A DNA stretch of 63,484 nucleotides, the filler included, from Dimorphilus gyrociliatus (lineage: Eukaryota > Animalia > Annelida): NCBI GenBank assembly GCA_904063045.1. It is 3 parts of 3 records of this genome, joined end to end, with 100 filler letters (N's around TTAATTAATTAA, not from the genome) between each part and the next. Parts side by side here need not be neighbours in the genome. Positions count along the whole stretch, not along the records: positions 1 to 26,186 come from CAJFCJ010000157.1; 2 more parts are not named here. One strand, written 5' to 3'. Under the pieces are notes generated by a model that saw nothing but the letters and a program-made list of their open reading frames with translations, did no database searches and was not told the origin of the DNA. Position numbers and translations under genes: made by a program. Position 1 is the stretch's first letter, and the number at the start of each line of letters is the position of its first letter. Positions 1 to 63,484 of this stretch are shown here, one piece after another.

Positions 1-419
1 CTTATTGTGATTCAAATAAGAGGCGTTTTCAGTCTGGTCCAGGTCTAGTCACATGACATGAAATCAGGTATGCACATTCACTCACAATCGTGGAAGTAGA
101 AGAAGATGTAGACTATATAGCAATCAAATATCAATGTATTTTATGTTTTTCAAAGATAGAGAAAGGATATTTCACTTGTCTTCAGAAAATGTTATGCAAC
201 AAATGTTTTGAAGAGTTTCAAGCTATCCGCTAAAAGGTGAAACTTTACCTATGTAAGTATATTGTCTATCATTCATTCATTTGCAAATTTCTTCTTATCT
301 TGGACTGTACATTATTTTCTTTGTTTTTTTACAGTTTCATCAAATTAAGCTGGTAAAGTATTTAGCTCTGAAATTTTGATGAAATAGAACATTTCTACTA
401 CAAAGCACAGATTTATCTT

Positions 420-545
420 AACTCACTTAAGTGACGCTAGCCAGGTATAAAAGAGAGTGAATGTAACAGAACGGTGTGAGAGAACAAAGAGTATCTTAAA
501 AATATAATATATACGGAATTGTCCACAATAGAGGTGTTTTTAAAA
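420..545 (+). repeat. Fragment of Gypsy-type LTR family (same family as 61220-62200)
   Basis: gtgacgctagccaggtataaaagagagtgaatgtaacagaacggtgtgag...acggaattgtcc matches the reverse complement of 61255-61345 and 61890-61980; contains TATAAAA. Confidence 0.7.
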
Positions 546-1186
546 TTCTAGAATCTAATTCTATTAAATATAAGTCTTTCTAAAGCTGAAAACAAATTTC
601 AGAAAATGACAAATTGATAATGATGTGGAACAATATAAATTACTCAAGGCGGATAAAAACTACAGAATTGAAGGAAATCAAAAAACAGTTGGAATCATGT
701 TCTCAGGAAATGACATTGATTGCAACAAATACACATCAAAAATCACTTGTATTTTGTCTTCTTGGATAGTACTCAATTCAGATTAAATGAATTTACAGAT
801 GGAATCTGTGCATGTTTAACGCAAACAATTTTTGTAAAGAAACACAATTCATCTGAAACTTGCATAAACACTGCTCCATCAACACCTTCAACATAAAAGT
901 TTCCTTTACAGTGTACTGCAAAATACATGTTTCCTTGTATAAAGTAATTACTACAACCTAATTCCAACTGCCACTAAGTGTGCAGAGAAAGATGGATTAT
1001 ACTTGGAATGTTTAAAAATGGCAAAATTGTACAATCATTTTTTTATATTCTAATCTAAAAAAGCTTGTTTTTTACTATTGCAAAATGAACAAAGACTGCT
1101 GTTCTGATGTAAACATACAACAACAGATTTTCTATCATTTTTAAGAGCACAATATTACTGGATAGTCTTATCTATGAAACTTTTCT

Positions 1187-2898
1187 CTACTGGGCGTTTT
1201 CTTTTGTTGCCGCTTCTTCCAATTTGTGGACAATTTCTCTTGTAGATATTTCTTCAAAAGACATCTTCTCATCCGAATATTTCATCTTTTTGCTACTTTC
1301 ATCAACAGACATTTTCTCATCTGAATATTTCAACTCTTTGCTACTTTCATCAACAGACATTTTCTCAACTGAACAATTTCCCTTGTCAATGCTTCTTCCA
1401 TCATTTGACGAAATATTACTTATAGAAGTTAGTTTATTATCTTCCTTTTCAAGCTCCTTAATTGCTTCGCCCAATATTTTCTTCAAATTTCTAATTTTGC
1501 CTTGTAAATTTTCTATCATTTGGTCCTTTTTTGTTTTTGAAAACAATGAAAATTCATCAAAGAGCAGAAGTTCGTCAGCTGTTGGCCTTTTTTCATTCTG
1601 AGTGCAAAGAGTCATCTTTTTAATAGTCTCCGATAAAACTGGAAACTTCTTCATTATATAATCTGGCAGTTCTCTTTGAGTTTTAAGAGTTTCACCACGG
1701 TATTTGAATTCCTTTCTATCTCGAAATTGTCCAATTATCTCCAGAGCAGTAATCCCAAGACTAAAAATATCAATAGATTTATCATAGGTGTTACTAAACA
1801 CTTCAGGAGCACAGTAAACAGGAGTACCCACACCCATTGTCTGCTGTTTTCCTTCATCTCTTGCTAAGCCAAAATCTCCTAATTTAACTTCTAACATATC
1901 AGCCGCCTTGTTAGTAAAAATATTGGCAGGCTTAATATCTCTGTGTATGATATTTAATGAATGAATATAGGAAATGGCTGATAAAAGATCATGCAATATT
2001 TTGAGCATAGTAGGGTATGATTTTCTATTTTCTTCTTTTCCATAAATCCAATTGTCCAAATTATCCTCACAAAACTCCATTTGAATAAACATTTTTGATT
2101 CATTTTTTGTTTGTTGAATCCAAGAATAATAATATTTTATTATGTTTCCATGTGAACAACCAGAAAGTTTTTCAATTTCTCTCATACACTATTTTAAAAA
2201 AGGAATTAAAAATTGGGTCAATAGAAAAAAAAAATACCTTCTTATCACTCTTATCTTGGAATGGTATTTGTTTTATTGCATAAAATTTCAAGTCCAATTT
2301 GTGCCTTGCCTAAAAACCAACAGAAATATGATTTTAGTATTGTGCTCAATAAAATAAAAAAAATTCTCGATCATGTGACCTTTTCAACTATTCCAAAACC
2401 TCCTTTTCCTATACACTGTTTGGAATCATACAATATTTCATAGAAATCACTGTTCTGTATCAAAGAATTTGAATTATCTTTTTCCGTGAGGTTTAATTCT
2501 TCACATGCAAGTTTGGCCACATTTTGCTTTGCCTTCAGTTCATCTTCTCCTCTTGCAGAAAATTTTCTACCAGCCTTTACTATGGTAACTGTCATTTCAA
2601 ATTCTCCATTTTTAAACTCAGCATCACTATACTGTTTTGATTGTAATGTGATTAATATTTGTACTCAAATATATATTTTTACATTAACCCATCCCCTTTC
2701 TTTGCCTCACATTATTTATTACACCAAACCCTTAGATAAAAATCCCTAAATCCTAATCAGGAGCAGTCTTATTCTTGTTAATCATTTTTCGAAAAACAAG
2801 ATATTTTCGTCTAATCCAAATTTTCATTGGATTATTCCTACCTTAGCACCACCTCCAAATTTCTTGTTGAGCAATTTAGTATACTGTTTATCAGGCAT
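1187..2898 (-). CDS. PKR-like eIF2alpha kinase (one dsRBM-like domain + kinase + coiled-coil/repeat tail), 460 aa; exons 2898-2842, 2631-2380, 2309-2238, 2188-1187
   Basis: All GT-AG junctions in frame. dsRBM-like MPDKQYTKLLNKKF..FEMTVTI..FSARGEDELKAKQNVAKLACEEL; kinase IGKGGFG, ARHKLDLKFYAIKQI, YYYSW..FIQMEFCE, HRDIKPANIF, DFGLA, TMGVGTPVYCAPE (eIF2alpha-kinase signatures). Confidence 0.88.
1255..1375 (-). repeat. Coding tandem repeat, 48-bp unit x ~2.5 (KMSVDESSKELKYSDE)
   Basis: ttctcatctgaatatttcaactctttgctactttcatcaacagacatt repeated in the kinase C-terminal tail. Confidence 0.9.
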
Positions 2899-3049
2899 TT
2901 TTCTTTACTGATTAGTAGATTGGATAAATCTTAACTGGATGCAAAAAAGTTTATCAATGTATACTTTTTAAAATATCACATTTTAAATACATACAAGCTT
3001 AGCAGCAGGAATATTTAGCTGTTTCTTCTGACAATTTGCTCTGGTGGTT

Positions 3050-3745
3050 AAATCTGAAGGATAAACTTGAAGGTTATGGTTATGTGGTTAGATTTGATAG
3101 TTAAATTTGAAAATTATATTTAATTTTAGTGGATTAAGAATTAATCTTAAAATCTTAGAGAGTTTATTATAATATATATTGTTTTAAAATAACATTTGGC
3201 ACTGGTAGGGTATATATACGAAGAAAAACATTGTTCAATTGTCCAATTATCGTGGGATAAATTTTCAAGATGTTAAGGATAAATGGAGGAGACGGAAAGA
3301 AATCAAGTGCACAGCACTACGCGAAACTAGGCCAATACTGTATATCTCTCTATCAACTGCTATCAGAATGGTGTAATACTAAAGTTAACACTTAACTACT
3401 TGTTATCTATTGAAGTAGTTTTTACGGTTAGAACAATTCCTATATTTGGCCTAGTTGTAGATGGCAACACTTGGGTATGCTAAAGGAGGAGAAAATGGTT
3501 AGGAGAAAAAGAATAGCTATTTAAATGTAGCTAGATTGGTCCAATCTAAGGATTAGAAACAGTGAAGGTTAGAATTAGGGTAAAACTGTAGATTTATGGC
3601 CATTTTCTATCACATCCAACCCAGTCCTGTCTCTTACGTAATTCAATTTTTTTAAACATCCTAATTGTTAATTCAGATTCATCAAACTTTTAATCGTAAA
3701 TTTATTTTCTAAAATTTTCAAAGAAGAAAATAATTTTTTTTTTAA
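3050..3745 (+). repeat. Dispersed non-coding repeat (other copies 15940-16290 + and 12400-12565 -)
   Basis: Long near-identical blocks, e.g. ggttatggttatg...catttggcactggtagggtatata, gtagatggcaacacttgg, tttatggccattttcta...aaattttcaaagaagaa. Confidence 0.85.
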
Positions 3746-3940
3746 TCAGGTCACATTACAATTAATAAATCAGCATACAGTGGCTCTAAGTGTCCAAGAA
3801 CAGGCTCATGGAATTATAGATTAGTTAACGCTTCAACACATATTATAAAAGATAAATTTTCTACTCCAATTGACAGCAGTAAATTTCAACTTTTTAAATG
3901 GTGTCACGTTTACAGAGTCAGCAAAAAAGTCAAAATATAT

Positions 3941-6917
3941 TTAATGATATATGTGGACAGAAACTATTGTAGTAATATTTGAATTTAAGATTTTAATTGA
4001 ATCAACAGGCAAAAAACACTTGAAAAATAAATTATCTTTCATATATTCATTATTTTCTGTAAAATGAATCCGAGTGCAACTTTTGTATTCTCCATTTTCA
4101 ATCTCATTTCCATAAACAATTAATCCGTTTTCATTCATATTTTCCATTGAATATTTAACTAGATAATAATTTTCATGTGGTTGTAACAAATCTGTAAGAT
4201 CCATTAGAAAGTTATGAGCAAGAATGTTACATTTGAAAATATTGCTATCAGACGGATTATCTGAAAGGATATAGTTTAAATTTTAAGAAAATCAACAATA
4301 TTTGAAAATGTACTACTTACATTCTTTTGATTTTATTGAAATTGCCATAACATCAATTTCTAGTATAGTCCTAAGAGCTATTGATGAAAATTTAATCATT
4401 TTTGAAAATGTTGTCTTAAAACTACCACAAGATGTGTGAAAGCTTAAAAATTGTCCATTTAAGCTTGTTGTAATTTGTTCATTGTTGAAATAATCTTGAA
4501 TTTCCACAGATTCAGAAGGTCTCTTTGTAATTCCATTGTCGTCTGTTAAAAGAAAGGAAAATGTTGTTTATTCAAGAAATCATTTTTTATTTATTTTTAA
4601 TAATTTTACATGATATGCAAATGGTATTTAAATAGATCAATTCTGTTGTTATTTCTATAATATCGCCCACTTGTACTGTAATATGTTCTGGAGTTTGAAA
4701 GTAGTTTTCATCTTGCAAAAAATTTACTTTATCTTCGGTAAGATCGTTCGAATTTTGCGATATTTTGTTAATAAGTCCTTTATGGTTAACTGACGAAGCT
4801 GATGAATATTCAAATTATTATTCAATTTTTAAGAAAACACTTTTATTTTTTCTTATCATACCATAATCATTCGCTTTGTTGAATAATTTTCCATAGAGAT
4901 ACAATTCTTGCATTTCTATTGCCTTCTTTGAGGTATCAGTTGTTGCATATTGATGAAAGAGAAAATATAGACCAACATGAACTTTTTCGCACTTAATCAC
5001 CAATGTTTCATAACGTAAAAATAGTTTATAATTATCACCGGGTCTACTACAAAATTTGGCATCTGAGTGGTACAGAGTACCAATCGTCATTTCAACAGAT
5101 GTATACATATAAGGCATAGTATTTACATTTTCTATGGGTGTTTTTAAATAGATGTCAGTAAAAGAGAGATAAATCGAATTGAAATTACCTGGATTTGTAC
5201 GCCGAATCAAAACAAATCCAAAGATTTCGTACAAACTAGTTAGCATAATCAACAAGAACGGCCGCTCATAATGAGTACTAGAAGAATGATAGTGAGTTAG
5301 ATAATTTCCATCAATTGTGTGTTCTCCTTTGTTATCCAGATATAGAAAAGAGTATCTGAACTTGAAATTTTCATTACTAATTTTCTTATTATCTGAAAAA
5401 TATGACAAAAGAAAGAATCTAAAAATCTCATTTTTGCATATTTTATTAATTAAAATATCATTATTTTTGAGTAGGAGAGAAAACGGTTCATTTTTTGGTG
5501 TTTTATCCTAACCTAACACAGTTAACAAGATTCTTTTCAGTTTATACTTTCTAACCCTCAATTCAGCCCCCACACCAACTGCAAAATATTGATTATTAAA
5601 ATTTTCCAAATCTTAGAAATGTCAACTTGGCCGTTTTCACCAAACTCCATGATTTTTTTACCTGTTTCATTATAAAATAATCCTTTTACGTCAATATCAC
5701 AAAGTTCAATTGCTGAATTATGTAGTAGTTTTTCTATAAAGACAAAAGAACCAATGACGTCATTATTTTCGCATGCGAAACATTCATAATTAGAGAGGCT
5801 TGTTGAAGTTGACATTTTAATTGGACCTTTTATATAAGTACATAATTTATTTTCCATATTGAAATACTTTCCAACAGTGACATTTAGTTCTTTGAGAGTT
5901 GTTCCTAAAAATTAATCAAAGTTTTGAATGCTTAAACTGTTCAAAAAATCTTCTCTCTCTCTCTCTATAACTCACCAGTTTTACTGTTAAGGAGACAAAC
6001 TTCTTTGACAATATAATTGTTTCCTAAATCAACAGCAAACCAAGGATTGGATGTTGAATGATAAAACGTTTTTGCGCAATTTTCCTAAGATGCGAATTTA
6101 TAATAATAAGAAATATAGGATTTAAAATATTTTAAATTACATACAATGCTTATGCTGGAGTCTGTTGCGAGGTGTGGCGCATATACTACACTACCCAAGT
6201 AGTCAGATGTACTCTGAAATGAAAGTTTTCCTCTGGCAACATTAACAAAGTTGTAGCAATCAGGTAGTGTTGCTGAAAAAGTAATAGATAAACACTGTAT
6301 TTCAAATAGGAGATTGTATTCAAATATGAATACAGTCGCGATATTAAGTAATTATAAGAAGAGTAAAAATATCTAAAATTCGAAATATCTTTGGTCAATT
6401 TTGGCCTGCTTAAGTGGAAGAGGATATCTTTGCAGATTTCTAAAGATAGCTGATGCATTTTTTAATATTTCCAAAAGAATTGTATGTTGTAAGTTCAAGG
6501 GAACAATATTTGTAGACCAAATTTTTTTTCAATGATACTACTCATAATTATGAGGTCATAATGATGATGTTATAATTACTTAATAGCTGTCTAAATTCAT
6601 ATTTATGGTAAAAAAGAAAGATAAATTGATTCTTAAAATATAGATATTTATCTGAAATTTTCCATCATGTTTCACAAGTCATCTATCCTATACAAAAAAA
6701 TATTCACAACCATACACTTTATTCCTAAATCAAAATATTTCGATTTTTAGACATTTTTACTCTTCTTATAATTACTTAATATCGCGACTGTATAGAGAGG
6801 AAGGAAGTAGGTAACAATTCACTTGAGAGTTTGGCTCAAATAAAAAGATACTTTTCTTATATATCTGTTTAATGTTTTGTACCAACCACTAAAGAGGAGA
6901 AGTAATAGAAGTGTCAT
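3941..6917 (-). CDS. Secreted multi-domain F-type lectin-like (FTP / galactose-binding fold) protein, about 10 exons
   Basis: Spliced N-terminus MTLLLLLLFSATLPDCYNFVNVARGKLSFQST..ENCAKT..NPWFAVDLGNNYIVKEVCLLN..LNVTVG..NKLC..CENNDVIGSFVFIEK..IELCDIDVKG is a canonical FTP domain. Second degenerate domain: IDGN..RPFLLIML..YEIFGFVLIRR..CEKVHVGLY..EMQELYLYG. Short phase-compatible introns join the separate ORFs; the signal exon 6917-6887 is inferred. Confidence 0.8.
6333..6790. mobile_element. Tc1/mariner-type MITE (458 bp) in the first intron of the lectin gene
   Basis: About 60-bp TIRs cagtcgcgatattaagtaattataagaagagtaaaaat.. / ..atttttactcttcttataattacttaatatcgcgactg, flanked by TA on both sides. 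Confidence 0.9.
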
Positions 6918-7631
6918 GTTTATTTTTATTATCCAAATGATTAAGCTATAAAGAAGATCTATCTTTCATTCCAAACCGCTAATGTTTCATTAAAGAAAAT
7001 GATGAGTCTCTCTGTTCAATTCTGTTGAAATATGTATAACTATAAACATAAATGTATCTATTGTGTTTTTGTGATAAATGATTGATATTTAGTAGTAACT
7101 TTTTATGTCAGATTGCAATAATTGAATGCACATTCAATTGTTTTTTTTTGTCATCTAAAGAAATATACATTTTAATTACACATATATTATTCAGTTCAAA
7201 GAATTTCCATTAATTTTTAATTCTTACCAGTTTTTAATTATTACAGATTTTTTTTACAACTTGTAATGAGTAAACTTTAAAATTCTTTAGTAAATTTAAT
7301 ATAGTACTATTAAAGATTGATCTAATCTATTGACATTTACTCTGGTCTATATTTCTGTCAGCTAGATATTTTTATATAGAAGTTGATTGTTGATAATAAG
7401 AGAGAGAAGTTTTCTTTATCTGCAATTTCTAAAAGATTTCAGGCTCTTGTAATTTGAATATTTCATAACCTCAAGAAGTAAATATTTTATAATTCAGCAT
7501 TTATCTGTTAATATATCATTAATTTTGATGAAAACCTTAACTGTGCCCTTAGAGATGTTTTATTTAAATCAACATGAGGATGTTGAGTAGGTAAAGTTTT
7601 GTACTGTGTGAATCACTCAATATTTATTTAC

Positions 7632-7838
7632 GGATACGACAGAAAAGGTCCCCAAAAGCACAGTTTAACCCTAACCCTAACCTAGCCCTTATCTCTCCTT
7701 AACCTTTTTGATTGCTCTTAACCCTTAGATGGAACCCCCGTAACTATAAATCAAAAGCTACTTTACTCCTCCTAACCATTTTTCAATCCGAAATGTTGCT
7801 TTCAAAAATCTCATTTGGGGACGTTTTCTCTCGGCCCC
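7632..7838 (+). mobile_element. MULE-derived MITE with (TAACCC)n core, copy 1
   Basis: TIRs ggatacgacagaaaaggtccccaaa / tttggggacgttttctctcggcccc; exact 9-bp TSD tttatttac (7623-7631, 7839-7847). Confidence 0.92.
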
Positions 7839-8048
7839 TTTATTTACCTAACCCAGCCCTGGTCATTTCCTAACCTTATTGATTACACCTAACCCTTAGA
7901 TGGGTTGCACTGAAGTAAAAATCAATAGCTGTATAGCTGTCCTATTCTTCCTAAGCAGTTTTCAACCCAAAATCTAACCTTCAAATATATCATCTGGGAA
8001 TCTTTCTTGTAGACTCCCCTAAAGAGTATTCATACAGCAGAAAACTAC

Positions 8049-10509
8049 GGGATCAACAGAAAACGGCCCCAACAGAAAACGGACCCAACAGAAAACGACC
8101 ACAAATGAACAGAAAACGGCCCCAACCGGAACAGAAAACGGCCCCAACTGAGACAGAAAACGGCCACAAAATTTCGAAATATACAATACTCATAAATTGA
8201 ATAGAATAAGTTAATTTAAAATTTTTTTCTATTAGTTAGTAAATATTGGATGAAAAAATATTAAATTATCCACCAGTTTTTCCTAAGAGGTTGAATATTT
8301 TGCACTATTTTTAAATTCCTGCCAATAGGTTAAAGCAGCTCAAAGGAGATTTTTGCCACAATGCTACCATATTGTTTTGGATGTAAGAAAAAGATTAATA
8401 AGCTGAAGCAAGGTGTTTGTTCACATTGTCATCATAAAGTCCATTGGGCTTGTTTATCAGGTAAGATCCAAATTGATTTTAATGTAAACTAAGCTCTTTC
8501 TTTTGTAGATGGATTATGTTCTATATGTTCAAGTGTTGATAAAAAAAGAATCAGAATTATTCTGAGCAAATGTGATGAAATTTTACAAGATAAATCTACC
8601 AATAAAGTCTCAAATGCTGAAAATATAGATCTAAATCATACAAGAGAAGAGATAGATGTGCAAAATATAATAATGGATGTTGATCATGAAGAAGTGGTTA
8701 CCCTTATTGAAACACTGAATTGTGATGCAGAGTACAGGCTTGTTGATAATCTTAGTGAAAGCAGCCCTCTGCATGGAAATATATTACATTTGAATGAGAA
8801 TGATATCAATATGGAGGAGTCCTTTGAAAGTATACCAGAGGTGAACTATGACAGCAATGGTAAATTCAGAATATTCCCTACAGGAAGTCAAAAAGGCAAA
8901 GAATTACTTGTATCTAATGGTCACTCATTTGTTGTCAAAAGAAAAGACAAGACTTCCATAATTTGGAGATGTGGAGTTAGAAGCAAGAAAATGAAATGTC
9001 CTGCCAGTGTCATTCAAAGAAATAATAACTTCTCTTTGGGGTCTAAATATCATATTAACCCCCCAAAAAAAATTTAGAACAAATTATTGAAATGAAAGTG
9101 ACAGCAAAACAAAAAGGAAAGACTGACACCAATGTTAGTGGAAAACGAATAGCTGAAAATGTTCTGCTTCGTTTTGCAAATATGGGAAATATTATAGAAG
9201 TTGAAAATTGCAAAGAAATGATAAATTACCATAGAAGAAAAAATTGTCTCAATGAACCTATTGGAAGAAACTTTCTTATTAATAATTGCTTCATTCCTGA
9301 TGATTTCTTAAAGAAAGATGTCCTTGAAAATAATGAAAGAGTGATTATTTTTTCCACTTCAAAACAACTTAGCTTACTTGCAGTGTCAAAAGTCTGGTAC
9401 TTAGATGGAACTTTCAAGATTGTTAAGGACCCATTTACACAGTTATTTTCATTTCACTCATTCCTCAAAAAAGAAGGTGAATTAAAACAGGTTCCTCTTC
9501 TATATGCATTCATGTCATCAAAAAAGAAAAAAGCATATAATCTGTTATTCAAGGTAGTTCAACTTGAAATTTTCTCTGAAATGCATTTAATATTCATTTC
9601 ACTGTTTTTCAGTGCATTAATCAACTGCTACAATATAAGGAACCAAAAAAGATAGTTATGGATTTTGAAAAAGCTGTTTGGAAAGCTGTATTAAATAATT
9701 GGGAAAATGTAAATCTGTCAGGATGCTTATTCCATTGGAATCAAGCAGTTTATAGAAAAATTCAGGTATTATTCAACCTAAAACTCAAACTGGAGTCATT
9801 TTTAATTTTGTTTTTTTAGGAGCTTGGTTATTCATCAGACTTCAACAAAAAAAAAGGACAATGGTTTGAAATGAGACAGCTAATGGCTTTGCCATTCCTT
9901 CCATCTCACATTATTCCAATAGAGTTTATTAAAATTAAGGATTACCTTAAATCAATTGATAAACTTGCTGATTTTATTGATTATTTTGAAAGAACTTGGA
10001 TTTTGAATGATGTTTGGTCACCAAAATGTTGGTCTATCTATCAATGTCCAATCAGAACAAATAATGATGTTGAGGGATTTCACAATAGGTTCAATGGAAA
10101 TGTTGGAGTGAATGTTTCATTTTATTCTGTGATAGATGAATTGAAAAGGGAAGCAGACCTTATAGCAGCATATCAAAGAATGTTATCAGAAAAGAAGATA
10201 TTAAGATACCAAACAAAGCTTTATAAGAACCTCCAAAATAAAATATTTTCAATTTGGGAAAGATTTGAAAAGCATGAGATTACTTCATCAGAAGTTCTAG
10301 TAAAGTGTTCTGAACTTTATTTGGTAGCTCAATAAATAAATCAATTGTTGTTAAATTGCATGATCTTTTAAGTTGTAGTCTCATAATGTATTCAACTCTT
10401 CAAATAAACACACTGTCAAAATTTAATTCATTTCTTGTTTTATATATTTTAGGTTGAAGAATCCTGTGGCTGTTTTCTGTCTCAGTTGGGTCCGTTTTCT
10501 GTCGTATTC
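8049..10509 (+). mobile_element. Mutator-like (MULE) DNA transposon 1
   Basis: Exact 9-bp TSD gaaaactac (8040-8048, 10510-10518); TIRs built of tandem acagaaaacggccccaa units; encodes a MULE transposase. Confidence 0.95.
8361..10335 (+). pseudogene. PHD-FLYWCH-MULE DDE transposase, intron-containing, one frameshift near 9065
   Basis: PHD CFGC..CSHCHHKVHWACLS/DGLCSIC split by an intron; FLYWCH GSQKGKELL..WRC..C..H; catalytic YLDGTF, MDFE, GCLFHW, NNDVEGFHNR; frame break in a c5a9 run. Confidence 0.88.
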
Positions 10510-11239
10510 GAAAACTACAACTCATTCATTAACATTCACAGCATTTTCCTTCAGTTATTTCCTCCTTAAGGAGGTTAGATCCTTTTTTTTAAAGAGAGGA
10601 TATGTTGTCGGATATATTGAGGTAGGCTTCAACCTTCCAAGATGAGCAACTGCAATTCTGCATATTTGACCAGATGGCTAATAACCAATGCAATTTAGGA
10701 ACAAAGATTCATTTTTTCGTCAATTCTCAACAGTTGAATAGAAAACTAAAAAATATATTTGAAATGATAAAATCATCAAAAGTTGTTTACTTCATAAGCT
10801 AACAACCAGGGATAGTCAGGGTGTTTACAATTGGAGAAAGTCACTTTTCTTTTTTCTTGTTAATAACATACAGCTTGCTATATTTAATGCATTAAATGAA
10901 GAAAAAGACATTCAACTTTGCAAATTTAGCTCCATAACTAATACTACAGTATTGACAAACTAGTTGGGAATGTATGGTAGTCAGATAGATGAGTTAGCTG
11001 TTGCCAAATAATGATTGCCCATAAACTGAACAGAGGCAAGTTATGACACAACTCTAATCAAAAATGGCTTCTACTTACCATCATGAAATTCACCTCTACC
11101 AATATTATTGTATGATTTAATAAGATCAACATTCATTGTCTCTAGAATTAGATGATATCTTTAAGTTTATTGTTATGTCATTTTTTAAGGTTTTAATAGG
11201 CTAAAAACAGCAAGAATATGTGCGGAGAATATATGATTT

Positions 11240-11640
11240 AAGAATTATGGTACAGCGGAACAATTTCTAAATTCTATAGAAAACTCTGAATAGTAACTTG
11301 TCATCTATAATTGATGGCTAAAGACCTCAGTTTGCAATGATAAAGCCAAACATCCCCAACTATGTCAATTATGGAAATCTATATCATATTTGAGTTTCAC
11401 TTCATTGTATATGATACAGAACTTATTTATATTTTTATATTTAATTGTCTTGTTTTGTGAATCATTTTTAGGAAAAGGCCATGTTAAGGAAAGGAATTTT
11501 TATTTTCCAAGTGAAAATATAATAAATTTGATGACATGGAACATGACAAGAACAATTGTTATCACTACTCTTTACTTTCTCTAATGATCTTCTAATACAT
11601 CCATAATTCTCAGATAAACAACATTCTCTGTTGTAATTTG
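11240..11640 (-). pseudogene. DEG/ENaC paralogue fragments (minus strand), with stops and an internal deletion
   Basis: Translates to ECCLSENYGCIRRSLEKVKSSDNNCSCHVPCHQIYY and TWPFPKNDSQNKTIKYKNINKFCIIYNEVKLKY, homologous to two distant parts of the 16530-19994 gene. Confidence 0.8.
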
Positions 11641-11649
11641 AACTAATAA

Positions 11650-12395
11650 TCCCTCAAATAAAGCTAATCATCATGTCTGTTTTTCAAGAATGAAGAGTGT
11701 TGTTGAATTGGACCTGTATAAATACTTTAATATTATTTACAACAATGGTGAAAATGGAAATACTTCACTTGATGAATACTTACCAAAATATTTGGATGAT
11801 CGTGCTCAATATGTTTACAATTATACTGGACATCAACAATCCGATTTCATATTCGAATGCATTTGGAATGGTATTCAATGTCCCTCTCAATATATTACAA
11901 AAACAATCACTGAATTCGGTTTCTGCTTCACATTCAATTCTCCCCTTTCCATTTAACCACTCAAACCTCTAACCTCCACTGAAGCTGGAATTAACAAGGG
12001 TCTTTCTTTCTTATTCAACATTGAGCAATATCAACACATGCTTGGACCCTATAATGACGCTGGTGTCAGAATTTTCATACACAATGATTACAAAAAGCCA
12101 CTTATGTCCAATCTCGGTTTTGCAGTAGCTCCTGGAACGCATACGCTAGTTGGTATAAAATGGACAGAATCGAAAAGTCTTGAAAAACATTAATTCATTT
12201 ACAAAAATGATGTATCCATTTTTACAAAAGTTTAAAAATACTTTTGAAGCATTTGGCATTATTAAAGGAACATTTGAAAACTCATTTGCGTCAAACATCA
12301 TTGGCAAAATAATACTTGACTGCGAAGGTTTAGTACCCAATTTTATATTAGCTGAAAGTGCTCTAATATCGCCGCAAATGATATATGTTTTATTA
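11650..12395 (+). pseudogene. Inverted partial copy of DEG/ENaC exon 2, with a nonsense codon and a ~430-bp deletion
   Basis: Near-identical to the reverse complement of 18600-19120 (CAA>TAA at 11954), then jumps to the equivalent of 18170-17960 with more substitutions. Confidence 0.92.
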
Positions 12396-12589
12396 AAAGT
12401 TAGATGAATCTGAATTAACAATTAGGATGTTTAAAAAAATTGGGTTATGTAAGAGACAGGACTGTGTTAATTAAAAATATTGGTAGAGAAATTGCCTAAA
12501 AAGCTTTCTTTTATCAATAATGTTCCCCTCCTTTGGCATATCCAAGTGTTGCCACTTTAAATTTACACAGTTTTACCAGGTCTATTGTG

Positions 12590-13205
12590 AATCTACTGTT
12601 AAAAATAACTTCAGGTCTGTTATTCTTTGAAAAGATTTCATACTTTCTCTAGCAAGGCAAGAGGCAAAGCCTGAATATTTATTTTCTGGATTGATAGTTA
12701 ATCTAGCACCATAACATTTAAAAAATTATATTGAATAGGATCCCATTACTATAGTTGTGAGTGTTGAAATAAATATTACTGTTTTCCTCTTGGATGTAAT
12801 AGTCTTTGCCTTTGTAGGAAAGAGTATATATATACTTCTATCAACAGTCATTGCACAAAGTATCAATGAACTCAATTGTTGTGAAGTCTTCACTAGATAC
12901 TTGCTTATCTGACATCTAAAGTAAAAAACCAATTGGACATCTCTAAACACGCTTACTTCTATTATATAAAACATCTTGAAAAAGTACCAAGCTATCATTG
13001 TGTAAGTATCCATTATGGCTAATGTTCGTAGATAGATTGATGTTGTTGTACCGTTCATCGTTCGTTTTTTAAATATTATAAACCTTACACAATTTCCAAA
13101 TATTCCAAGTAGGAAAAGAATTGTACCAATAATTTTATAGCCAATAAACCAATTTAAAGTATCTGGCGGAAAAATAATCTTAGACGTCAAACTTGAATTA
13201 TTCAT
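12590..13205 (-). pseudogene. Rhodopsin-class peptide-receptor-like GPCR, truncated after TM4/ECL2
   Basis: LGIFGN (TM1), YLRTLAIMD (TM2), RCQI..AMTVDRSIYILFP (TM3), then stop/frameshift; the 12400-12565 repeat lies just downstream. Confidence 0.85.
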
Positions 13206-14149
13206 TTTAGGTTATTTACAGACAACGGACTAATGAACAATATCTCTGAAAAATCTTATATATTGTCTAGCTTTCAATGGCTGATAATGAGGCTAATAAA
13301 AAATTGTCTTTCATCTCTTTTTTACCAGATTCTTTACATCCTCAGAGAGGATAGTTTAGAAAACTTCAACAGTATCATAGGTGTTGAAATATTATTATTA
13401 TATTATATAAAAACTGAATTAGTAACTTAAAAGGTCACGTGATTAATGATATATGAACAAGCAAAACTATTGGAAAGTACATACACAGTATCAGCTACTG
13501 CAAAAGAAGCATTAGAAACTGCAAAAACAGCAAAAAAACTGCAGAAAGAGCAGAAAATGTTATAAAAGCATCAGTAAAAGCATCTCAGCAGGCAGCCGAA
13601 GCAGCAAATAAGATGCATGTATTAGCAAAAGCTGAGTATAAACAGTTATTGGAAAGGATGAAATAAAAATCCTATTCAAATTTTAAATTTCTTAAAACTG
13701 AAAATGGATTTTATCAATAAAAAAATTTGCTTGAACCAAAAAAAAAGTTGAATAATTTTCTAGTTACGTTTCTTCCAATTTTTTAACAGAGCATTTCTAT
13801 GTGTCATTGGGAATAATATTTGAGCATTGTAAAGGAAACTGGTAATTTGTGAATCTTTTATAGAATGGTTATCAAAAAGCTTAACCATTACACATATTTT
13901 AGAATGGAAGGTGAGGAGAAAAATCTACATTGGCAAAACAAAGTTTTCCATTTTTGGGAAAAGAAATCAGCAAAGGTTCAGCTCAAATGGCTCATATGTA
14001 CAAACAATGGGGGAACTATTATTCCTGATTATTTTATAGTAGAAATAGGTATGCATTTTGACAAAAAACATGCCATTATCAAGATGTACAGTAGATGGCG
14101 TTTATAGAAAATTTAAAAGTTCTGCTAAATATTTTCAAGTTAAAATTTG

Positions 14150-15260
14150 TATTTTGACCTTTTCAAATATTATCTTAGCGTTACTGTAAAGTTTCTAGTT
14201 TCACCTGTAAAATTAGTTAGTTAATTGGTTCATTAAAGTCTAATCACAGTTTTACTTACATTAATTATCTCTTTCAGTTTTTTTCACAATGAATAATTCT
14301 CTATTTATTATTTTCCAAATTGAATGATTTAGAAATTGTTGAACAACTGAAGAAGAAAAAGAAAATTCCCACTTTCCTTTATGAAAGTATAATGATTGAC
14401 ATTTGTTTATATTAACAATTATATTTAGCTTCCAATACTCATTTAGTTAATTCAGGTTTTAGATGAATGGCTTTAGTCAGATTATTGTTAAAATGACATC
14501 TAGTAGTATCAAAATATATAGCCAAATTGATGAACTGTGTTTCAGATTCAATAAATTTAATCATTCAGTCAGTTAAATAACAACAACTGATTGACACCTT
14601 TTTCAAATATGTTATACAAGATATCTTTTGCAAAAAACACATCAAACTTGTCCAAGCAACTGGCATGTAAGTGTAATTTCTCTAAACTTTTCTGACTAGT
14701 TAAAACATCTGCCAATTTCAAATAACTATCAATTGTCAATAGAGCGATATAAATATTGTTCAAATCTTAAGTATTTATTCTAAATAAATTCATTTGGAAT
14801 GTTGATGCAGCGAAGGTGTTGTTTGGTGTGTTGACTGAAAGACTTTCCAAATTTCTATTCATCATAACATGTTGAAATATTTGATTAAATTGTGAACATT
14901 TGAAGTCGATTTCGCATTTTAAATCTATTTCCTCATTATTCCTATAAAAAAGTTAATAGCGGTTCAGTGTACAATCCAAATGATAAATATAAACAGTTAC
15001 AAGTTTTGTTTGAATTTTTAAGAAATTGTTAAGATTTTTGGAAGATTCCTCATTGAATACAATATTCCTCAAACATATCTTTTTAACTTGTAAATTGTTC
15101 AATTTTTCTGAATTACTGACAGGAAATCCATTAAAAACTGACTTATAATCAAATTTTTCAACTATTCAATATCACTGAGACAAAAAATTTGTAATATTTC
15201 ATCAAATTTCCAAACATTTCTTCAATTTATAAATTTTATTGGTTGATTTAGAAGAAAACT
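14150..15260 (-). pseudogene. Degraded RI-type leucine-rich-repeat (NLR-like) gene remnant
   Basis: Fragments LNNLQVKKICLRNIVFNEESSKNLNNFLKIQTKLVTVYI and SQKSLEKLHLHASCLD with many stops. Confidence 0.45.
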
Positions 15261-15269
15261 TGTTGTTGT

Positions 15270-15470
15270 TTACATCGCTACTGCATGGTATGATAACACG
15301 TGACAATGTTTGTTGTGAACAATCCTTATCTGGTAATTAGACCCTTGTCATTGACGCCTAATCCATTAACAATTGATAAGAAATTGTATGAAAGCCAGGG
15401 TGTCTGTTGTAACAGGCATTCAGTCCTGGATCAACCCATTTAGCAAAAAAAGATCTAGTACTACTTTAGA
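15270..15470 (+). repeat. LTR-like dispersed repeat (copies 27700-27790 and 55870-56066)
   Basis: gtttacatc..atgataac..tgtttgttgtgaacaatccttatctgg..ttagacccttg..aacaggcattcagtcctg shared; the 56 kb copy has TATAAAAG and ends in ttaca. Confidence 0.6.
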
Positions 15471-15939
15471 ATACAGTTCTATTATTCTTACATTTTGGTT
15501 CTATATTCATCCTCCCTCAATTCTACATCTCTCTTCTAAGTGGCTTACTCCTAATTCGGTTGTATATGGACTAGTACTTAACCTACAACTTCCAGCAGGA
15601 AAGTACAATGGTTTTTATTTTGAATTGTTTGAATTTATTTGTTACTATTCGAAAATTCATTTTTGATTTCCTAATCCTGTCGTCTCACTTAAAGTTCATT
15701 CTAGAATGGACACTTGAATTTTATTCCCGCCTCTCTGCATATGTTTATTTTGTACTAAAAGTAAATGAAAATACAGACTATTTTCACAATACAAAGAATA
15801 AAGGTATAATGTGAACCTTGACCTTTCGGTGAAACTAACTAAAAACTCCTGAAAGTTTGGATAAAAGTTTGGAGTGTTTAAATAAAATATTCTTTCTTAA
15901 AAGTCTAAACATGGACATTTTCTGTCATGAACATTTGCT

Positions 15940-16290
15940 ATTTAGGTTATGGTTATGTCATTAGTTTTGATAGTTAAATTTGAAAATCATATTTAATTTT
16001 AGTAGATTAAGAATTAATCTTAAAATCTCAGAGAGTTTATTATAATATATAATGTTTTAAAATAACATTTGGCACTGGTAGGGTATATAGATAGATGTGT
16101 TGTAGATGGCAACACTTGGATATGCTAAAGCAGGGGAACATTATTGATAAAAGAAAGCTTTGTAGGCAATTTCTCTGCCAATATTTTTAATTTATGGCCA
16201 TTTTCTACCACATCCAACACAGTCCAAAACAGATTCATCTAACTTTTAATTGTAAATTTATTTTCCAAAATTTTCAAAGAAGAATACAAA
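15940..16290 (+). repeat. Copy of the 3050-3745 dispersed repeat
   Basis: Direct sequence match with internal deletions. Confidence 0.85.
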
Positions 16291-16529
16291 ATGATTTGCT
16301 GTTGGAAACCTTTTATCTTTTGTTTTTTCAACTTTAGCTCCAAGCCTCAAATATCATAGATTGTAGAAAAAAAAATCTTCCCTCTGGTCACTCTCGCCAT
16401 CTATTATCTTTCTTTACTTAATTATTTCTAAACTTTTTGAACAGCTCGTGCAAAACCTGAAAATTGAATAAACACGAAATAAATATTTAAATTTGTAAAA
16501 CAAGAAAATTCTTTTCTATTTTAGTTTTG

Positions 16530-19500
16530 TTATTTAAAAACCTTATAGGCAAAAAAATCAAGAAATTCAATAAGTGTTATGACAGAAGCTCCCAACACAA
16601 GTCCCAAAAATCCACCAACTTCTGACAGAAAAGATAGAAAAGTGAACTTCTCATGTTGAATCATCTTTTCAGAACTCATCTCTTTGTAAAATAAATCCAC
16701 TTTTGCAAAATTCTTTCTGTTTGCAGAAAAAAGAAACTATAGCAAGAGATGTTTGTTGAATTGAAATCTTACCGAAAAAATTCCCTATTAACAAAAGATT
16801 TCCTATGAAATTCATTCAAAAACGCCTCAAGGTCATTGTACTTGGACAAAAGATCACTAAGTTTCTCAATAAAGGCACTAGAATAGTTAAGTGTATTGGA
16901 TGCTATGGAAGATCCTATGCTTTTAATACACAAATTCCATTGTGTTATATCTTGTAAACTGTCCTTTGAACAAGAGTAACTAATGTTGTATTTCACTCTG
17001 GCCTCATTATATATTAAATAGAAATTTATTATATTTCTGTAAACGATTTGATTATTTTCTATATCGTGTCTGGGAAAAGGCCATTTGAAGTAATAAAAGT
17101 CATTTTGCAAGTCAACAAACAAGTTTTCAATTTCAAGAAATTTTCCAATAAATGTTTTATACTCTATTGGAGTATTTTCACAAAAGCCTATCAAACTTCT
17201 TATGTTGCTTAGTAAACTTTCCAGGAATGAACGATCCGTTAGATTCTGTTTGTTTACCCATGAATTTGGCATTAGGAATGCCTCGAATAGTTGAGTTTTA
17301 TTGAGGGCAAGTTGATGAACTTTACGAATTCTTTCAACATTTCCATTGATATTCTTAATGTAGATTAAGAAGGAATAAGAATATTTCAAAATATTTCTAA
17401 TTTCTATAATTGCTCTTGTAAAAAAGTCCTGTTTTTTATTCAATAGACAGTACGATTGAAAGTAGTCATCATTCATTATTTCCTCTATTCTCAAATATGT
17501 TTGTAGAACAATTTCAATTTTTTCACCAACATCACTATCATTTTGATAAAGAATTTCCAATCTTCCTGAATTTTCCTCAGCAATTAGACTATCGTACAGT
17601 GGAATACATTCATCCATAAATGGTAATCTGGAGTCATTGATTGGCATTTGAAAAACTCTTTCAATTTCTGTCATGTGATAATATTTCAATGTGGATATGG
17701 TTTTTAAATGAGAAAAGAATTTCTTTGCCTCTTTTATAGCTTTATCCCAGAAATTGTAGAAATTTTCCCCTTTTTCCATCAATGGGCTAAAACGAAAATG
17801 ATACATAAACTCATCGCAGACAATCAGTGTTGTATTCATTTTCCTTAGATTTTCAATACAATAATAGAGTTGTCTTCTAATGTCATTTTTCATTACTGGA
17901 ACTAACCCAAATAATTTCTCCTTAAAGTGATTTTTTACAAATGAAAAATGACTAAAAGTTTCCGAAACATATATCATTTCCGATGATCGAAGAGCTTTTT
18001 CAGCTAATATAAAATTGTCTACCATACCTTCACAGTCAAGTATTATTTTGAAAATAATGAGCGACGTAAATGAGTCTTCAACTGTTTCTTTAATAATACC
18101 AAATGCTTCAAAAGTATTTTTAAACTTTTGTAAAAATGGATACATCATTTTTGTAAATGAATTAATGTATTTTTTGTTTAAAGCAATAAGGTTTTCATCA
18201 TTCTTCTCACCAATTTCCAATATTTCCAGATATTTTCTCTTTAACTTATCCATTCTCTTTGAATTGCTTTGTATCAATTTATCAACAGTAAATCCTGATA
18301 TCGCTGAAAATGATAGATTTGGTTCGTAATTAATTTGATGGCATGGAATGCCACAAGAACAGTTGCTCTCGTCACTCTTTACCTTTTCCAAAGATCTTTT
18401 TACACAGCCATAAATTTCTGATAAGGAACACTTTCTTTTGTAGTCAGTTGTATTTTCCTGAAGAATTGCAGTAGCTACGAATGGAATACATTTACATATT
18501 GTTGCTACAGCATTTAATTGGCAATGATCTATGCATTGCGCGTGAGATTTATATTTTGAATTGATGCATTTTCCATATGGTTTTTCAAGACTTTTCGACT
18601 CTGTCCGTTTTATACCAACTAGCGTATGCATTCCAGGAGCTACTGCAAAACCGAGATTGGACATAAGTGGCTTTTTGTAATCATTGTGTATGAAAATTCT
18701 GACACCAGCGTCATTATAGGGTCCAATCATGTGTTGATATTGCTCAATGTTGAATAAGAAAGAAAGACCCTTGTCAATTCCAGCTTCAGTGGAGGTTAGA
18801 GGTTTGAGTGGTTGAATGGAAAGGGGAGAGTTAAATGTGAAGCAGAAACCGAATTCAGTGATTGTTTTTGTAATATATTGAGAGGGACATTGAATACCAT
18901 TCCAAATGCATTCGAATATGAAATCGGATTGTTGATGTCCAGTATAATTGTAAACATATTGAGCACGATCATCCAAATATTTTGGTAAGTATTCATCAAG
19001 TGAAGCATTTCCATATTTACCATTGTTGTAAATAATATTAAAGTATTTATACAGGTCCAATTCAACAGCACTCTTCATTCTTGAAAAATAGACATGTTGG
19101 TTAACTTTATCTGAGAGATTATAAATATAGTTATTGTTCAAAAAATGAATGCCTTAACCGTAACCTTAACCTTTAGATGAGACCCCTTTAGGTAAAAATC
19201 ACTTGCCATTCTTGCTAAACATTTGTCCACCAAAAAAATGTTATCTTGAAATATTTCTGTTGTGAACATTATCTGACAATCCTTTTATTTTTTTATCATA
19301 AAAAATTTAGTCAGAAAATGTAAAAGGGTTTTTGGGTTGATTGACCAGATTATTTATTAAATAACAAAAAGCGCTTTGAGGATAATTGATATTTTAATAT
19401 ATTATAAATAATTGACAAGATTTATAATTGCTAAAGTTAATTTTCTTTTCAGAAAGAAACAGAACAATAGAATAATGTGAATGTGTCAATTACCATTCTG

Positions 19501-19994
19501 AAATGGCAATACTTTCTCTTTTGTCCAGTAAAAACAGTAAAGCCTTTGAATTTTTCACTTTAGGTTCTTTTGTCATTTGATTAATCATTTAACGTTTTTT
19601 GTTAAGGAGAGGTCATTATCCAGATATGCTCATTATTTTTTAAGGGTTAGGGTTAGGGTTAGCATTATGGTTAGAGAATAGCAAAATCATTATACATAGT
19701 TATATACCTGAATTTATTTTGATTACAGACTGTAATTGATGGAAATTCCAATTTTTTTGAATAGATCACTTCAACATTGACGGTTACATCTTTCTTTGCG
19801 TAGTCTAACCCTCTTTGAACCACTTGAAAAGAGAAGAGAAACATTGCTCCAAAGACGATAAGAATCCATGTAATTCGCCTAAACAGTGAAGATTCTTCAG
19901 TAAAAATATTTTTTATACCATGAAATGTTGTTTCACTAGTGAAATTTGTCCACGTTTTAACATTTTCCACTTTTTCTTTACCAGTAGTTGTCAT
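16530..19994 (-). CDS. DEG/ENaC (ASIC-like) channel subunit, 926 aa; exons 19994-19708, 19079-16773, 16716-16530
   Basis: TTFHG motif, TM1, FPSITVCNQNKFR, GHQ..FECIWNG.QC, GFCFTFN, GLSFLFNIEQ, GVRIFIH, LEKPYGKC, Cys-rich thumb, and a manually recovered last exon KNFAKVDLFYKEM..LSEVGGFLGLVLGASVITLIEFLD (TM2 with GAS belt); splice phases are consistent. Confidence 0.95.
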
Positions 19995-20981
19995 GTTAGT
20001 CGTTTAAAGACTACTTGTGAATTTTTAGGTTGGAATAACTACTGATAAAAGGTAAAGTAGAAAAAAACAGATATTGCAGTTATGAAACAATATCCACTGT
20101 TTCCTAATGCTTGTTGGATGCACAATGACTACTATTAGTTATGCCTAAATTAATTGTGCCTTTTAATATTTAATATTCGTAACAGCAACACATTGACATT
20201 TTTTATCATTGTTTAACAGATAGATTGAAACATCTATTACATTCTATGAATGAGTTGCTTAAGTAAATATAATTAATTAATCTAAGGGAATTTTCTCTTT
20301 TCCCTCAGTTATTCAATAACCCAGTGAGGGAGAGAATAAATTGAATTGTGTTATGAATATTTATGGGACAAACCTTGCCAGTAGTAAATTTAAAGAAGGC
20401 TAAGGAAAGAAATTTTATCTGTAAAACACTAGTTTTTATCAATAGGATTTGGGTTGAACACTTTTTAGCAAAATAAATAAGATAGATTTACAGACTAGGT
20501 ACACATTTTATGTCATTTTGAATTTTTCAGCAACCACGAAGGTCATACTAGTCTTTGCTATGGCACTGTTAACCTTTACAAAATTTCTCGCATTCATAGA
20601 CATTTCAATGCATAAAGTAATCAGTAAAAGACCTTTGCAGTTCGACTAAAATATCAACAAATTTATATAAAATTCATACATTTAAATAAAACAAACTTAG
20701 TCTGGTAAAGGTAGCATAGCTGTTGTTTACCACTGGAAAAAATAACAAATGTCTTGTCAAATGCAATGGGAACATTCCTTAAAGAAAATGTGATATTTCT
20801 AAATTTCCATATAAGTGGCAGCAGATTGATTATATATTAAACAGGGTTATTGTTATGAGGATAAAAATAATATACAATACTACTGGATTTATAAAACATT
20901 AATGTCTGTATATAATGCTATTTTCTTTGTATATAACAAACAGTAATTTGTTTTTTATTTACTACTTCATTTGTCCCATTG

Positions 20982-21173
20982 GGATACGACAGAAAACGTC
21001 CCCAAATGCAGGGTTTAACCCTAACCCTAACCTAAGCCTTGTCTCTCCTTAACCTTTTTGATTACCCCTGGCCCCTAGATGGAATTCCCCGAACGACAAA
21101 TCATGGCTACTTCACTCGTCCTTAGCATTTTTCAATCCAAAAATCTCACTTGGGGACGTTTTATGTCAGCCCT
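20982..21173 (+). mobile_element. MULE-derived MITE, copy 2
   Basis: Same TIRs and TAACCC core as 7632-7838; TSD gtcccattg/atcccattg (8/9). Confidence 0.9.
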
Positions 21174-21203
21174 ATCCCATTGACATTTATTGCTTTCGAA
21201 AAT

Positions 21204-21462
21204 ATGGCAAAGGAAGGGAAAGGTAATGTGAAGACTTGGAGACATTTCATGGAATCAAAAATATTTTTGCAAAAGAATCCTCATTGTTTCGACGGATTGG
21301 ATGGATTCTTATTATGTTTGAAGCCGTCTTTCTCTTCTCTTTTCAAGTGGTTAAATGAGGATTACGCTATAGCAAGAAAGATGTAATGGATAGTGTTCCA
21401 GTCATATATTAAAAAAGTCTTCAATTTCCCTCAGTTACAGTATACAATCAAAATCAGTTTAG
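21204..21462 (+). pseudogene. Pseudogenised exon 1 of a head-to-head DEG/ENaC paralogue
   Basis: MAKEGKGNVKTW, a short deletion, then TFHGIKNIFAKESSLFRRIGWILIMF..FQVVK*GL..IY*KSLQFPSVTVYNQNQFR followed by the same donor position. Confidence 0.9.
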
Positions 21463-21494
21463 GTACACATATGTAAATACTTGTAAGGAATAAA

Positions 21495-22300
21495 ATCCTT
21501 GGAGAGTTTACATACAGCATAGGCAAAAAGTCCTCAGCCACCTTGAAAATTTTTAGTTTAGATATTAAGCTATACTGAATAACTACTTTTAATTGATAAT
21601 AATAATTATTAATAAGTATAAACTAATATCCTTTATGAAAAGTTATCAACAAATTGTTTTTCTTTTAAAAAATGCGGTTTTAGTAATTATTAAGAGTGAT
21701 TAGTTAAAAATGAGTCACCATCTATTTAATTAAATATTTTATGTTAAATCTACCTTGGGACACTCTTTAACAATTTATATACATGAATTATTATAATATT
21801 TTCTGAAAATATAGTAATAATAGTTTTAAACCTTTTTAATACTTGGTATGACCACACTCATTGAAAAGACACAGCTGTAGCCTCTTTCTAAAACTATTAA
21901 ACAATTTTTCAACATATTCAGTTGGAATATTGTCAAATTCTTGCTGTGTTACCCTCCATAGATCATCTACATTTGTGCACATATGTTTACCAACCCTTCC
22001 TTTCAGGTATGACAATACATTTTCAATAGGATTTAGGTCAGGACTCCGAGCTGGCCAGTCTAGCAAGTGCCTTATGTTCTTTTCATCTAGATACCTTAAG
22101 GTACACCTAGATGTATGGCATGGAGCACCATCCTGCATGAACACTTGGTCCCTATTGTATTTCTCTAAAAAAGATTTATCAAGAATGTCTTGATATTTTT
22201 CTGAATTTAAATTGCTTTTGTATAAATGTATACCTCTGCTGCCATCACTTTTTATAAACCCCATATATATTTAGGGAACCATTTGCCTCTTTAAACGTTT
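21495..22300 (-). mobile_element. Tc1-family transposon 3' remnant (DD34E C-terminal half)
   Basis: FMQDGAPCHT, WPARSPDLNPIEN, GHTKY; terminal tacagcataggcaaaaagt resembles a Tc1 TIR. Confidence 0.88.
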
Positions 22301-24729
22301 TTATGGCCTATTTTGCCTGATATCTATCAGCTGTATGCCTTCTGACAAACTGCCTGTGTTTTGCATATAAATCTATCCATGCCTCCTCTGAAAATTTATT
22401 AATTGTAATGTGACCTGATTAAAAAATAGCAATTTAAAAATATCACTACTTCAATATACAAAACTAATATACATTGAATATTAAGTATATTAACAAGCAA
22501 AAGCAAATAGTTTATAAGAATATACACAATCCAAAGGATCAGGCAGTTTGGGTAACATTTTCACTTAATCACCTCTTAAAGACCCTTATCTTGAATGATG
22601 TAAGTCAAAGTTCGATAGATAGTGACAGCATTGATTGAATCTTATCAGGGGTTTTTCTTAACATAGGGGTCTTCTCTACCCAATTGTATGTAAATCTGAC
22701 ACTTGGTCGTTCTGACATTCATCACCACTGAGGGAAGACTACTCTCTCTGTAGGAAATTAAATGTTTTCATCTTTTCCCAACGTTTATTGAATCATGATT
22801 TAATACTCTATAACTTTGTATAGCAATTGAGGGTGTTTGAAAGGAAAAGATGTTGCCATCAATAATGATTACACATTCAATATTATAAAAATGAAAAGAA
22901 AAGAATATTAATGAAATGAGGAAGTTTGTGGACATTTTCATAATATTTTATGCTTAACATAAAAAAGCTGAAGTGTAAATGAATTGTTTTAATTGTTAGT
23001 TTCATTGTCTGAAAACTGATTCAAAGTATTGAATAAAATTTATTAGTAATGTTAATATTACTATTTTCATAATGAAACATTTTCATTGTTAATAACCTTG
23101 TTGCTTTTATCAATTCTTGCTCAATTTTTTCACAAAATGAACAATTGTTTATTGAAATAAAGAAATTAATTTAAAAATTGATGATAATCTGTAATAGAAT
23201 TCTTATTATTTTCCATTTAAACTTGCTACAGCTTTAAGTCATTTCTATTTTCCAGTTTGAAAATTTAAAAAAAAAACATGAATTTAAATTTGAAAACTTT
23301 AAACTTGTTTATCTCATTTGCATTTGGATTTTTATTCAAATTAGGAGAAAGCAGCTCTGTTACTTTTTTAGCAGAAATTTATGATAATGGATCAAAACAA
23401 TTTTATCCAGTGTTATTTAATAAATGTGCTAAATACAATTTAACTGAATTTTGGAAGAAGAAAAAACAGTTTTATTAGAACATTTGATCATCATTTAAAT
23501 AATATTGCGCAATGTACTCAAGATCAACTACTAAAGCAAGGTTATCTTTTAATAGTGTTAAATGCTTATTACGTCATGAATTCCGTTTTTTGCAGTCACA
23601 GAGATTTTCTTCATCGTATTATTCAATATAGAAAATCCTGAATATATTCAAAATGTAACTGGTACATTACCTTTTAGACAACTGTATATAACATCATTCA
23701 ATACAAAAAATATTCTATTATGGTCGCCTATTATTGAGGAATTCTGTTCAAGTCGAAATTTATACGCGGATAGGAATTATTTCGTAATTAACGAGATAAT
23801 AAATAATAGTTACTGTTTAAAATATGATTATTATATTCAAAAACTTGAAAATTATCAATTAAAATTCTTTTGCAAGAAAACATTCCACAGTGAAAATAGT
23901 TTCAACTGTTTTATTATTAATTTCTTTACGATTTCAATCAAATATTTCAATGTTTCTTTTCGCTGTTCGAATTCAATAATTCCATTTTGTATGATTATTT
24001 GCATTGAAATCTCTTTTAAAATTTTAAGTTTTTCATCGATTTTGTTCATCTAGACAATAGCCAATTCAGATTAATTACTGACAGTGACGAAGTTATTATG
24101 AAAAACGATTCTCATCAGCAACAACAGCAGCATTATAAAAGAACTACTATCGTAAAATATTTTGAAATAAACTATTACGGAATTTGGCATAGGCTTTCAT
24201 TTTTAAAAACAAAAAGTCATACTATTCAATTAATTTGTCAACACTTTGGATATTCGTATGGAACATTTATATTGAACAAACAAAATTCAAACAGTCATAG
24301 ATCAATTGCACTTTTATGTAAACAAACTACAAGTTCTTTGAAATGGTGTAAAATAAATTTTCTTTTGTAGGTCAACTGATATTAACTGGTGCCATTTATT
24401 TTTTATCTATTTTCACATTTTTCTTCTTTTTGCAGTTGGCTATTCTTCGATAATACATTCATCGATAAGGAATTAGTTATTGAATGTTCAAACAAAACAA
24501 ATAGACGTAAAAGAAAATTAAATTGAAAACTAAAAAAAGGGGGTTGAGTTCAAGATTCATTCAAGAATAATTATCAAATTGAATAAATAAAAGAACAACA
24601 CGAAAATTTGACTAGAATTTTGATCCAACCCCATTTTCCTTTATAAAAACAATATAGAAAGAAGGGCACAATAACAATTTCAAAAAAAATTGTTAACTAG
24701 ATTGCCTGGATAAAAATTCAATAATAATC

Positions 24730-26180
24730 TTGGATGTTTGCTATTCATTCTTTGGTGATAGAACTCAAAAGAGTGCAATTGAAGTTGATAATTATTGCAG
24801 GAGAAAAAATCCAACTACCTGGGACGATGTACCAGAATTTAAAAATCGACTTATCTACATTCTAGATAAAGTATACGAGTTTCAAAGTAAAAGATACTCT
24901 ACTCCATTAAGGGTTTTAACAGGTTTTTGTTTTGTAATTTTGTCTTTTTTATCCATTCAAATTTTTTCTCTATATAACTATTTCTTTAGTTATGAATGAA
25001 TTAACACCAACAAATCGACCAGTTGAATTATTCAAAGACATTTACAAAGGCGTTAGTTCGATATTTTTCTACGTATCGCCACCAGGCGCTACTGTGTTCT
25101 TGTTTTTTTTTTCCCCTGATAACAGAATGAACAATACTTCCAAAGGGAATTATTCGACAATAATACATATGATAATATAATTTTGAACAGTGAAAGAAAA
25201 AAAATGTGCATTCAATACGATTATCAATTTAAAGAGAAGGTTGTTGGATTTTCTAAACCTATGAAATCGGTTACAGACATTGCAACTTCAATGTCAATAA
25301 TTCCTTGTAATGTGAAAACTATTAATTCATTTATTTGTCAAATGATTCCAAGTAGGATAAAGACTATTTTATTTCTTGTCTAATATCTTATTCTTATTGT
25401 ATTCTTCCTTCTTTAGAGATTTTCCAAAAAGACAAAGAAAGACCTCGTCTATGGAATAATGAATTAAGAGTCAAAGACTATTGGTCGTCTCTCTGCTTTC
25501 GCGAGAATAACAATTGCTCAAATGAATGTCAGTCAAATTGTTTCAATTTTAGAAAATTATTCATTGTCTTTCCTTTGTTTTTGTTTTTTGATAAACAAAA
25601 GATTTTCTTTTCTCCTATTCAATCAATTTTAAAACAATAGTTCAATGCCCAAAACATACATACGAATGCAACGAATACGAATACTGTATCAGTATGAATT
25701 CGTTATGTGATGATATTAAAGATTGTCCGAATGGAGACGACGAACAAAATTGCTTTTACGATTATTTTACGTGTTTTGACGGAAAGTCAAAAATCACTTT
25801 AAATCGTGTTTGCGACGAAATTGACGATTGTTTTGATGGATCTGACGAGATAAATTGCAGTAAGAAGAAGACTATCTTTAATCAATCAATTAATTAATCA
25901 ATTCCATTTTTTTTAGCTCATTCCGAAAAAGAATTTCATTTGTTTGTCAATTTTGTTTGTAAGAGATTAAAACACTTGCAATGTTTTTCAGACAGTATTA
26001 CTGTAAATATAGAAAATGCTTCATAGTAGAAGATATAGTATTTTACAATATTCCATGCTTTGGAATTACTGTTTCAAACATTAAACATTGTAATGGTATC
26101 TGTTATCCTCCTGAAAACAGACTGAAATGTGATTCTGAATTTATTAGAAATGGATTCAAAGATAAAAAATACAGGTAAAG
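24730..26180 (+). CDS. Partial multi-exon extracellular modular protein with two LDL-receptor class A repeats; runs off the contig end
   Basis: CPKHTYECNEYEYCISMNSLCDDIKDCPNGDDEQNC and FTCFDGKSKITLNRVCDEIDDCFDGSDEINC (about 25640-25860); flanking Cys-containing exons are unresolved. Confidence 0.6.
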
Positions 26181-26186
26181 AAAGAA

Positions 26187-26286
26187 NNNNNNNNNNNNNN
26201 NNNNNNNNNNNNNNNNNNNNNNNNNNNNNNTTAATTAATTAANNNNNNNNNNNNNNNNNNNNNNNNNNNNNNNNNNNNNNNNNNNN
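26187..26286. other. Artificial contig-joining spacer
   Basis: N44-TTAATTAATTAA-N44 (stops in all six frames), exactly 100 bp. Confidence 0.98.
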
Positions 26287-26634
26287 ATTTTTCTTTGGAG
26301 CTGTATGGTGATGTGGTGTTTCATGTTTTTTATAGACTGACTTTGAAGGGAAGAGGTTGAAGACGAAAAAGAGTTCACGTTGAACATTAATTTTTTTTTA
26401 AAATTTTCAATCAACTTGAACACCAGAGCATATTCCCTCTACATCTTGCACTCTAAAGCTGACCAAAGAGAGATTTGATTGAAACCCTAACCCTAACCCT
26501 GTATTCAAATCTGTAGGTGGAGTAATTGAATCAACTTGAACACTTGAGCTCCATTTTACAGAGAGGTGTTTTACACTATTTCCCTTAAGTAGTCTGTTTA
26601 TTTAATAGAAAATTTGATCTATTATGTTTAAAAC

Positions 26635-27188
26635 AGGTGTGATGGATACCTGTTACTAATACAAAAGAAGTCTGGTTTGACAGGATAAGTAAAGAATACT
26701 TTAATGTATTGCCCTGTACATTTGCCTGTGCATTGAGATATCCAATGGTCATATTTCATTTAAAGACAGAATACAAGCATTTCCAGCTGATGATGAACAG
26801 GTTGCACCTAATGAAGATTTGGCAACATTTTCAAAAATTTTATCGTCAATAGTGGCGCCATCTAGACATAAAGAAATAATATACCACTGATTTAAGCAAG
26901 CTTCACCACTACAATGTTTAGACCATTCATGATTACTAATCCAAGTTGGTTCAAGTGCATTCTCACAATCATATAAATAATGACCATAATAGCCACTGAC
27001 AAATAATGATACTGAACACTTGGCCGAAAAATTTCTATTGGCAATATTCAACAATTTTCCACTGTGTTGTTTTTAAAAATATTCAAAACAGGGTGCAGTG
27101 TTCAAGATTAGTGAATAGACTTACTTGTTATAAATCCATTAATACTGCAGATAAACAAAGATACAAAGGAGATTTTTACTAAGAACAT
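26635..27188 (-). pseudogene. Secreted protein with two tandem discoidin/galactose-binding-like repeats, frameshifted
   Basis: Signal exon MFLVKISFVSLFICSINGFIT; repeats NIANRNFSAKCS..DCENALEPTWISNHE..NQWYII and ENVAKSSLGATCSSS..HWISQCTGKCTGQYIKVFF..CISNR; frame breaks present. Confidence 0.5.
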
Positions 27189-28146
27189 TCTAATGAAGAA
27201 AATCCTGCAACAAAATGCTTTGCAAAGGATCTTGTAATCAACATTTTCAATATTTTTAATAGAATTAGACAAACAAAAATTTTAATGATTCATCTACAAA
27301 ATCCGAAAAAACTATCTGTTAAATAGGCCTAAATATTTAGGTTTTTGCTACTCAACTGTTTAAAAATTGGATTTTAAAATTGGATTTTTAATACTCTGGA
27401 TAGGTCTATACACTATATTCAAATAGCTCTGCGTTTCATTTCGTTAATCAATGTAAATAGCAAAATTCACCGCTAGGTGTCACTATTAGAACAGTGAGAA
27501 AGAATGTTTAACTATTTTTTTAAATTTCTAACTACATCCACCATTTGCTTGTAACCTTAATGCTATGGTTATGAGTATTACGTTTCCATAGTAACTGCTT
27601 TCAATAGGCCTTCAACTGTACAATAATTGTGGGGTTGAGGGTAGAGAAAGTGTCTACCTACATAGACATTATGTAACAATTGACCCTAAAGGGTGTACCT
27701 ACACAAACCTGCTGTTGTTTGCATCAATATTGCATAATATGATAACCTTTGACCCTGTTTTTTGTAAATAATCCTTATCTGGTCATTGTTATTAACGAAA
27801 GAATGAATATTTTAGGTATTTATAGAAAACTAAACCATTAGATTACGGCAGTGTCCTTGTCCTTTAAGCAGGCTAATTGAAATAATGACTAGACCCAGGA
27901 AGTTGACTATATTTCCTCAACAACTTTTTAAAAATTGTATTATAAGAGTTTTATGCTTTTAAATGCAGATCAAGTTAGACAATAGACAGGAAATGGAAAT
28001 GGCCAAGAAAACTTTTTGGTGTGTTTTTCCCTTAATGAAAAGAAAGAAAAAAGGAAATTTTTTAAAGATAAGAAATTCTCTTTGATAATTTACTTTAAAA
28101 GGAAGAGGAGGAGAAAGAGGAAGAGAGAGAGGACTGATTGGATAAG

Positions 28147-29096
28147 ATGAATAATACAAATAGCGAAAATGAAAATATTCCTCCATGGATGGAAAATCAA
28201 ATATTTCCAATGATTACATTGATTCTATCAGCAATTATGGGAATTCCTTTAGATCTACTTTCTGCAATTACAATTGTTAAAAGTAAATTAAAGGAATTAA
28301 CTCTCTTCAGATATATATTCATTGTTACAATATCTGATATGATGGTCTCAATTGCTTTACTCTTCGAGTCAATGATTGAAATTATGATAAGAATGATTAC
28401 TAATACAACGTTTCTATGGTTACGCTGTAAACTATATTTATTCATTTCATTTACGTTTACCCAAATATCGTCCTTGTGTCTAGTAGCAGTTACGTTTGAT
28501 CTTTTTTATGTATAACATTCCCAACTAAGACCAAACTATGGTCAACGCGAAAAGTTTGCACTTGTACGTCTACGCCGTTTTAATTGATATTTCATTTTTC
28601 TATATTCACAGCGGCGTTGAGAGAATATCACCGGAACTTGCTGTTTGCGTTGTAAAAGAAGATAATCCTGTTATCACATCAGTGATAATATTTATCAATG
28701 TTGTTTTTATGTTTATTACCATGTTTCCTAATGGGAATATTGAACATACTAATTGTTATAAATCTTCGAGGACACATTGCAGAAATGTACAGTATTGGCA
28801 GTGACAAACGTGTCAAAGATTTAAAATCCTCAACGATAAAATTAACAATTTTAACCCTATCTTGATCAACAGTCTTTATAACAACAATTTTTCCAGTTGT
28901 TGTTATCAACTTCTTACAATTGATTGGTGTTTTTCATGCTCTATCCTCATTCAATTCAACAGTATTCCCTAATTTAAACAGAATATTAGGTCATCTCAAT
29001 AATATGGTTAATTGCATATTCCATTGTCTTTGTGGTGAAACTTTTAAAATTGCATTTCTAAAGATAATTGGTTGTTCAAGATGCTCTTCTTCTTAA
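28147..29096 (+). pseudogene. Intronless 7TM class A GPCR pseudogene
   Basis: Seven hydrophobic segments recoverable across three frameshifts and one TGA; RCKLY..LVAVTFD, LNNMVNCIFHCLCGETFK. Confidence 0.85.
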
Positions 29097-29254
29097 TCAG
29101 CCAATAGCTGAAACAATACCAAAAACACAGAAAATTCTAATTCAACATTTTGAAACAGGTAGTTGAGGAATTGGGGGTTCTATCATTACATTCTTTAGTG
29201 TTTGGTGTAGTTTTAATAATTCTCTCAAAGGTTTTGTAATTTTTGTAAATTCCT

Positions 29255-30075
29255 TGACAAACCTTCAAAAATAACCACAAAATGCTACTAAACTCAACAG
29301 AGTACTTGCAAATATAGGTAACTTAGCATCTTTAATTTTCTGAATCTTTTCAGGATCAGTTTCAATACCATTTTGTGTAATTCTATAATCAAGAAATTGA
29401 ACTGATTCTTGTAAGAATGCACATTTGCGGGGCCGACAGAAAACGTCCTCAAAGTGAGATTTTTGAAAGCAACATTTCGGATTGAAAAATGGCTAGAACA
29501 AGTAAAATGACTATTGATTTGTAGTTAGGGGAGTTCCATCTAAGGGTTAGGGGTAATTAAGGAGATTAGGGAAAGATAAGGGCTAGGATAGGGTTAGGGT
29601 TAAACTATGCATTTGGGGATGTTTTCTGTTGGATCCGACATTTGCTTAGTTTGATTCTAAAATCTTTTTCTTTGATTCTATCCATTAATTTTTTGTAAAG
29701 CTGTGTAGTGTTCTTCCAATGTTTTGGTAAAAACAATAATATCATCAATATAATTAATACAAAAATCTTCCAATCCATTTATTAGAAAATTTTCCATAAT
29801 ATAGCTGAAGTGTGATGGTGCATTGGCCAAACCAAAAGGCATGCAATTAAATTCAAATAAGCCAAATGGTGTGATAAAAGCAATTTTTTCCTTGTCTTCT
29901 TCCTTGATTGGAATATGGTGAAATGCACTTGTTAAATCCAATATTGAAAAGTATTTGTAGCCTCCTCCAAGCTTATCAAATAAATCTTCCTGATGTGGAA
30001 TTGGATAGCAAATCTTTTTTGATTGTTAGTTAAGTTTTCTGTAATCTACACACATTCTCAATGCTCCCTCCTTTT
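29255..30075 (-). mobile_element. Gypsy RT fragment (close relative of 41470-42060), split by a MITE
   Basis: LDLTSAFHHIPI, FGLANAP, YIDD; high DNA identity to the + strand element. Confidence 0.92.
29429..29636 (-). mobile_element. MULE-derived MITE, copy 3
   Basis: Reverse orientation of the same MITE; TSD cacatttgc/gacatttgc (8/9). Confidence 0.9.
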
Positions 30076-30099
30076 TATGTTTGTGTACATTTTGATTAC

Positions 30100-30315
30100 A
30101 CAAATGTTCAAACTCAATACTTCTATCTCTGAAGTATTCGAGGTTTTTTGAAATATTAAAAGGTATTGTACAGAATTAACTTTTATTAGTCTTGCTTGTT
30201 GTGAGCTTGAATCAAATATTGGTTTTGCTATTGGGGATGCCATTGGAAAACAAACCAAACTTACTGATTTGTATCTTCATAATAATCTACTTGGAACAGA
30301 AGTGGACCGAACCTA
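30100..30315 (+). pseudogene. RI-type LRR gene fragment
   Basis: CTELTFISLACCELESNIGFAIGDAIGKQTKLTDLYLHNNLLG. Confidence 0.6.
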
Positions 30316-30524
30316 ATTCATAATACTACACCTATATACAATATATATATTGTCGATAAATCAGTACTTTCATATAATATGGTTCCCGTTCCAAACAATT
30401 CTATAACACTTTTTGCCATATTAAAATAGAAGTAACCATACTACTGTTTACAATTTTCCATGGTAAATCGATTAATATCAAACTTGAAAAACAAGTAAAC
30501 ATAATTTGCAATTTAATTTGAAAG

Positions 30525-31668
30525 ATGTCTGATATCGAAGGTAAATTGTTAAATTTTTGTTTTGAATTTTGAACTATTATCTTGTTTTTTATTTTTAAAA
30601 ATAGAAGTAAACAATCAACAAAGTGAAGATGATTCTGGTTGCTGTGGAGTAAGTTTTTTTTTCTTATTATTTGCAATATTTTGAATTTTTATAATCAATT
30701 ATACTATTACTTTAAAATGTAGGTCATTCTGAAGATAGTTTCAATATTCCTTATCATCATAAGTTTTCCAATATCAATATGGATGTCTATAAAACTAGTG
30801 CAAGAGTATGAAAGAGCTGTTATATTCCGTTTGGGTAGAGTTTTACCGGGAGCCAGAGGACCTGGTATCTTCTTTGTCATACCCTGCTTGGATAATTTTG
30901 TTAAAATTGATCTCAGAACAATCTCATTCGACATTCCACCTCAAGAGATTTTAACGAAAGATTCTGTAACAATTTCTGTTGATGCTGTTGTTTACTATAA
31001 AGTCTCTAATCCAATGATATCAGTGATAAATGTTGAAGATTGTGCCAGATCGACTCGTCTCCTAGCCCAGACAACTTTAAGAAACATTCTAGGAACAAAG
31101 ACGCTTAGTGGGATATTATCGGAGCGTGAAACAGTTGCCAATAATATGCAAGTACTGTGTTCTTAATAAATTCGAGAAAAAATCCATCATGTTGACACTC
31201 AATTGTATTATTTTGCAGGTTGTGCTTGATGAAGGTTTGTCTAATCTAAAATATTTCATGTTAACCATAAATATTTATTACTTGTAACAAACAGGAACTG
31301 ATCCTTGGGGTGTTAAAGTTGAAAGAGTAGAAATCAAAGATGTTAGTTTACCCCTTCAGTTACAAAGAGCTATGGCGGCTGAGGCAGAAGCTACAAGAGA
31401 AGCTAGAGCTAAAGTTATTGCTGCAGAAGGTGAACAAAACGCTTCAAGAGCACTTAAGGAGGCAGCTGACGTCATTAATGAAGCATCTGGAGCCTTACAA
31501 CTAAGATACCTTCAAACACTAACACAAATATCTGGAGAGAAGAATTCAACTATTATATTCCCCTTACCAATTGGTATGTTATTCAAACTGTTTGTCACCC
31601 TATACAATGCACTAATACAATTTTCATTGTGAACAGAACTTATGGATGCAATGATAAAGAAAAAATGA
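30525..31668 (+). CDS. STOM: Stomatin / band-7 (MEC-2-like) protein, 6 exons
   Basis: [84 protein letters not shown]; all introns GT-AG and in phase. Confidence 0.95.
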
Positions 31669-32229
31669 AAATCTCAATTTAGTGTTTATTTTTAAAAAAA
31701 GAGTACTACTTTCCAAGCAGTTTTCATTTTAAAATCTAAACCTGTAATACACTTAATTCAAAAGATCATACAGAATTATATAATAAATCAACCATAGAAT
31801 CTAGAATTGAATAATATCCTCAACTGTTTCTCCCCTCTGATTTATATCTAAAATATTAGTTAAATTTTCAAGTAAGTAAGGTGAAAACAGGTAAAGTTAT
31901 CTGGATTCTCTAAATGTGTTGCACATTTCAAAATTTTTCAAGAGTGCAAATAGGCCTCAGTTAATTATTTATAGAATTTCACACTGCGACATCTAAAATC
32001 AAAAGTCAACTTTAGCCTAACATTCGGATTATGAAATGCTGATTGCAATTTTAGTAAATAATTTCTCCAATATTTTTTCTTTTTATCAAAAATTTTCTAA
32101 GAAAAAAACCTTCTGAAAAAAATCTGAAAATCAATATAAGCAGCGCCATCTACCGATTGGTGTATCTTATCAGTAACATTTTGGTAAATAGTTCAGACAT
32201 TAATAGTTTTAAGAAAAAGAATCCTTACC

Positions 32230-32571
32230 TGAAATATTTGGAGCTTAGATTATTACTATTCTGACATCCAATCATCACTTTACAGTTGCCGAAATGTGTA
32301 GTTCATATTTATCTTTAGTAACAGGATGTTACAAGGTTCAACATTTAGGAAGGTTAATTGAATTATAACTTGGCCACACCCTAGGCAAGTTAATTAAATT
32401 ATAACTTGGCCAAACCTTTATTGGTAATTAAAGATGAGCCTTCAAGCTGACTAATCAGACTTATGTTTGGCCAATGTTATAGCATTTTCTTGCGTAGGTT
32501 TTAAGATGTACATGTATATGTTGCATAAAATAATAGAGTTCAAGCATGTAAAATATAACCAAAGTTGTACA
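32230..32571 (-). repeat. 3' LTR of the minus-strand Gypsy element (solo relative at 56505-56827)
   Basis: Polypurine tract AAAGAAGGGGGAAG (32574-32587, minus) immediately before TGTACAAC; homologous to 56505-56827. Confidence 0.75.
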
Positions 32572-32680
32572 ACTTCCCCCTTCTTTGTGAAGATGAGTCC
32601 CTTCATCTTGATTTAATGAGAATTACAGGTGGTTTCTTCTTCATTAGTTTGATGTTGACTAAAGCTACAACTTTGTTTCA

Positions 32681-35010
32681 TTAGTTTTGGGTTTCAGGAG
32701 AGTTATCTGTGCTCTCACTTGGGGTAGCAATTTCTTCTCTTTGTTTTCTTCTTCCAATAATATAGTTGAAAATGATGATACATACCATTGACACTACAAT
32801 ACTCAAACAAATATTTCGTATGATAACATAAAGTGTTTTCCCAGGTTTATAGTACCAACTATGGAAAAACTGTTTAATTCCAGATAAATTGGGTACAATG
32901 CCATTTTTCTCTGCAACAGTGACCATGTTATCATACCTTGCCTGCTTCTGTTCCAGTGAACTGATAACTTGCTTAATTTTGAGTGCTGGTATGCAATATC
33001 CTTCTTTACCCCATGGTGGAGTAGATCAGCTAATCTGGCAATTTCAATTTTTGGTTCAGAAAGGTGATTGTGGATATGTAACTGCATGGATTTTGCAGAC
33101 ACAGTGTGAAATCTGCATCCTCTTTCTGAATAATACACATACGTTTTGTCTTTCATTGGTTGGTTTCTTATAGGATTTAATGGGTTGTGAGTTGTTTTGT
33201 AGAATAACTTGTTAGACTTACACTCATTATAGGTAATCTCTTCAGGATTGACTTGCTGTAAAACATGAGTAACTGGTTCTACTTGGAAAAGCAGGTTGTT
33301 CATGGTGACAAGTAAAAATTGAGAACATTTGTTATTCTTTTTTATCATGCTTAAGTCACAAACTACTTCTGTTGAGGCTATTGGTGAACATTGTTTAATT
33401 ATAGCTAATTCTCCCATCTGACTACTGTGCATTCCCAACTCATTTGTTAACACTGTGGTCAATTGAGGATCCAAATTTGCTAGTAATGCCATCATTCTGC
33501 TTCTTTGAACAAATTGATTGCAGAGAAGACTTGACAGCTGTTGGGTAAACTTTTTAAATTCTTAAAATTTGAATCAATACCATGTAGTAAGGTAGATGTT
33601 TGGGGCAGCTTCTCTCATTTCCAATGGGAATTTGTGGTATGGGTTTTTACTTATCTTATGTTTCAGTTTTGCTTCCTTCTTCATCTGCTTTTTAGCCATT
33701 CTCATGTGTAGAGTAAAATAAATTCCTTCATAGTAATCTTAAATTCTCTGGCTGGTGGTCCTTTATACCATATGCCCAATGTTGGTAATACCTTCTTTTT
33801 GATTCTTTTCTCACTGTATACATATTTTGAAATCGTGACAGATTGTCTTGTTGCCCTTGTCCAATTGACTGCTTGCAGCATTTCTGGATATAATAGTTAT
33901 CCAGCTCCCAGTAAGATGGACTAATGGGTTGTTGTAGATGATATATCACAACTTCCTTGAGTGTGCCTTTATTTCTCATTAGTTTATACTTTGTGTTTGT
34001 TTCTCTGTACCATTGGTTAAGACTTGGTAAGGGTTGTTTCGCTTGTATAGTATATTTGTTCTTTCACTTTATTGGGATAGTTTAATAGTCGTTTTTTCTT
34101 CATTTTTGCCAATCTTCTGATATTGTAGCAAATTGTATAGGTGTTCCTTGCTTGTTTCCTGTATTAAACTCTGTTCCTCCAGTGGTACTAGTACTTTTGT
34201 TCCAGGACCACCAATTCCATCAATAAACTTATCTTGATAAGGGATGTCCAGAATAGAATACCCTGGACAAGAATAGTGACCAGCAAATTTGATACAACTA
34301 ATTCTGTTGCTAATTTTTATCCATGGTGATTGTTGCCCAAGTGTGTAATTATTCTTGAGGTTCCTAAAGACAATAATTGCCTCTTCTGTCTCACAATAGG
34401 ACTGCCCTGGTAAACAATCTTTCAGGTAGTCCAGATTAGTTGTAATTTTCATATTAGGAGGTTGCCAATATGCTTTGCCAAACTGGATAATTGTGGTGTA
34501 TTCCAGCACCTTGGTTGTTGTTGGCCATGTGTAGGCAGCAGGAAACTGATCTTGGTGGATCCAAGTGTTTCTTTTCACCATTAAAGGTTTTCCTTGAAAA
34601 GATCGTTTGTCTTTTATCATCTGTCTGCATTGATCATGAGTTACTTTGATAACTGAGTTAACAATCCTCCTCTTCTTTGCTCCAAAGAAATAGTAAGTGT
34701 AAAAATTAGTTCTTAGATACACTTGACATTTTACTGCTCTTGTTTCAATTTCTTCCAAGTTCAATTCATAGATATCAGCTGTAATTGTCTTGGTTTCTTG
34801 TGATTCTATATTACAAGTTGGCTCATCTGCTAGATCAAATGCCTGGCTTGGTAGTTGGTTAGAACAAAAGTATAACGGTGGTTTAAATGTTAAGGTAATG
34901 TTTGCACTTGTAACATGGGCACCTTGGTAGGATGGTTTTGGGACTGTTATTGAGTGGATGCAGCCACAGATCACCATTACAGTCATCACTAGTGGAAGCC
35001 ACAACATCTG
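32681..35010 (-). pseudogene. Envelope glycoprotein (class III fusogen-like), frameshifted in the C-terminal half
   Basis: MKQMLWLPLVMTVMVICGCIHS signal; YYFFG..QCRQMIK..YTWP; NLDPQL..GELAIIKQCSPI; TM IIRNICLSIVVSMVCIIIFNYII followed by GRRK. Confidence 0.7.
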
Positions 35011-38000
35011 TTTCATGTTAGCTCTTCCTGTGTTGGCTATAGTTGAATGGTTGAAAATTTTGTGTTGTTGTTCCACTCTGATAGTTATTCCATCTTCTAA
35101 CTCTATATATTGTGGTTCCACTTCTTGTTGGGAATCTAATTGTTCAGAGATGATTTTAGTCTCATCTAAAAATATCACTGACTCATTGTCTGTGTCACTT
35201 GTATTTTCTTTCTCATCTTGGGATGAATCTACCACTATGAGGGACTCATTATTCGAATGGGTTATGTCAATAATTTCACCTTCAATAATTATTGACTCAT
35301 TATCCGAATGGGTTATATCAATAATTTCGCTTTCAATAGTTATTGACTCATTGTCTGAACTAGATATTTCATCTTCTCTATCAGAGATAATGTTTGCCTC
35401 TGAATCTGTATTTTTATCCAGTTCATTATTTGTTTCTGTGTCATCACTTTCAGATGAGCTTGAAGGTTCATTGAGACTGTAATTACTGTCTGTTTTGAAA
35501 GTATTGCTTGTGTCATAACCAGTATCAGAATTAGTAACTTCCATCTCTGAGTCATCACTATCTGAACTTTCTGATGAAGAGTCATGCTGTCCCATCATGG
35601 CTATAGTGACTTTGTTTAGTTGAGGTTGCCTTATTCTTTCAGCCAGGTTCCCTTTCCTTCTATCAAATTTGAGAGAACACTGTTTAGCTTCAAAATTGAG
35701 GTTTGCTCCCACAGTTTGTAGGAAATCACAACCAAGTATTATTGCTATGTCTAGATTTTCCATAACTATAAATTCTTGTTTCATACTTTCTCCAGCAAAT
35801 TGGATATTCAGCTTTACGCTTCCTTTTTGCTTTAAAGCTTTCCCATCAGCTGAAGTTATAATTGGTAAGCCAATTGTTTCTTTATCCATAATTGTAACAT
35901 CCATTAACTTGATTTCTTTTTCAGTAATAAAGGATCTCAATGCTCCTGTGTCACACAAGGCAATGACTTCTTGGCCTTTTTGATTCTTCAAACGGAATTG
36001 GAAGTCATTTCTTCCTTCTACCTGAGAAAGATATTGGAGGTGTGTTATTTCCTTCTCCACAAGGTGAAAGATTGTTGTTGCTTCTTTCCTTGTTTCCAAC
36101 TTATTAGATTCATTGGCTAGTCTTAATCTGCTACCATGTACCAACTTGCATGTATTATCATCCATTTGTATTTCATATATCCACTTTTGATGATTGACTT
36201 TTGTTATTCGGTATGGGCCTAACCATTTTAAAGAAGGGATTTTTGTTATTGCAATTCTTGCAGCATCATTTCTTAAGAATACTTCATCATCAACCTCAAA
36301 ATATTTTGGAAGATTGAGATTTCTATTCTTTCTTTCCCTATATTGTTCTTTTGCCATGATGGATTTACAGAAGGCTGTAGCTCTTAACTGTACCAATTGC
36401 TGCTGGTGATTGAATACAAATAGTACATTTGTTTCAGGAGAGGTAGTATGCATTGTTACATCAATCAGTGTTCTTGTGCTGGTGCCAAAAAGAAGTTCCT
36501 GGGGTGGTAGTCTTGTACTTCCTACAGGTGATTGATTCAAAAATGCTTGAATCAAGGGTAGGTTTGCAACCCAGTTATGCTGATTTTCTTCCACCACTAA
36601 TTTATTGATTTCCTTCCTCACTTCTCTATTTCTTCGTTCAACTAGTCCATTGCTCTGGCTTCTATAAGCTGTTGTTTGGATTTTCTCAATACCTAATACC
36701 TTCATAAACTCTTTAAAAGCTTTACCAACAAAGTTTCTTCCTTGATCTGTCAACATTTGTTTTGGAATTCCAAAAATGGGAAAAAATCTGTTGAAAAGAA
36801 GGTTTGCAATTTCTTTACTGGTTTGCTGTTTGAGTGCATATAAAACTGTGTATCTACTGAAATGATCCACTATCACAAGTATGAATCTGTATGACTTAAC
36901 CATGGGTAAGGGTCCCATTATATCCATGGCCACCAACTCCATTGGTGATGCAGGGTGAAAGGTTTCTACCAAAGGGTATACTCTACTCCTACCATTCATT
37001 TGTTCACACAAAGTGCAATCCTTTATTGAATTCTCAATCATAATCTTTAATTTTGGGTGCCAAAAGGTCTTTGTAATTATTTGTAATGTCATTCTGGGTC
37101 CATGGTGATTGTGAATTTTATTTTTATGGAATTTAGGGAGCAGAGTTAGCATCAAATGGTCAGGTAAAACCAGAATGTTTCTTTCTTCAAGGATAATCCA
37201 GATCATTTCCTTGTGAACAAACATCTCCATTATGAAAGGTGTAAAAGTTCCAAAATAAGGAATAGGTAGCTGACCATCCAGTGTTAAATATTCTTTAATT
37301 GATTTTAAATTCACATCTTTTTCTTGCTCTGACTGTAAGTCAACAGAAGACAAATCAATTTTCTCTTCACTGTTATCACTGGTAGCTACAAAAGTTAACT
37401 CTGGTGTATGTTCATACTGTTCCATTTTAACTGAAATAGAGGGAGAATTCTCCTCTTTGATTCTTCCATGAATTAGCTCTTCAAATGTTACTTTCCTTGG
37501 GGGTGTATATTCTTCTAATCTTGTTAATGCATCTGCTCTATTTTTTCGTCCTGTCACATAGTTAATTGTAAATTTTAAATCCATTAAAGCCATGACCCAT
37601 TTTGCTGTGCTGACATTCAATTTGTTTTGCTTAAATGTTTGTACTAGACTCTGATGGTCAGTATATAAAAAGAATGGCTTGTCTTGAAGGTAATGTAAAA
37701 ATTTCTTTACAACCCAGTAAACACCAAATGCTTCCTTTTGATAGGCTGCATATTTCATTTGATTATTGTTAAATTGTTTTGAAGCATAGGCAATGGGTTT
37801 CATTGTTTTCTTCCCATTCTCATCTACATAAACTTGTTCAAGAACTCCTCCTACAGCTACATTCGATGCATCTGTTGTTAAGTGAAAATCTTTAGCAAAA
37901 TCAGGTAGTTGTAATACAGGAGGGTTAACTACTGCATCTCTCAACTTGAAAAATGATTGCTTGGCTTCCTCAGTCCATTGCAATTTATCCTTTTTCCCAT

Positions 38001-38224
38001 GTAGTTTCATTAACATATACAGAGGTTTAGCTACTCTTGCAAAATCTTGCATAAATTTTCTGTAATAGCCACAAAACGCAACAAAGCTTAGTAGTGAATT
38101 TGCAAACACTGGTGGCTGTAAATTATATAATTTATCTGTCTTGGTGTACACATTTAGGCAGTTTGTAGGTACTAAACACATAAGCTCGTAACCAGGCTCA
38201 CAAACTCACACAATACACCCAAAT

Positions 38225-38641
38225 TGTTACATTTCATTCATCAATGGAAAGCAATATTGAAAGAGTATTATAGAGTACTTTACACACCTAAAACTACAAC
38301 ATACACTATTTAAACTAAGTTGTAAAAGTATTTTACAACTTAGATGTTAACCCTAATTATTATACACATCATATTTAATGAATATTAATTATATGTTCCA
38401 CTATTCTATTTATATTTGGAGCTTTTAGATTATTGTCACTTTTCAACAGTATTGTATGCACAATACTATATTGAATGATTAAGTTTAATACTTTTATCCT
38501 ACCAGTCCTTTACACAGAAACATATTATCTTACACAAACAATTATTATTAATAATTTGTTGTATATTAAAACGGCATCAAGTTGACCTTTTCCTATTTTT
38601 GTGTTTTGGAATCAATCCAACTTCTATTAATAATTGTTACA
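38225..38641. repeat. Putative LTR between the two divergent Gypsy copies
   Basis: Bounded by TGTTACA at both ends; attgttacatctta..tctgacc matches the LTR/leader junction at about 61700 (minus); no second copy to confirm. Confidence 0.35.
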
Positions 38642-38989
38642 TCTTAGGCAACTTTCTGACCTACTAAAATAGGGAGCAAAAGTTCTCCAAGATAAAGAAA
38701 AAGTAACAAACATGGAAGTATATTTGAACTTTCCCTTTATCCAAATTGTTACATTTGTTTGTGTGAATATTTTTATCCGTGAACTGTGAACTATTGGAAA
38801 AGTATATAAACCCTACGAATTTAACAGTAGTCAGTTCAGTTTTCTAACCATCAGCTGGTTGTTCAAACTTGCTTGTTTAGAACTAGAAACTCATTTACTC
38901 AAATACATATTCTTTGAATGAAATACTGGTGTTTGTTGGTTAATTTTTACTGGAATTACATTTATTAAGACTACTTGTGGACGAACTTG

Positions 38990-41900
38990 AAAGGTTCTAT
39001 TTGGACCAGTACTTTGGCACATTGGTAAATGATTGGAGTGGACAAATTTGATAGTGACGAGCTAGGACTTCCTACAATTACAATACAACAAAGTACAAAT
39101 ATGGCGCAGTCGACAGCCCACAACACTTCTACAATGAATGATATTTTGGTTTTTGAAAATGACAAGACCAGAGGCAAAGAAATAGATGAGTATCTTACTA
39201 AAATAAATGAATTAATGTTGAGAATTAAAAGTAGTGGAGCCAAGGTTGATGGTAATAGTTTTTTGAAATACCATTTGATGACTGGGGCAGCTATAATTCC
39301 TGAAGGTATGGAGAACCCTTATCCTACTCAACCAAAATTCAATAATGATGGCATTCAAGATAATGCTTTGGAAAAGACAATTGCAAGTCTTCTAATTGAT
39401 GCTAATGAGAAACCTAATACTACTTTGCTAAGACCTTTTTCTGGTAGCAAAGATACTTGGGCCTTTAAGAGGAACTTTCAAACTGCTTGTGAATTAAACC
39501 TTTGGGATACAGAGGAAAAGAGAATTCGAATGTTGAGAAAATACACTACTGGAAGAGCCAGAGATGTAATTGAAAGCTTACCCTCCAGGGCAACTGAAAA
39601 TGAAATTTGGGATGCATTGGATGAAGAATTTAATCCAGATCCTATGGCTTATAAAAAAGATATTGATAGATTGAGACAGTTCAATGATGAAACTGTTCAA
39701 AGTTTTGTTAGAAGAAGTAAAGAACTTGTAGAGAAATTCCTACCATTCAAACCTACTGAGATGGTATGTGTTACTGAGAGAGTTAGAGAACTGCAACTCC
39801 TTAGTATATTCAGGAATGGTCTAAAAGGAAAAATTGTGAACCATGTGGAAAAAGATGGAAAAATTAGCTCAGTAATCCAATATATTAAATTGGCAAAAAG
39901 AGCAGAAATTTACTTTAATAATGCAAGGAGAGAAGATGAAAATGAATTCAAGCAATTCAAAAAAAGATTTGATAACAATAATAGTTATGCGAATGATAAT
40001 GACCATAAATTTACACCTTTTTCTCAAAATAGGACCCATCAATACCAAAGATCTGGAAATGAGAGAGGTACCTTCAACAGATTAATTCATGCTGAACCTG
40101 ATCAACCTAATGAAAGAGAAACTTCCAAGGGTACAATGGCAATATTTAATCTTAAAGAGGAGAAAGTTGCACATTTCAAGTGCACATCTCAAATAAAAGG
40201 AAGAGATGATTTCCAATTTCGTTTAAAGAATCATAATGGAAGAGAAGTGATTGCATTATGTGACACAGGAGCACTCATGTCATTTATCACTGAAAAAGAA
40301 ATTAAATTATTGGACCAAAAATGGGTAAAGAGAGAAACCACTTCATTACCAATAATAACTTCAGCTGATGGAAATGCTTTGAAAACTAAAGGTAAAGCAA
40401 AACTTAACATACAATTTGCTGGAAGAATAATGGAACAAGAATTCTTTATAATGGAAAAATTGGATATGGCAATAATTTTGGGATGTGACTTCTTAAGAAA
40501 GTCTGGAGCAATAATCAACTTTGCAATTAAACAAGTTTCACTCCCATTCTTTATAAGAAAAGGAGAACCTGTTAAAACTTTTCTACAAAAAAGACAAAAG
40601 GATCAAACACACAAAAGAAACCAAAGGAAACCTAACAAACTAACTGTAGGAATGATTGGACAATATGCTCATGAACATGATGACCCATCTGAAGTGTCAG
40701 ATAGTGTGGATTCAGATATGGATATTACTGAGCCAGATACTGGATATGATACAAGTAATACTTATGGCTCAAATGAAACTTTGAGTTCTTCTGAAAATTA
40801 TGATACAGAGATGAGTAATGAACCAGAGCATAACTCAGACTCAGATTTGGATATTGTTAATGGTATAAAGTCATCTGAAGAAGAAAATGGCAACATAACA
40901 GATTCAGACAATGACTCAGTTATTATCATTAACTCATCTGCTGAAGAAACTGAAACTGAATCTGAAGAATTAATTACAGAAATGGAAATGAAAACACAAT
41001 ACATAGAATTAAAGGATGGAATGACTATCAAAGTTGAAAAAGAACAAATGAAAACTCCAGCAACTCCTGAGATAGAAGAATTACTGCTGGAAAGTGTTGA
41101 GTTTGGACATATGTCTAATCAAAATATACACCACATTAATTCAACTACAGTAGAAATTGACAACTATTTACATGTGTCCAAAAATAATCCTGACAAAGTC
41201 AGGGAAGAATTGAAAGAAATCATCAAGAATTATGAAGACATTATTGCTACAAATCAAAATGACATTGGCTCACCAGATGTTCCACCAATGGCAATTGAAT
41301 TATTGGAAGATGTGAAACCTTTTAAACAAAGACCATACAGATTACCACCCAACAAACAACAGGAATGTAGGGAACAACTTAATGGATTATTAGCAAATGG
41401 TTTGATTAGAGCAAGCAAAAGCCAATGGGCTTCACCAATTGTTTTTGTGAAAAAGAAAGAAGGAACATTAAGAATGTGTGTAGATTACAGAAAACTTAAC
41501 AAGCATTCAAAAAAGAATTGTTATCCAATCCCACACCAAGAAGATTTATTTGACAAACTTGGAGGAGGACATAAATACTTTTCCATCTTGGATTTGACAA
41601 GTGCATTTCACCACATCCCTATCAAGGAAGAAGACAAAGAAAAAACTGCTTTCATAACACCATTTGGTCTATTTGAATTTAATCGAATGCCTTTTGGTTT
41701 AGCAAATGCACCCTCACACTTCAGCTATATTATGGCAAATTTTGTCATAAATGGATTGGAAAATTTCTGTATTAACTATATGGATGATATTATTGTTTTT
41801 ACCAAAACATTGGAGGAGCACTACACAAGTCTACAGAAACTGATGGAAAGAATCAAAGAAAAGGACTTCAGAATCAAGTTAAGCAAATGTGCATTTCTAC

Positions 41901-44900
41901 AAGAATCAGTACAATTTCTTGGTCATAGAATTACACAGAATGGTATTGAAACTGATCCAGAAAAGATTCAAAAGATAAAAGATGCTGAATTACCAATGTT
42001 TGCAAATACTTTACTAAGTTTTGTTGCATTTTGTGGTTATTATAGACGATTTATCAAGGACTTTGCAAAAATTACAAAACCATTGAGAGAATTATTAAAA
42101 CTACATCAGAAGACTGAAAGACTAAAATGGACTACAGAAGCAGAGAAAGCGTATCAGACACTAAAGAAATCAATGACAGAACCACCAATACTTCAACTAC
42201 CTGATTTTAGTAAACCATTCTATCTAACAACAGATGCCTCCAATTATGCAGTTGGTGCAGTTTTAGAACAAGAATGGGAAGAAGATGGAAAGAAAATAAG
42301 AAAGCCAATTTCTTTTGCTTCAAAACTCCTAATCAATACACAACTAAGGTATGCAGCTTATCAAAAAGAAGCTTTTGCAGTCTATTGGGCAGTACAAAAA
42401 TTCTCCCATTACTTGCAGTATAAGAAATTTTTTCTTTACACTGATCACCAAAATTTGGTACAAACATTTGTACAAAACAAATTAAATTCAAGTACTGTTA
42501 AATGGGTTATGGCACTTATGGATATGGACTTTGAAATAATTTACATACCTGGAAGAACCAACAGAGCAGACTGGATATCCAGAATTGGAGAAACTGATGA
42601 AGTTATTGATTTCCGAAATTTACTAAAGGAAAGACTAATGAAGAAAAACAAAATGGCAATACAATTCCACAATTAGCAGAAAGAAAGGATATGCTTAAAT
42701 GCTTTTATATTGATACAGAAGATTTAGAAGACTTAGCTGATTGTTTGGATGAATTTTTAGACAATAATGATGGTTATGATGAAGAAGCAGATGACAAAAA
42801 ATTACAGGTCATGAAATTAAAAATAAACCTGTTGAGATAAACTTCTACACTGAACAAGTTTTGGATGACACGCTAATGAAAATTGTAGAAAAATTGGAAG
42901 GAGCAAATATTGATGTTGAAATGTTCAAGGAATACAAAAATTTTATTGAACATATGTTTGTCAAAGATGATTTAGTATGGTATCTGAATGGTTGTCAACC
43001 ATTACTGGTAATTCCACTACTAACTTTAACAAACTACTGAACCAAATACATCAACATCAAATATTTGAACACTATGGTGTAGACATAACAATTCATACTT
43101 TGGAACAAGCTTTCTGGCATCCACAACTTAAGAAAACAATTAAAGACCATATAAAGAATTGCAAATTCTGTGAACAATTAAGAGCACCTGGAAACAAACA
43201 TCTATTGGTTGAAACACCCCATCCAACTCTACCAATGCAAAGAATTGCAATGGACATAATGGGACCACTAACAGGACATGAATCTTACAAATACATACTT
43301 GTCATTATAGATCACATGTCAAGATTTACAAACTATTTCCATTAAAAACTCAGACAGCTGAAGAAATATCAAAACACTTGTTTTTTAACTACTTTCCAAT
43401 ATTTGGTATTCCAGAAGAAATTCTCACAGACCAAGGACGGAATTTTCTGGGGGAAATATTTACAGAGATGGTTACATCAATGGGAATAAGGAAAATAAAA
43501 ACAACAGCATTCCATAGCCAAAGTAATGGAATGGTAGAAAGAAAGAATTTGGAAATTCGCAGAGCACTACATAAACATGTAGTTATGGAACAATTAACAG
43601 ATTGGACAAGACAATTACCAATAATTCAAACATGCTTAAACCAAATTCCAGTGGGAAGCACAGGCAAAACTCCACATGAAATATTATTTGGATTGAAGAA
43701 TAGGAATGTCTTAGATTTGTTAATGGAAGTTCCAAGATTAGAACCAACAACAAAATTTCTATTTGATAGAAAGCATGAAATGGAAGAAATAAGAGCTACT
43801 GCATTGTGCAAATCTGTCATGAAAAGAAGGCATATAGAGATAGAGTAAACAAACTATCACAAGAAAACCCCAACTTACCAAATTGGTGAATGGGTACACA
43901 TAAAAAATGAACACATTGGTCAAGGAATGAATAGGATAAATACAAGCAAATGGAGTGGACATACATTGTAACTGCTACTGATACTACAAAATGTCTTTAT
44001 GAATTGGAAATATTAAATGGCAAAAGAAAATTCTACCATGCTAGTAGACTAAGATTGGCTAACAAACAACCAACTAGAGTTAACACATCAAGGTAGAGAA
44101 ACAAGAAAGGAAAGTTGGAACACTTCCTATAAGAGGATCCATTGTTTACACTCTGCTAGCGCTATGCTTATTAAACTTGGTTCAGGGAAATGTATCAATA
44201 ACAAAAGCAAACATAACTGTGAGAATGCTTCTTCAGTACAATTCTGTCAAGGGCAACAAGTACATCAGTCATTTGATCTGGCTGATGAACCAATTTGCAC
44301 ATTCAAAACTAAACAAATGACCAAAATAATGGCAAATATTTATGAAATTAAAGCTGATAATTTGGCAATACAAGCTGTTAAGTGTTTGGTAAAGAGAAGA
44401 ATCAACTTTTACACTCATTACTTCTTTGGAGCAAAGAAACACAGAGTTGAAAAACAAACACTTACCTTAAGTGACAAACAATGCAGAAAAATGTTATTGT
44501 CAAAAAAGACCTTAAATGGACAAAAACTCATTGAAAAAGGAAACCTTCTAATGTACAATGAAAACAAAGGATCAAACTACAAATGGCCAAGAACAACAGT
44601 GGTTGAAGAATTTACAACAATTCTCCAAATTGGCAAAGCTTATTGGCACCCAAGTCAGGATAAGATAACAACCAACTTGGAATATTTAGAGGACTGTTCT
44701 ATCAAACATAAATTTTGTAGAACTCTGGATTCCATTATTATTTTCAATCCTCAGAAAGGACAAAATCTCCTTGGTCATGAATCCCATGGAAAGCAGTATC
44801 CTACAATGTAGAGTGCATTAAGCTTGGAGGATATTTTTCATGTCCCAACTATGCAATAATGGATTTACCTTATCAAGATAGATATATCAAAGGATATGGT

Positions 44901-45540
44901 GGTCCTGGAACAAGAATTTTAGTACCCAGAAGGAATACGACTTATTAAGAACTGATCTTACAAATTCAAATTATGCTGATAACAGAATGATGGCAGATAT
45001 CAAATATAAAATCATTTCAAACAAAGAAGTTGCAAGATTGCAGAATTATGATGGAAAGATATCAACTTTGAGAAAAGCAAATAATACAGAAATACAAAAT
45101 ATACTAACTATAATGATTGGTATAGAGATGGTGACAAGACTTATCATATGCTGATCAAAAATCATGTAACACCATGGTTAGGACCTGGATGGTCAGAGAA
45201 ATAATCTCACCTGATATATGGGATATTACAACAAATACATACTCAAAATGTTGAAAACAACCAAAATGGAACCTGCTAGAATGGCAAAAGCAGAAGATTT
45301 TGAACTCAACAAGAAGAAATTAGTTTCAATCCTTACAAGACTGGACACTTGGTACCAAAGTCCAAAAGATAAACAATTTCAAACACATCAAGCAAATGGA
45401 AAATTTACACTTTTGCAAAGAACACCAAAGAAGCATGAATGGAGGAGAAGAGTATCAGAAAGCATACAGATGCCAAAATTTCACAAAATAGACATAGCAG
45501 ATGCTATTCGACATCTGCTTTATTAAATAACATTGATAAA
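38990..45540 (+). mobile_element. Env-bearing Gypsy element: gag-PR-acidic spacer-RT-RNaseH (ORF 39029-42676), disrupted IN (about 42700-44070), disrupted env (44140-45500); cut by the contig end
   Basis: Gag LRQFNDETVQSF; CDTGA; LRMCVDYRKLN, YMDD, TTDASN; IN fragments IAMDIMGP, TDQGRNF, GMVERKN; env HYFFGAK..YKWP homologous to the minus copy. Confidence 0.95.
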
Positions 45541-45546
45541 AATTTC

Positions 45547-45646
45547 NNNNNNNNNNNNNNNNNNNNNNNNNNNNNNNNNNNNNNNNNNNNTTAATTAATT
45601 AANNNNNNNNNNNNNNNNNNNNNNNNNNNNNNNNNNNNNNNNNNNN
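45547..45646. other. Artificial contig-joining spacer
   Basis: N44-TTAATTAATTAA-N44. Confidence 0.98.
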
Positions 45647-46069
45647 AAAAATGTTTTTGCTATTTTTAGACTTTAAATAGGGTAAGGTTATTGTCCACTT
45701 CACACCTGTTTACAAGACTAAAACGAAAATATTTTTAAATTGCAATTGCAATTAACTTTTAAAAAATGAATTAAAATTAAGCTCTCTTTCATATGTAACA
45801 AATACATTTTTAAGAATGTCTGGTTTTTACAAAAAATGTAATAATATTTTCAAAGTTTTTTATTCTTTTGCCAATTCTATTGTGACTCTATCGATGATGA
45901 TCAAATGTTATATTTCCTACAAAATGGAAGTCTTACTAAATTTCCATGAAGAAAGAGTTATATTTATGTAACCCTGAAAAAAATTATAGAAAATTATCAT
46001 AATTGTGAAAATTATTAGCAAAATTTTTTTATTAATTTTCATTGTTTTTTTCATTATTTGGCGGTAAGC

Positions 46070-46830
46070 CCAAATTAACTGTACATCCGGATTTTATCCA
46101 GTTTTGTGTTTAAATAGATGTCTTAAACTGAAATTTTTTTCAACAAAATTAATTTTCCAAGTGAAATTGATTACTTATTATCTATTTTACCTACTTTAGT
46201 TAATTTTTATATCATTTATTTCATTATGGCATGGGGTAAAGAATTTAGGAACCTGGTAATCCAGAAATATGAAGAATTGAGGAAAGTAAGGGAAACTGCA
46301 AGGGCTTTGGAAATGGCATCATCTACAGTTAGCGACATTTTAAGATATAAGTCACCCAAACAAGAGAATAGGGGTTGTCCAAAGAGACTCACAGAAAGAG
46401 ATGTAGCAAGAATGAATGGGATTGTGAAGAGACTTAAAAGAAACAAGGAAAGGATGACAGCTAGGAAGATTTCAAATGAATTAGAGGTAGATGTAGGCGT
46501 GAAGAAAATTCAGAGAGAGTTGAAATAGCAAAATTTTAAATACAAACGAATTCGACAAAGAGTTGATCTCACAAGCAATGACCACACAAGAAGAAAACAG
46601 TATTGTCTACAAACTATTCGAGATAATTTAGGATGAATGGCATATATATCTAATCAATTGGCCAGCGAAGAGCCCTAACCTTACCCCAATAGAAAAAGTG
46701 TGGCACCTGACTAAAAATTTGGTTTATGATGGGGCACAATTCACATCAAAAGATGAACTATGGGGGGAAATTAAAAAATGCTCCTACCAACTTGTAAACA
46801 AAAATCCGGACTTATTTCTATGTAGATCCA
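46070..46830 (+). mobile_element. Internally deleted Tc1-like transposon remnant
   Basis: HTH region (RETARALEMASSTVSDIL..RGCPKRLTERD) then WPAKSPNLTPIEKVW after a deletion. Confidence 0.8.
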
Positions 46831-46919
46831 AGTTTTGCCTAATATTTCATTGCTAAAAAATAGAAAAAAAGATCTTTTTTGATCAAGAAAAAGATTTTAA
46901 TCTTCAGCCTATCAAAATT

Positions 46920-47120
46920 GGATGTTGTTGAAAAGGCCCACAGTTTTGTGGTTTTACCCTAACCCAGCCCTGGACCCTTTTTTAAGCGCTTTATTGCTCC
47001 TAACCCTTAGTTTGGACCCACCTAATTACAAATCAATTGTTGGAATATTTTTCCTAACCCTTTCCCAACCCAAAATCTCACCTCAAAATAACTGCAAAAT
47101 GGGCGTTTTCAACAGCCCCC
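46920..47120 (+). mobile_element. MULE-derived MITE, variant TIR (copy 4)
   Basis: TIRs ggatgttgttgaaaaggccca / tgggcgttttcaacagccccc; exact 9-bp TSD atcaaaatt; core homologous to MITE copies 1-3. Confidence 0.88.
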
Positions 47121-47599
47121 CATCAAAATTTATGATGTCCGGGTATTTTAGACCTTTACTTTATTGTTCAGTGAAAAAAATGTTCTTAAGTTTGCTTTTT
47201 TTAAATCTAAAACAAAGATGTAGATGATATTTTTTCACAAGAATTGTGCGGTAAAAATAAATATCATTTCAGTCTTCTCTTGAATTAGTTTTAAATAAAA
47301 TTTAGAGAAATAGCTTAGATGGATGGTAACGTCTGTTCTTTTATAGAAAAGAAGCATCTGTAATTAATTAAAATCTATTAATATTATTACTCTTGTTCTA
47401 AACACAATGCTAACATTTGCTTAAATAGTAGCGACAAAGAAGAAGATTTCTTGAGTTTTGTCAGAACTTTAGATTATGTCTACTTAATGAGGATGTAATA
47501 TGGTGCAGCAAATCTTAGACAAAACAGCTCCATTCCAACCTCAAAACGTTGACGATTGGATTGAGTTTAAGTCACCCCCCCAGATCAGAGTTCCTTAGT

Positions 47600-49130
47600 A
47601 CATACCAAACCGAAAATTAAAGCGAAGACTCAAACTTTGAGCAAAGATTATAGATGTATGTGTGCCGAAAATCATGTTTGGCCTATTGTCCGGTTTACAT
47701 CAATTTTGATGTGAAAGAAAAACAACTGATGGTTGAAAGGTTCTACAGGTGTCAGAACTGTCTATGAGGCGGACATACTAGTGAAAAATGTCCGTCAAAA
47801 TTCAATTGCAAGAAGTGCAATCAAGCTCATCACACAACATTATATCACACAGGGGCAACAACCCTAAAAACGATATCTACTATCAACTATAATCAATTAA
47901 AGGAAAAGCAAGAAAGAATGACCGTATATGAGACAACAGTACAAATTCCAGCGTCTGGTAAATCAACCAATCACAAAATTACCGCTCTTATCAACACTGG
48001 AGTGGTAGTGTCCCTGATTAGCAGACAATGTTTAGAAACTACATCGTACAATTCAGTAGCTGAAAATTGTTGCTGAATTGATATATCTTATGTCAATAAT
48101 GAGCTTCAAACAATAGGTTAAAGTCATATTCCCTAAATTGGGGAGTAAATACAACGCCGATGCCCACGTGGTGGATTCACTATCTACCATACCAGAACAA
48201 CCTCTGATAAAAATCAACTCAAAGTACACTGAACCACCACTTCCAAGTGGCAGAATAGACTTACTTATAGGACATAGTCTAAGACAGGATAGATCACATT
48301 CACATCTCGGTCCTATACAACTGTATAGAACTAAGGACTATAACTTCATGCAATATGCACTCGGATGGTTCAAAACTATCCCCCTTATCATGCGACGTCC
48401 CATTCGGACTGTACCGTAAATATGATCTATGCAGAGACACAGCTGAATGTCCACCATATTGATCAAGTAATTGATCTACCTGATGTGGACGACCTTGGTG
48501 CAGATCCATCCAGCTCTATTAATGACACTAGAGCAAGTGACATTATGGCAAACTATGTTCAGACATCTAAAACTTATTGGACCTTCCCTCTCCCTTTCAA
48601 ACACAACCCGAATGTACTAACCAACAACTACATTATTGCTAGAAATCGATTTCAGGCCATTCGTCAGAAACCCATTTATAAGGATTATAATGACGAATAC
48701 AAGTCAGGAATCCAATCTTTGTTTGACAATAGCTATGCTCGACGAGTGTCGCACAAGGAAGTTAACTTTTATTTACCTTATCATGGTGTACCTAATCCAA
48801 ACAAGAAAACAATAAGAATAGTCTTTGATGGTACCGCGAAATATAAAGGTTTTTCCCTGAACGATACACTCATCACGAGCTCTTCCCTACTATGTAACCA
48901 GGCCCATCTCCTTACTTTGTGGCGAACCCAACCCCATTTTATCTTAGCTGACATTAAGCAGATGTTTATGAATATATGTGTAGACATCAAACATCAACTC
49001 TATTTCAGTTTCCTGTACGAAGACCCAAAAAAGGAAAACAATATTTTATTTGCCGTATATATCAAAACACTCTTTGACTGCTTTCCATCATCAAATTGTG
49101 CCTTTGTACCTGAAGGGGGCTGTCTATAAT
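47600..49130 (+). mobile_element. BEL/Pao retrotransposon remnant (gag knuckles, protease, RT)
   Basis: CQNCL*GGHTSEKCPSKFNCKKCNQAHHTTL; ALINTG; FYLPYHGV..IRIVFDG..SLND..ADIKQMF. Confidence 0.9.
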
Positions 49131-50306
49131 ATTTTTTTTAGCAGAATGTCACCAAGCGTCTTAACATTGAAAAATTCAAAAACTTGGTGGTATTCCAGCA
49201 AATAAACTTGCAGAAAAGTCCATAAAAAGTCAATAAAACAACCAGAAACCAATTCTAAAGTTAGAAGAAAGTTCACTAGGTAAATTCTCTATTCCAATTA
49301 TGGGCTTAAGAATATGTAGACTTATATTACAAATTTTTATTCTACTCATCTTTTGTGTTGACATGTCTTTTCTTCTTTTTCTATATAACATATCTACAGT
49401 ATATATGAATGATGTTGTTACCTTTTTGACTCATCTTAATTGGAAAGTTGTTGTCCCTGACTATAAAGTCTTTGTAAAGTTGGCAAGTCGTTTTGTAAGC
49501 ATCTCAAATGCATCGCATTCATAATTCCTTACAAATTCAAATTAGAAAAGTATTTCTGTTGTTTTTAATATTTTCCAGTGTGAGTTAACAAATTGGTTAG
49601 ACATTTTCATTAAACTCTAATGGAGATTTTAATTTAACAACCTTAACATCAAAATATTGATGCTTTATCATTCAATGATTGAAGTTCAACATAATCTTCA
49701 ATTGAATATAAACTTGAACTTGTAAAATTTTGATTTTCTTATCCAACTACAACTTTCATTAATGAAGAATAGTATCTGGCAAAATTTAATGCAACTGTTT
49801 AATTCACTTAAATCTATATTTTCAATAGAAAAACATATTTGAAAAAGCATTTGCTGCTGGTCAATAAAAATTGCTTATGAACTACAGTACGGATCATCTA
49901 ATTGAAGTACCACTGTATTGTTTTAGACTTAGATATTAGTAAGATATTTTGATAGAATGCAAGATAAACATAACTTATCTACTTTCTCACATGCATACGT
50001 GTTTAAAGTATTAAAAGCATTTTGGAGATAGCCATCTATAATGGCCAAAGTAGGCTCAAAGAGAAACAAGAAATCAGCAATATATAGTAACATGTATGAA
50101 AAGTGAAATACCATAGACCAAACATTAAATATTGTACTTTGTTGTACAGTAATTGTATGAATTTCTGTAAGGTGAATAAGATCAAAACACACATGCCAAG
50201 GGTTTGTCTGCAGACTTAGTTGTCCTAACCTTTTTTGGTGGTGGAGAAAACTTTTGTGTGACATGTCTTTTCTTCTTTTTCTATATAACATATATATACA
50301 GTATAT

Positions 50307-51700
50307 ACAGTACGGGCGGTAACTCACTGTTACACCTCAAAAAAATAATATTTTCTTGATTTTTTCTCTTTCCGTACTTAAAGAATGAAAATGAAGGATA
50401 TTATTATATTTAATAATATTCTTCTTATCATTATGGAAAGAAAATATATGTTTTTTATTTAAAATCTCAGAAATATGATCACTTTAATGTGGTAGGCCTA
50501 TTTATGGAAAAGCACAAGCATCAATTATGTTCAAAAAATTTACACTGATCATTGAGTAGTGTCACTATTAACCAGATTTTAAGGTCATTTATGAGTGTGC
50601 ACATGTGTAATCTAACAGTTTGACAAATGTAAAATAAAAATGGTGAAGCTATCTGAAGCAACAAGAATTTCTATCTTAAATTGTCTTCAAAGACCAGAAA
50701 TGTCCATTCAAAAAGTGGCAAAGCTTTTTAAATGTAGTCCAACTACTGTACAAAACATAAGAAATAAATTTAAAGAGCTAAAAACTGTCAAAGATAAGCA
50801 AAGAAGTGGTAGACCAAAAAAAGTGACACAAAAGATGGAAAGGCAAATTACCAGGGCATCTACATCAAACCCAAAATGGATGGCCCATCAGGTATTATCT
50901 AATTCTGGTATACCTATATCTCTTTCTCTGACAACAGTGAAGCAGGTACAATGGAAAAATAAGTAAATGGGAGAATTGCAGCCAAAAAACCTGCTTTATT
51001 CAAGAGGCAGATAATAAGTAGGAAAGAGTTCTGTAGAGAGAGAGAAAAGTGGGGGATTGAAAATTGGAAAAAAGAAATTTTTTCTGATGAATCAAAGGTT
51101 GAGCTTCATCCCAGGAGGAGGGAGTTTGTTAGGAGGCCACTGGGTAAATGGAAGGACCCCAAATATACCACAAAAACAGTAAAATCTGGGGGAGGGAATA
51201 TCATGGTGTTTGGCTATATCAAATTTACCAGAGATAGGGGCCTAGCTTTAGTGTCTAATTGCATGACAGCTTCGGATTATGTCAATATTTTGAGCAGTCA
51301 TGTTGTCCCAAATTATAGGAGAGGGAAAATTTTCAAGCAGGATGGGGCTAGCTGTCATACAGCAGCCAGAACATAATCGTACCTCAAGAGAAAGGGAGTA
51401 GAAACACTGGATCCATGGCCAGCAAACAGCCCAGATCTGAACATAATTGAGCAAATATGAGGCACATGCAAAAAACATTTAATGGCAGTAAGCCAAGAAA
51501 CAAGGATGAGCTGTGGGAGATGTTTAGAGAGGAATTTTTTAAAATTGGAAATTCAATTCTTATATGAGACAATGGAAAGAAGGCTTAGGACTTTTTATGG
51601 ACTTTCCTGCAAGTTTATTTGCTGGAATACCACCAAGTTTTTGAATTTTTCAATGTTAAGACGCTTGGTGACATTCTGCTAAAAAAAATATTATAGACAG
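50307..51700 (+). mobile_element. Tc1-family transposon, degraded full-length transposase (50640-51660)
   Basis: RSGRPKK, IFSDESK, FKQDGASCHT, WPANSPDLNIIE; frameshifts and stops. Confidence 0.92.
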
Positions 51701-52124
51701 CCCCCCTCAGGTACAAAGGCACAATTTAATGATGGAAAGCAGTCAAAGAGTGTTTTGATATTCTAATTTTGAACATTTGTTTAATCAAGTAGAATTGAAT
51801 ACTGTTTTATTTCTCAAATGCATATAAAATATTCAATGTTCAAAAATAAAGACATTAATTGTGAAATACTGATCAATGCCTAGTATTCTCATAACAGAAG
51901 AAGACTACATACAAAATCTTTGCAATAAATGTATTCTTGTTAACAGTTGAAGAGTTTTTCACAAAAAATATTTGGACTACTTAAACTAAAGTTAGAAATA
52001 TTTCATATTGCTTTGTGCACTGATATTTTTTTTAGAACTGAGCAGAAAGCAGAAATTTTAGATTGAAGTTTACTGTATAAAGAAACAGTGTGTCTACCAA
52101 ACTAAAGTGAGTGTTAACTCATTA

Positions 52125-52837
52125 TTACTTCAGATGCTTCAGAAGCTTCATCGGAAATTTTAAAACAGCATCTACAGGTACTGAGACATCAGCATGTACA
52201 ATTACAATTCGCATTCCAGCTCTCCCTATTACAATAGTTCCGTCTCGATAGTCGCGATAAGCAATTGCAGTGAAGTTGTGTCCAATAAAGCGATAAGTAC
52301 CTCAACGAATGTAAAAAGTAAGTTGCTGTTTTGACAAAATATTAATGTTTGTTTTAAATATTTTTCTTTTTAAAACTTTTAAATTATTTTCAAATTACCT
52401 CAAGAGCTCCAAAGTCATACTTGCTTAGCTTTTCAAAAATTAGTTGTCGTTGAGCATCAGTTATTCGTACATTTAGTCCACCAGAATGTTTTGTTTCGAA
52501 GGATCCATCTTTACCAATAATAGTAATTTGGTCAACAATGTGAGCTCCATTGTCCAATGTTATTCCGTTAATCCAAATTGGAACTTGACTATCAAAGTTT
52601 TCTCTTTTAGTTAACTTTTAAAGAAAGGATTAAATGTTAAATTAAAATTTCAACCAAAAAAGTAATTATTTTTTTTACCAAATTATCAACCAATTCCCTT
52701 AAACTGTTCAATTCATTTTCCTTTTTCACTTTCTCATTTAAATTTCTTAGATAATTTAAGACAGAATTCTCTTCATAGGCTCCAGTAAAACAAATGCAAA
52801 AAGAAATAAGTAAACATATTTTCCATAGCTTCAACAT
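52125..52837 (-). pseudogene. Signal peptide + propeptide(KR) + profilin-like domain, 191 codons with one in-frame TGA; exons 52837-52679, 52614-52399, 52325-52125
   Basis: Two phase-0 GT-AG introns (64 and 73 bp). The mature part IWINGITLDNGAHIVDQITIIGKDG..SGGLNVRIT..LTFYIR*GTYRFI..GTIVIGRAGMRIVIVH..VDAVLKFPMKLLKHL aligns by eye with the profilin pattern. Confidence 0.65.
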
Positions 52838-52892
52838 AATTTTAAGCTACGAATTCTGTTTTGAGAATGAAACTGGTTGGCATCTATTTATA

Positions 52893-55559
52893 GAATATGG
52901 TTGAAAGGGTCCGCAATTGAAAGGGTCCGCAGTTGAAAAGGTCCGCAAGCTGATTGAAAGGGTCTGCAAGTCAATTGAAAGGGTCCGCAACTCAAATTAA
53001 ATTGTCTGCATATTGATTGAAAGACTTCCTAACAATTTTTTTTATAATTCTGCATCAAATTAGAAAAAAGAAAATCATAACATTGGTATGTTTTGCACCA
53101 GTTTTCACAATAAGAGTGTTTTGCTAGTTTGATTGATTGCAGGGAAAATCTCAGGTATGCAAACTTTTCCATAATTTTCTCTTGCATCTTTAGTTGTTTA
53201 AATATTATAGAAGCAAATAAAGCAGTATTATTACATTTTCTTTCAGAGATTTCTTATCAGAGTTTTTTCTCTACAAAATAATATTAGATTTCAAAAATGA
53301 TGCCACAATGCTTTTCTTGCAAAGAGACAATAAACAAGCAAAAAAAGAGAAAATGCTCTCTTTGTATGCATACTAATCATTGGATTTGTCTACAAGGTAT
53401 GTTAAAAATCATTTTTAATCAAATTTATATGTATCATATTATTTCTTGCAGACAATCTGTGTGCACTTTGTGTTTCAATTCAAAATTGCCAAGCAAAGAT
53501 TGTGTTAAGATGTGACAAAAAGGAATTTGAAGCTAAACAAATAGTTTCTGACAATGAAATGATTGATTCTCTTATCACAAGTGATGAAATAGCTGATGAA
53601 AACCATACTCAAGAAGATTTGGAAGACCACAAGATTGGCACATATTTTTATACTGATGTACCTATTGCGAAAGATATTACAGTTGTTTCACAAAGAGAAG
53701 GAAGTGTCATTGAAGAAATTGCTGCAAAAGTACAATCAAATGAGGACACAAACATGAATGTGTGAACTTTAAGTGAAAACATGATAAATTAATAAATTAA
53801 TATACATTTCTATTTTTAACAGGTTGATGAAAGTTCATTTGAAGATGTAGAAGAGAGTATTTTGCTGACTGATGGATCTTTTGAAATATTTGAAAATGGA
53901 AGTCAAAAAGGAAAACCTCTGCTTCTTCATAATGGATTTTCATATACAGTTAAACAAACAAGAAAATGTAATCGAATTTGGAAATGTAGTGGCAAAAATA
54001 AAAAAGGAAAATGTCCTGGAAGTGTTAATGAAAATGGTGGTAACTTTACATTAGGCTCTAAACCTCACAATCATTCATCAAAGAAAAATCTAAAGCAAAT
54101 TACAAAAATGAAAGTGCAAATAAAAAAAAGAGCAGAATCAGAAAAAAAGACATCTGCATTGAGAATTGTGGAAGATGCCTATATTCAACAAGATATTGTG
54201 TCAAATTTTCCAAAAATTACAAATTGCAAGCAGGTTGTTAATTACCACAGAAGAAAAAACCAACCAAAAGAACCAGAATCCTTGACATTTTTACTTAATC
54301 ACTCCTTTATTGCTGATAGTTTCCTTCAATGTGATTTATTACATCAAAATGAAAGAGTATTAATTTTTGCAACAGCAAAACAATTAAAACTATTATCATC
54401 ATCAAAGATTTGGTATATGGATGGCACCTTTAAAGTTGTCAATCAACCATTCAAGCAAATGTTTTCAATCCATAGTTTTTTGAAAAAAGATGGAGAAATA
54501 AAACAAGTTCCATTGCTTTTTGCTCTGTTTTCTTCCAAAAAGAGAGCAGCATACTCACTTTTGTTCAAAGTATGTTTTCAAATGATATTGAATACATGTA
54601 AGATTAACCTTTTCCTTTTTCATCAGAATGTAAAAGAATTGATTGGTGATTATTCACCCAAAACCATAAGAATGGATTTTGAGAAGGCACTTTGGAAAGC
54701 AGTCTCAAAATTGTTTCCTGCAGCTGAATCAAAAGGTTGTTTATTCCATTGGAGCCAAGCAGTCTTCAGAAAAATTCAAGTGATATTGAAAATTAATAAT
54801 AAAATGTATAATATTAATTTTTTTGTTTGTTTCAAAGGAACTAGGATATGCATCAGATTACAAAAATCACACAGGTCAATATGCTGAAATGAGAAATTTA
54901 ATGGCTTTGCCATTTCTACCTCCAAATATCATTCCACAGGAATTTAACAAAATAAAAGAGTACTTTAATAGCATTAGGAAACTAGGTGATTTGATTAATT
55001 ATATAGAAAACACATGGATAGATACTTATATATGGCCACCTTCTTCATGGTCTGTTTTTGATGTTGCTATAAGAACCAACAATGATGTGGAAGGTTTTCA
55101 TAACAGATTGAATTTAAATGTTGGAAACAGCAAATCATTTTATAATCTTCTAGATGAGTTTAAAAGAGAAGCTGATCTTGTGCCAGTAATTCAAAAAATG
55201 CTATCTGAAAAAAAATTTGAAGTGTTATCAAAAAAAGATTTATGTAAATCTGCAAAAGAAGATTTTTGATATATGGGAAAATTTCAAAATTGGGCAGATA
55301 ACATGTTCAGAAGTCTTAGATATTTGTTCCAAGTTATACTTTTCAAATTGACATAAATTTAATCAACAAATTTTCATTTACTTTATCAGTTTGAAACAAA
55401 ATAAATTATTACAAATTAACCATTCATTATCTTTTTCATTTCTTGTCTTTTTTTATGATTTCATAAGAAAAAAACATTTTCAAGTCTTTTTACTTTTCTT
55501 GCAGACCCTTTCAATCAGCTTGCGGACCTTTTCAACTGCAGACCCTTTCAACCGGTCCC
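52893..55559 (+). mobile_element. Mutator-like (MULE) DNA transposon 2
   Basis: Exact 9-bp TSD ctatttata (52884-52892, 55560-55568); TIRs of tandem ttgaaagggtccgca units. Confidence 0.95.
53297..55350 (+). pseudogene. PHD-FLYWCH-MULE transposase, intron-containing, late frameshift in an A-run near 55210
   Basis: CFSC..CSLCMHTNHWICLQ/DNLCALC; GSQKGKPLLLHNGFSY..WKC; YMDGTF, MDFE, GCLFHW, NNDVEGFHNR. Confidence 0.88.
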
Positions 55560-55769
55560 CTATTTATATAGTCTAAAACATTTTTTATTTATGAGAAAAA
55601 CTGGTTTTATTCAATATAAAGTAAAGTTATTGTACACTTATGAACTATAGTTTATAGATATTTTATAAATGATACTTACTATATGGTAGAAGTGTTGAAG
55701 TAGATGTTGCCTCTAGGGTAGATGGTACCGAACTGCCAGAATCAACCCCTTTTATAGGCAAAGGATAAG

Positions 55770-56066
55770 ATGTTACATAACAAACATGTTGACAACAACA
55801 ACAAGTGTTTATTTACATAAATATGATGTAAGAATTGATCCTTGATGGGTAACCTACACAAAGTTGTTGTTGTTTACATCACTATTGCATAATATGATAA
55901 CCCTTGACCCTGTTTGTTGTGAACAATCCTTATCTGGGGTTAGACCCTTGTTGTTGACAGCCAAGGCATAAACAACTGATAAGGAATTGTATAAAAGCAG
56001 GGCGTAGGCAGTAACAGGCATTCAGTCCTGAATCAACTCCCTTAGTGAACAGGTCTAGTATTACAA
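55770..56066 (+). repeat. LTR-like repeat copy
   Basis: Homologous to 15270-15470 and 27700-27790. Confidence 0.6.
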
Positions 56067-56480
56067 TTTTCGCAGAGTTCTAGTTTCCTCACTAGTTTGC
56101 TACAGTCATCTAGGTTCATCTGTTTAAACTGTGGACAGTTTCTTAAGAGGTGTGGCTTTTCGCAAGCATAATATTCAAGCTCTTTTTCTCTGCAAGACTT
56201 TTCTTATTCCTTTCTTTCGTCATAATTTGCTGCTGGTTTATTGCCCTTTTTAGTCAACGGCTTTGAGCATCTACAAGCTCTGACAAGTTTTTTTTTGACA
56301 ACCTTGAATTGACTGTTCATCTTTCCAGCCTGTCATTGAGTGAGTGCTCATATTGAACTTGCTGGCGACATCCTGTATTGTGTCCAACTGCTCACTTTCC
56401 AAATCATTCTTGTCCTCGTAATCAGCGTAGACCAAACTAGCATCCAACATAAGGAGTAGAAGGCTTTTTCCTCACTGGTT
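56067..56480 (-). mobile_element. BEL/Pao gag fragment
   Basis: YYACEKPHLLRNCPQFKQMNLDDCSKLVRKLELCEN knuckle pattern. Confidence 0.7.
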
Positions 56481-56504
56481 TAATTCAAATTGAAGTTTGC
56501 CTTT

Positions 56505-56827
56505 TACATTCATTCATCACTTTACATTCATATCTATCTTTAGTAACAGGATTTTACGAGATCCAACAATTATATGGACTAATTAAATATTAATTAAACC
56601 AGACCTTAGGAAAACCTATTAATTATAGCTTGGTCACGTCTAAAGAGGGTTATTTAAATTATAGCTTTGCCATGCCTTATCATTAAAAGTTGAACCTCTA
56701 CGATGACTAATTGAAATATAACTGGATTGAACCTTACTGTGTTTTCCTGCGTAGGTTAGATAGTCAGATTGTTCTAAGTTGTGTATAGTACTACAGTTTA
56801 AGCATAAAATATAATGAAAGTTGTACA
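56505..56827 (-). repeat. Solo LTR related to the env-Gypsy 3' LTR
   Basis: Shares catcactttaca, tatctttagtaacaggat, aattata.cttgg, gcgtaggtt and the terminal aaagttgtaca with 32270-32571. Confidence 0.75.
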
Positions 56828-57900
56828 ATACCATATAACACAATTGAATGGAATAACAAACATGTAAAAACTATAAAAAGTGGAAAAGTTATCCTAAGCC
56901 TACACCCAAACAAAGTAGAAATACACTTTAAAAATAATTTAACAACACAGAAAATTGTTGTTATTAGAGAAGAGAATGAACTTGTTGGCCCATTCCTTAA
57001 TTTTTAAATTGAAAATATCAACAAAAATATTAAGAATTATGAAGGAATTATTGGAAATGTTGGGAATAGAATATTCACTTCTATCCCATCAATAGAAGAT
57101 GATAGTATAGCTATATTTAAAATGGATAAAAAGTTCATTCAAGTAAAAAACAAGATTAGATATGGAAGGAGTTGTTGGTAAATTGAATTCAAAGATTTAA
57201 TATCTAAAGAAGAAATATTCAAATTTATATTTCAAACTTAAAGTTTATACTGAATAGCTTTAATCCAATCTACCAAACCAAACACTAGCTAAAAAGTAAA
57301 AATGTGTTATGTAGCACTTAGGTAGCTTTGAAACTACTCTTTCAATTTCTTTAAACACAGCACAAAGCATACGAAAGAAAATTTATAAATAGTTTCTTTG
57401 TTTTTTATTGCTTAGGATACTTCTTTATTATTTCTATAATAGGTACGGTTTCCTTAAAATATGCTAGTCATTTCCTGTTGTGAACATTACATATAGTGAA
57501 CCCAGTCATTTAGATCAGGCCTTAAGTTATTAAGCTGAGTCATCCAAATCATATGACAATGAATCAGACGGTGATTTTTAGATATCTTTTGTCTTATAGT
57601 CACGTGATACACACTATTTTATAAATAAAACAAGATTTTAAATATTGAAAAAGCATAAATCTAAAATAATTTTTAACTTCCCAATCAAAAAGATACGTAT
57701 CATTCAAAATGTCAAAATATCAAAATGTGTTCCATATTTTACGATGTCTCAATGAGTTAGCAATTTTTTTTTCTTCTATCGTCAAAGTAATTTCGTTTTT
57801 TAAAAGAATTTTTTCTATTGGATAGCTCGATATGGAAGAAAAGTAAAAAATAATTGAATTCTGATTGGAATTTTTTATATCTTGACTCTCCCTTTTTTAG

Positions 57901-58105
57901 AAATAAACAGGAACACGATGAATTACTGAGACAAATTCGGTGTAAAATTTGTCTATCTACCATTGCAAATTCTATATTTTTGCCATGTTGTCATTTGGTC
58001 TCATGTCAATCATGTCTAGTAAAACTCCTGAGGCAACGATGTCCAGTTTGCAGAGAAAATATAAGAGCCTACATTGTCACAAAGTCTGATTTAGATAATC
58101 CTTAA
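57901..58105 (+). CDS. Terminal exon encoding an IAP-type C3HC4 RING finger (E3 ligase); upstream exon(s) unresolved
   Basis: CKICLSTIANSIFLPCCHLVSCQSCLVKLLRQRCPVCR; acceptor ccttttttag at 57900. Confidence 0.8.
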
Positions 58106-58899
58106 AAAGATTATTCCTTATTTTTGCCATGTCCTTATGTGATATCGTGTAAAACCTGTCTAGTGCAATTCAAGAGTTCCAGTTCGGAGAGAATTTATCA
58201 AAGCCAACAGATAACATTATTACATATTTTCATTATTAATTTTGGTATTGATAAAGAGAAAATTGACCTGTCACCGTAGTTCTCCACAAAGATTGACTCT
58301 TCTCTGCCACATTTTGAAATTTATCCTGCAGAATTGTTGTGCTCCTGCCAATCGTTCTTTCATTATTATCGAGCAATATATGCTATTAGATTTAAGAATA
58401 GTGTTTACAATGAAACGAGTTTTTATATATCAGCTAGGCAACAAGAATGCTAATGAATTCTATGGGGAAAAGTTGACTGTCCTTTGAGGAGAAAGAGAAT
58501 CTATTTATTGACAACGTATGTTTCTTCTGATTAATATGCATAATATGCAAATTTCAGTCGACAATTGAATGTATTCTGACAAATAGATAAGAAAATATAT
58601 AAATAAATAGAAAAAATAAAATTATTTTGTGTTGCTGACTATTTCGAGCATTTCACAATTTATCAACATTGGTAAACATTTCCCTTGAAAATAAGTTATA
58701 ATTCAATTAGCCTCTTGGTAAAGATACACATGAAAATGACAATTGTCCTATTGCAAAGTGATGATTGACCAACCTCAGCTATAAAGTTTAATATCAATAT
58801 GTGTTAGAGAGTTTTTGCCGTGTGTAATTTTAGATTAAATTATGCTTATAATCATTCATGCTGTATTGAATATTTGAATTGTCACCATTGAACATTGAC

Positions 58900-60880
58900 T
58901 CATGCAGGCGATACATAGAAGAGAGTTAATGATGTTAACTTCCAATTTTCATTGTATATGCTATTTCTTGTCTCTACTGATAGAACATCACCTTGATCCA
59001 ATTTCAATAGCCCTCCTCTGCTCATAGTTTCAGGACCTGCTAATTTTCGTAGTCTTTGCATTCCTAATTTTTTTTCACCATTCACCATAATAAATATTAC
59101 AGATTGCTGATTTGGCCATGTTCCAACAGATACATCAATATGATACAAACCAGAAACTTTTACTAAATAACTATCAGTAGTAGAATTCCAACCTGAATTT
59201 GTGTCATAAACAATTCGGTCATAGCCAATTTTTACAGTGGAAAATGTTTGTAAACTAGTAGTTCTATAGGCATAGAATGCTGGCATTTCTTCACTTGAAT
59301 TTAATTTAAAACCAGATATATATGTTGAAAGATCATTTGATTCTGTTGCACCTTGAATTAATCTTAGTGAAATTGTATCAGCTTCTTTTAAATACACAAC
59401 CAATCCTCTAGACGTTTGAGAAGTGTAGAGAGCCGCATGACCTCTTACAATCATTCTTTCATTTGATAACGATTCCCCATTGATAACTAAACTTAAAATG
59501 GATATTTTTCTGTATACAAATCCATTTCCAAAATGAATAAAATACCATCCTTCTGATAAAACTCTTAAACTCAGGTTATCATTTACTAAACTTACTCCCT
59601 TCATAGATAAAACTTTATTGAATCTGATCAAATATCCAGATGTGTAATAACTTGTAGTTGATGCAAGGAAAAATAGACTTGTTGGCTGATACAAAAAACC
59701 AGACCATGATGTTTCAGCGCCGTTTTCACTGCTTACAGCTGTTGCTTGGAAAAGGTATATATCAGGATTATCGCGTGATGTTAATTGTAATATTCCAGTT
59801 CTACTAATGCTATCTCTTTGAGCGTGTAGACTTTGCTGAATGCCAAATAATTCCCTTTTTGCACGCAAACTCATCCCGAAGAGACGATGATTAATTGTTG
59901 CGCCTGTTGTACCAGTAAATGAAAAAAAGTAAAAACCACTCTTTTTTATATTCAACTTGTTTGTAGATGCATTAAATAAATTTCCATTGTCGTGATTTAT
60001 TTTTTGCCATTGGGCTGTGCCACTCCTGTGAGTACGGGTTGTAGTCATTGATACCATAAATGCTGGATTCTTTTCCAAATGACACGGAGGATTTTGACAT
60101 ACTACCACTTCGACTGATTCTCCTGGGCATTCGGGTCCTCCATTAGATGGTGGTGGATTTGTACAATCTCTTGTACGTATTCTAAGGCCATCGCCGCAGT
60201 TTGGATCGCAATCACTCCAATTCGACCATTCGGTCCAGCCTCCTGGTTTTGGACAATTTGCTTCTTCACTAGTTACGCATATTCTTGTTGCGCAATCTCG
60301 AATATTATATGATGGACTAAAGAAATAGCCAGGTGGACACTGTTGAGGCCAAGCAACTCCATTATGACAATGATAGTATTGTCTACAATCATTCATATTG
60401 GGAAATGTTCCGTTGTGATTGCCTTCGCACTCACTATTCTCCACATAACAAGCCTCTTTATACATATTTTTACCATTGGTGTTTGTTGAACACTTTCGAG
60501 CAGTGTCTAGGCTTTGTATTGTTGTTGAAACTTCTCCAGGACAAAAGGCATCATGTGGTTCAACACACATTGAATATTTACAATCCTTTACACTAATGGA
60601 AAAGAAAAGTCGTGGAGGACATTGTTGGCTATATGCCGTATCATTAATACAATGATAATAAATTCCACAATTCTCCGGATCACCATAAACACCATCAATT
60701 GGTTTCAATGCTGAATCAACTGGACAAGTAAAATCGCCATGGTTACATTGGACCATTAAAAATACTGCAAAAGGAAGCAAAAACAAAAAACAACAAAAAA
60801 TGAAAAACAATTTTTTTTTAAATTTGTTAAAAAAAAGAAAACAAATATTTACTTATTAAAAATGATAGTAAACTTCTCAT
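58900..60880 (-). CDS. Secreted SP-ChtBD2-ChtBD2-TSP1-C1q-C1q-C1q protein, 630 aa; exons 60880-60853, 60764-58900
   Basis: Signal MRSLLSFLIIFLMVQCNHG (the intron replaces the ORF-track start); two CBM14 motifs (DPENCGIYYHC..QQCPP.LFF; DCRQYYHC..QQCPPGYFF); TSP1 WTEWSNWSDC..CGDGLRIRTRDCTNPPP; three gC1q repeats with F..F..(SG/EG).Y.F..W/FSGF. Confidence 0.92.
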
Positions 60881-61219
60881 CTTGAAGTTTAGTAGAGTAC
60901 CTTCTTTATTGATTGAGATGCATATTTTATTTGAATATTTATACTCAAAATGACAGAGTTTATCATTTTTATTATCAATATTATCTATAGGTATGAGTTT
61001 TTGACCAGTTTATTTTCTTTATACATACTTTGTGATCTTTCAATTTCTTGATACTTTATGATTAAATCTGAAAAAAGAGATAAATTTTTTGATTGTAAGT
61101 GGAACTCTAAGAAAAAAAGATAAACAAATATTTTTTTTTTACAAAACACCAATTTTAAATATAACATTTTTAACAGTGATTTTAAGCTTAGTTAAAAAAG
61201 GAGAGGGAAGTGATATTAA

Positions 61220-62200
61220 AGTAGCTTTATAAGATTTATTTTTCGCTTATAGTACGGAATTGCGGACAATTCCGTCTAAAATTATTTCTCAGCTTTCTCA
61301 CACCGTTTTGGATACATTCACTCTCTTTTATACCTTTGCTAGCGTCACCTAACTGGGTCCTTGACAGTGATCATTCGTGGTGCCACGTTTGTGCCACATT
61401 GTTCTCTATCTACTGTCCTAGCTTCGGCTAAGTCAAGCTCTCCCTTTAAGTGACGCGTACATATTGACATACATTCACTGGCTCACACTATCAAGCACAG
61501 AGTATAACATTCTGTTCAGTAGCTTTTGTAGGTAAAGGAAAAAAAAGACGGGTTACAAAATTGTACTTTGTTGTATCTTGATCGTAAGAATTTCGTTCTC
61601 GTCCCAACCGTAGTCGTCTGCACTGCTCATTTAATAATACACCAAAGCACTGGTTCCATTCATCCTGGGTATTTGGGTCAGATATATTTCATAAGATGTA
61701 ACAATTTCAGTAACATTCAATTCAACCATTGAATGTGAGAAGATAGAACTGCAGTCCAAAAGTCAACAATAGTCAAGTTTGACCTTTTAGTACTCTTTAG
61801 CTGGCTGCTAAATTAATGTTCATAGGTAGATAAGTAAGACAAATGTAGTTTATAAGATTTTGTTTTTCGCTTATAGCACGAAATTCCTAAGAATTTCGTA
61901 TAAATTGTATTTGATATTCTTTTGGTCTCTCACACTGTTCTATTACATTCACTCCCTTTTATACTTTGTTAGTGTCACTTAATTGGGTGTTTGACTGTGC
62001 TCATCTGCATTGCCACGTTCATGCCACGTCGTTATTTACCTCGTGACATAACATCAAGTTGGACTGTCCCAGCTCTGGGCTAAGTCAAACTCCCTTCTTA
62101 AGTGACGCTCACATACTGACGCTCACATACTGACTCACATTTACTCATAACATGTAATGTGAACAGAACGTTAGCATATAAATATTCTGTTTATGTAGTT
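61220..62200 (-). mobile_element. Internally deleted Gypsy-derived element: LTR - leader/gag start - LTR
   Basis: Two diverged direct repeats (about 61220-61520 and 61700-62200) flank a segment homologous to the Gypsy leader at 38995-39100 (MSSADDYGWDENEILTIKIQQST vs MIGVDKFDSDELGLPTITIQQST). Confidence 0.65.
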
Positions 62201-63484
62201 TTGTAATTGTTATTAAATTCATTACATTCATTTGTAAGGATTTCTTTTTGTGCAAATGCCTGCGTTCATTTTGCTATTTATATAATAATATTGTGCGTGG
62301 CCCTGCACATAATTTCTTATAAAATGCGGTTAACTTTGCTTCTTTCTAAGCAATTAATGATCACATAGGATGAAGACAAATACAATATAAGAATAGATTT
62401 ATTAAACCATCCTTCTAGATCATTGTTGATTCTGATTGCCTCATCATGTATTGACTAGTTTTGTGATAGAAAATATCTATAAAACCACTAGTTATTGATG
62501 TAAATCCATTAAAACTCTGAATGTATAGAAGCTGTCTGAACATTATTATTGAAAGAAGTTTTAATAATGTTGGATGGCAGAAATGATAATGTCATTATAT
62601 TTTGCATGGTGTTATAGCTGCCACCTATTCCCTTTTATTCACAAAAGCAGCTCAGTTCCTGTATTTAAAAATTTTCATTTTGATTGACTCTAACAAGACA
62701 CCTTTGACTCTTATTTCTTCTGTCGCATATCAACACAGTTCTCTTTTTGATTTTAAATGAAATACTAAAAGAAAAGCCATTATGAACTAATTAATTCCCG
62801 CCTTACTGGCTTCTATTTTTTATAATTTCAAATTTAGAGGAACAATTGTTTTCAACAGGTTATTATTCATTTTAATAGTGAGCGTTTTCATTAGTATTCC
62901 TATCCTAGTCAAACCATAAAAACATTAAAACCAAAAAATTTATTAAAATTACAAAAAAAATTAAGAAAAAACTTTATCTTTATGACACAGAAATTCACTC
63001 AGATAGATAGATTTAAAGGTTCAAATATATTAAATATCAGTGACGAAAAAGAAAGGATATCATTTTTTTCAAAAGTATCTCTTACCAGTTTATAGTTAAT
63101 CTTTGAATTTTCATAAACCTGATGAAAATTTAAGAAAAAGGGAAAAATTTTTTAAAAAAGACATATTTTACATACGAAAAGATAAACATTGTTAATATTG
63201 AAATTTCCATTGAAGCATATTTCGTTTTTATGCATAAACTGTAGACAATTTAAAATATCTTTGATAATTCTCAATTTCCTCTTTATTGACATATTTAAAT
63301 AATTATCTTAGTTGGAGAAAAACTTTCTAAATTATCATTGCAAAAGCAAACTATATTAAAATATTTTCTCTTTCTATAAAGTTGATTGCTGCAAAGAAAT
63401 ATTTTTGACCTTGAACTTTGATATAAATATTTAAGTTAAAAGTATCTAACTATTTTTATAAAGTTGTGATTTTTCTTTGAAAAA

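Follow-up and report, generated by a model that had tools for sequence, protein, structure and literature searches.

The gene and its knuckle insert

On the minus strand of the window (by which we mean the whole stretch of Dimorphilus gyrociliatus DNA analysed here, 63,484 nucleotides including filler) lies an intact three-exon gene of 926 codons for a subunit of the DEG/ENaC family of sodium channels; the species is a tiny marine annelid. Exon 1 (19708..19994, all gene features being on the minus strand) consists of 95 codons plus 2 nt and ends at the donor ag/gtatat. From the start codon on, it encodes the cytoplasmic N-terminus, in which the FHG motif lies, then TM1 and the strand FPSITVCNQNKF after TM1. 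Intron 1 (19080..19707; 628 nt) has GT...AG borders and the frame is kept over the junction; a short telomere-like (CTAACC)n run is found within it near 19641-19675. Exon 2 (16773..19079; 2.3 kb), bordered by the acceptor ttcaag/ and the donor cg/gtaag, falls into an open frame of 790 codons (16769-19141). Its first part (18290..19079) encodes the ectodomain core, namely a short finger, the beta-ball, the palm, a cysteine-rich thumb and beta10, ending in NLSFSAIS. The second part (16773..18289) is the knuckle insert, which begins with an extended alpha6 (TVDKLIQ...) and ends with alpha7 (NREFF). Intron 2 (16717..16772, borders gtaag...aaacag) measures 56 nt, the median intron of D. gyrociliatus being 66 nt. 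It directly adjoins the C-terminal end of the insert, and the split codon cg/A restores the frame into exon 3 (16530..16716; codons 16716-16533 plus the stop), where beta11-beta12 (KNFAKVDLFY...), TM2 with the GAS motif and an 8-residue C-terminus are encoded.

The gene was searched exon by exon, and for full-length comparisons the public paralog P0001 was used. All three exons exceeded the curated cut-off of the Pfam ASC family (PF00858, 23.6 bits): exon 1 matched profile positions 1-81 (E 3e-19, 69.8 bits), exon 2 positions 130-409 (ORF residues 52-310, E 1.3e-38, 133.6 bits) and exon 3 positions 403-455 (E 2e-15, 57.3 bits). The translations contain the family motifs TTFHGIKN (HG before TM1), FPSITVCN (after TM1) and LGASVITL (GAS, in TM2). 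In a Kyte-Doolittle plot with a 19-residue window, hydropathy peaks at 2.23 in exon 1, at ITWILIVFGAMFLFSFQVV (TM1), and at 1.98 in exon 3 (TM2). With the solved structures of ASIC5/BASIC and ASIC1/2 (9mkz, 9mky, 6l6p, 7cfs, 2qts) the channel shares the whole core, from the HG motif and TM1 through beta-ball, palm, cysteine-rich thumb, beta10 and beta11-12 to the GAS motif of TM2. The core cysteines are invariant among 14 relatives and align with those of ASIC5 as well. By phmmer, exon 2 matches residues 133-376 of ASIC5 (9mkz_C, E 9.8e-21) and exon 3 residues 413-471 of ASIC1 (7cfs_A, E 2e-06), while P0001 reaches E 8.6e-45 with ASIC5. The latter is simply the best-scoring solved structure, a comparison by score which implies no orthology to an ASIC.

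Between the knuckle helices alpha6 and alpha7, where the solved ASIC structures have 6-20 residues, the protein encoded in the window has about 485 (16773-18289). Several alignments place the additional residues there. The ASC profile match ends at position 409 in exon 2 and restarts at 403 in exon 3; likewise, the alignment of exon 2 to ASIC5 9mkz_C reaches residue 376 and exon 3 picks up at 378. In the paralog P0001, residues 14-361 correspond to residues 4-364 of the ASIC5 chain and residues 849-909 to 371-431, leaving 487 residues in place of 6.

These results agree closely with a first-pass annotation of the locus, made by a model from the sequence alone, which had described an insertion of about 500 residues at the knuckle of a DEG/ENaC channel, stop-free within one 2.3-kb exon. 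The coordinates it gave, 16773-18290, were right to within one base, and for the distance between the strand ending in NLSFSAIS and that starting with KNFAKVDLFY, put at about 505 residues, we counted 508. The HG motif, TM1, cysteine-rich thumb and GAS motif of TM2 are intact, as it had said. The finger, which it had called short, is by visual comparison about 30 residues shorter than in ASIC1, and the shortening relative to ASIC5 is slight.

Coding constraint and distribution of the insert

With stop trinucleotides making up 6.85% of the window, a run of 506 open codons is expected by chance with P = 2.6e-16. The full-length insert frame is also open in at least 11 paralogs with 26-50% identity. 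Comparing the window gene with its paralog L002, dN/dS was 0.40 in the insert versus 0.12 in the core. The same value of 0.40 was obtained for the insert between L005 and L006, where dS is unsaturated (0.37), and over the other pairs the insert ranged from 0.30 to 0.67. For the core, the values were 0.07-0.16. Furthermore, three public paralog models (DgyrCDS14629, 14545 and 12248) correspond exactly to the translated genome loci and read through the insert without interruption. The insert is a translated domain under purifying selection.

About 17 genes of D. gyrociliatus carry an insert of the window's sequence type, and about twenty sister genes in this species share a large knuckle insert. 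Knuckle inserts just as large are present in two other groups of channels from this genome, and sequence similarity to the window's type could not be detected in them. Comparison among the three insert types by hhalign gave E 0.03 or worse, with colinearity only over the first 30-50 residues, that is, the extended alpha6. For a second insert type (genes C3 and C19) dN/dS between species is as low as 0.04-0.11. Searches of 1.84 and 5.8 billion proteins yielded relatives of the insert only in D. gyrociliatus and one related species, and a profile search of the 1.84 billion with the insert matched only DEG/ENaC proteins; the product of the window gene itself was absent from the protein databases searched. 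Literature searches on knuckle insertions and on Dimorphilus ENaCs returned no description of such a domain. At the level of the genome, every match to the insert is located inside or beside a piece of an ASC gene, and the same insert junctions are seen repeatedly, on many independent contigs as well as in the second species. In a Pfam scan, neither the window insert (ORF residues ~310-790) nor the other insert types matched a family; the sole entry for the insert at E up to 1, Spo16_C, was spurious. Two very long insert-matching open frames (1414 and 3744 aa), considered as possible other host proteins, turned out to be runs of N read as X.

In the subfamily of the window gene, copies are numerous on small, repeat-rich contigs, and there are many decayed ones as well. 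One such set of decayed paralog fragments is found in the window itself at 11371..12392, as an ASC core piece with stop codons followed by an insert piece: 11777-12229 (+) matches ASC profile positions 129-270 and contains 2 TAA, 12180-12392 (+) shares 80% identity with insert residues 37-109, and 11371-11502 (-) shares 43% with insert residues 396-439. Outside annelids, some nematode DEG/ENaC clusters (866 and 973 aa; 'del-10-like') belong to the ASC family, resemble the window protein in total length and are nearest to the paralog P0008 by language-model features (ESM Atlas). This likeness is one of length and language-model features, and their extra residues may be cytoplasmic tails or finger insertions.

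Two other explanations of the 1.5 kb have to be considered. It might be absent from the mature protein, as an open intron, a retained intron or an alternatively spliced stretch, and the position of intron 2 right beside the end of the insert would fit this. However, neither the probability of such an open frame, nor its preservation in diverged paralogs at dN/dS below 1, nor its inclusion in public gene models agrees with this explanation. In the window gene, a search at the start of the insert for another donor that would keep the frame found none, and the sole good internal donor (attg/gtgagaag, near 18210) does not match the phase of exon 3. For C3 and C19, exon skipping cannot remove the insert, since one open frame holds both the insert and TM2. 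We regard a loss by splicing, which the first-pass annotation had named as a finding that would overturn its proposal, as very improbable. The same annotation had also pointed to an open frame derived from a transposable element. A foreign open frame, captured or derived from a transposon, or a chimera of the assembly could be suspected on a small contig that also holds transposon remnants, namely a FLYWCH ORF (8658-9077) and a DDE_3 fragment (21836-22264). But the insert has no Pfam or transposon domain, be it similarity to a reverse transcriptase, a transposase or an integrase, and its confinement to ASC genes in the genome, the exclusive DEG/ENaC matches in the profile search and the recurrent junctions in two species all contradict a foreign or artefactual origin, which we consider extremely unlikely.

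Predicted structure of the insert

The insert has no membrane segment, its hydropathy maximum of 1.57 (19-residue window) falling into a segment with charged residues. Six cysteines in the insert are invariant over 14 sequences, and it has 7 N-X-S/T sites, of which N250 is invariant. The lack of a membrane segment together with the conserved cysteines and glycosylation sites therefore assigns the insert, like the remaining ectodomain, to the extracellular side. Modelled alone by AlphaFold2, it gave a pLDDT of 85.4, a pTM of 0.75 and 18 helices, the longest of 53, 48 and 37 residues (53 residues corresponding to ~8 nm), which bears out its earlier description as largely helical-looking. On this model the insert is predicted with high confidence to be an all-helical extracellular domain. 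In the full-length AlphaFold2 model of P0001 the insert likewise had a pLDDT of ~90 and the channel core one of 30-60, because the alignment was shallow; Foldseek with this full-length model gave ASIC matches at a TM-score of just 0.1-0.2. From the ranges covered in the fold searches, the domain may consist of a long proximal bundle (residues ~33-100 and 286-498) in which a four-helix bundle (~100-286) is nested. An internal repeat was not found when the four quarters of the insert were compared with each other by hhalign, nor was a hypervariable region found within the insert, where conservation is even along the length.

The search for known folds, which had been proposed together with the original description, gave nothing significant: with Foldseek the insert had no PDB match at E < 0.05 (E at least 0.06). 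A wide search with VIA-align returned generic helical bundles only, with a best Z of 11.5 versus the background of ~13-14 which the tool gives for helical proteins, and a sequence profile search of the PDB with the insert returned nothing but designed coiled coils, at E > 0.04. The dynein tail (DHC_N1, PF08385), suggested by the ESM Atlas (score 0.96, recognition 1205, i.e. weak), was dropped, as no dynein appeared in the Pfam or the PDB profile search. In general build, the predicted insert resembles the two-module helical sensor domains of the bacterial receptors McpS, McpZ and TorS and the elongated ClyA-family proteins AhlB, MakB and Hbl-B, all of which have long antiparallel helices in stacked bundles outside the membrane. 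Against McpS/TorS-type and ClyA-type bundles VIA-align gave Z 7.6-9.9 and an rmsd of 3.7-13.9 A over most of the model, at 6-11% sequence identity. These scores are within the background of helical bundles, and the resemblance would be an analogy of shape rather than evidence of kinship. Neither the tether nor the ligand-binding role that the first-pass annotation had suggested gained specific backing from these fold searches.

Possible roles of the insert

A single compact ectodomain allows DEG/ENaC channels to sense protons, peptides, salt, shear and touch. The route from a force or a large ligand to the gate is still under debate, notably in the case of the 'tether' model. Additions to this ectodomain are known from several members, such as the GRIP domain of ENaC, the extracellular regulatory and neurotoxin-like domains of MEC-4, the finger insertions of FaNaC and the EGF domains of the C. 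elegans EGAS proteins. Like the knuckle insert, these are lineage-specific, and they tune gating or ligand recognition. To our knowledge, all of them are much smaller and located in or near the finger or on the N-terminal side, and a helical-bundle domain at the knuckle is not among them. The knuckle insert is a new variation within a known channel family.

The role towards which we lean slightly is that of a binding module for an extracellular partner, carried on top of the channel. In the gating of ASICs, knuckle and upper palm are a static scaffold, and thumb, finger and lower palm move; therefore, a large domain could be grafted at the knuckle without blocking the moving parts. Judging from this site in ASIC and ENaC trimers, three inserts would project from the top and the outer rim and approximately double the height of the ectodomain; the location of the knuckle in solved ASIC structures is the only basis for this putative apical crown. 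The partner might be a soluble ligand, or a component of the surface or the matrix, which is the weakest step in the scheme. Its occupancy, or the load on it, could be passed to the gate via alpha7, which runs straight into beta11 and the beta11-beta12 linker. In the window gene's own subfamily, the fast divergence of the insert, its many copies on repeat-rich contigs and the many decayed ones would favour diversified recognition of partners, as in families of a chemosensory type. Taken further, the insert might be a new extracellular sensor domain that provides a gating input as yet unknown in the family, with a macromolecular or matrix partner acting at the apical helical crown, the ~17 fast-evolving genes forming a diversified receptor repertoire and the three insert types of one clade, unrelated in sequence, going back to one ancient insertion diverged beyond recognition. 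This wider proposal appears possible but rather doubtful to us. Our tree of the channels is built on 167 columns, with long branches.

Mechanosensing via extracellular anchoring is the classic tether model for degenerins, and the insert could be a long glycosylated helical rod which anchors the channel to matrix, cuticle or mucus and conveys shear or stretch to the gate. Its very long helices and rod-like predicted build, the predicted glycosylation sites and disulfide-type cysteines and the strong conservation of the C3/C19 type, as expected for a fixed structural partner, are consistent with this. There is also a precedent for the location: in alpha-ENaC, activation by shear force through the matrix depends on the N-glycan at N511, atop the knuckle (bioRxiv 10.1101/102756), so that the knuckle top can serve as a matrix attachment point for a gating input. 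In that case, however, a glycan is the tether and the knuckle is of normal, short length, whereas here a protein domain of ~55 kDa would take the glycan's place. Moreover, one tether function does not call for ~17 fast-diverging copies, and no adhesion-type domain or motif was recognised in the insert; we consider a tether rather unlikely. Alternatively, the domain might be passive or serve biogenesis, through the choice of subunits in co-assembly, by spacing or shielding the ectodomain, or as a module for folding or trafficking. The immobile knuckle argues for such a passive role just as well as for binding, conservation is even with no obvious binding hot-spot, and a large paralog family would need determinants of assembly specificity. 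Generic fold matches and the lack of a hypervariable tip marking a ligand site also count against a binding module. Yet purifying selection on ~500 residues in many copies would be costly for a mere spacer, and the C3/C19 type in particular is under very strong selection; we take a passive role to be a minor possibility.

The genome of D. gyrociliatus is known for its streamlining. About twenty times over, a confidently predicted domain of ~55 kDa has been grafted onto the part of the ectodomain that stays still in gating, and the family shows the birth and divergence of a new extracellular domain inside an ion-channel gene. If the sensor-domain proposal were true, DEG/ENaC channels would gain a gating input new to the family, and even a passive domain would be a useful natural fusion site for engineering. 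The gene is short, its domain boundary is clean and relatives without the insert exist in nature, which makes the system experimentally tractable for asking whether the channel can be gated from the knuckle, and which partner provides the input.

Gene structure and position of the insert

The focal channel gene is located on the minus strand of a window with about 30% G+C, where a 790-codon open frame spans 16769–19141. Its three exons (19994–19708, 19079–16773 and 16716–16533 plus stop codon) comprise 926 codons in total. Read from the DNA, all exon borders are canonical (exon 1 ending ...AAA TTC AG/gtatat; exon 2 with acceptor ttcaag/ and donor CG/gtaag; exon 3 with acceptor aaacag/), and both split codons encode arginine. 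The 56 nt of intron 2 are consistent with the median intron length of 66 nt reported for Dimorphilus gyrociliatus. Intron 1 contains a short interstitial telomere-like run at 19641–19675, (CTAACC)n on the minus strand, that is, of the TTAGGG type. The focal product was absent from every protein database search, whereas at least four paralogs were present, so that the public annotation may lack this gene copy. Searches with the focal gene were run per exon; the full-length alignment was done with the public paralog P0001.

The Pfam ASC profile matches exon 1 over its positions 1–81, exon 2 over 130–409 (ORF residues 52–310) and exon 3 over 403–455, and the last ~480 residues of exon 2 are without any Pfam match. 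Compared with the PDB sequences, exon 2 corresponds to residues 133–376 of ASIC5 (9mkz_C) and 156–399 of human ASIC1a (7cfs_A), exon 3 to residues 378–431 and 413–471, respectively. In P0001, residues 14–361 align with ASIC5 4–364 and residues 849–909 with 371–431. These alignments place the insert (16773–18289, ~485 residues) between the knuckle helices alpha6 and alpha7, bracketed by beta10 (NLSFSAIS) before and beta11 (KNFAKVDLFY) after it, which bears out the large knuckle insertion proposed in the first-pass annotation. The channel features described there as intact were found again in the translations (HG motif, TM1, thumb cysteines, GAS motif); FPSITVCN is intact as well. The finger, there called short, is clearly so in the comparison with ASIC1 only.

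In HMMER alignments, the helix that opens the insert (KRKYLEILEI) and the one that closes it (NREFFRKNFAKVDL) both resemble a single stretch of ASIC5, alpha7-beta11 (SRKYIRENLVKIEI). The insert may thus have arisen when this stretch was duplicated locally and new sequence expanded between the two copies.

Coding status, constraint and predicted fold

With stop trinucleotides at a frequency of 6.85% in the window, 506 open codons would arise by chance with a probability of 2.6e-16. When the whole assembly (Annelida, Dinophilidae; 77.9 Mb, 349 contigs) was searched with the insert, at least 11 stop-free full-length copies with 26–50% identity were found, together with two copies interrupted by N-gaps and several decayed fragments. 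Contig C20 carries a tandem cluster of four genes alignable along the insert at 25–31% identity. By the Nei-Gojobori method, dN/dS is 0.40 for the insert and 0.12 for the core, the channel part outside it, between the focal gene and its paralog L002; 0.40 and 0.16 between the paralogs L005 and L006, for which dS is unsaturated (~0.37); and 0.30–0.67 and 0.07–0.15 in other pairs. An open frame by mere chance can be set aside on these grounds. The same holds for splicing out of the insert, since no in-frame alternative donor was found at its start and the public models DgyrCDS14629, 14545 and 12248, exact translations of genome loci, retain it uninterrupted. A transposon ORF was likewise set aside as a reading of the insert. 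Thus, neither event named at the outset as speaking against the insertion is upheld: the insert is coding and constrained.

Without any hydrophobic segment, with a net charge of about -1, seven N-X-S/T sites (N250 invariant, three others in at least six of ten paralogs) and six cysteines invariant or nearly so among 14 sequences of both species, the insert is consistent with the oxidising, glycosylating extracellular location that the topology also demands. The helical appearance noted earlier is reproduced by AlphaFold2, which from a ten-sequence alignment predicts 18 helices (pLDDT 85.4, pTM 0.75), the longest at 286–338, 353–400 and 177–213. In a model of full-length P0001 the insert is again confident (~90) and the channel core poorly modelled. 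The ranges matched in fold searches with the model suggest a long bundle (~33–100 plus 286–498) and a separate four-helix bundle (~100–286). Matched were designed bundles as well as McpZ/McpS/TorS sensors, ClyA-family proteins and BAR domains, all with Z of 11.5 or less, which lies in the range given as background for helical proteins. Conservation is even along the whole insert, and no internal repeat was found in it.

Related genes and distribution

A genome scan with Pfam revealed uninterrupted ordinary ASC genes on C11, C12 (738k), C6, C29, C2 (two), C7, C13 and C20 (215k). Further ASC genes have a gap of ~440–490 residues at the same profile position as the focal gene. Those on C3 and C19 (DgyrCDS12248) hold insert and TM2 in a single open frame; those on C12, C2 (two genes) and C186 have theirs split over several exons. 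Neither insert type belongs to a Pfam family or has significant similarity to the focal type in profile-profile comparison; a weak colinear match between the types is confined to the first 30–50 residues. In a maximum-likelihood tree (167 core columns) the insert-bearing genes all fall on one side of a branch with 88/98 support, together with one plain gene on a very long branch. That a single old insertion then diverged rapidly is the economical, not a proven, explanation.

With a HMMER profile of ten inserts, five proteins were retrieved from 1.84 billion representative ones: four from D. gyrociliatus and P0005, from the Logan assemblies of SRR23372216 and SRR23372229. Since no site in the D. 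gyrociliatus genome exceeds 34% identity to P0005 and clear orthologues in the same runs show 84–90% protein identity, these runs stem from another species. Word-seeded searches of 5.8 billion proteins yielded no relatives outside these two species. The insert-bearing gene on C19 (G000:C19:3714944-3722481) adjoins a ryanodine-receptor gene, as does its second-species counterpart L030; the neighbouring receptor exon is 80% identical between the species at the DNA level, and synteny is conserved. A tandem paralog of the second species (L016:406-2754, Logan SRR23372229) carries a collagen-like GPSGPSGPSGPKGPSGP run in its insert, absent from the D. gyrociliatus copies.

The genome paper reports a 'canonical' ENaC repertoire only, a DEG/ENaC phylogeny including D. 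gyrociliatus leaves the insert unmentioned, and we found no description of a large knuckle insertion in the literature. The insert-bearing proteins are already public as unnamed products. Long nematode DEG/ENaC clusters, a lead from the ESM Atlas, have a similar total length; their extra residues may form cytoplasmic tails or finger insertions.

Possible role and genomic surroundings

Judged from solved ASIC/ENaC structures, a trimer would carry three insert domains apically, on a knuckle that would serve as a static scaffold tolerating a grafted domain. The insert is most likely a module that binds an extracellular partner and whose state would be relayed via alpha7 to beta11 and the beta11-beta12 linker. 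That the insert is instead a tether, for which alpha-ENaC offers a precedent in that its shear sensing requires a glycan on the knuckle (bioRxiv 10.1101/102756), we regard as unlikely; a passive insert, with a role in assembly or as a spacer, appears improbable, too. For the putative binding module, the many fast-diverging, partly decayed copies of the focal subfamily, located on small repeat-rich contigs, point to diversified recognition. In contrast, inserts of the C3/C19 type are highly conserved when the two species are compared (dN/dS 0.04–0.11), which suggests a fixed partner.

At 4–5 kb from the focal gene, decayed pieces of a same-family paralog (11371–12392) consist of a piece of the ASC core, interrupted by two TAA stops, and a piece of the insert that shares 80% identity with residues 37–109 of the focal insert, indicating local duplication and decay. 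L009 and L010 (G000:C114:64210-74447) are two identical paralog copies in inverted orientation. Both lack the part of the channel core that precedes the thumb, and they adjoin a retroelement ORF that contains reverse-transcriptase and integrase-like sequence; the pair may stem from a recent inverted duplication or have been duplicated in the assembly. Two transposon remnants were seen in the surroundings, a FLYWCH zinc-finger ORF with two ORFs of no assigned family after it (8658–10335) and a fragment of a DDE_3 (Tc1/mariner-type) transposase (21836–22264). On the minus strand there are also a rhodopsin-type GPCR exon at 12726–13205 (7tm_1, with a weak Srw chemoreceptor match) and, at 1187–2185, a protein-kinase exon with a repeated EKMSVDESSK-like motif in its C-terminal part.

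What the first reader, a model, noticed from the sequence alone, without database searches (positions are those of the whole stretch)
34069..38181. Protease located between integrase and envelope in one uninterrupted ORF
Gypsy order is gag-PR-RT-RH-IN. The minus copy reads RH-IN-(ETRKE)-PR(DTGA..ILGCDFL)-acidic spacer-signal peptide-env without a stop for 1370 aa. The PR+spacer block (about 36095-35060) is homologous to, but well diverged from, the canonical PR+spacer of the plus copy (about 40115-41045), so it is not a simple assembly duplication, and its catalytic motifs are retained. The plus copy also has RETRKE after IN, followed directly by a signal-less env start, and RETSK at its gag-PR junction. 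Two readings fit: the family natively has a second protease that releases env from a single polyprotein (lost by deletion in the plus copy), or template switching at the RETxK microhomology created it. Either would be an unusual retroelement design.
Basis: partly seen in the sequence, partly recalled or inferred. Interest (0 to 1): 0.85.

Follow-up and report, generated by a model that had tools for sequence, protein, structure and literature searches.

The report
Retroelement protease between integrase and envelope
A virus-like jumping gene in a small invertebrate carries a protease with intact catalytic motifs between its integrase and envelope genes, where none normally sits; it was likely picked up from a related element and may serve to cut the enzymes free from the membrane-bound envelope precursor.

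Summary
One 1370-aa frame reads RNase H, integrase, aspartic protease (PR2), acidic spacer, signal peptide and a class III (herpes gB-type) envelope. Contigs from 5 of 7 runs (two studies) bridge both junctions, so this is not an assembly error. PR2 is 65-70% identical to the neighbouring copy's canonical protease, more than the two elements' divergence predicts, so it was likely gained by recombination, not inherited. A second member about 85% identical also has a spacer before env with an RT motif upstream, so the layout likely is not unique to this copy. The plus copy's 'RETRKE' is off-frame and that copy does have a signal peptide. Env release needs only host signal peptidase. This copy lacks gag and RT, and other runs show it transcribed antisense and spliced. 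Selection on PR2 in its new place is not shown. An unrelated chromovirus-type polyprotein (P0156) also carries a second protease beside a gB-type env. Four paper searches found no such design, and the scan's earlier notes hold no match. [quoted passage not shown]

The parts
37516..38115 (-). RT connection + RNase H; the element is cut off upstream of here (no gag, PR1 or RT core)
   Evidence: Pfam RT_RNaseH; homology to the plus copy starts here
36100..37164 (-). Integrase: zinc finger, core, C-terminal SH3-like module ending RLRLAN
35671..36096 (-). PR2: retropepsin-type aspartic protease, catalytic Asp at aa 744, DTGA and ILGCDFL
35068..35670 (-). Acidic Ser/Asp/Glu-rich spacer, homologous to the PR1-RT spacer of the plus copy
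34951..35016 (-). Predicted env signal peptide with in-frame Met
   Evidence: sequence; hydropathy; no dedicated predictor was run
34069..34950 (-). Env ectodomain, N-terminal part (class III, HSV gB-type fold), in frame with IN and PR2
32680..34068 (-). Rest of env with predicted transmembrane segment; broken by frameshifts in the window
32290..32586 (-). Polypurine tract and 3' LTR (starts TG at 32571; outer end approximate); similar to a solo copy at 56527-56828
39029..42676 (+). Neighbouring related element: PBS TGGCGCAGTCG at 39102, gag-PR1 (40118-40543)-spacer-RT-RNase H in one ORF
42971..45546 (+). Integrase, signal peptide and env of the plus copy, frameshifted, no protease between them, ends at an assembly gap
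35865..35924 (+). 60-nt GT..AG intron-like skip on the strand antisense to the element, inside PR2
33545..35795 (+). 2251-nt GT..AG intron-like skip, antisense
33187..33245 (+). 59-nt GT..AG intron-like skip, antisense

Best explanation
This is the 3' half of an envelope-carrying Ty3/gypsy element that has a protease-plus-spacer block in frame between integrase and env, likely gained by recombination from a related family and likely shared by a small lineage of copies. Shown: domain order, open frame, real junctions, intact motifs, gB-type env. Inferred origin: a template switch joined the integrase end to the gag/PR boundary of a plus-like donor; the spacer end was joined to env either by a second switch or because the donor was already a PR-spacer-env deletion form. 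Inferred function: pol and env share one frame, so the internal signal peptide would take env into the ER. Host signal peptidase would free env and leave the pol part tethered to the membrane by the signal stub. PR2, on the cytosolic side, would dimerise there and cut at its own flanks, which it brought with it, releasing integrase and the rest of pol. This copy itself cannot move alone and is read antisense.
For: Junctions bridged by contigs in 5 of 7 runs from 2 studies. PR2 against PR1 is 0.70 identical while RNase H is 0.65 and integrase 0.55. Among 861 pairs of 42 canonical library polyproteins, the 95 pairs with integrase 0.45-0.70 reach at most 0.45 in PR. A plus-like integrase ends without PR (P0008). 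A member about 85% identical has signal-env plus spacer, and its loose end reads the RT motif VDYRKLN upstream of the spacer (motif in 18 of 126,392 window 30-mers); its spacer length change is a multiple of three (record 4). A PR fragment named from the annelid Dimorphilus gyrociliatus groups with PR2 at 90/88 support. dN/dS between PR2 and PR1 is 0.19. An unrelated element keeps a second protease next to a gB-type env in one 3129-aa frame, in two copies 98.9% identical.
Against: No full-length copy was seen, so PR1 and the PR of the second member are unseen. dN/dS 0.19 may have accrued while the block was still a PR1 in its donor. An open frame is weak evidence of selection: chance of no stop at 7.5% neutral change is 0.05 for PR+spacer and 0.30 for the PR core. 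Only 3 of 18 listed differences of the second member, in signal, linker and spacer, are at third positions; that list is partial. No other species with IN-PR-env was found among the 150 listed hits or in three word-based protein searches and three contig scans. The RT-to-spacer junction rests on 30 loose letters of one contig form. The baseline has only 1 pair at RNase H 0.60-0.75, its pairs are not independent, and PR exceeded RNase H in 46 of 861. Activity and cleavage sites are untested.
Confidence: 0.5

Rival explanations
1. Unselected passenger: a recombination product that happened to be in frame, was copied a few times or sat in one locus, and never needed PR2.
For: This copy is 5'-truncated and transcribed antisense. 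The open frame is not very unlikely under neutrality. No homologous layout in other species.
Against: A diverged member shares the spacer-env layout with an in-frame length change. Catalytic motifs and 343 codons are intact. An independent lineage has kept a second protease that is only distantly like its first.
Confidence: 0.28
2. Relocated single protease: the lineage lost PR1 and reads gag-RT-RNase H-IN-PR-env, with PR2 doing all the processing.
For: Nothing seen here shows a PR1 for this lineage. It would explain intact motifs and avoid the cost of two protease halves in one chain (premature self-activation; recalled from retroviral work, not read here).
Against: No direct evidence of PR1 loss; all 48 complete pol hits classed PR-RT-RH-IN keep the usual order; P0156 keeps both proteases.
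Confidence: 0.15
3. One reading: two proteases are ancestral to both copies, the plus copy deleted PR2, and PR2 frees env.
For: The plus copy's pre-env linker has IKVEK, as does its PR1 spacer end, which could be a remnant.
Against: PR2 and PR1 are too alike to predate the split of the two elements. P0008 has a similar short tail with a stop and no PR. Env has its own signal peptide.
Confidence: 0.05
4. Assembly chimera.
For: The window has indel-type differences from other runs and two gaps. No long reads were available.
Against: Single contigs of other runs cross both junctions, for example X5 33659-36885. The block is only 70% identical to PR1.
Confidence: 0.02

Closest known systems
HSV/gB-type 'ancient errantiviruses' (env-carrying Ty3/gypsy), especially Annelida_Polychaeta_Dgyr_errantivirus_1 (Chary and Hayashi, PMC13524379)
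   Same: LTR, RNase H then integrase then env; class III gB-type env. The listed element has the same PBS as the plus copy and a fused GAG-POL; nearest named proteins come from the same annelid.
   Different: The paper's main text names protease once, in the canonical pol position. The orders it reports are GAG-POL-ENV, GAG-ENV-POL and ENV-GAG-POL, and it did not search for others. The listed element has a chromodomain, which Pfam did not find here. Its sequence is on GitHub and could not be seen, so whether it has PR2 is open.
Atlas virus and related nematode Belpaoviridae with one Gag-Pol-Env polyprotein (PMC9094657)
   Same: Pol and env in one uninterrupted frame (passages).
   Different: BEL/Pao, phlebovirus-like class II env; no second protease in the passages seen.
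P0156/P0027, unnamed ENA chromovirus-type polyprotein found here
   Same: One frame with pol, a gB-type env of the same profile, and a second aspartic protease on the predicted cytosolic side of env.
   Different: Its second protease lies after the env transmembrane segment and before another hydrophobic segment; it has a chromodomain; its two proteases are only distantly alike. An independent origin is likely.
Bdelloid LTR retrotransposons with extra enzymatic ORFs (PMC5408684)
   Same: Extra enzyme modules downstream of pol (passages).
   Different: GDSL esterase or DEDDy exonuclease in place of env, as separate ORF3; not a second retropepsin.

Membership tests
Env-carrying Ty3/gypsy (errantivirus, operational sense) | Integrase downstream of RT/RNase H | tested here: met
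Env-carrying Ty3/gypsy (errantivirus, operational sense) | LTR with polypurine tract and PBS | tested here: inconclusive
   3' LTR and tract present in the minus copy; PBS seen only in the plus copy
Env-carrying Ty3/gypsy (errantivirus, operational sense) | F-type or HSV/gB-type env after pol | tested here: met
   Foldseek best hits are herpes gB, E 6e-7, TM-score about 0.3 on a partial ectodomain; profile hits rhabdovirus glycoproteins at E 0.01-0.02; homologues hit Rhabdo_glycop_FD and Monjiviricetes_fusion
Env-carrying Ty3/gypsy (errantivirus, operational sense) | Gag and RT present, intact three-gene element | tested here: not met
   The minus copy is cut at the RT connection; env is broken in the window. 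It is a fragment of such an element.
Env-carrying Ty3/gypsy (errantivirus, operational sense) | Single protease between gag and RT | tested here: not met
   A protease lies after integrase; PR1 of this lineage cannot be seen
Env-carrying Ty3/gypsy (errantivirus, operational sense) | RT phylogeny within Ty3/gypsy | not tested
   No RT in this copy; no RT tree was built for the plus copy
Retropepsin-type aspartic protease | D-T/S-G motif and hydrophobic-G-x-D motif at the expected spacing | tested here: met
   the profile matches ASPRV1, Ddi1, Ty3 and retroviral proteases; PR2 alone found no PDB chain at E 0.01
Retropepsin-type aspartic protease | Homodimer and catalytic activity | not tested
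   No complex prediction was obtained; activity needs the bench

The most novel reading that the evidence does not exclude
Envelope-carrying LTR retroelements that make pol and a gB-type env from one frame have more than once evolved a second, env-adjacent aspartic protease, before env in this annelid-type lineage and after env in an unrelated chromovirus, as a dedicated means of processing the membrane-bound polyprotein: a two-protease design not described for Ortervirales.
Probability: 0.35. Interest if true: 0.82.

Novelty: new variant of a known kind. Interest (0 to 1): 0.6.

Why it matters
The order PR-RT-RNase H-IN defines Ty3/gypsy pol, and one protease per genome is the rule because the enzyme works as a dimer whose timing controls particle maturation (established knowledge, recalled). 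A kept protease between integrase and env, with an independent case behind env, would show that elements fusing pol to env need, or tolerate, a separate processing step at the membrane. It would also expose a class of elements that surveys requiring pol and env to lie close together can miss: the PR+spacer block is about 1030 nt and the largest survey allowed gaps of up to 1000 nt outside insects, though PR homology might bridge that gap.

Tried and rejected
No whole genome is held, so copies could not be counted. Word-based protein searches found nothing; since one search missed P0003, P0004 and P0007, these blanks are weak. Contig scans found nothing. Single-sequence fold of env failed (pLDDT 32); the alignment fold reached 68. 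The Atlas gave no result. No complex prediction of the PR2 dimer was obtained. Contig depth was rejected as a copy-number measure: ratios differ widely between runs and X1-X4 look RNA-derived. I first read the 60-nt skip in PR2 as an inactivating deletion and rejected that: it and two other skips have GT..AG ends and pyrimidine tracts on the + strand (about 0.5% each by chance). I first read IKVEK in the plus copy as a remnant of a deleted block; P0008 weakens this. P0109 and P0039 have a protease after integrase but carry a second gag and are tandem units. The protease tree did not resolve PR1 against PR2 (22 rows, only 20 library proteases used). X6 covered almost nothing; X7 gave only short pieces with C>T and G>A changes. 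ARAGORN found no tRNA.
Full report
Observation. The frame 34069-38205 on the minus strand has 1378 codons without a stop. Pfam places RNase H at aa 69-200, the integrase zinc finger at 340-396, the core at 412-507 and a retropepsin at 735-838. An acidic spacer, a hydrophobic signal-like stretch (aa 1056-1077) and a cysteine-rich ectodomain follow. The protease block aligns to the canonical protease and spacer of the head-to-head plus copy: 65% aa and 70% nt over 142 codons, spacer 49%. The catalytic Asp and the Gly of the second motif are invariant in 26 aligned proteases, and the profile matches ASPRV1, Ddi1, Ty3 and retroviral proteases. Homology to the plus copy starts at about 38115, so the copy lacks gag, PR1 and the RT core. 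Env is broken after about 300 aa in the window. A polypurine tract and LTR close the element at 32571.

In the plus copy the letters read as RETRKE lie in neither the integrase frame nor the frame of the env N-terminus. A signal-like stretch is present in another frame. A plus-like integrase from an unnamed record, P0008 (56-64% to the plus copy, 35% to the minus copy), ends with a stop about 20 residues after RLRLA, so the plus lineage seems to lack the block natively. The ETxK motif travels with the protease and is also seen in P0007.

Are the junctions real? All 7 runs offered were laid. Contigs of X1, X2, X3, X4 and X5 bridge the integrase-protease junction and the spacer-env junction; X5 does so in one 3230-nt contig with 13 differences and 5 gaps. 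X6 and X7 gave no bridging piece. These five runs come from two studies, one may be the source of the assembly, and all are short-read contigs. X1-X4 skip 60 nt inside PR2. This skip and two others inside the element have GT..AG ends with pyrimidine tracts on the + strand, about 0.5% each by chance; the other 7 of 10 joints checked do not. I read them as introns of an antisense transcript and these runs as RNA-derived (inference; the tool only guesses their kind). Depth therefore says nothing on copy number. X1, X2 and X5 also differ from the window by seven small indels in the 3' env region, so some breaks in env may be errors of the window; this was left open.

One copy or a lineage? X2, X3 and X4 hold a second member about 85% identical (44 differences in 285 nt, 26 in 208 nt) that covers signal, env start and spacer, with a net spacer length change of 99 nt. 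Its loose end in X4 reads the RT motif VDYRKLN upstream of the spacer. That motif occurs in 18 of 126,392 window 30-mers. In a canonical element RT follows the spacer, so RT before a spacer that leads into env points to the same layout in a diverged copy; its protease was not seen, and the reading rests on 30 letters. P0004, named from Dimorphilus gyrociliatus, is a protease fragment 68% identical to PR2 and 63% to PR1 and groups with PR2 at 90/88; its context is unknown. Among the 150 listed hits of the full HMMER search none has IN-PR-env.

Origin. In an alignment-based count the window pair has PR 0.70, RNase H 0.65 and integrase 0.55. Of 157 stored proteins, 42 have one of each domain in canonical order; among their 861 pairs, the 95 with integrase identity 0.45-0.70 reach at most 0.45 in PR, and the largest excess of PR over integrase is 0.12 against 0.15 here. 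The baseline is thin at high RNase H identity and pairs are not independent. Still, the block looks younger than the split of the two elements, which favours capture from a plus-like family over an ancestral duplication. Synonymous divergence is near saturation in all domains with overlapping intervals, so it cannot say whether env came with the block.

Selection. dN/dS between PR2 and PR1 is 0.19, but this may have built up while the block was a PR1 in its donor. The chance of staying stop-free at 7.5% neutral change is 0.05 for the block and 0.30 for the protease core; 3 of 18 listed differences of the second member are at third positions, in poorly constrained regions and from a partial list. 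Selection in the new position is therefore plausible, not shown.

Envelope. Homologues hit Rhabdo_glycop_FD and Monjiviricetes_fusion, the profile hits rhabdovirus glycoproteins weakly, and the model (pLDDT 68) matches herpes gB. This is the HSV/gB type of Chary and Hayashi (PMC13524379; I read results parts 1-4 of 5, methods sections 14 and 18, passages and supplement rows). Their supplement lists Dgyr_errantivirus_1 with 7 copies, the same PBS as the plus copy and about 8045 nt between the LTRs. From window coordinates I estimate about 7400 nt for a one-protease and 8440 nt for a two-protease element, so length does not decide. Its sequence could not be seen.

Independent case. P0156 (3129 aa, with P0027 98.9% identical) has gag, PR, RT, RNase H, integrase and chromodomain, then a signal-like stretch, a region matching the env profile (E 4e-7; hhalign probability 81%), a transmembrane segment, a second DTGA protease and another hydrophobic segment. 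Its two proteases are only distantly alike and the second is identical in both copies. Its DNA was not seen, so that it is one genomic frame rests on the protein record.

Mechanism (inferred). With pol and env in one frame, the internal signal would send env into the ER and signal peptidase would free it, leaving pol tied to the membrane by the signal stub. PR2 lies on the cytosolic side and brings its own flanking sites, so it would be placed to cut integrase free. Env could also start at its own methionine on a shorter RNA, in which case PR2 would matter only for the long product. Single Gag-Pol-Env frames are known from Atlas virus (PMC9094657, passages). A possible cost, early self-activation by two protease halves in one chain, is recalled; one search gave only a listing.

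Novelty. Searches for a second, duplicated or post-integrase protease in LTR retrotransposons found no description (one search listed 9 papers, of which I read passages of PMC5408684; one search concerned single polyproteins). The library lacks most subscription papers and Repbase reports. The scan's earlier notes hold no match by place or sequence; one note describes another module fused after integrase in a gB-type element (untested). [quoted passage not shown]

Noticed in passing
window 32340-38650, + strand: Three GT..AG skips in other runs imply a long spliced transcript antisense to the env-carrying element, just downstream of a + strand stomatin-like gene (30723-31632, named from its sequence, recalled); resembles a piRNA-precursor layout. 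Run types are only guessed by the tool.
   Followed up: partly
P0156 (3129 aa) and P0027: Unrelated chromovirus-type single frame: gag, PR1, RT, RNase H, IN, chromodomain, signal, gB-type env, transmembrane segment, second protease, another hydrophobic segment.
   Followed up: partly
window 39102-39113: PBS of the plus copy equals that listed for Dgyr_errantivirus_1 (7 copies) and overlaps an in-frame ATG.
   Followed up: partly
window 40100-45500: The exact plus copy has far lower contig depth than the minus copy in X1, X2 and X5; other runs diverge from the window at about 38144 and 38653. It may be a polymorphic insertion or simply little transcribed.
   Followed up: no
window 29184-30076, - strand: Third fragment, RT only, about 87% identical to the plus copy.
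   Followed up: no
window 58900-60852, - strand: Intronless 650-aa frame with chitin-binding CBM_14, TSP1 and C1q domains.
   Followed up: no
window 16769-19153, - strand: 794-aa frame with an amiloride-sensitive channel domain; part of it is repeated inverted at 11646-12188 at 97%.
   Followed up: no
window 53820-54887 and 48344-49129, + strand: FLYWCH plus MULE transposase; a decayed RT-like stretch with no Pfam hit, possibly BEL/Pao (recalled resemblance).
   Followed up: no
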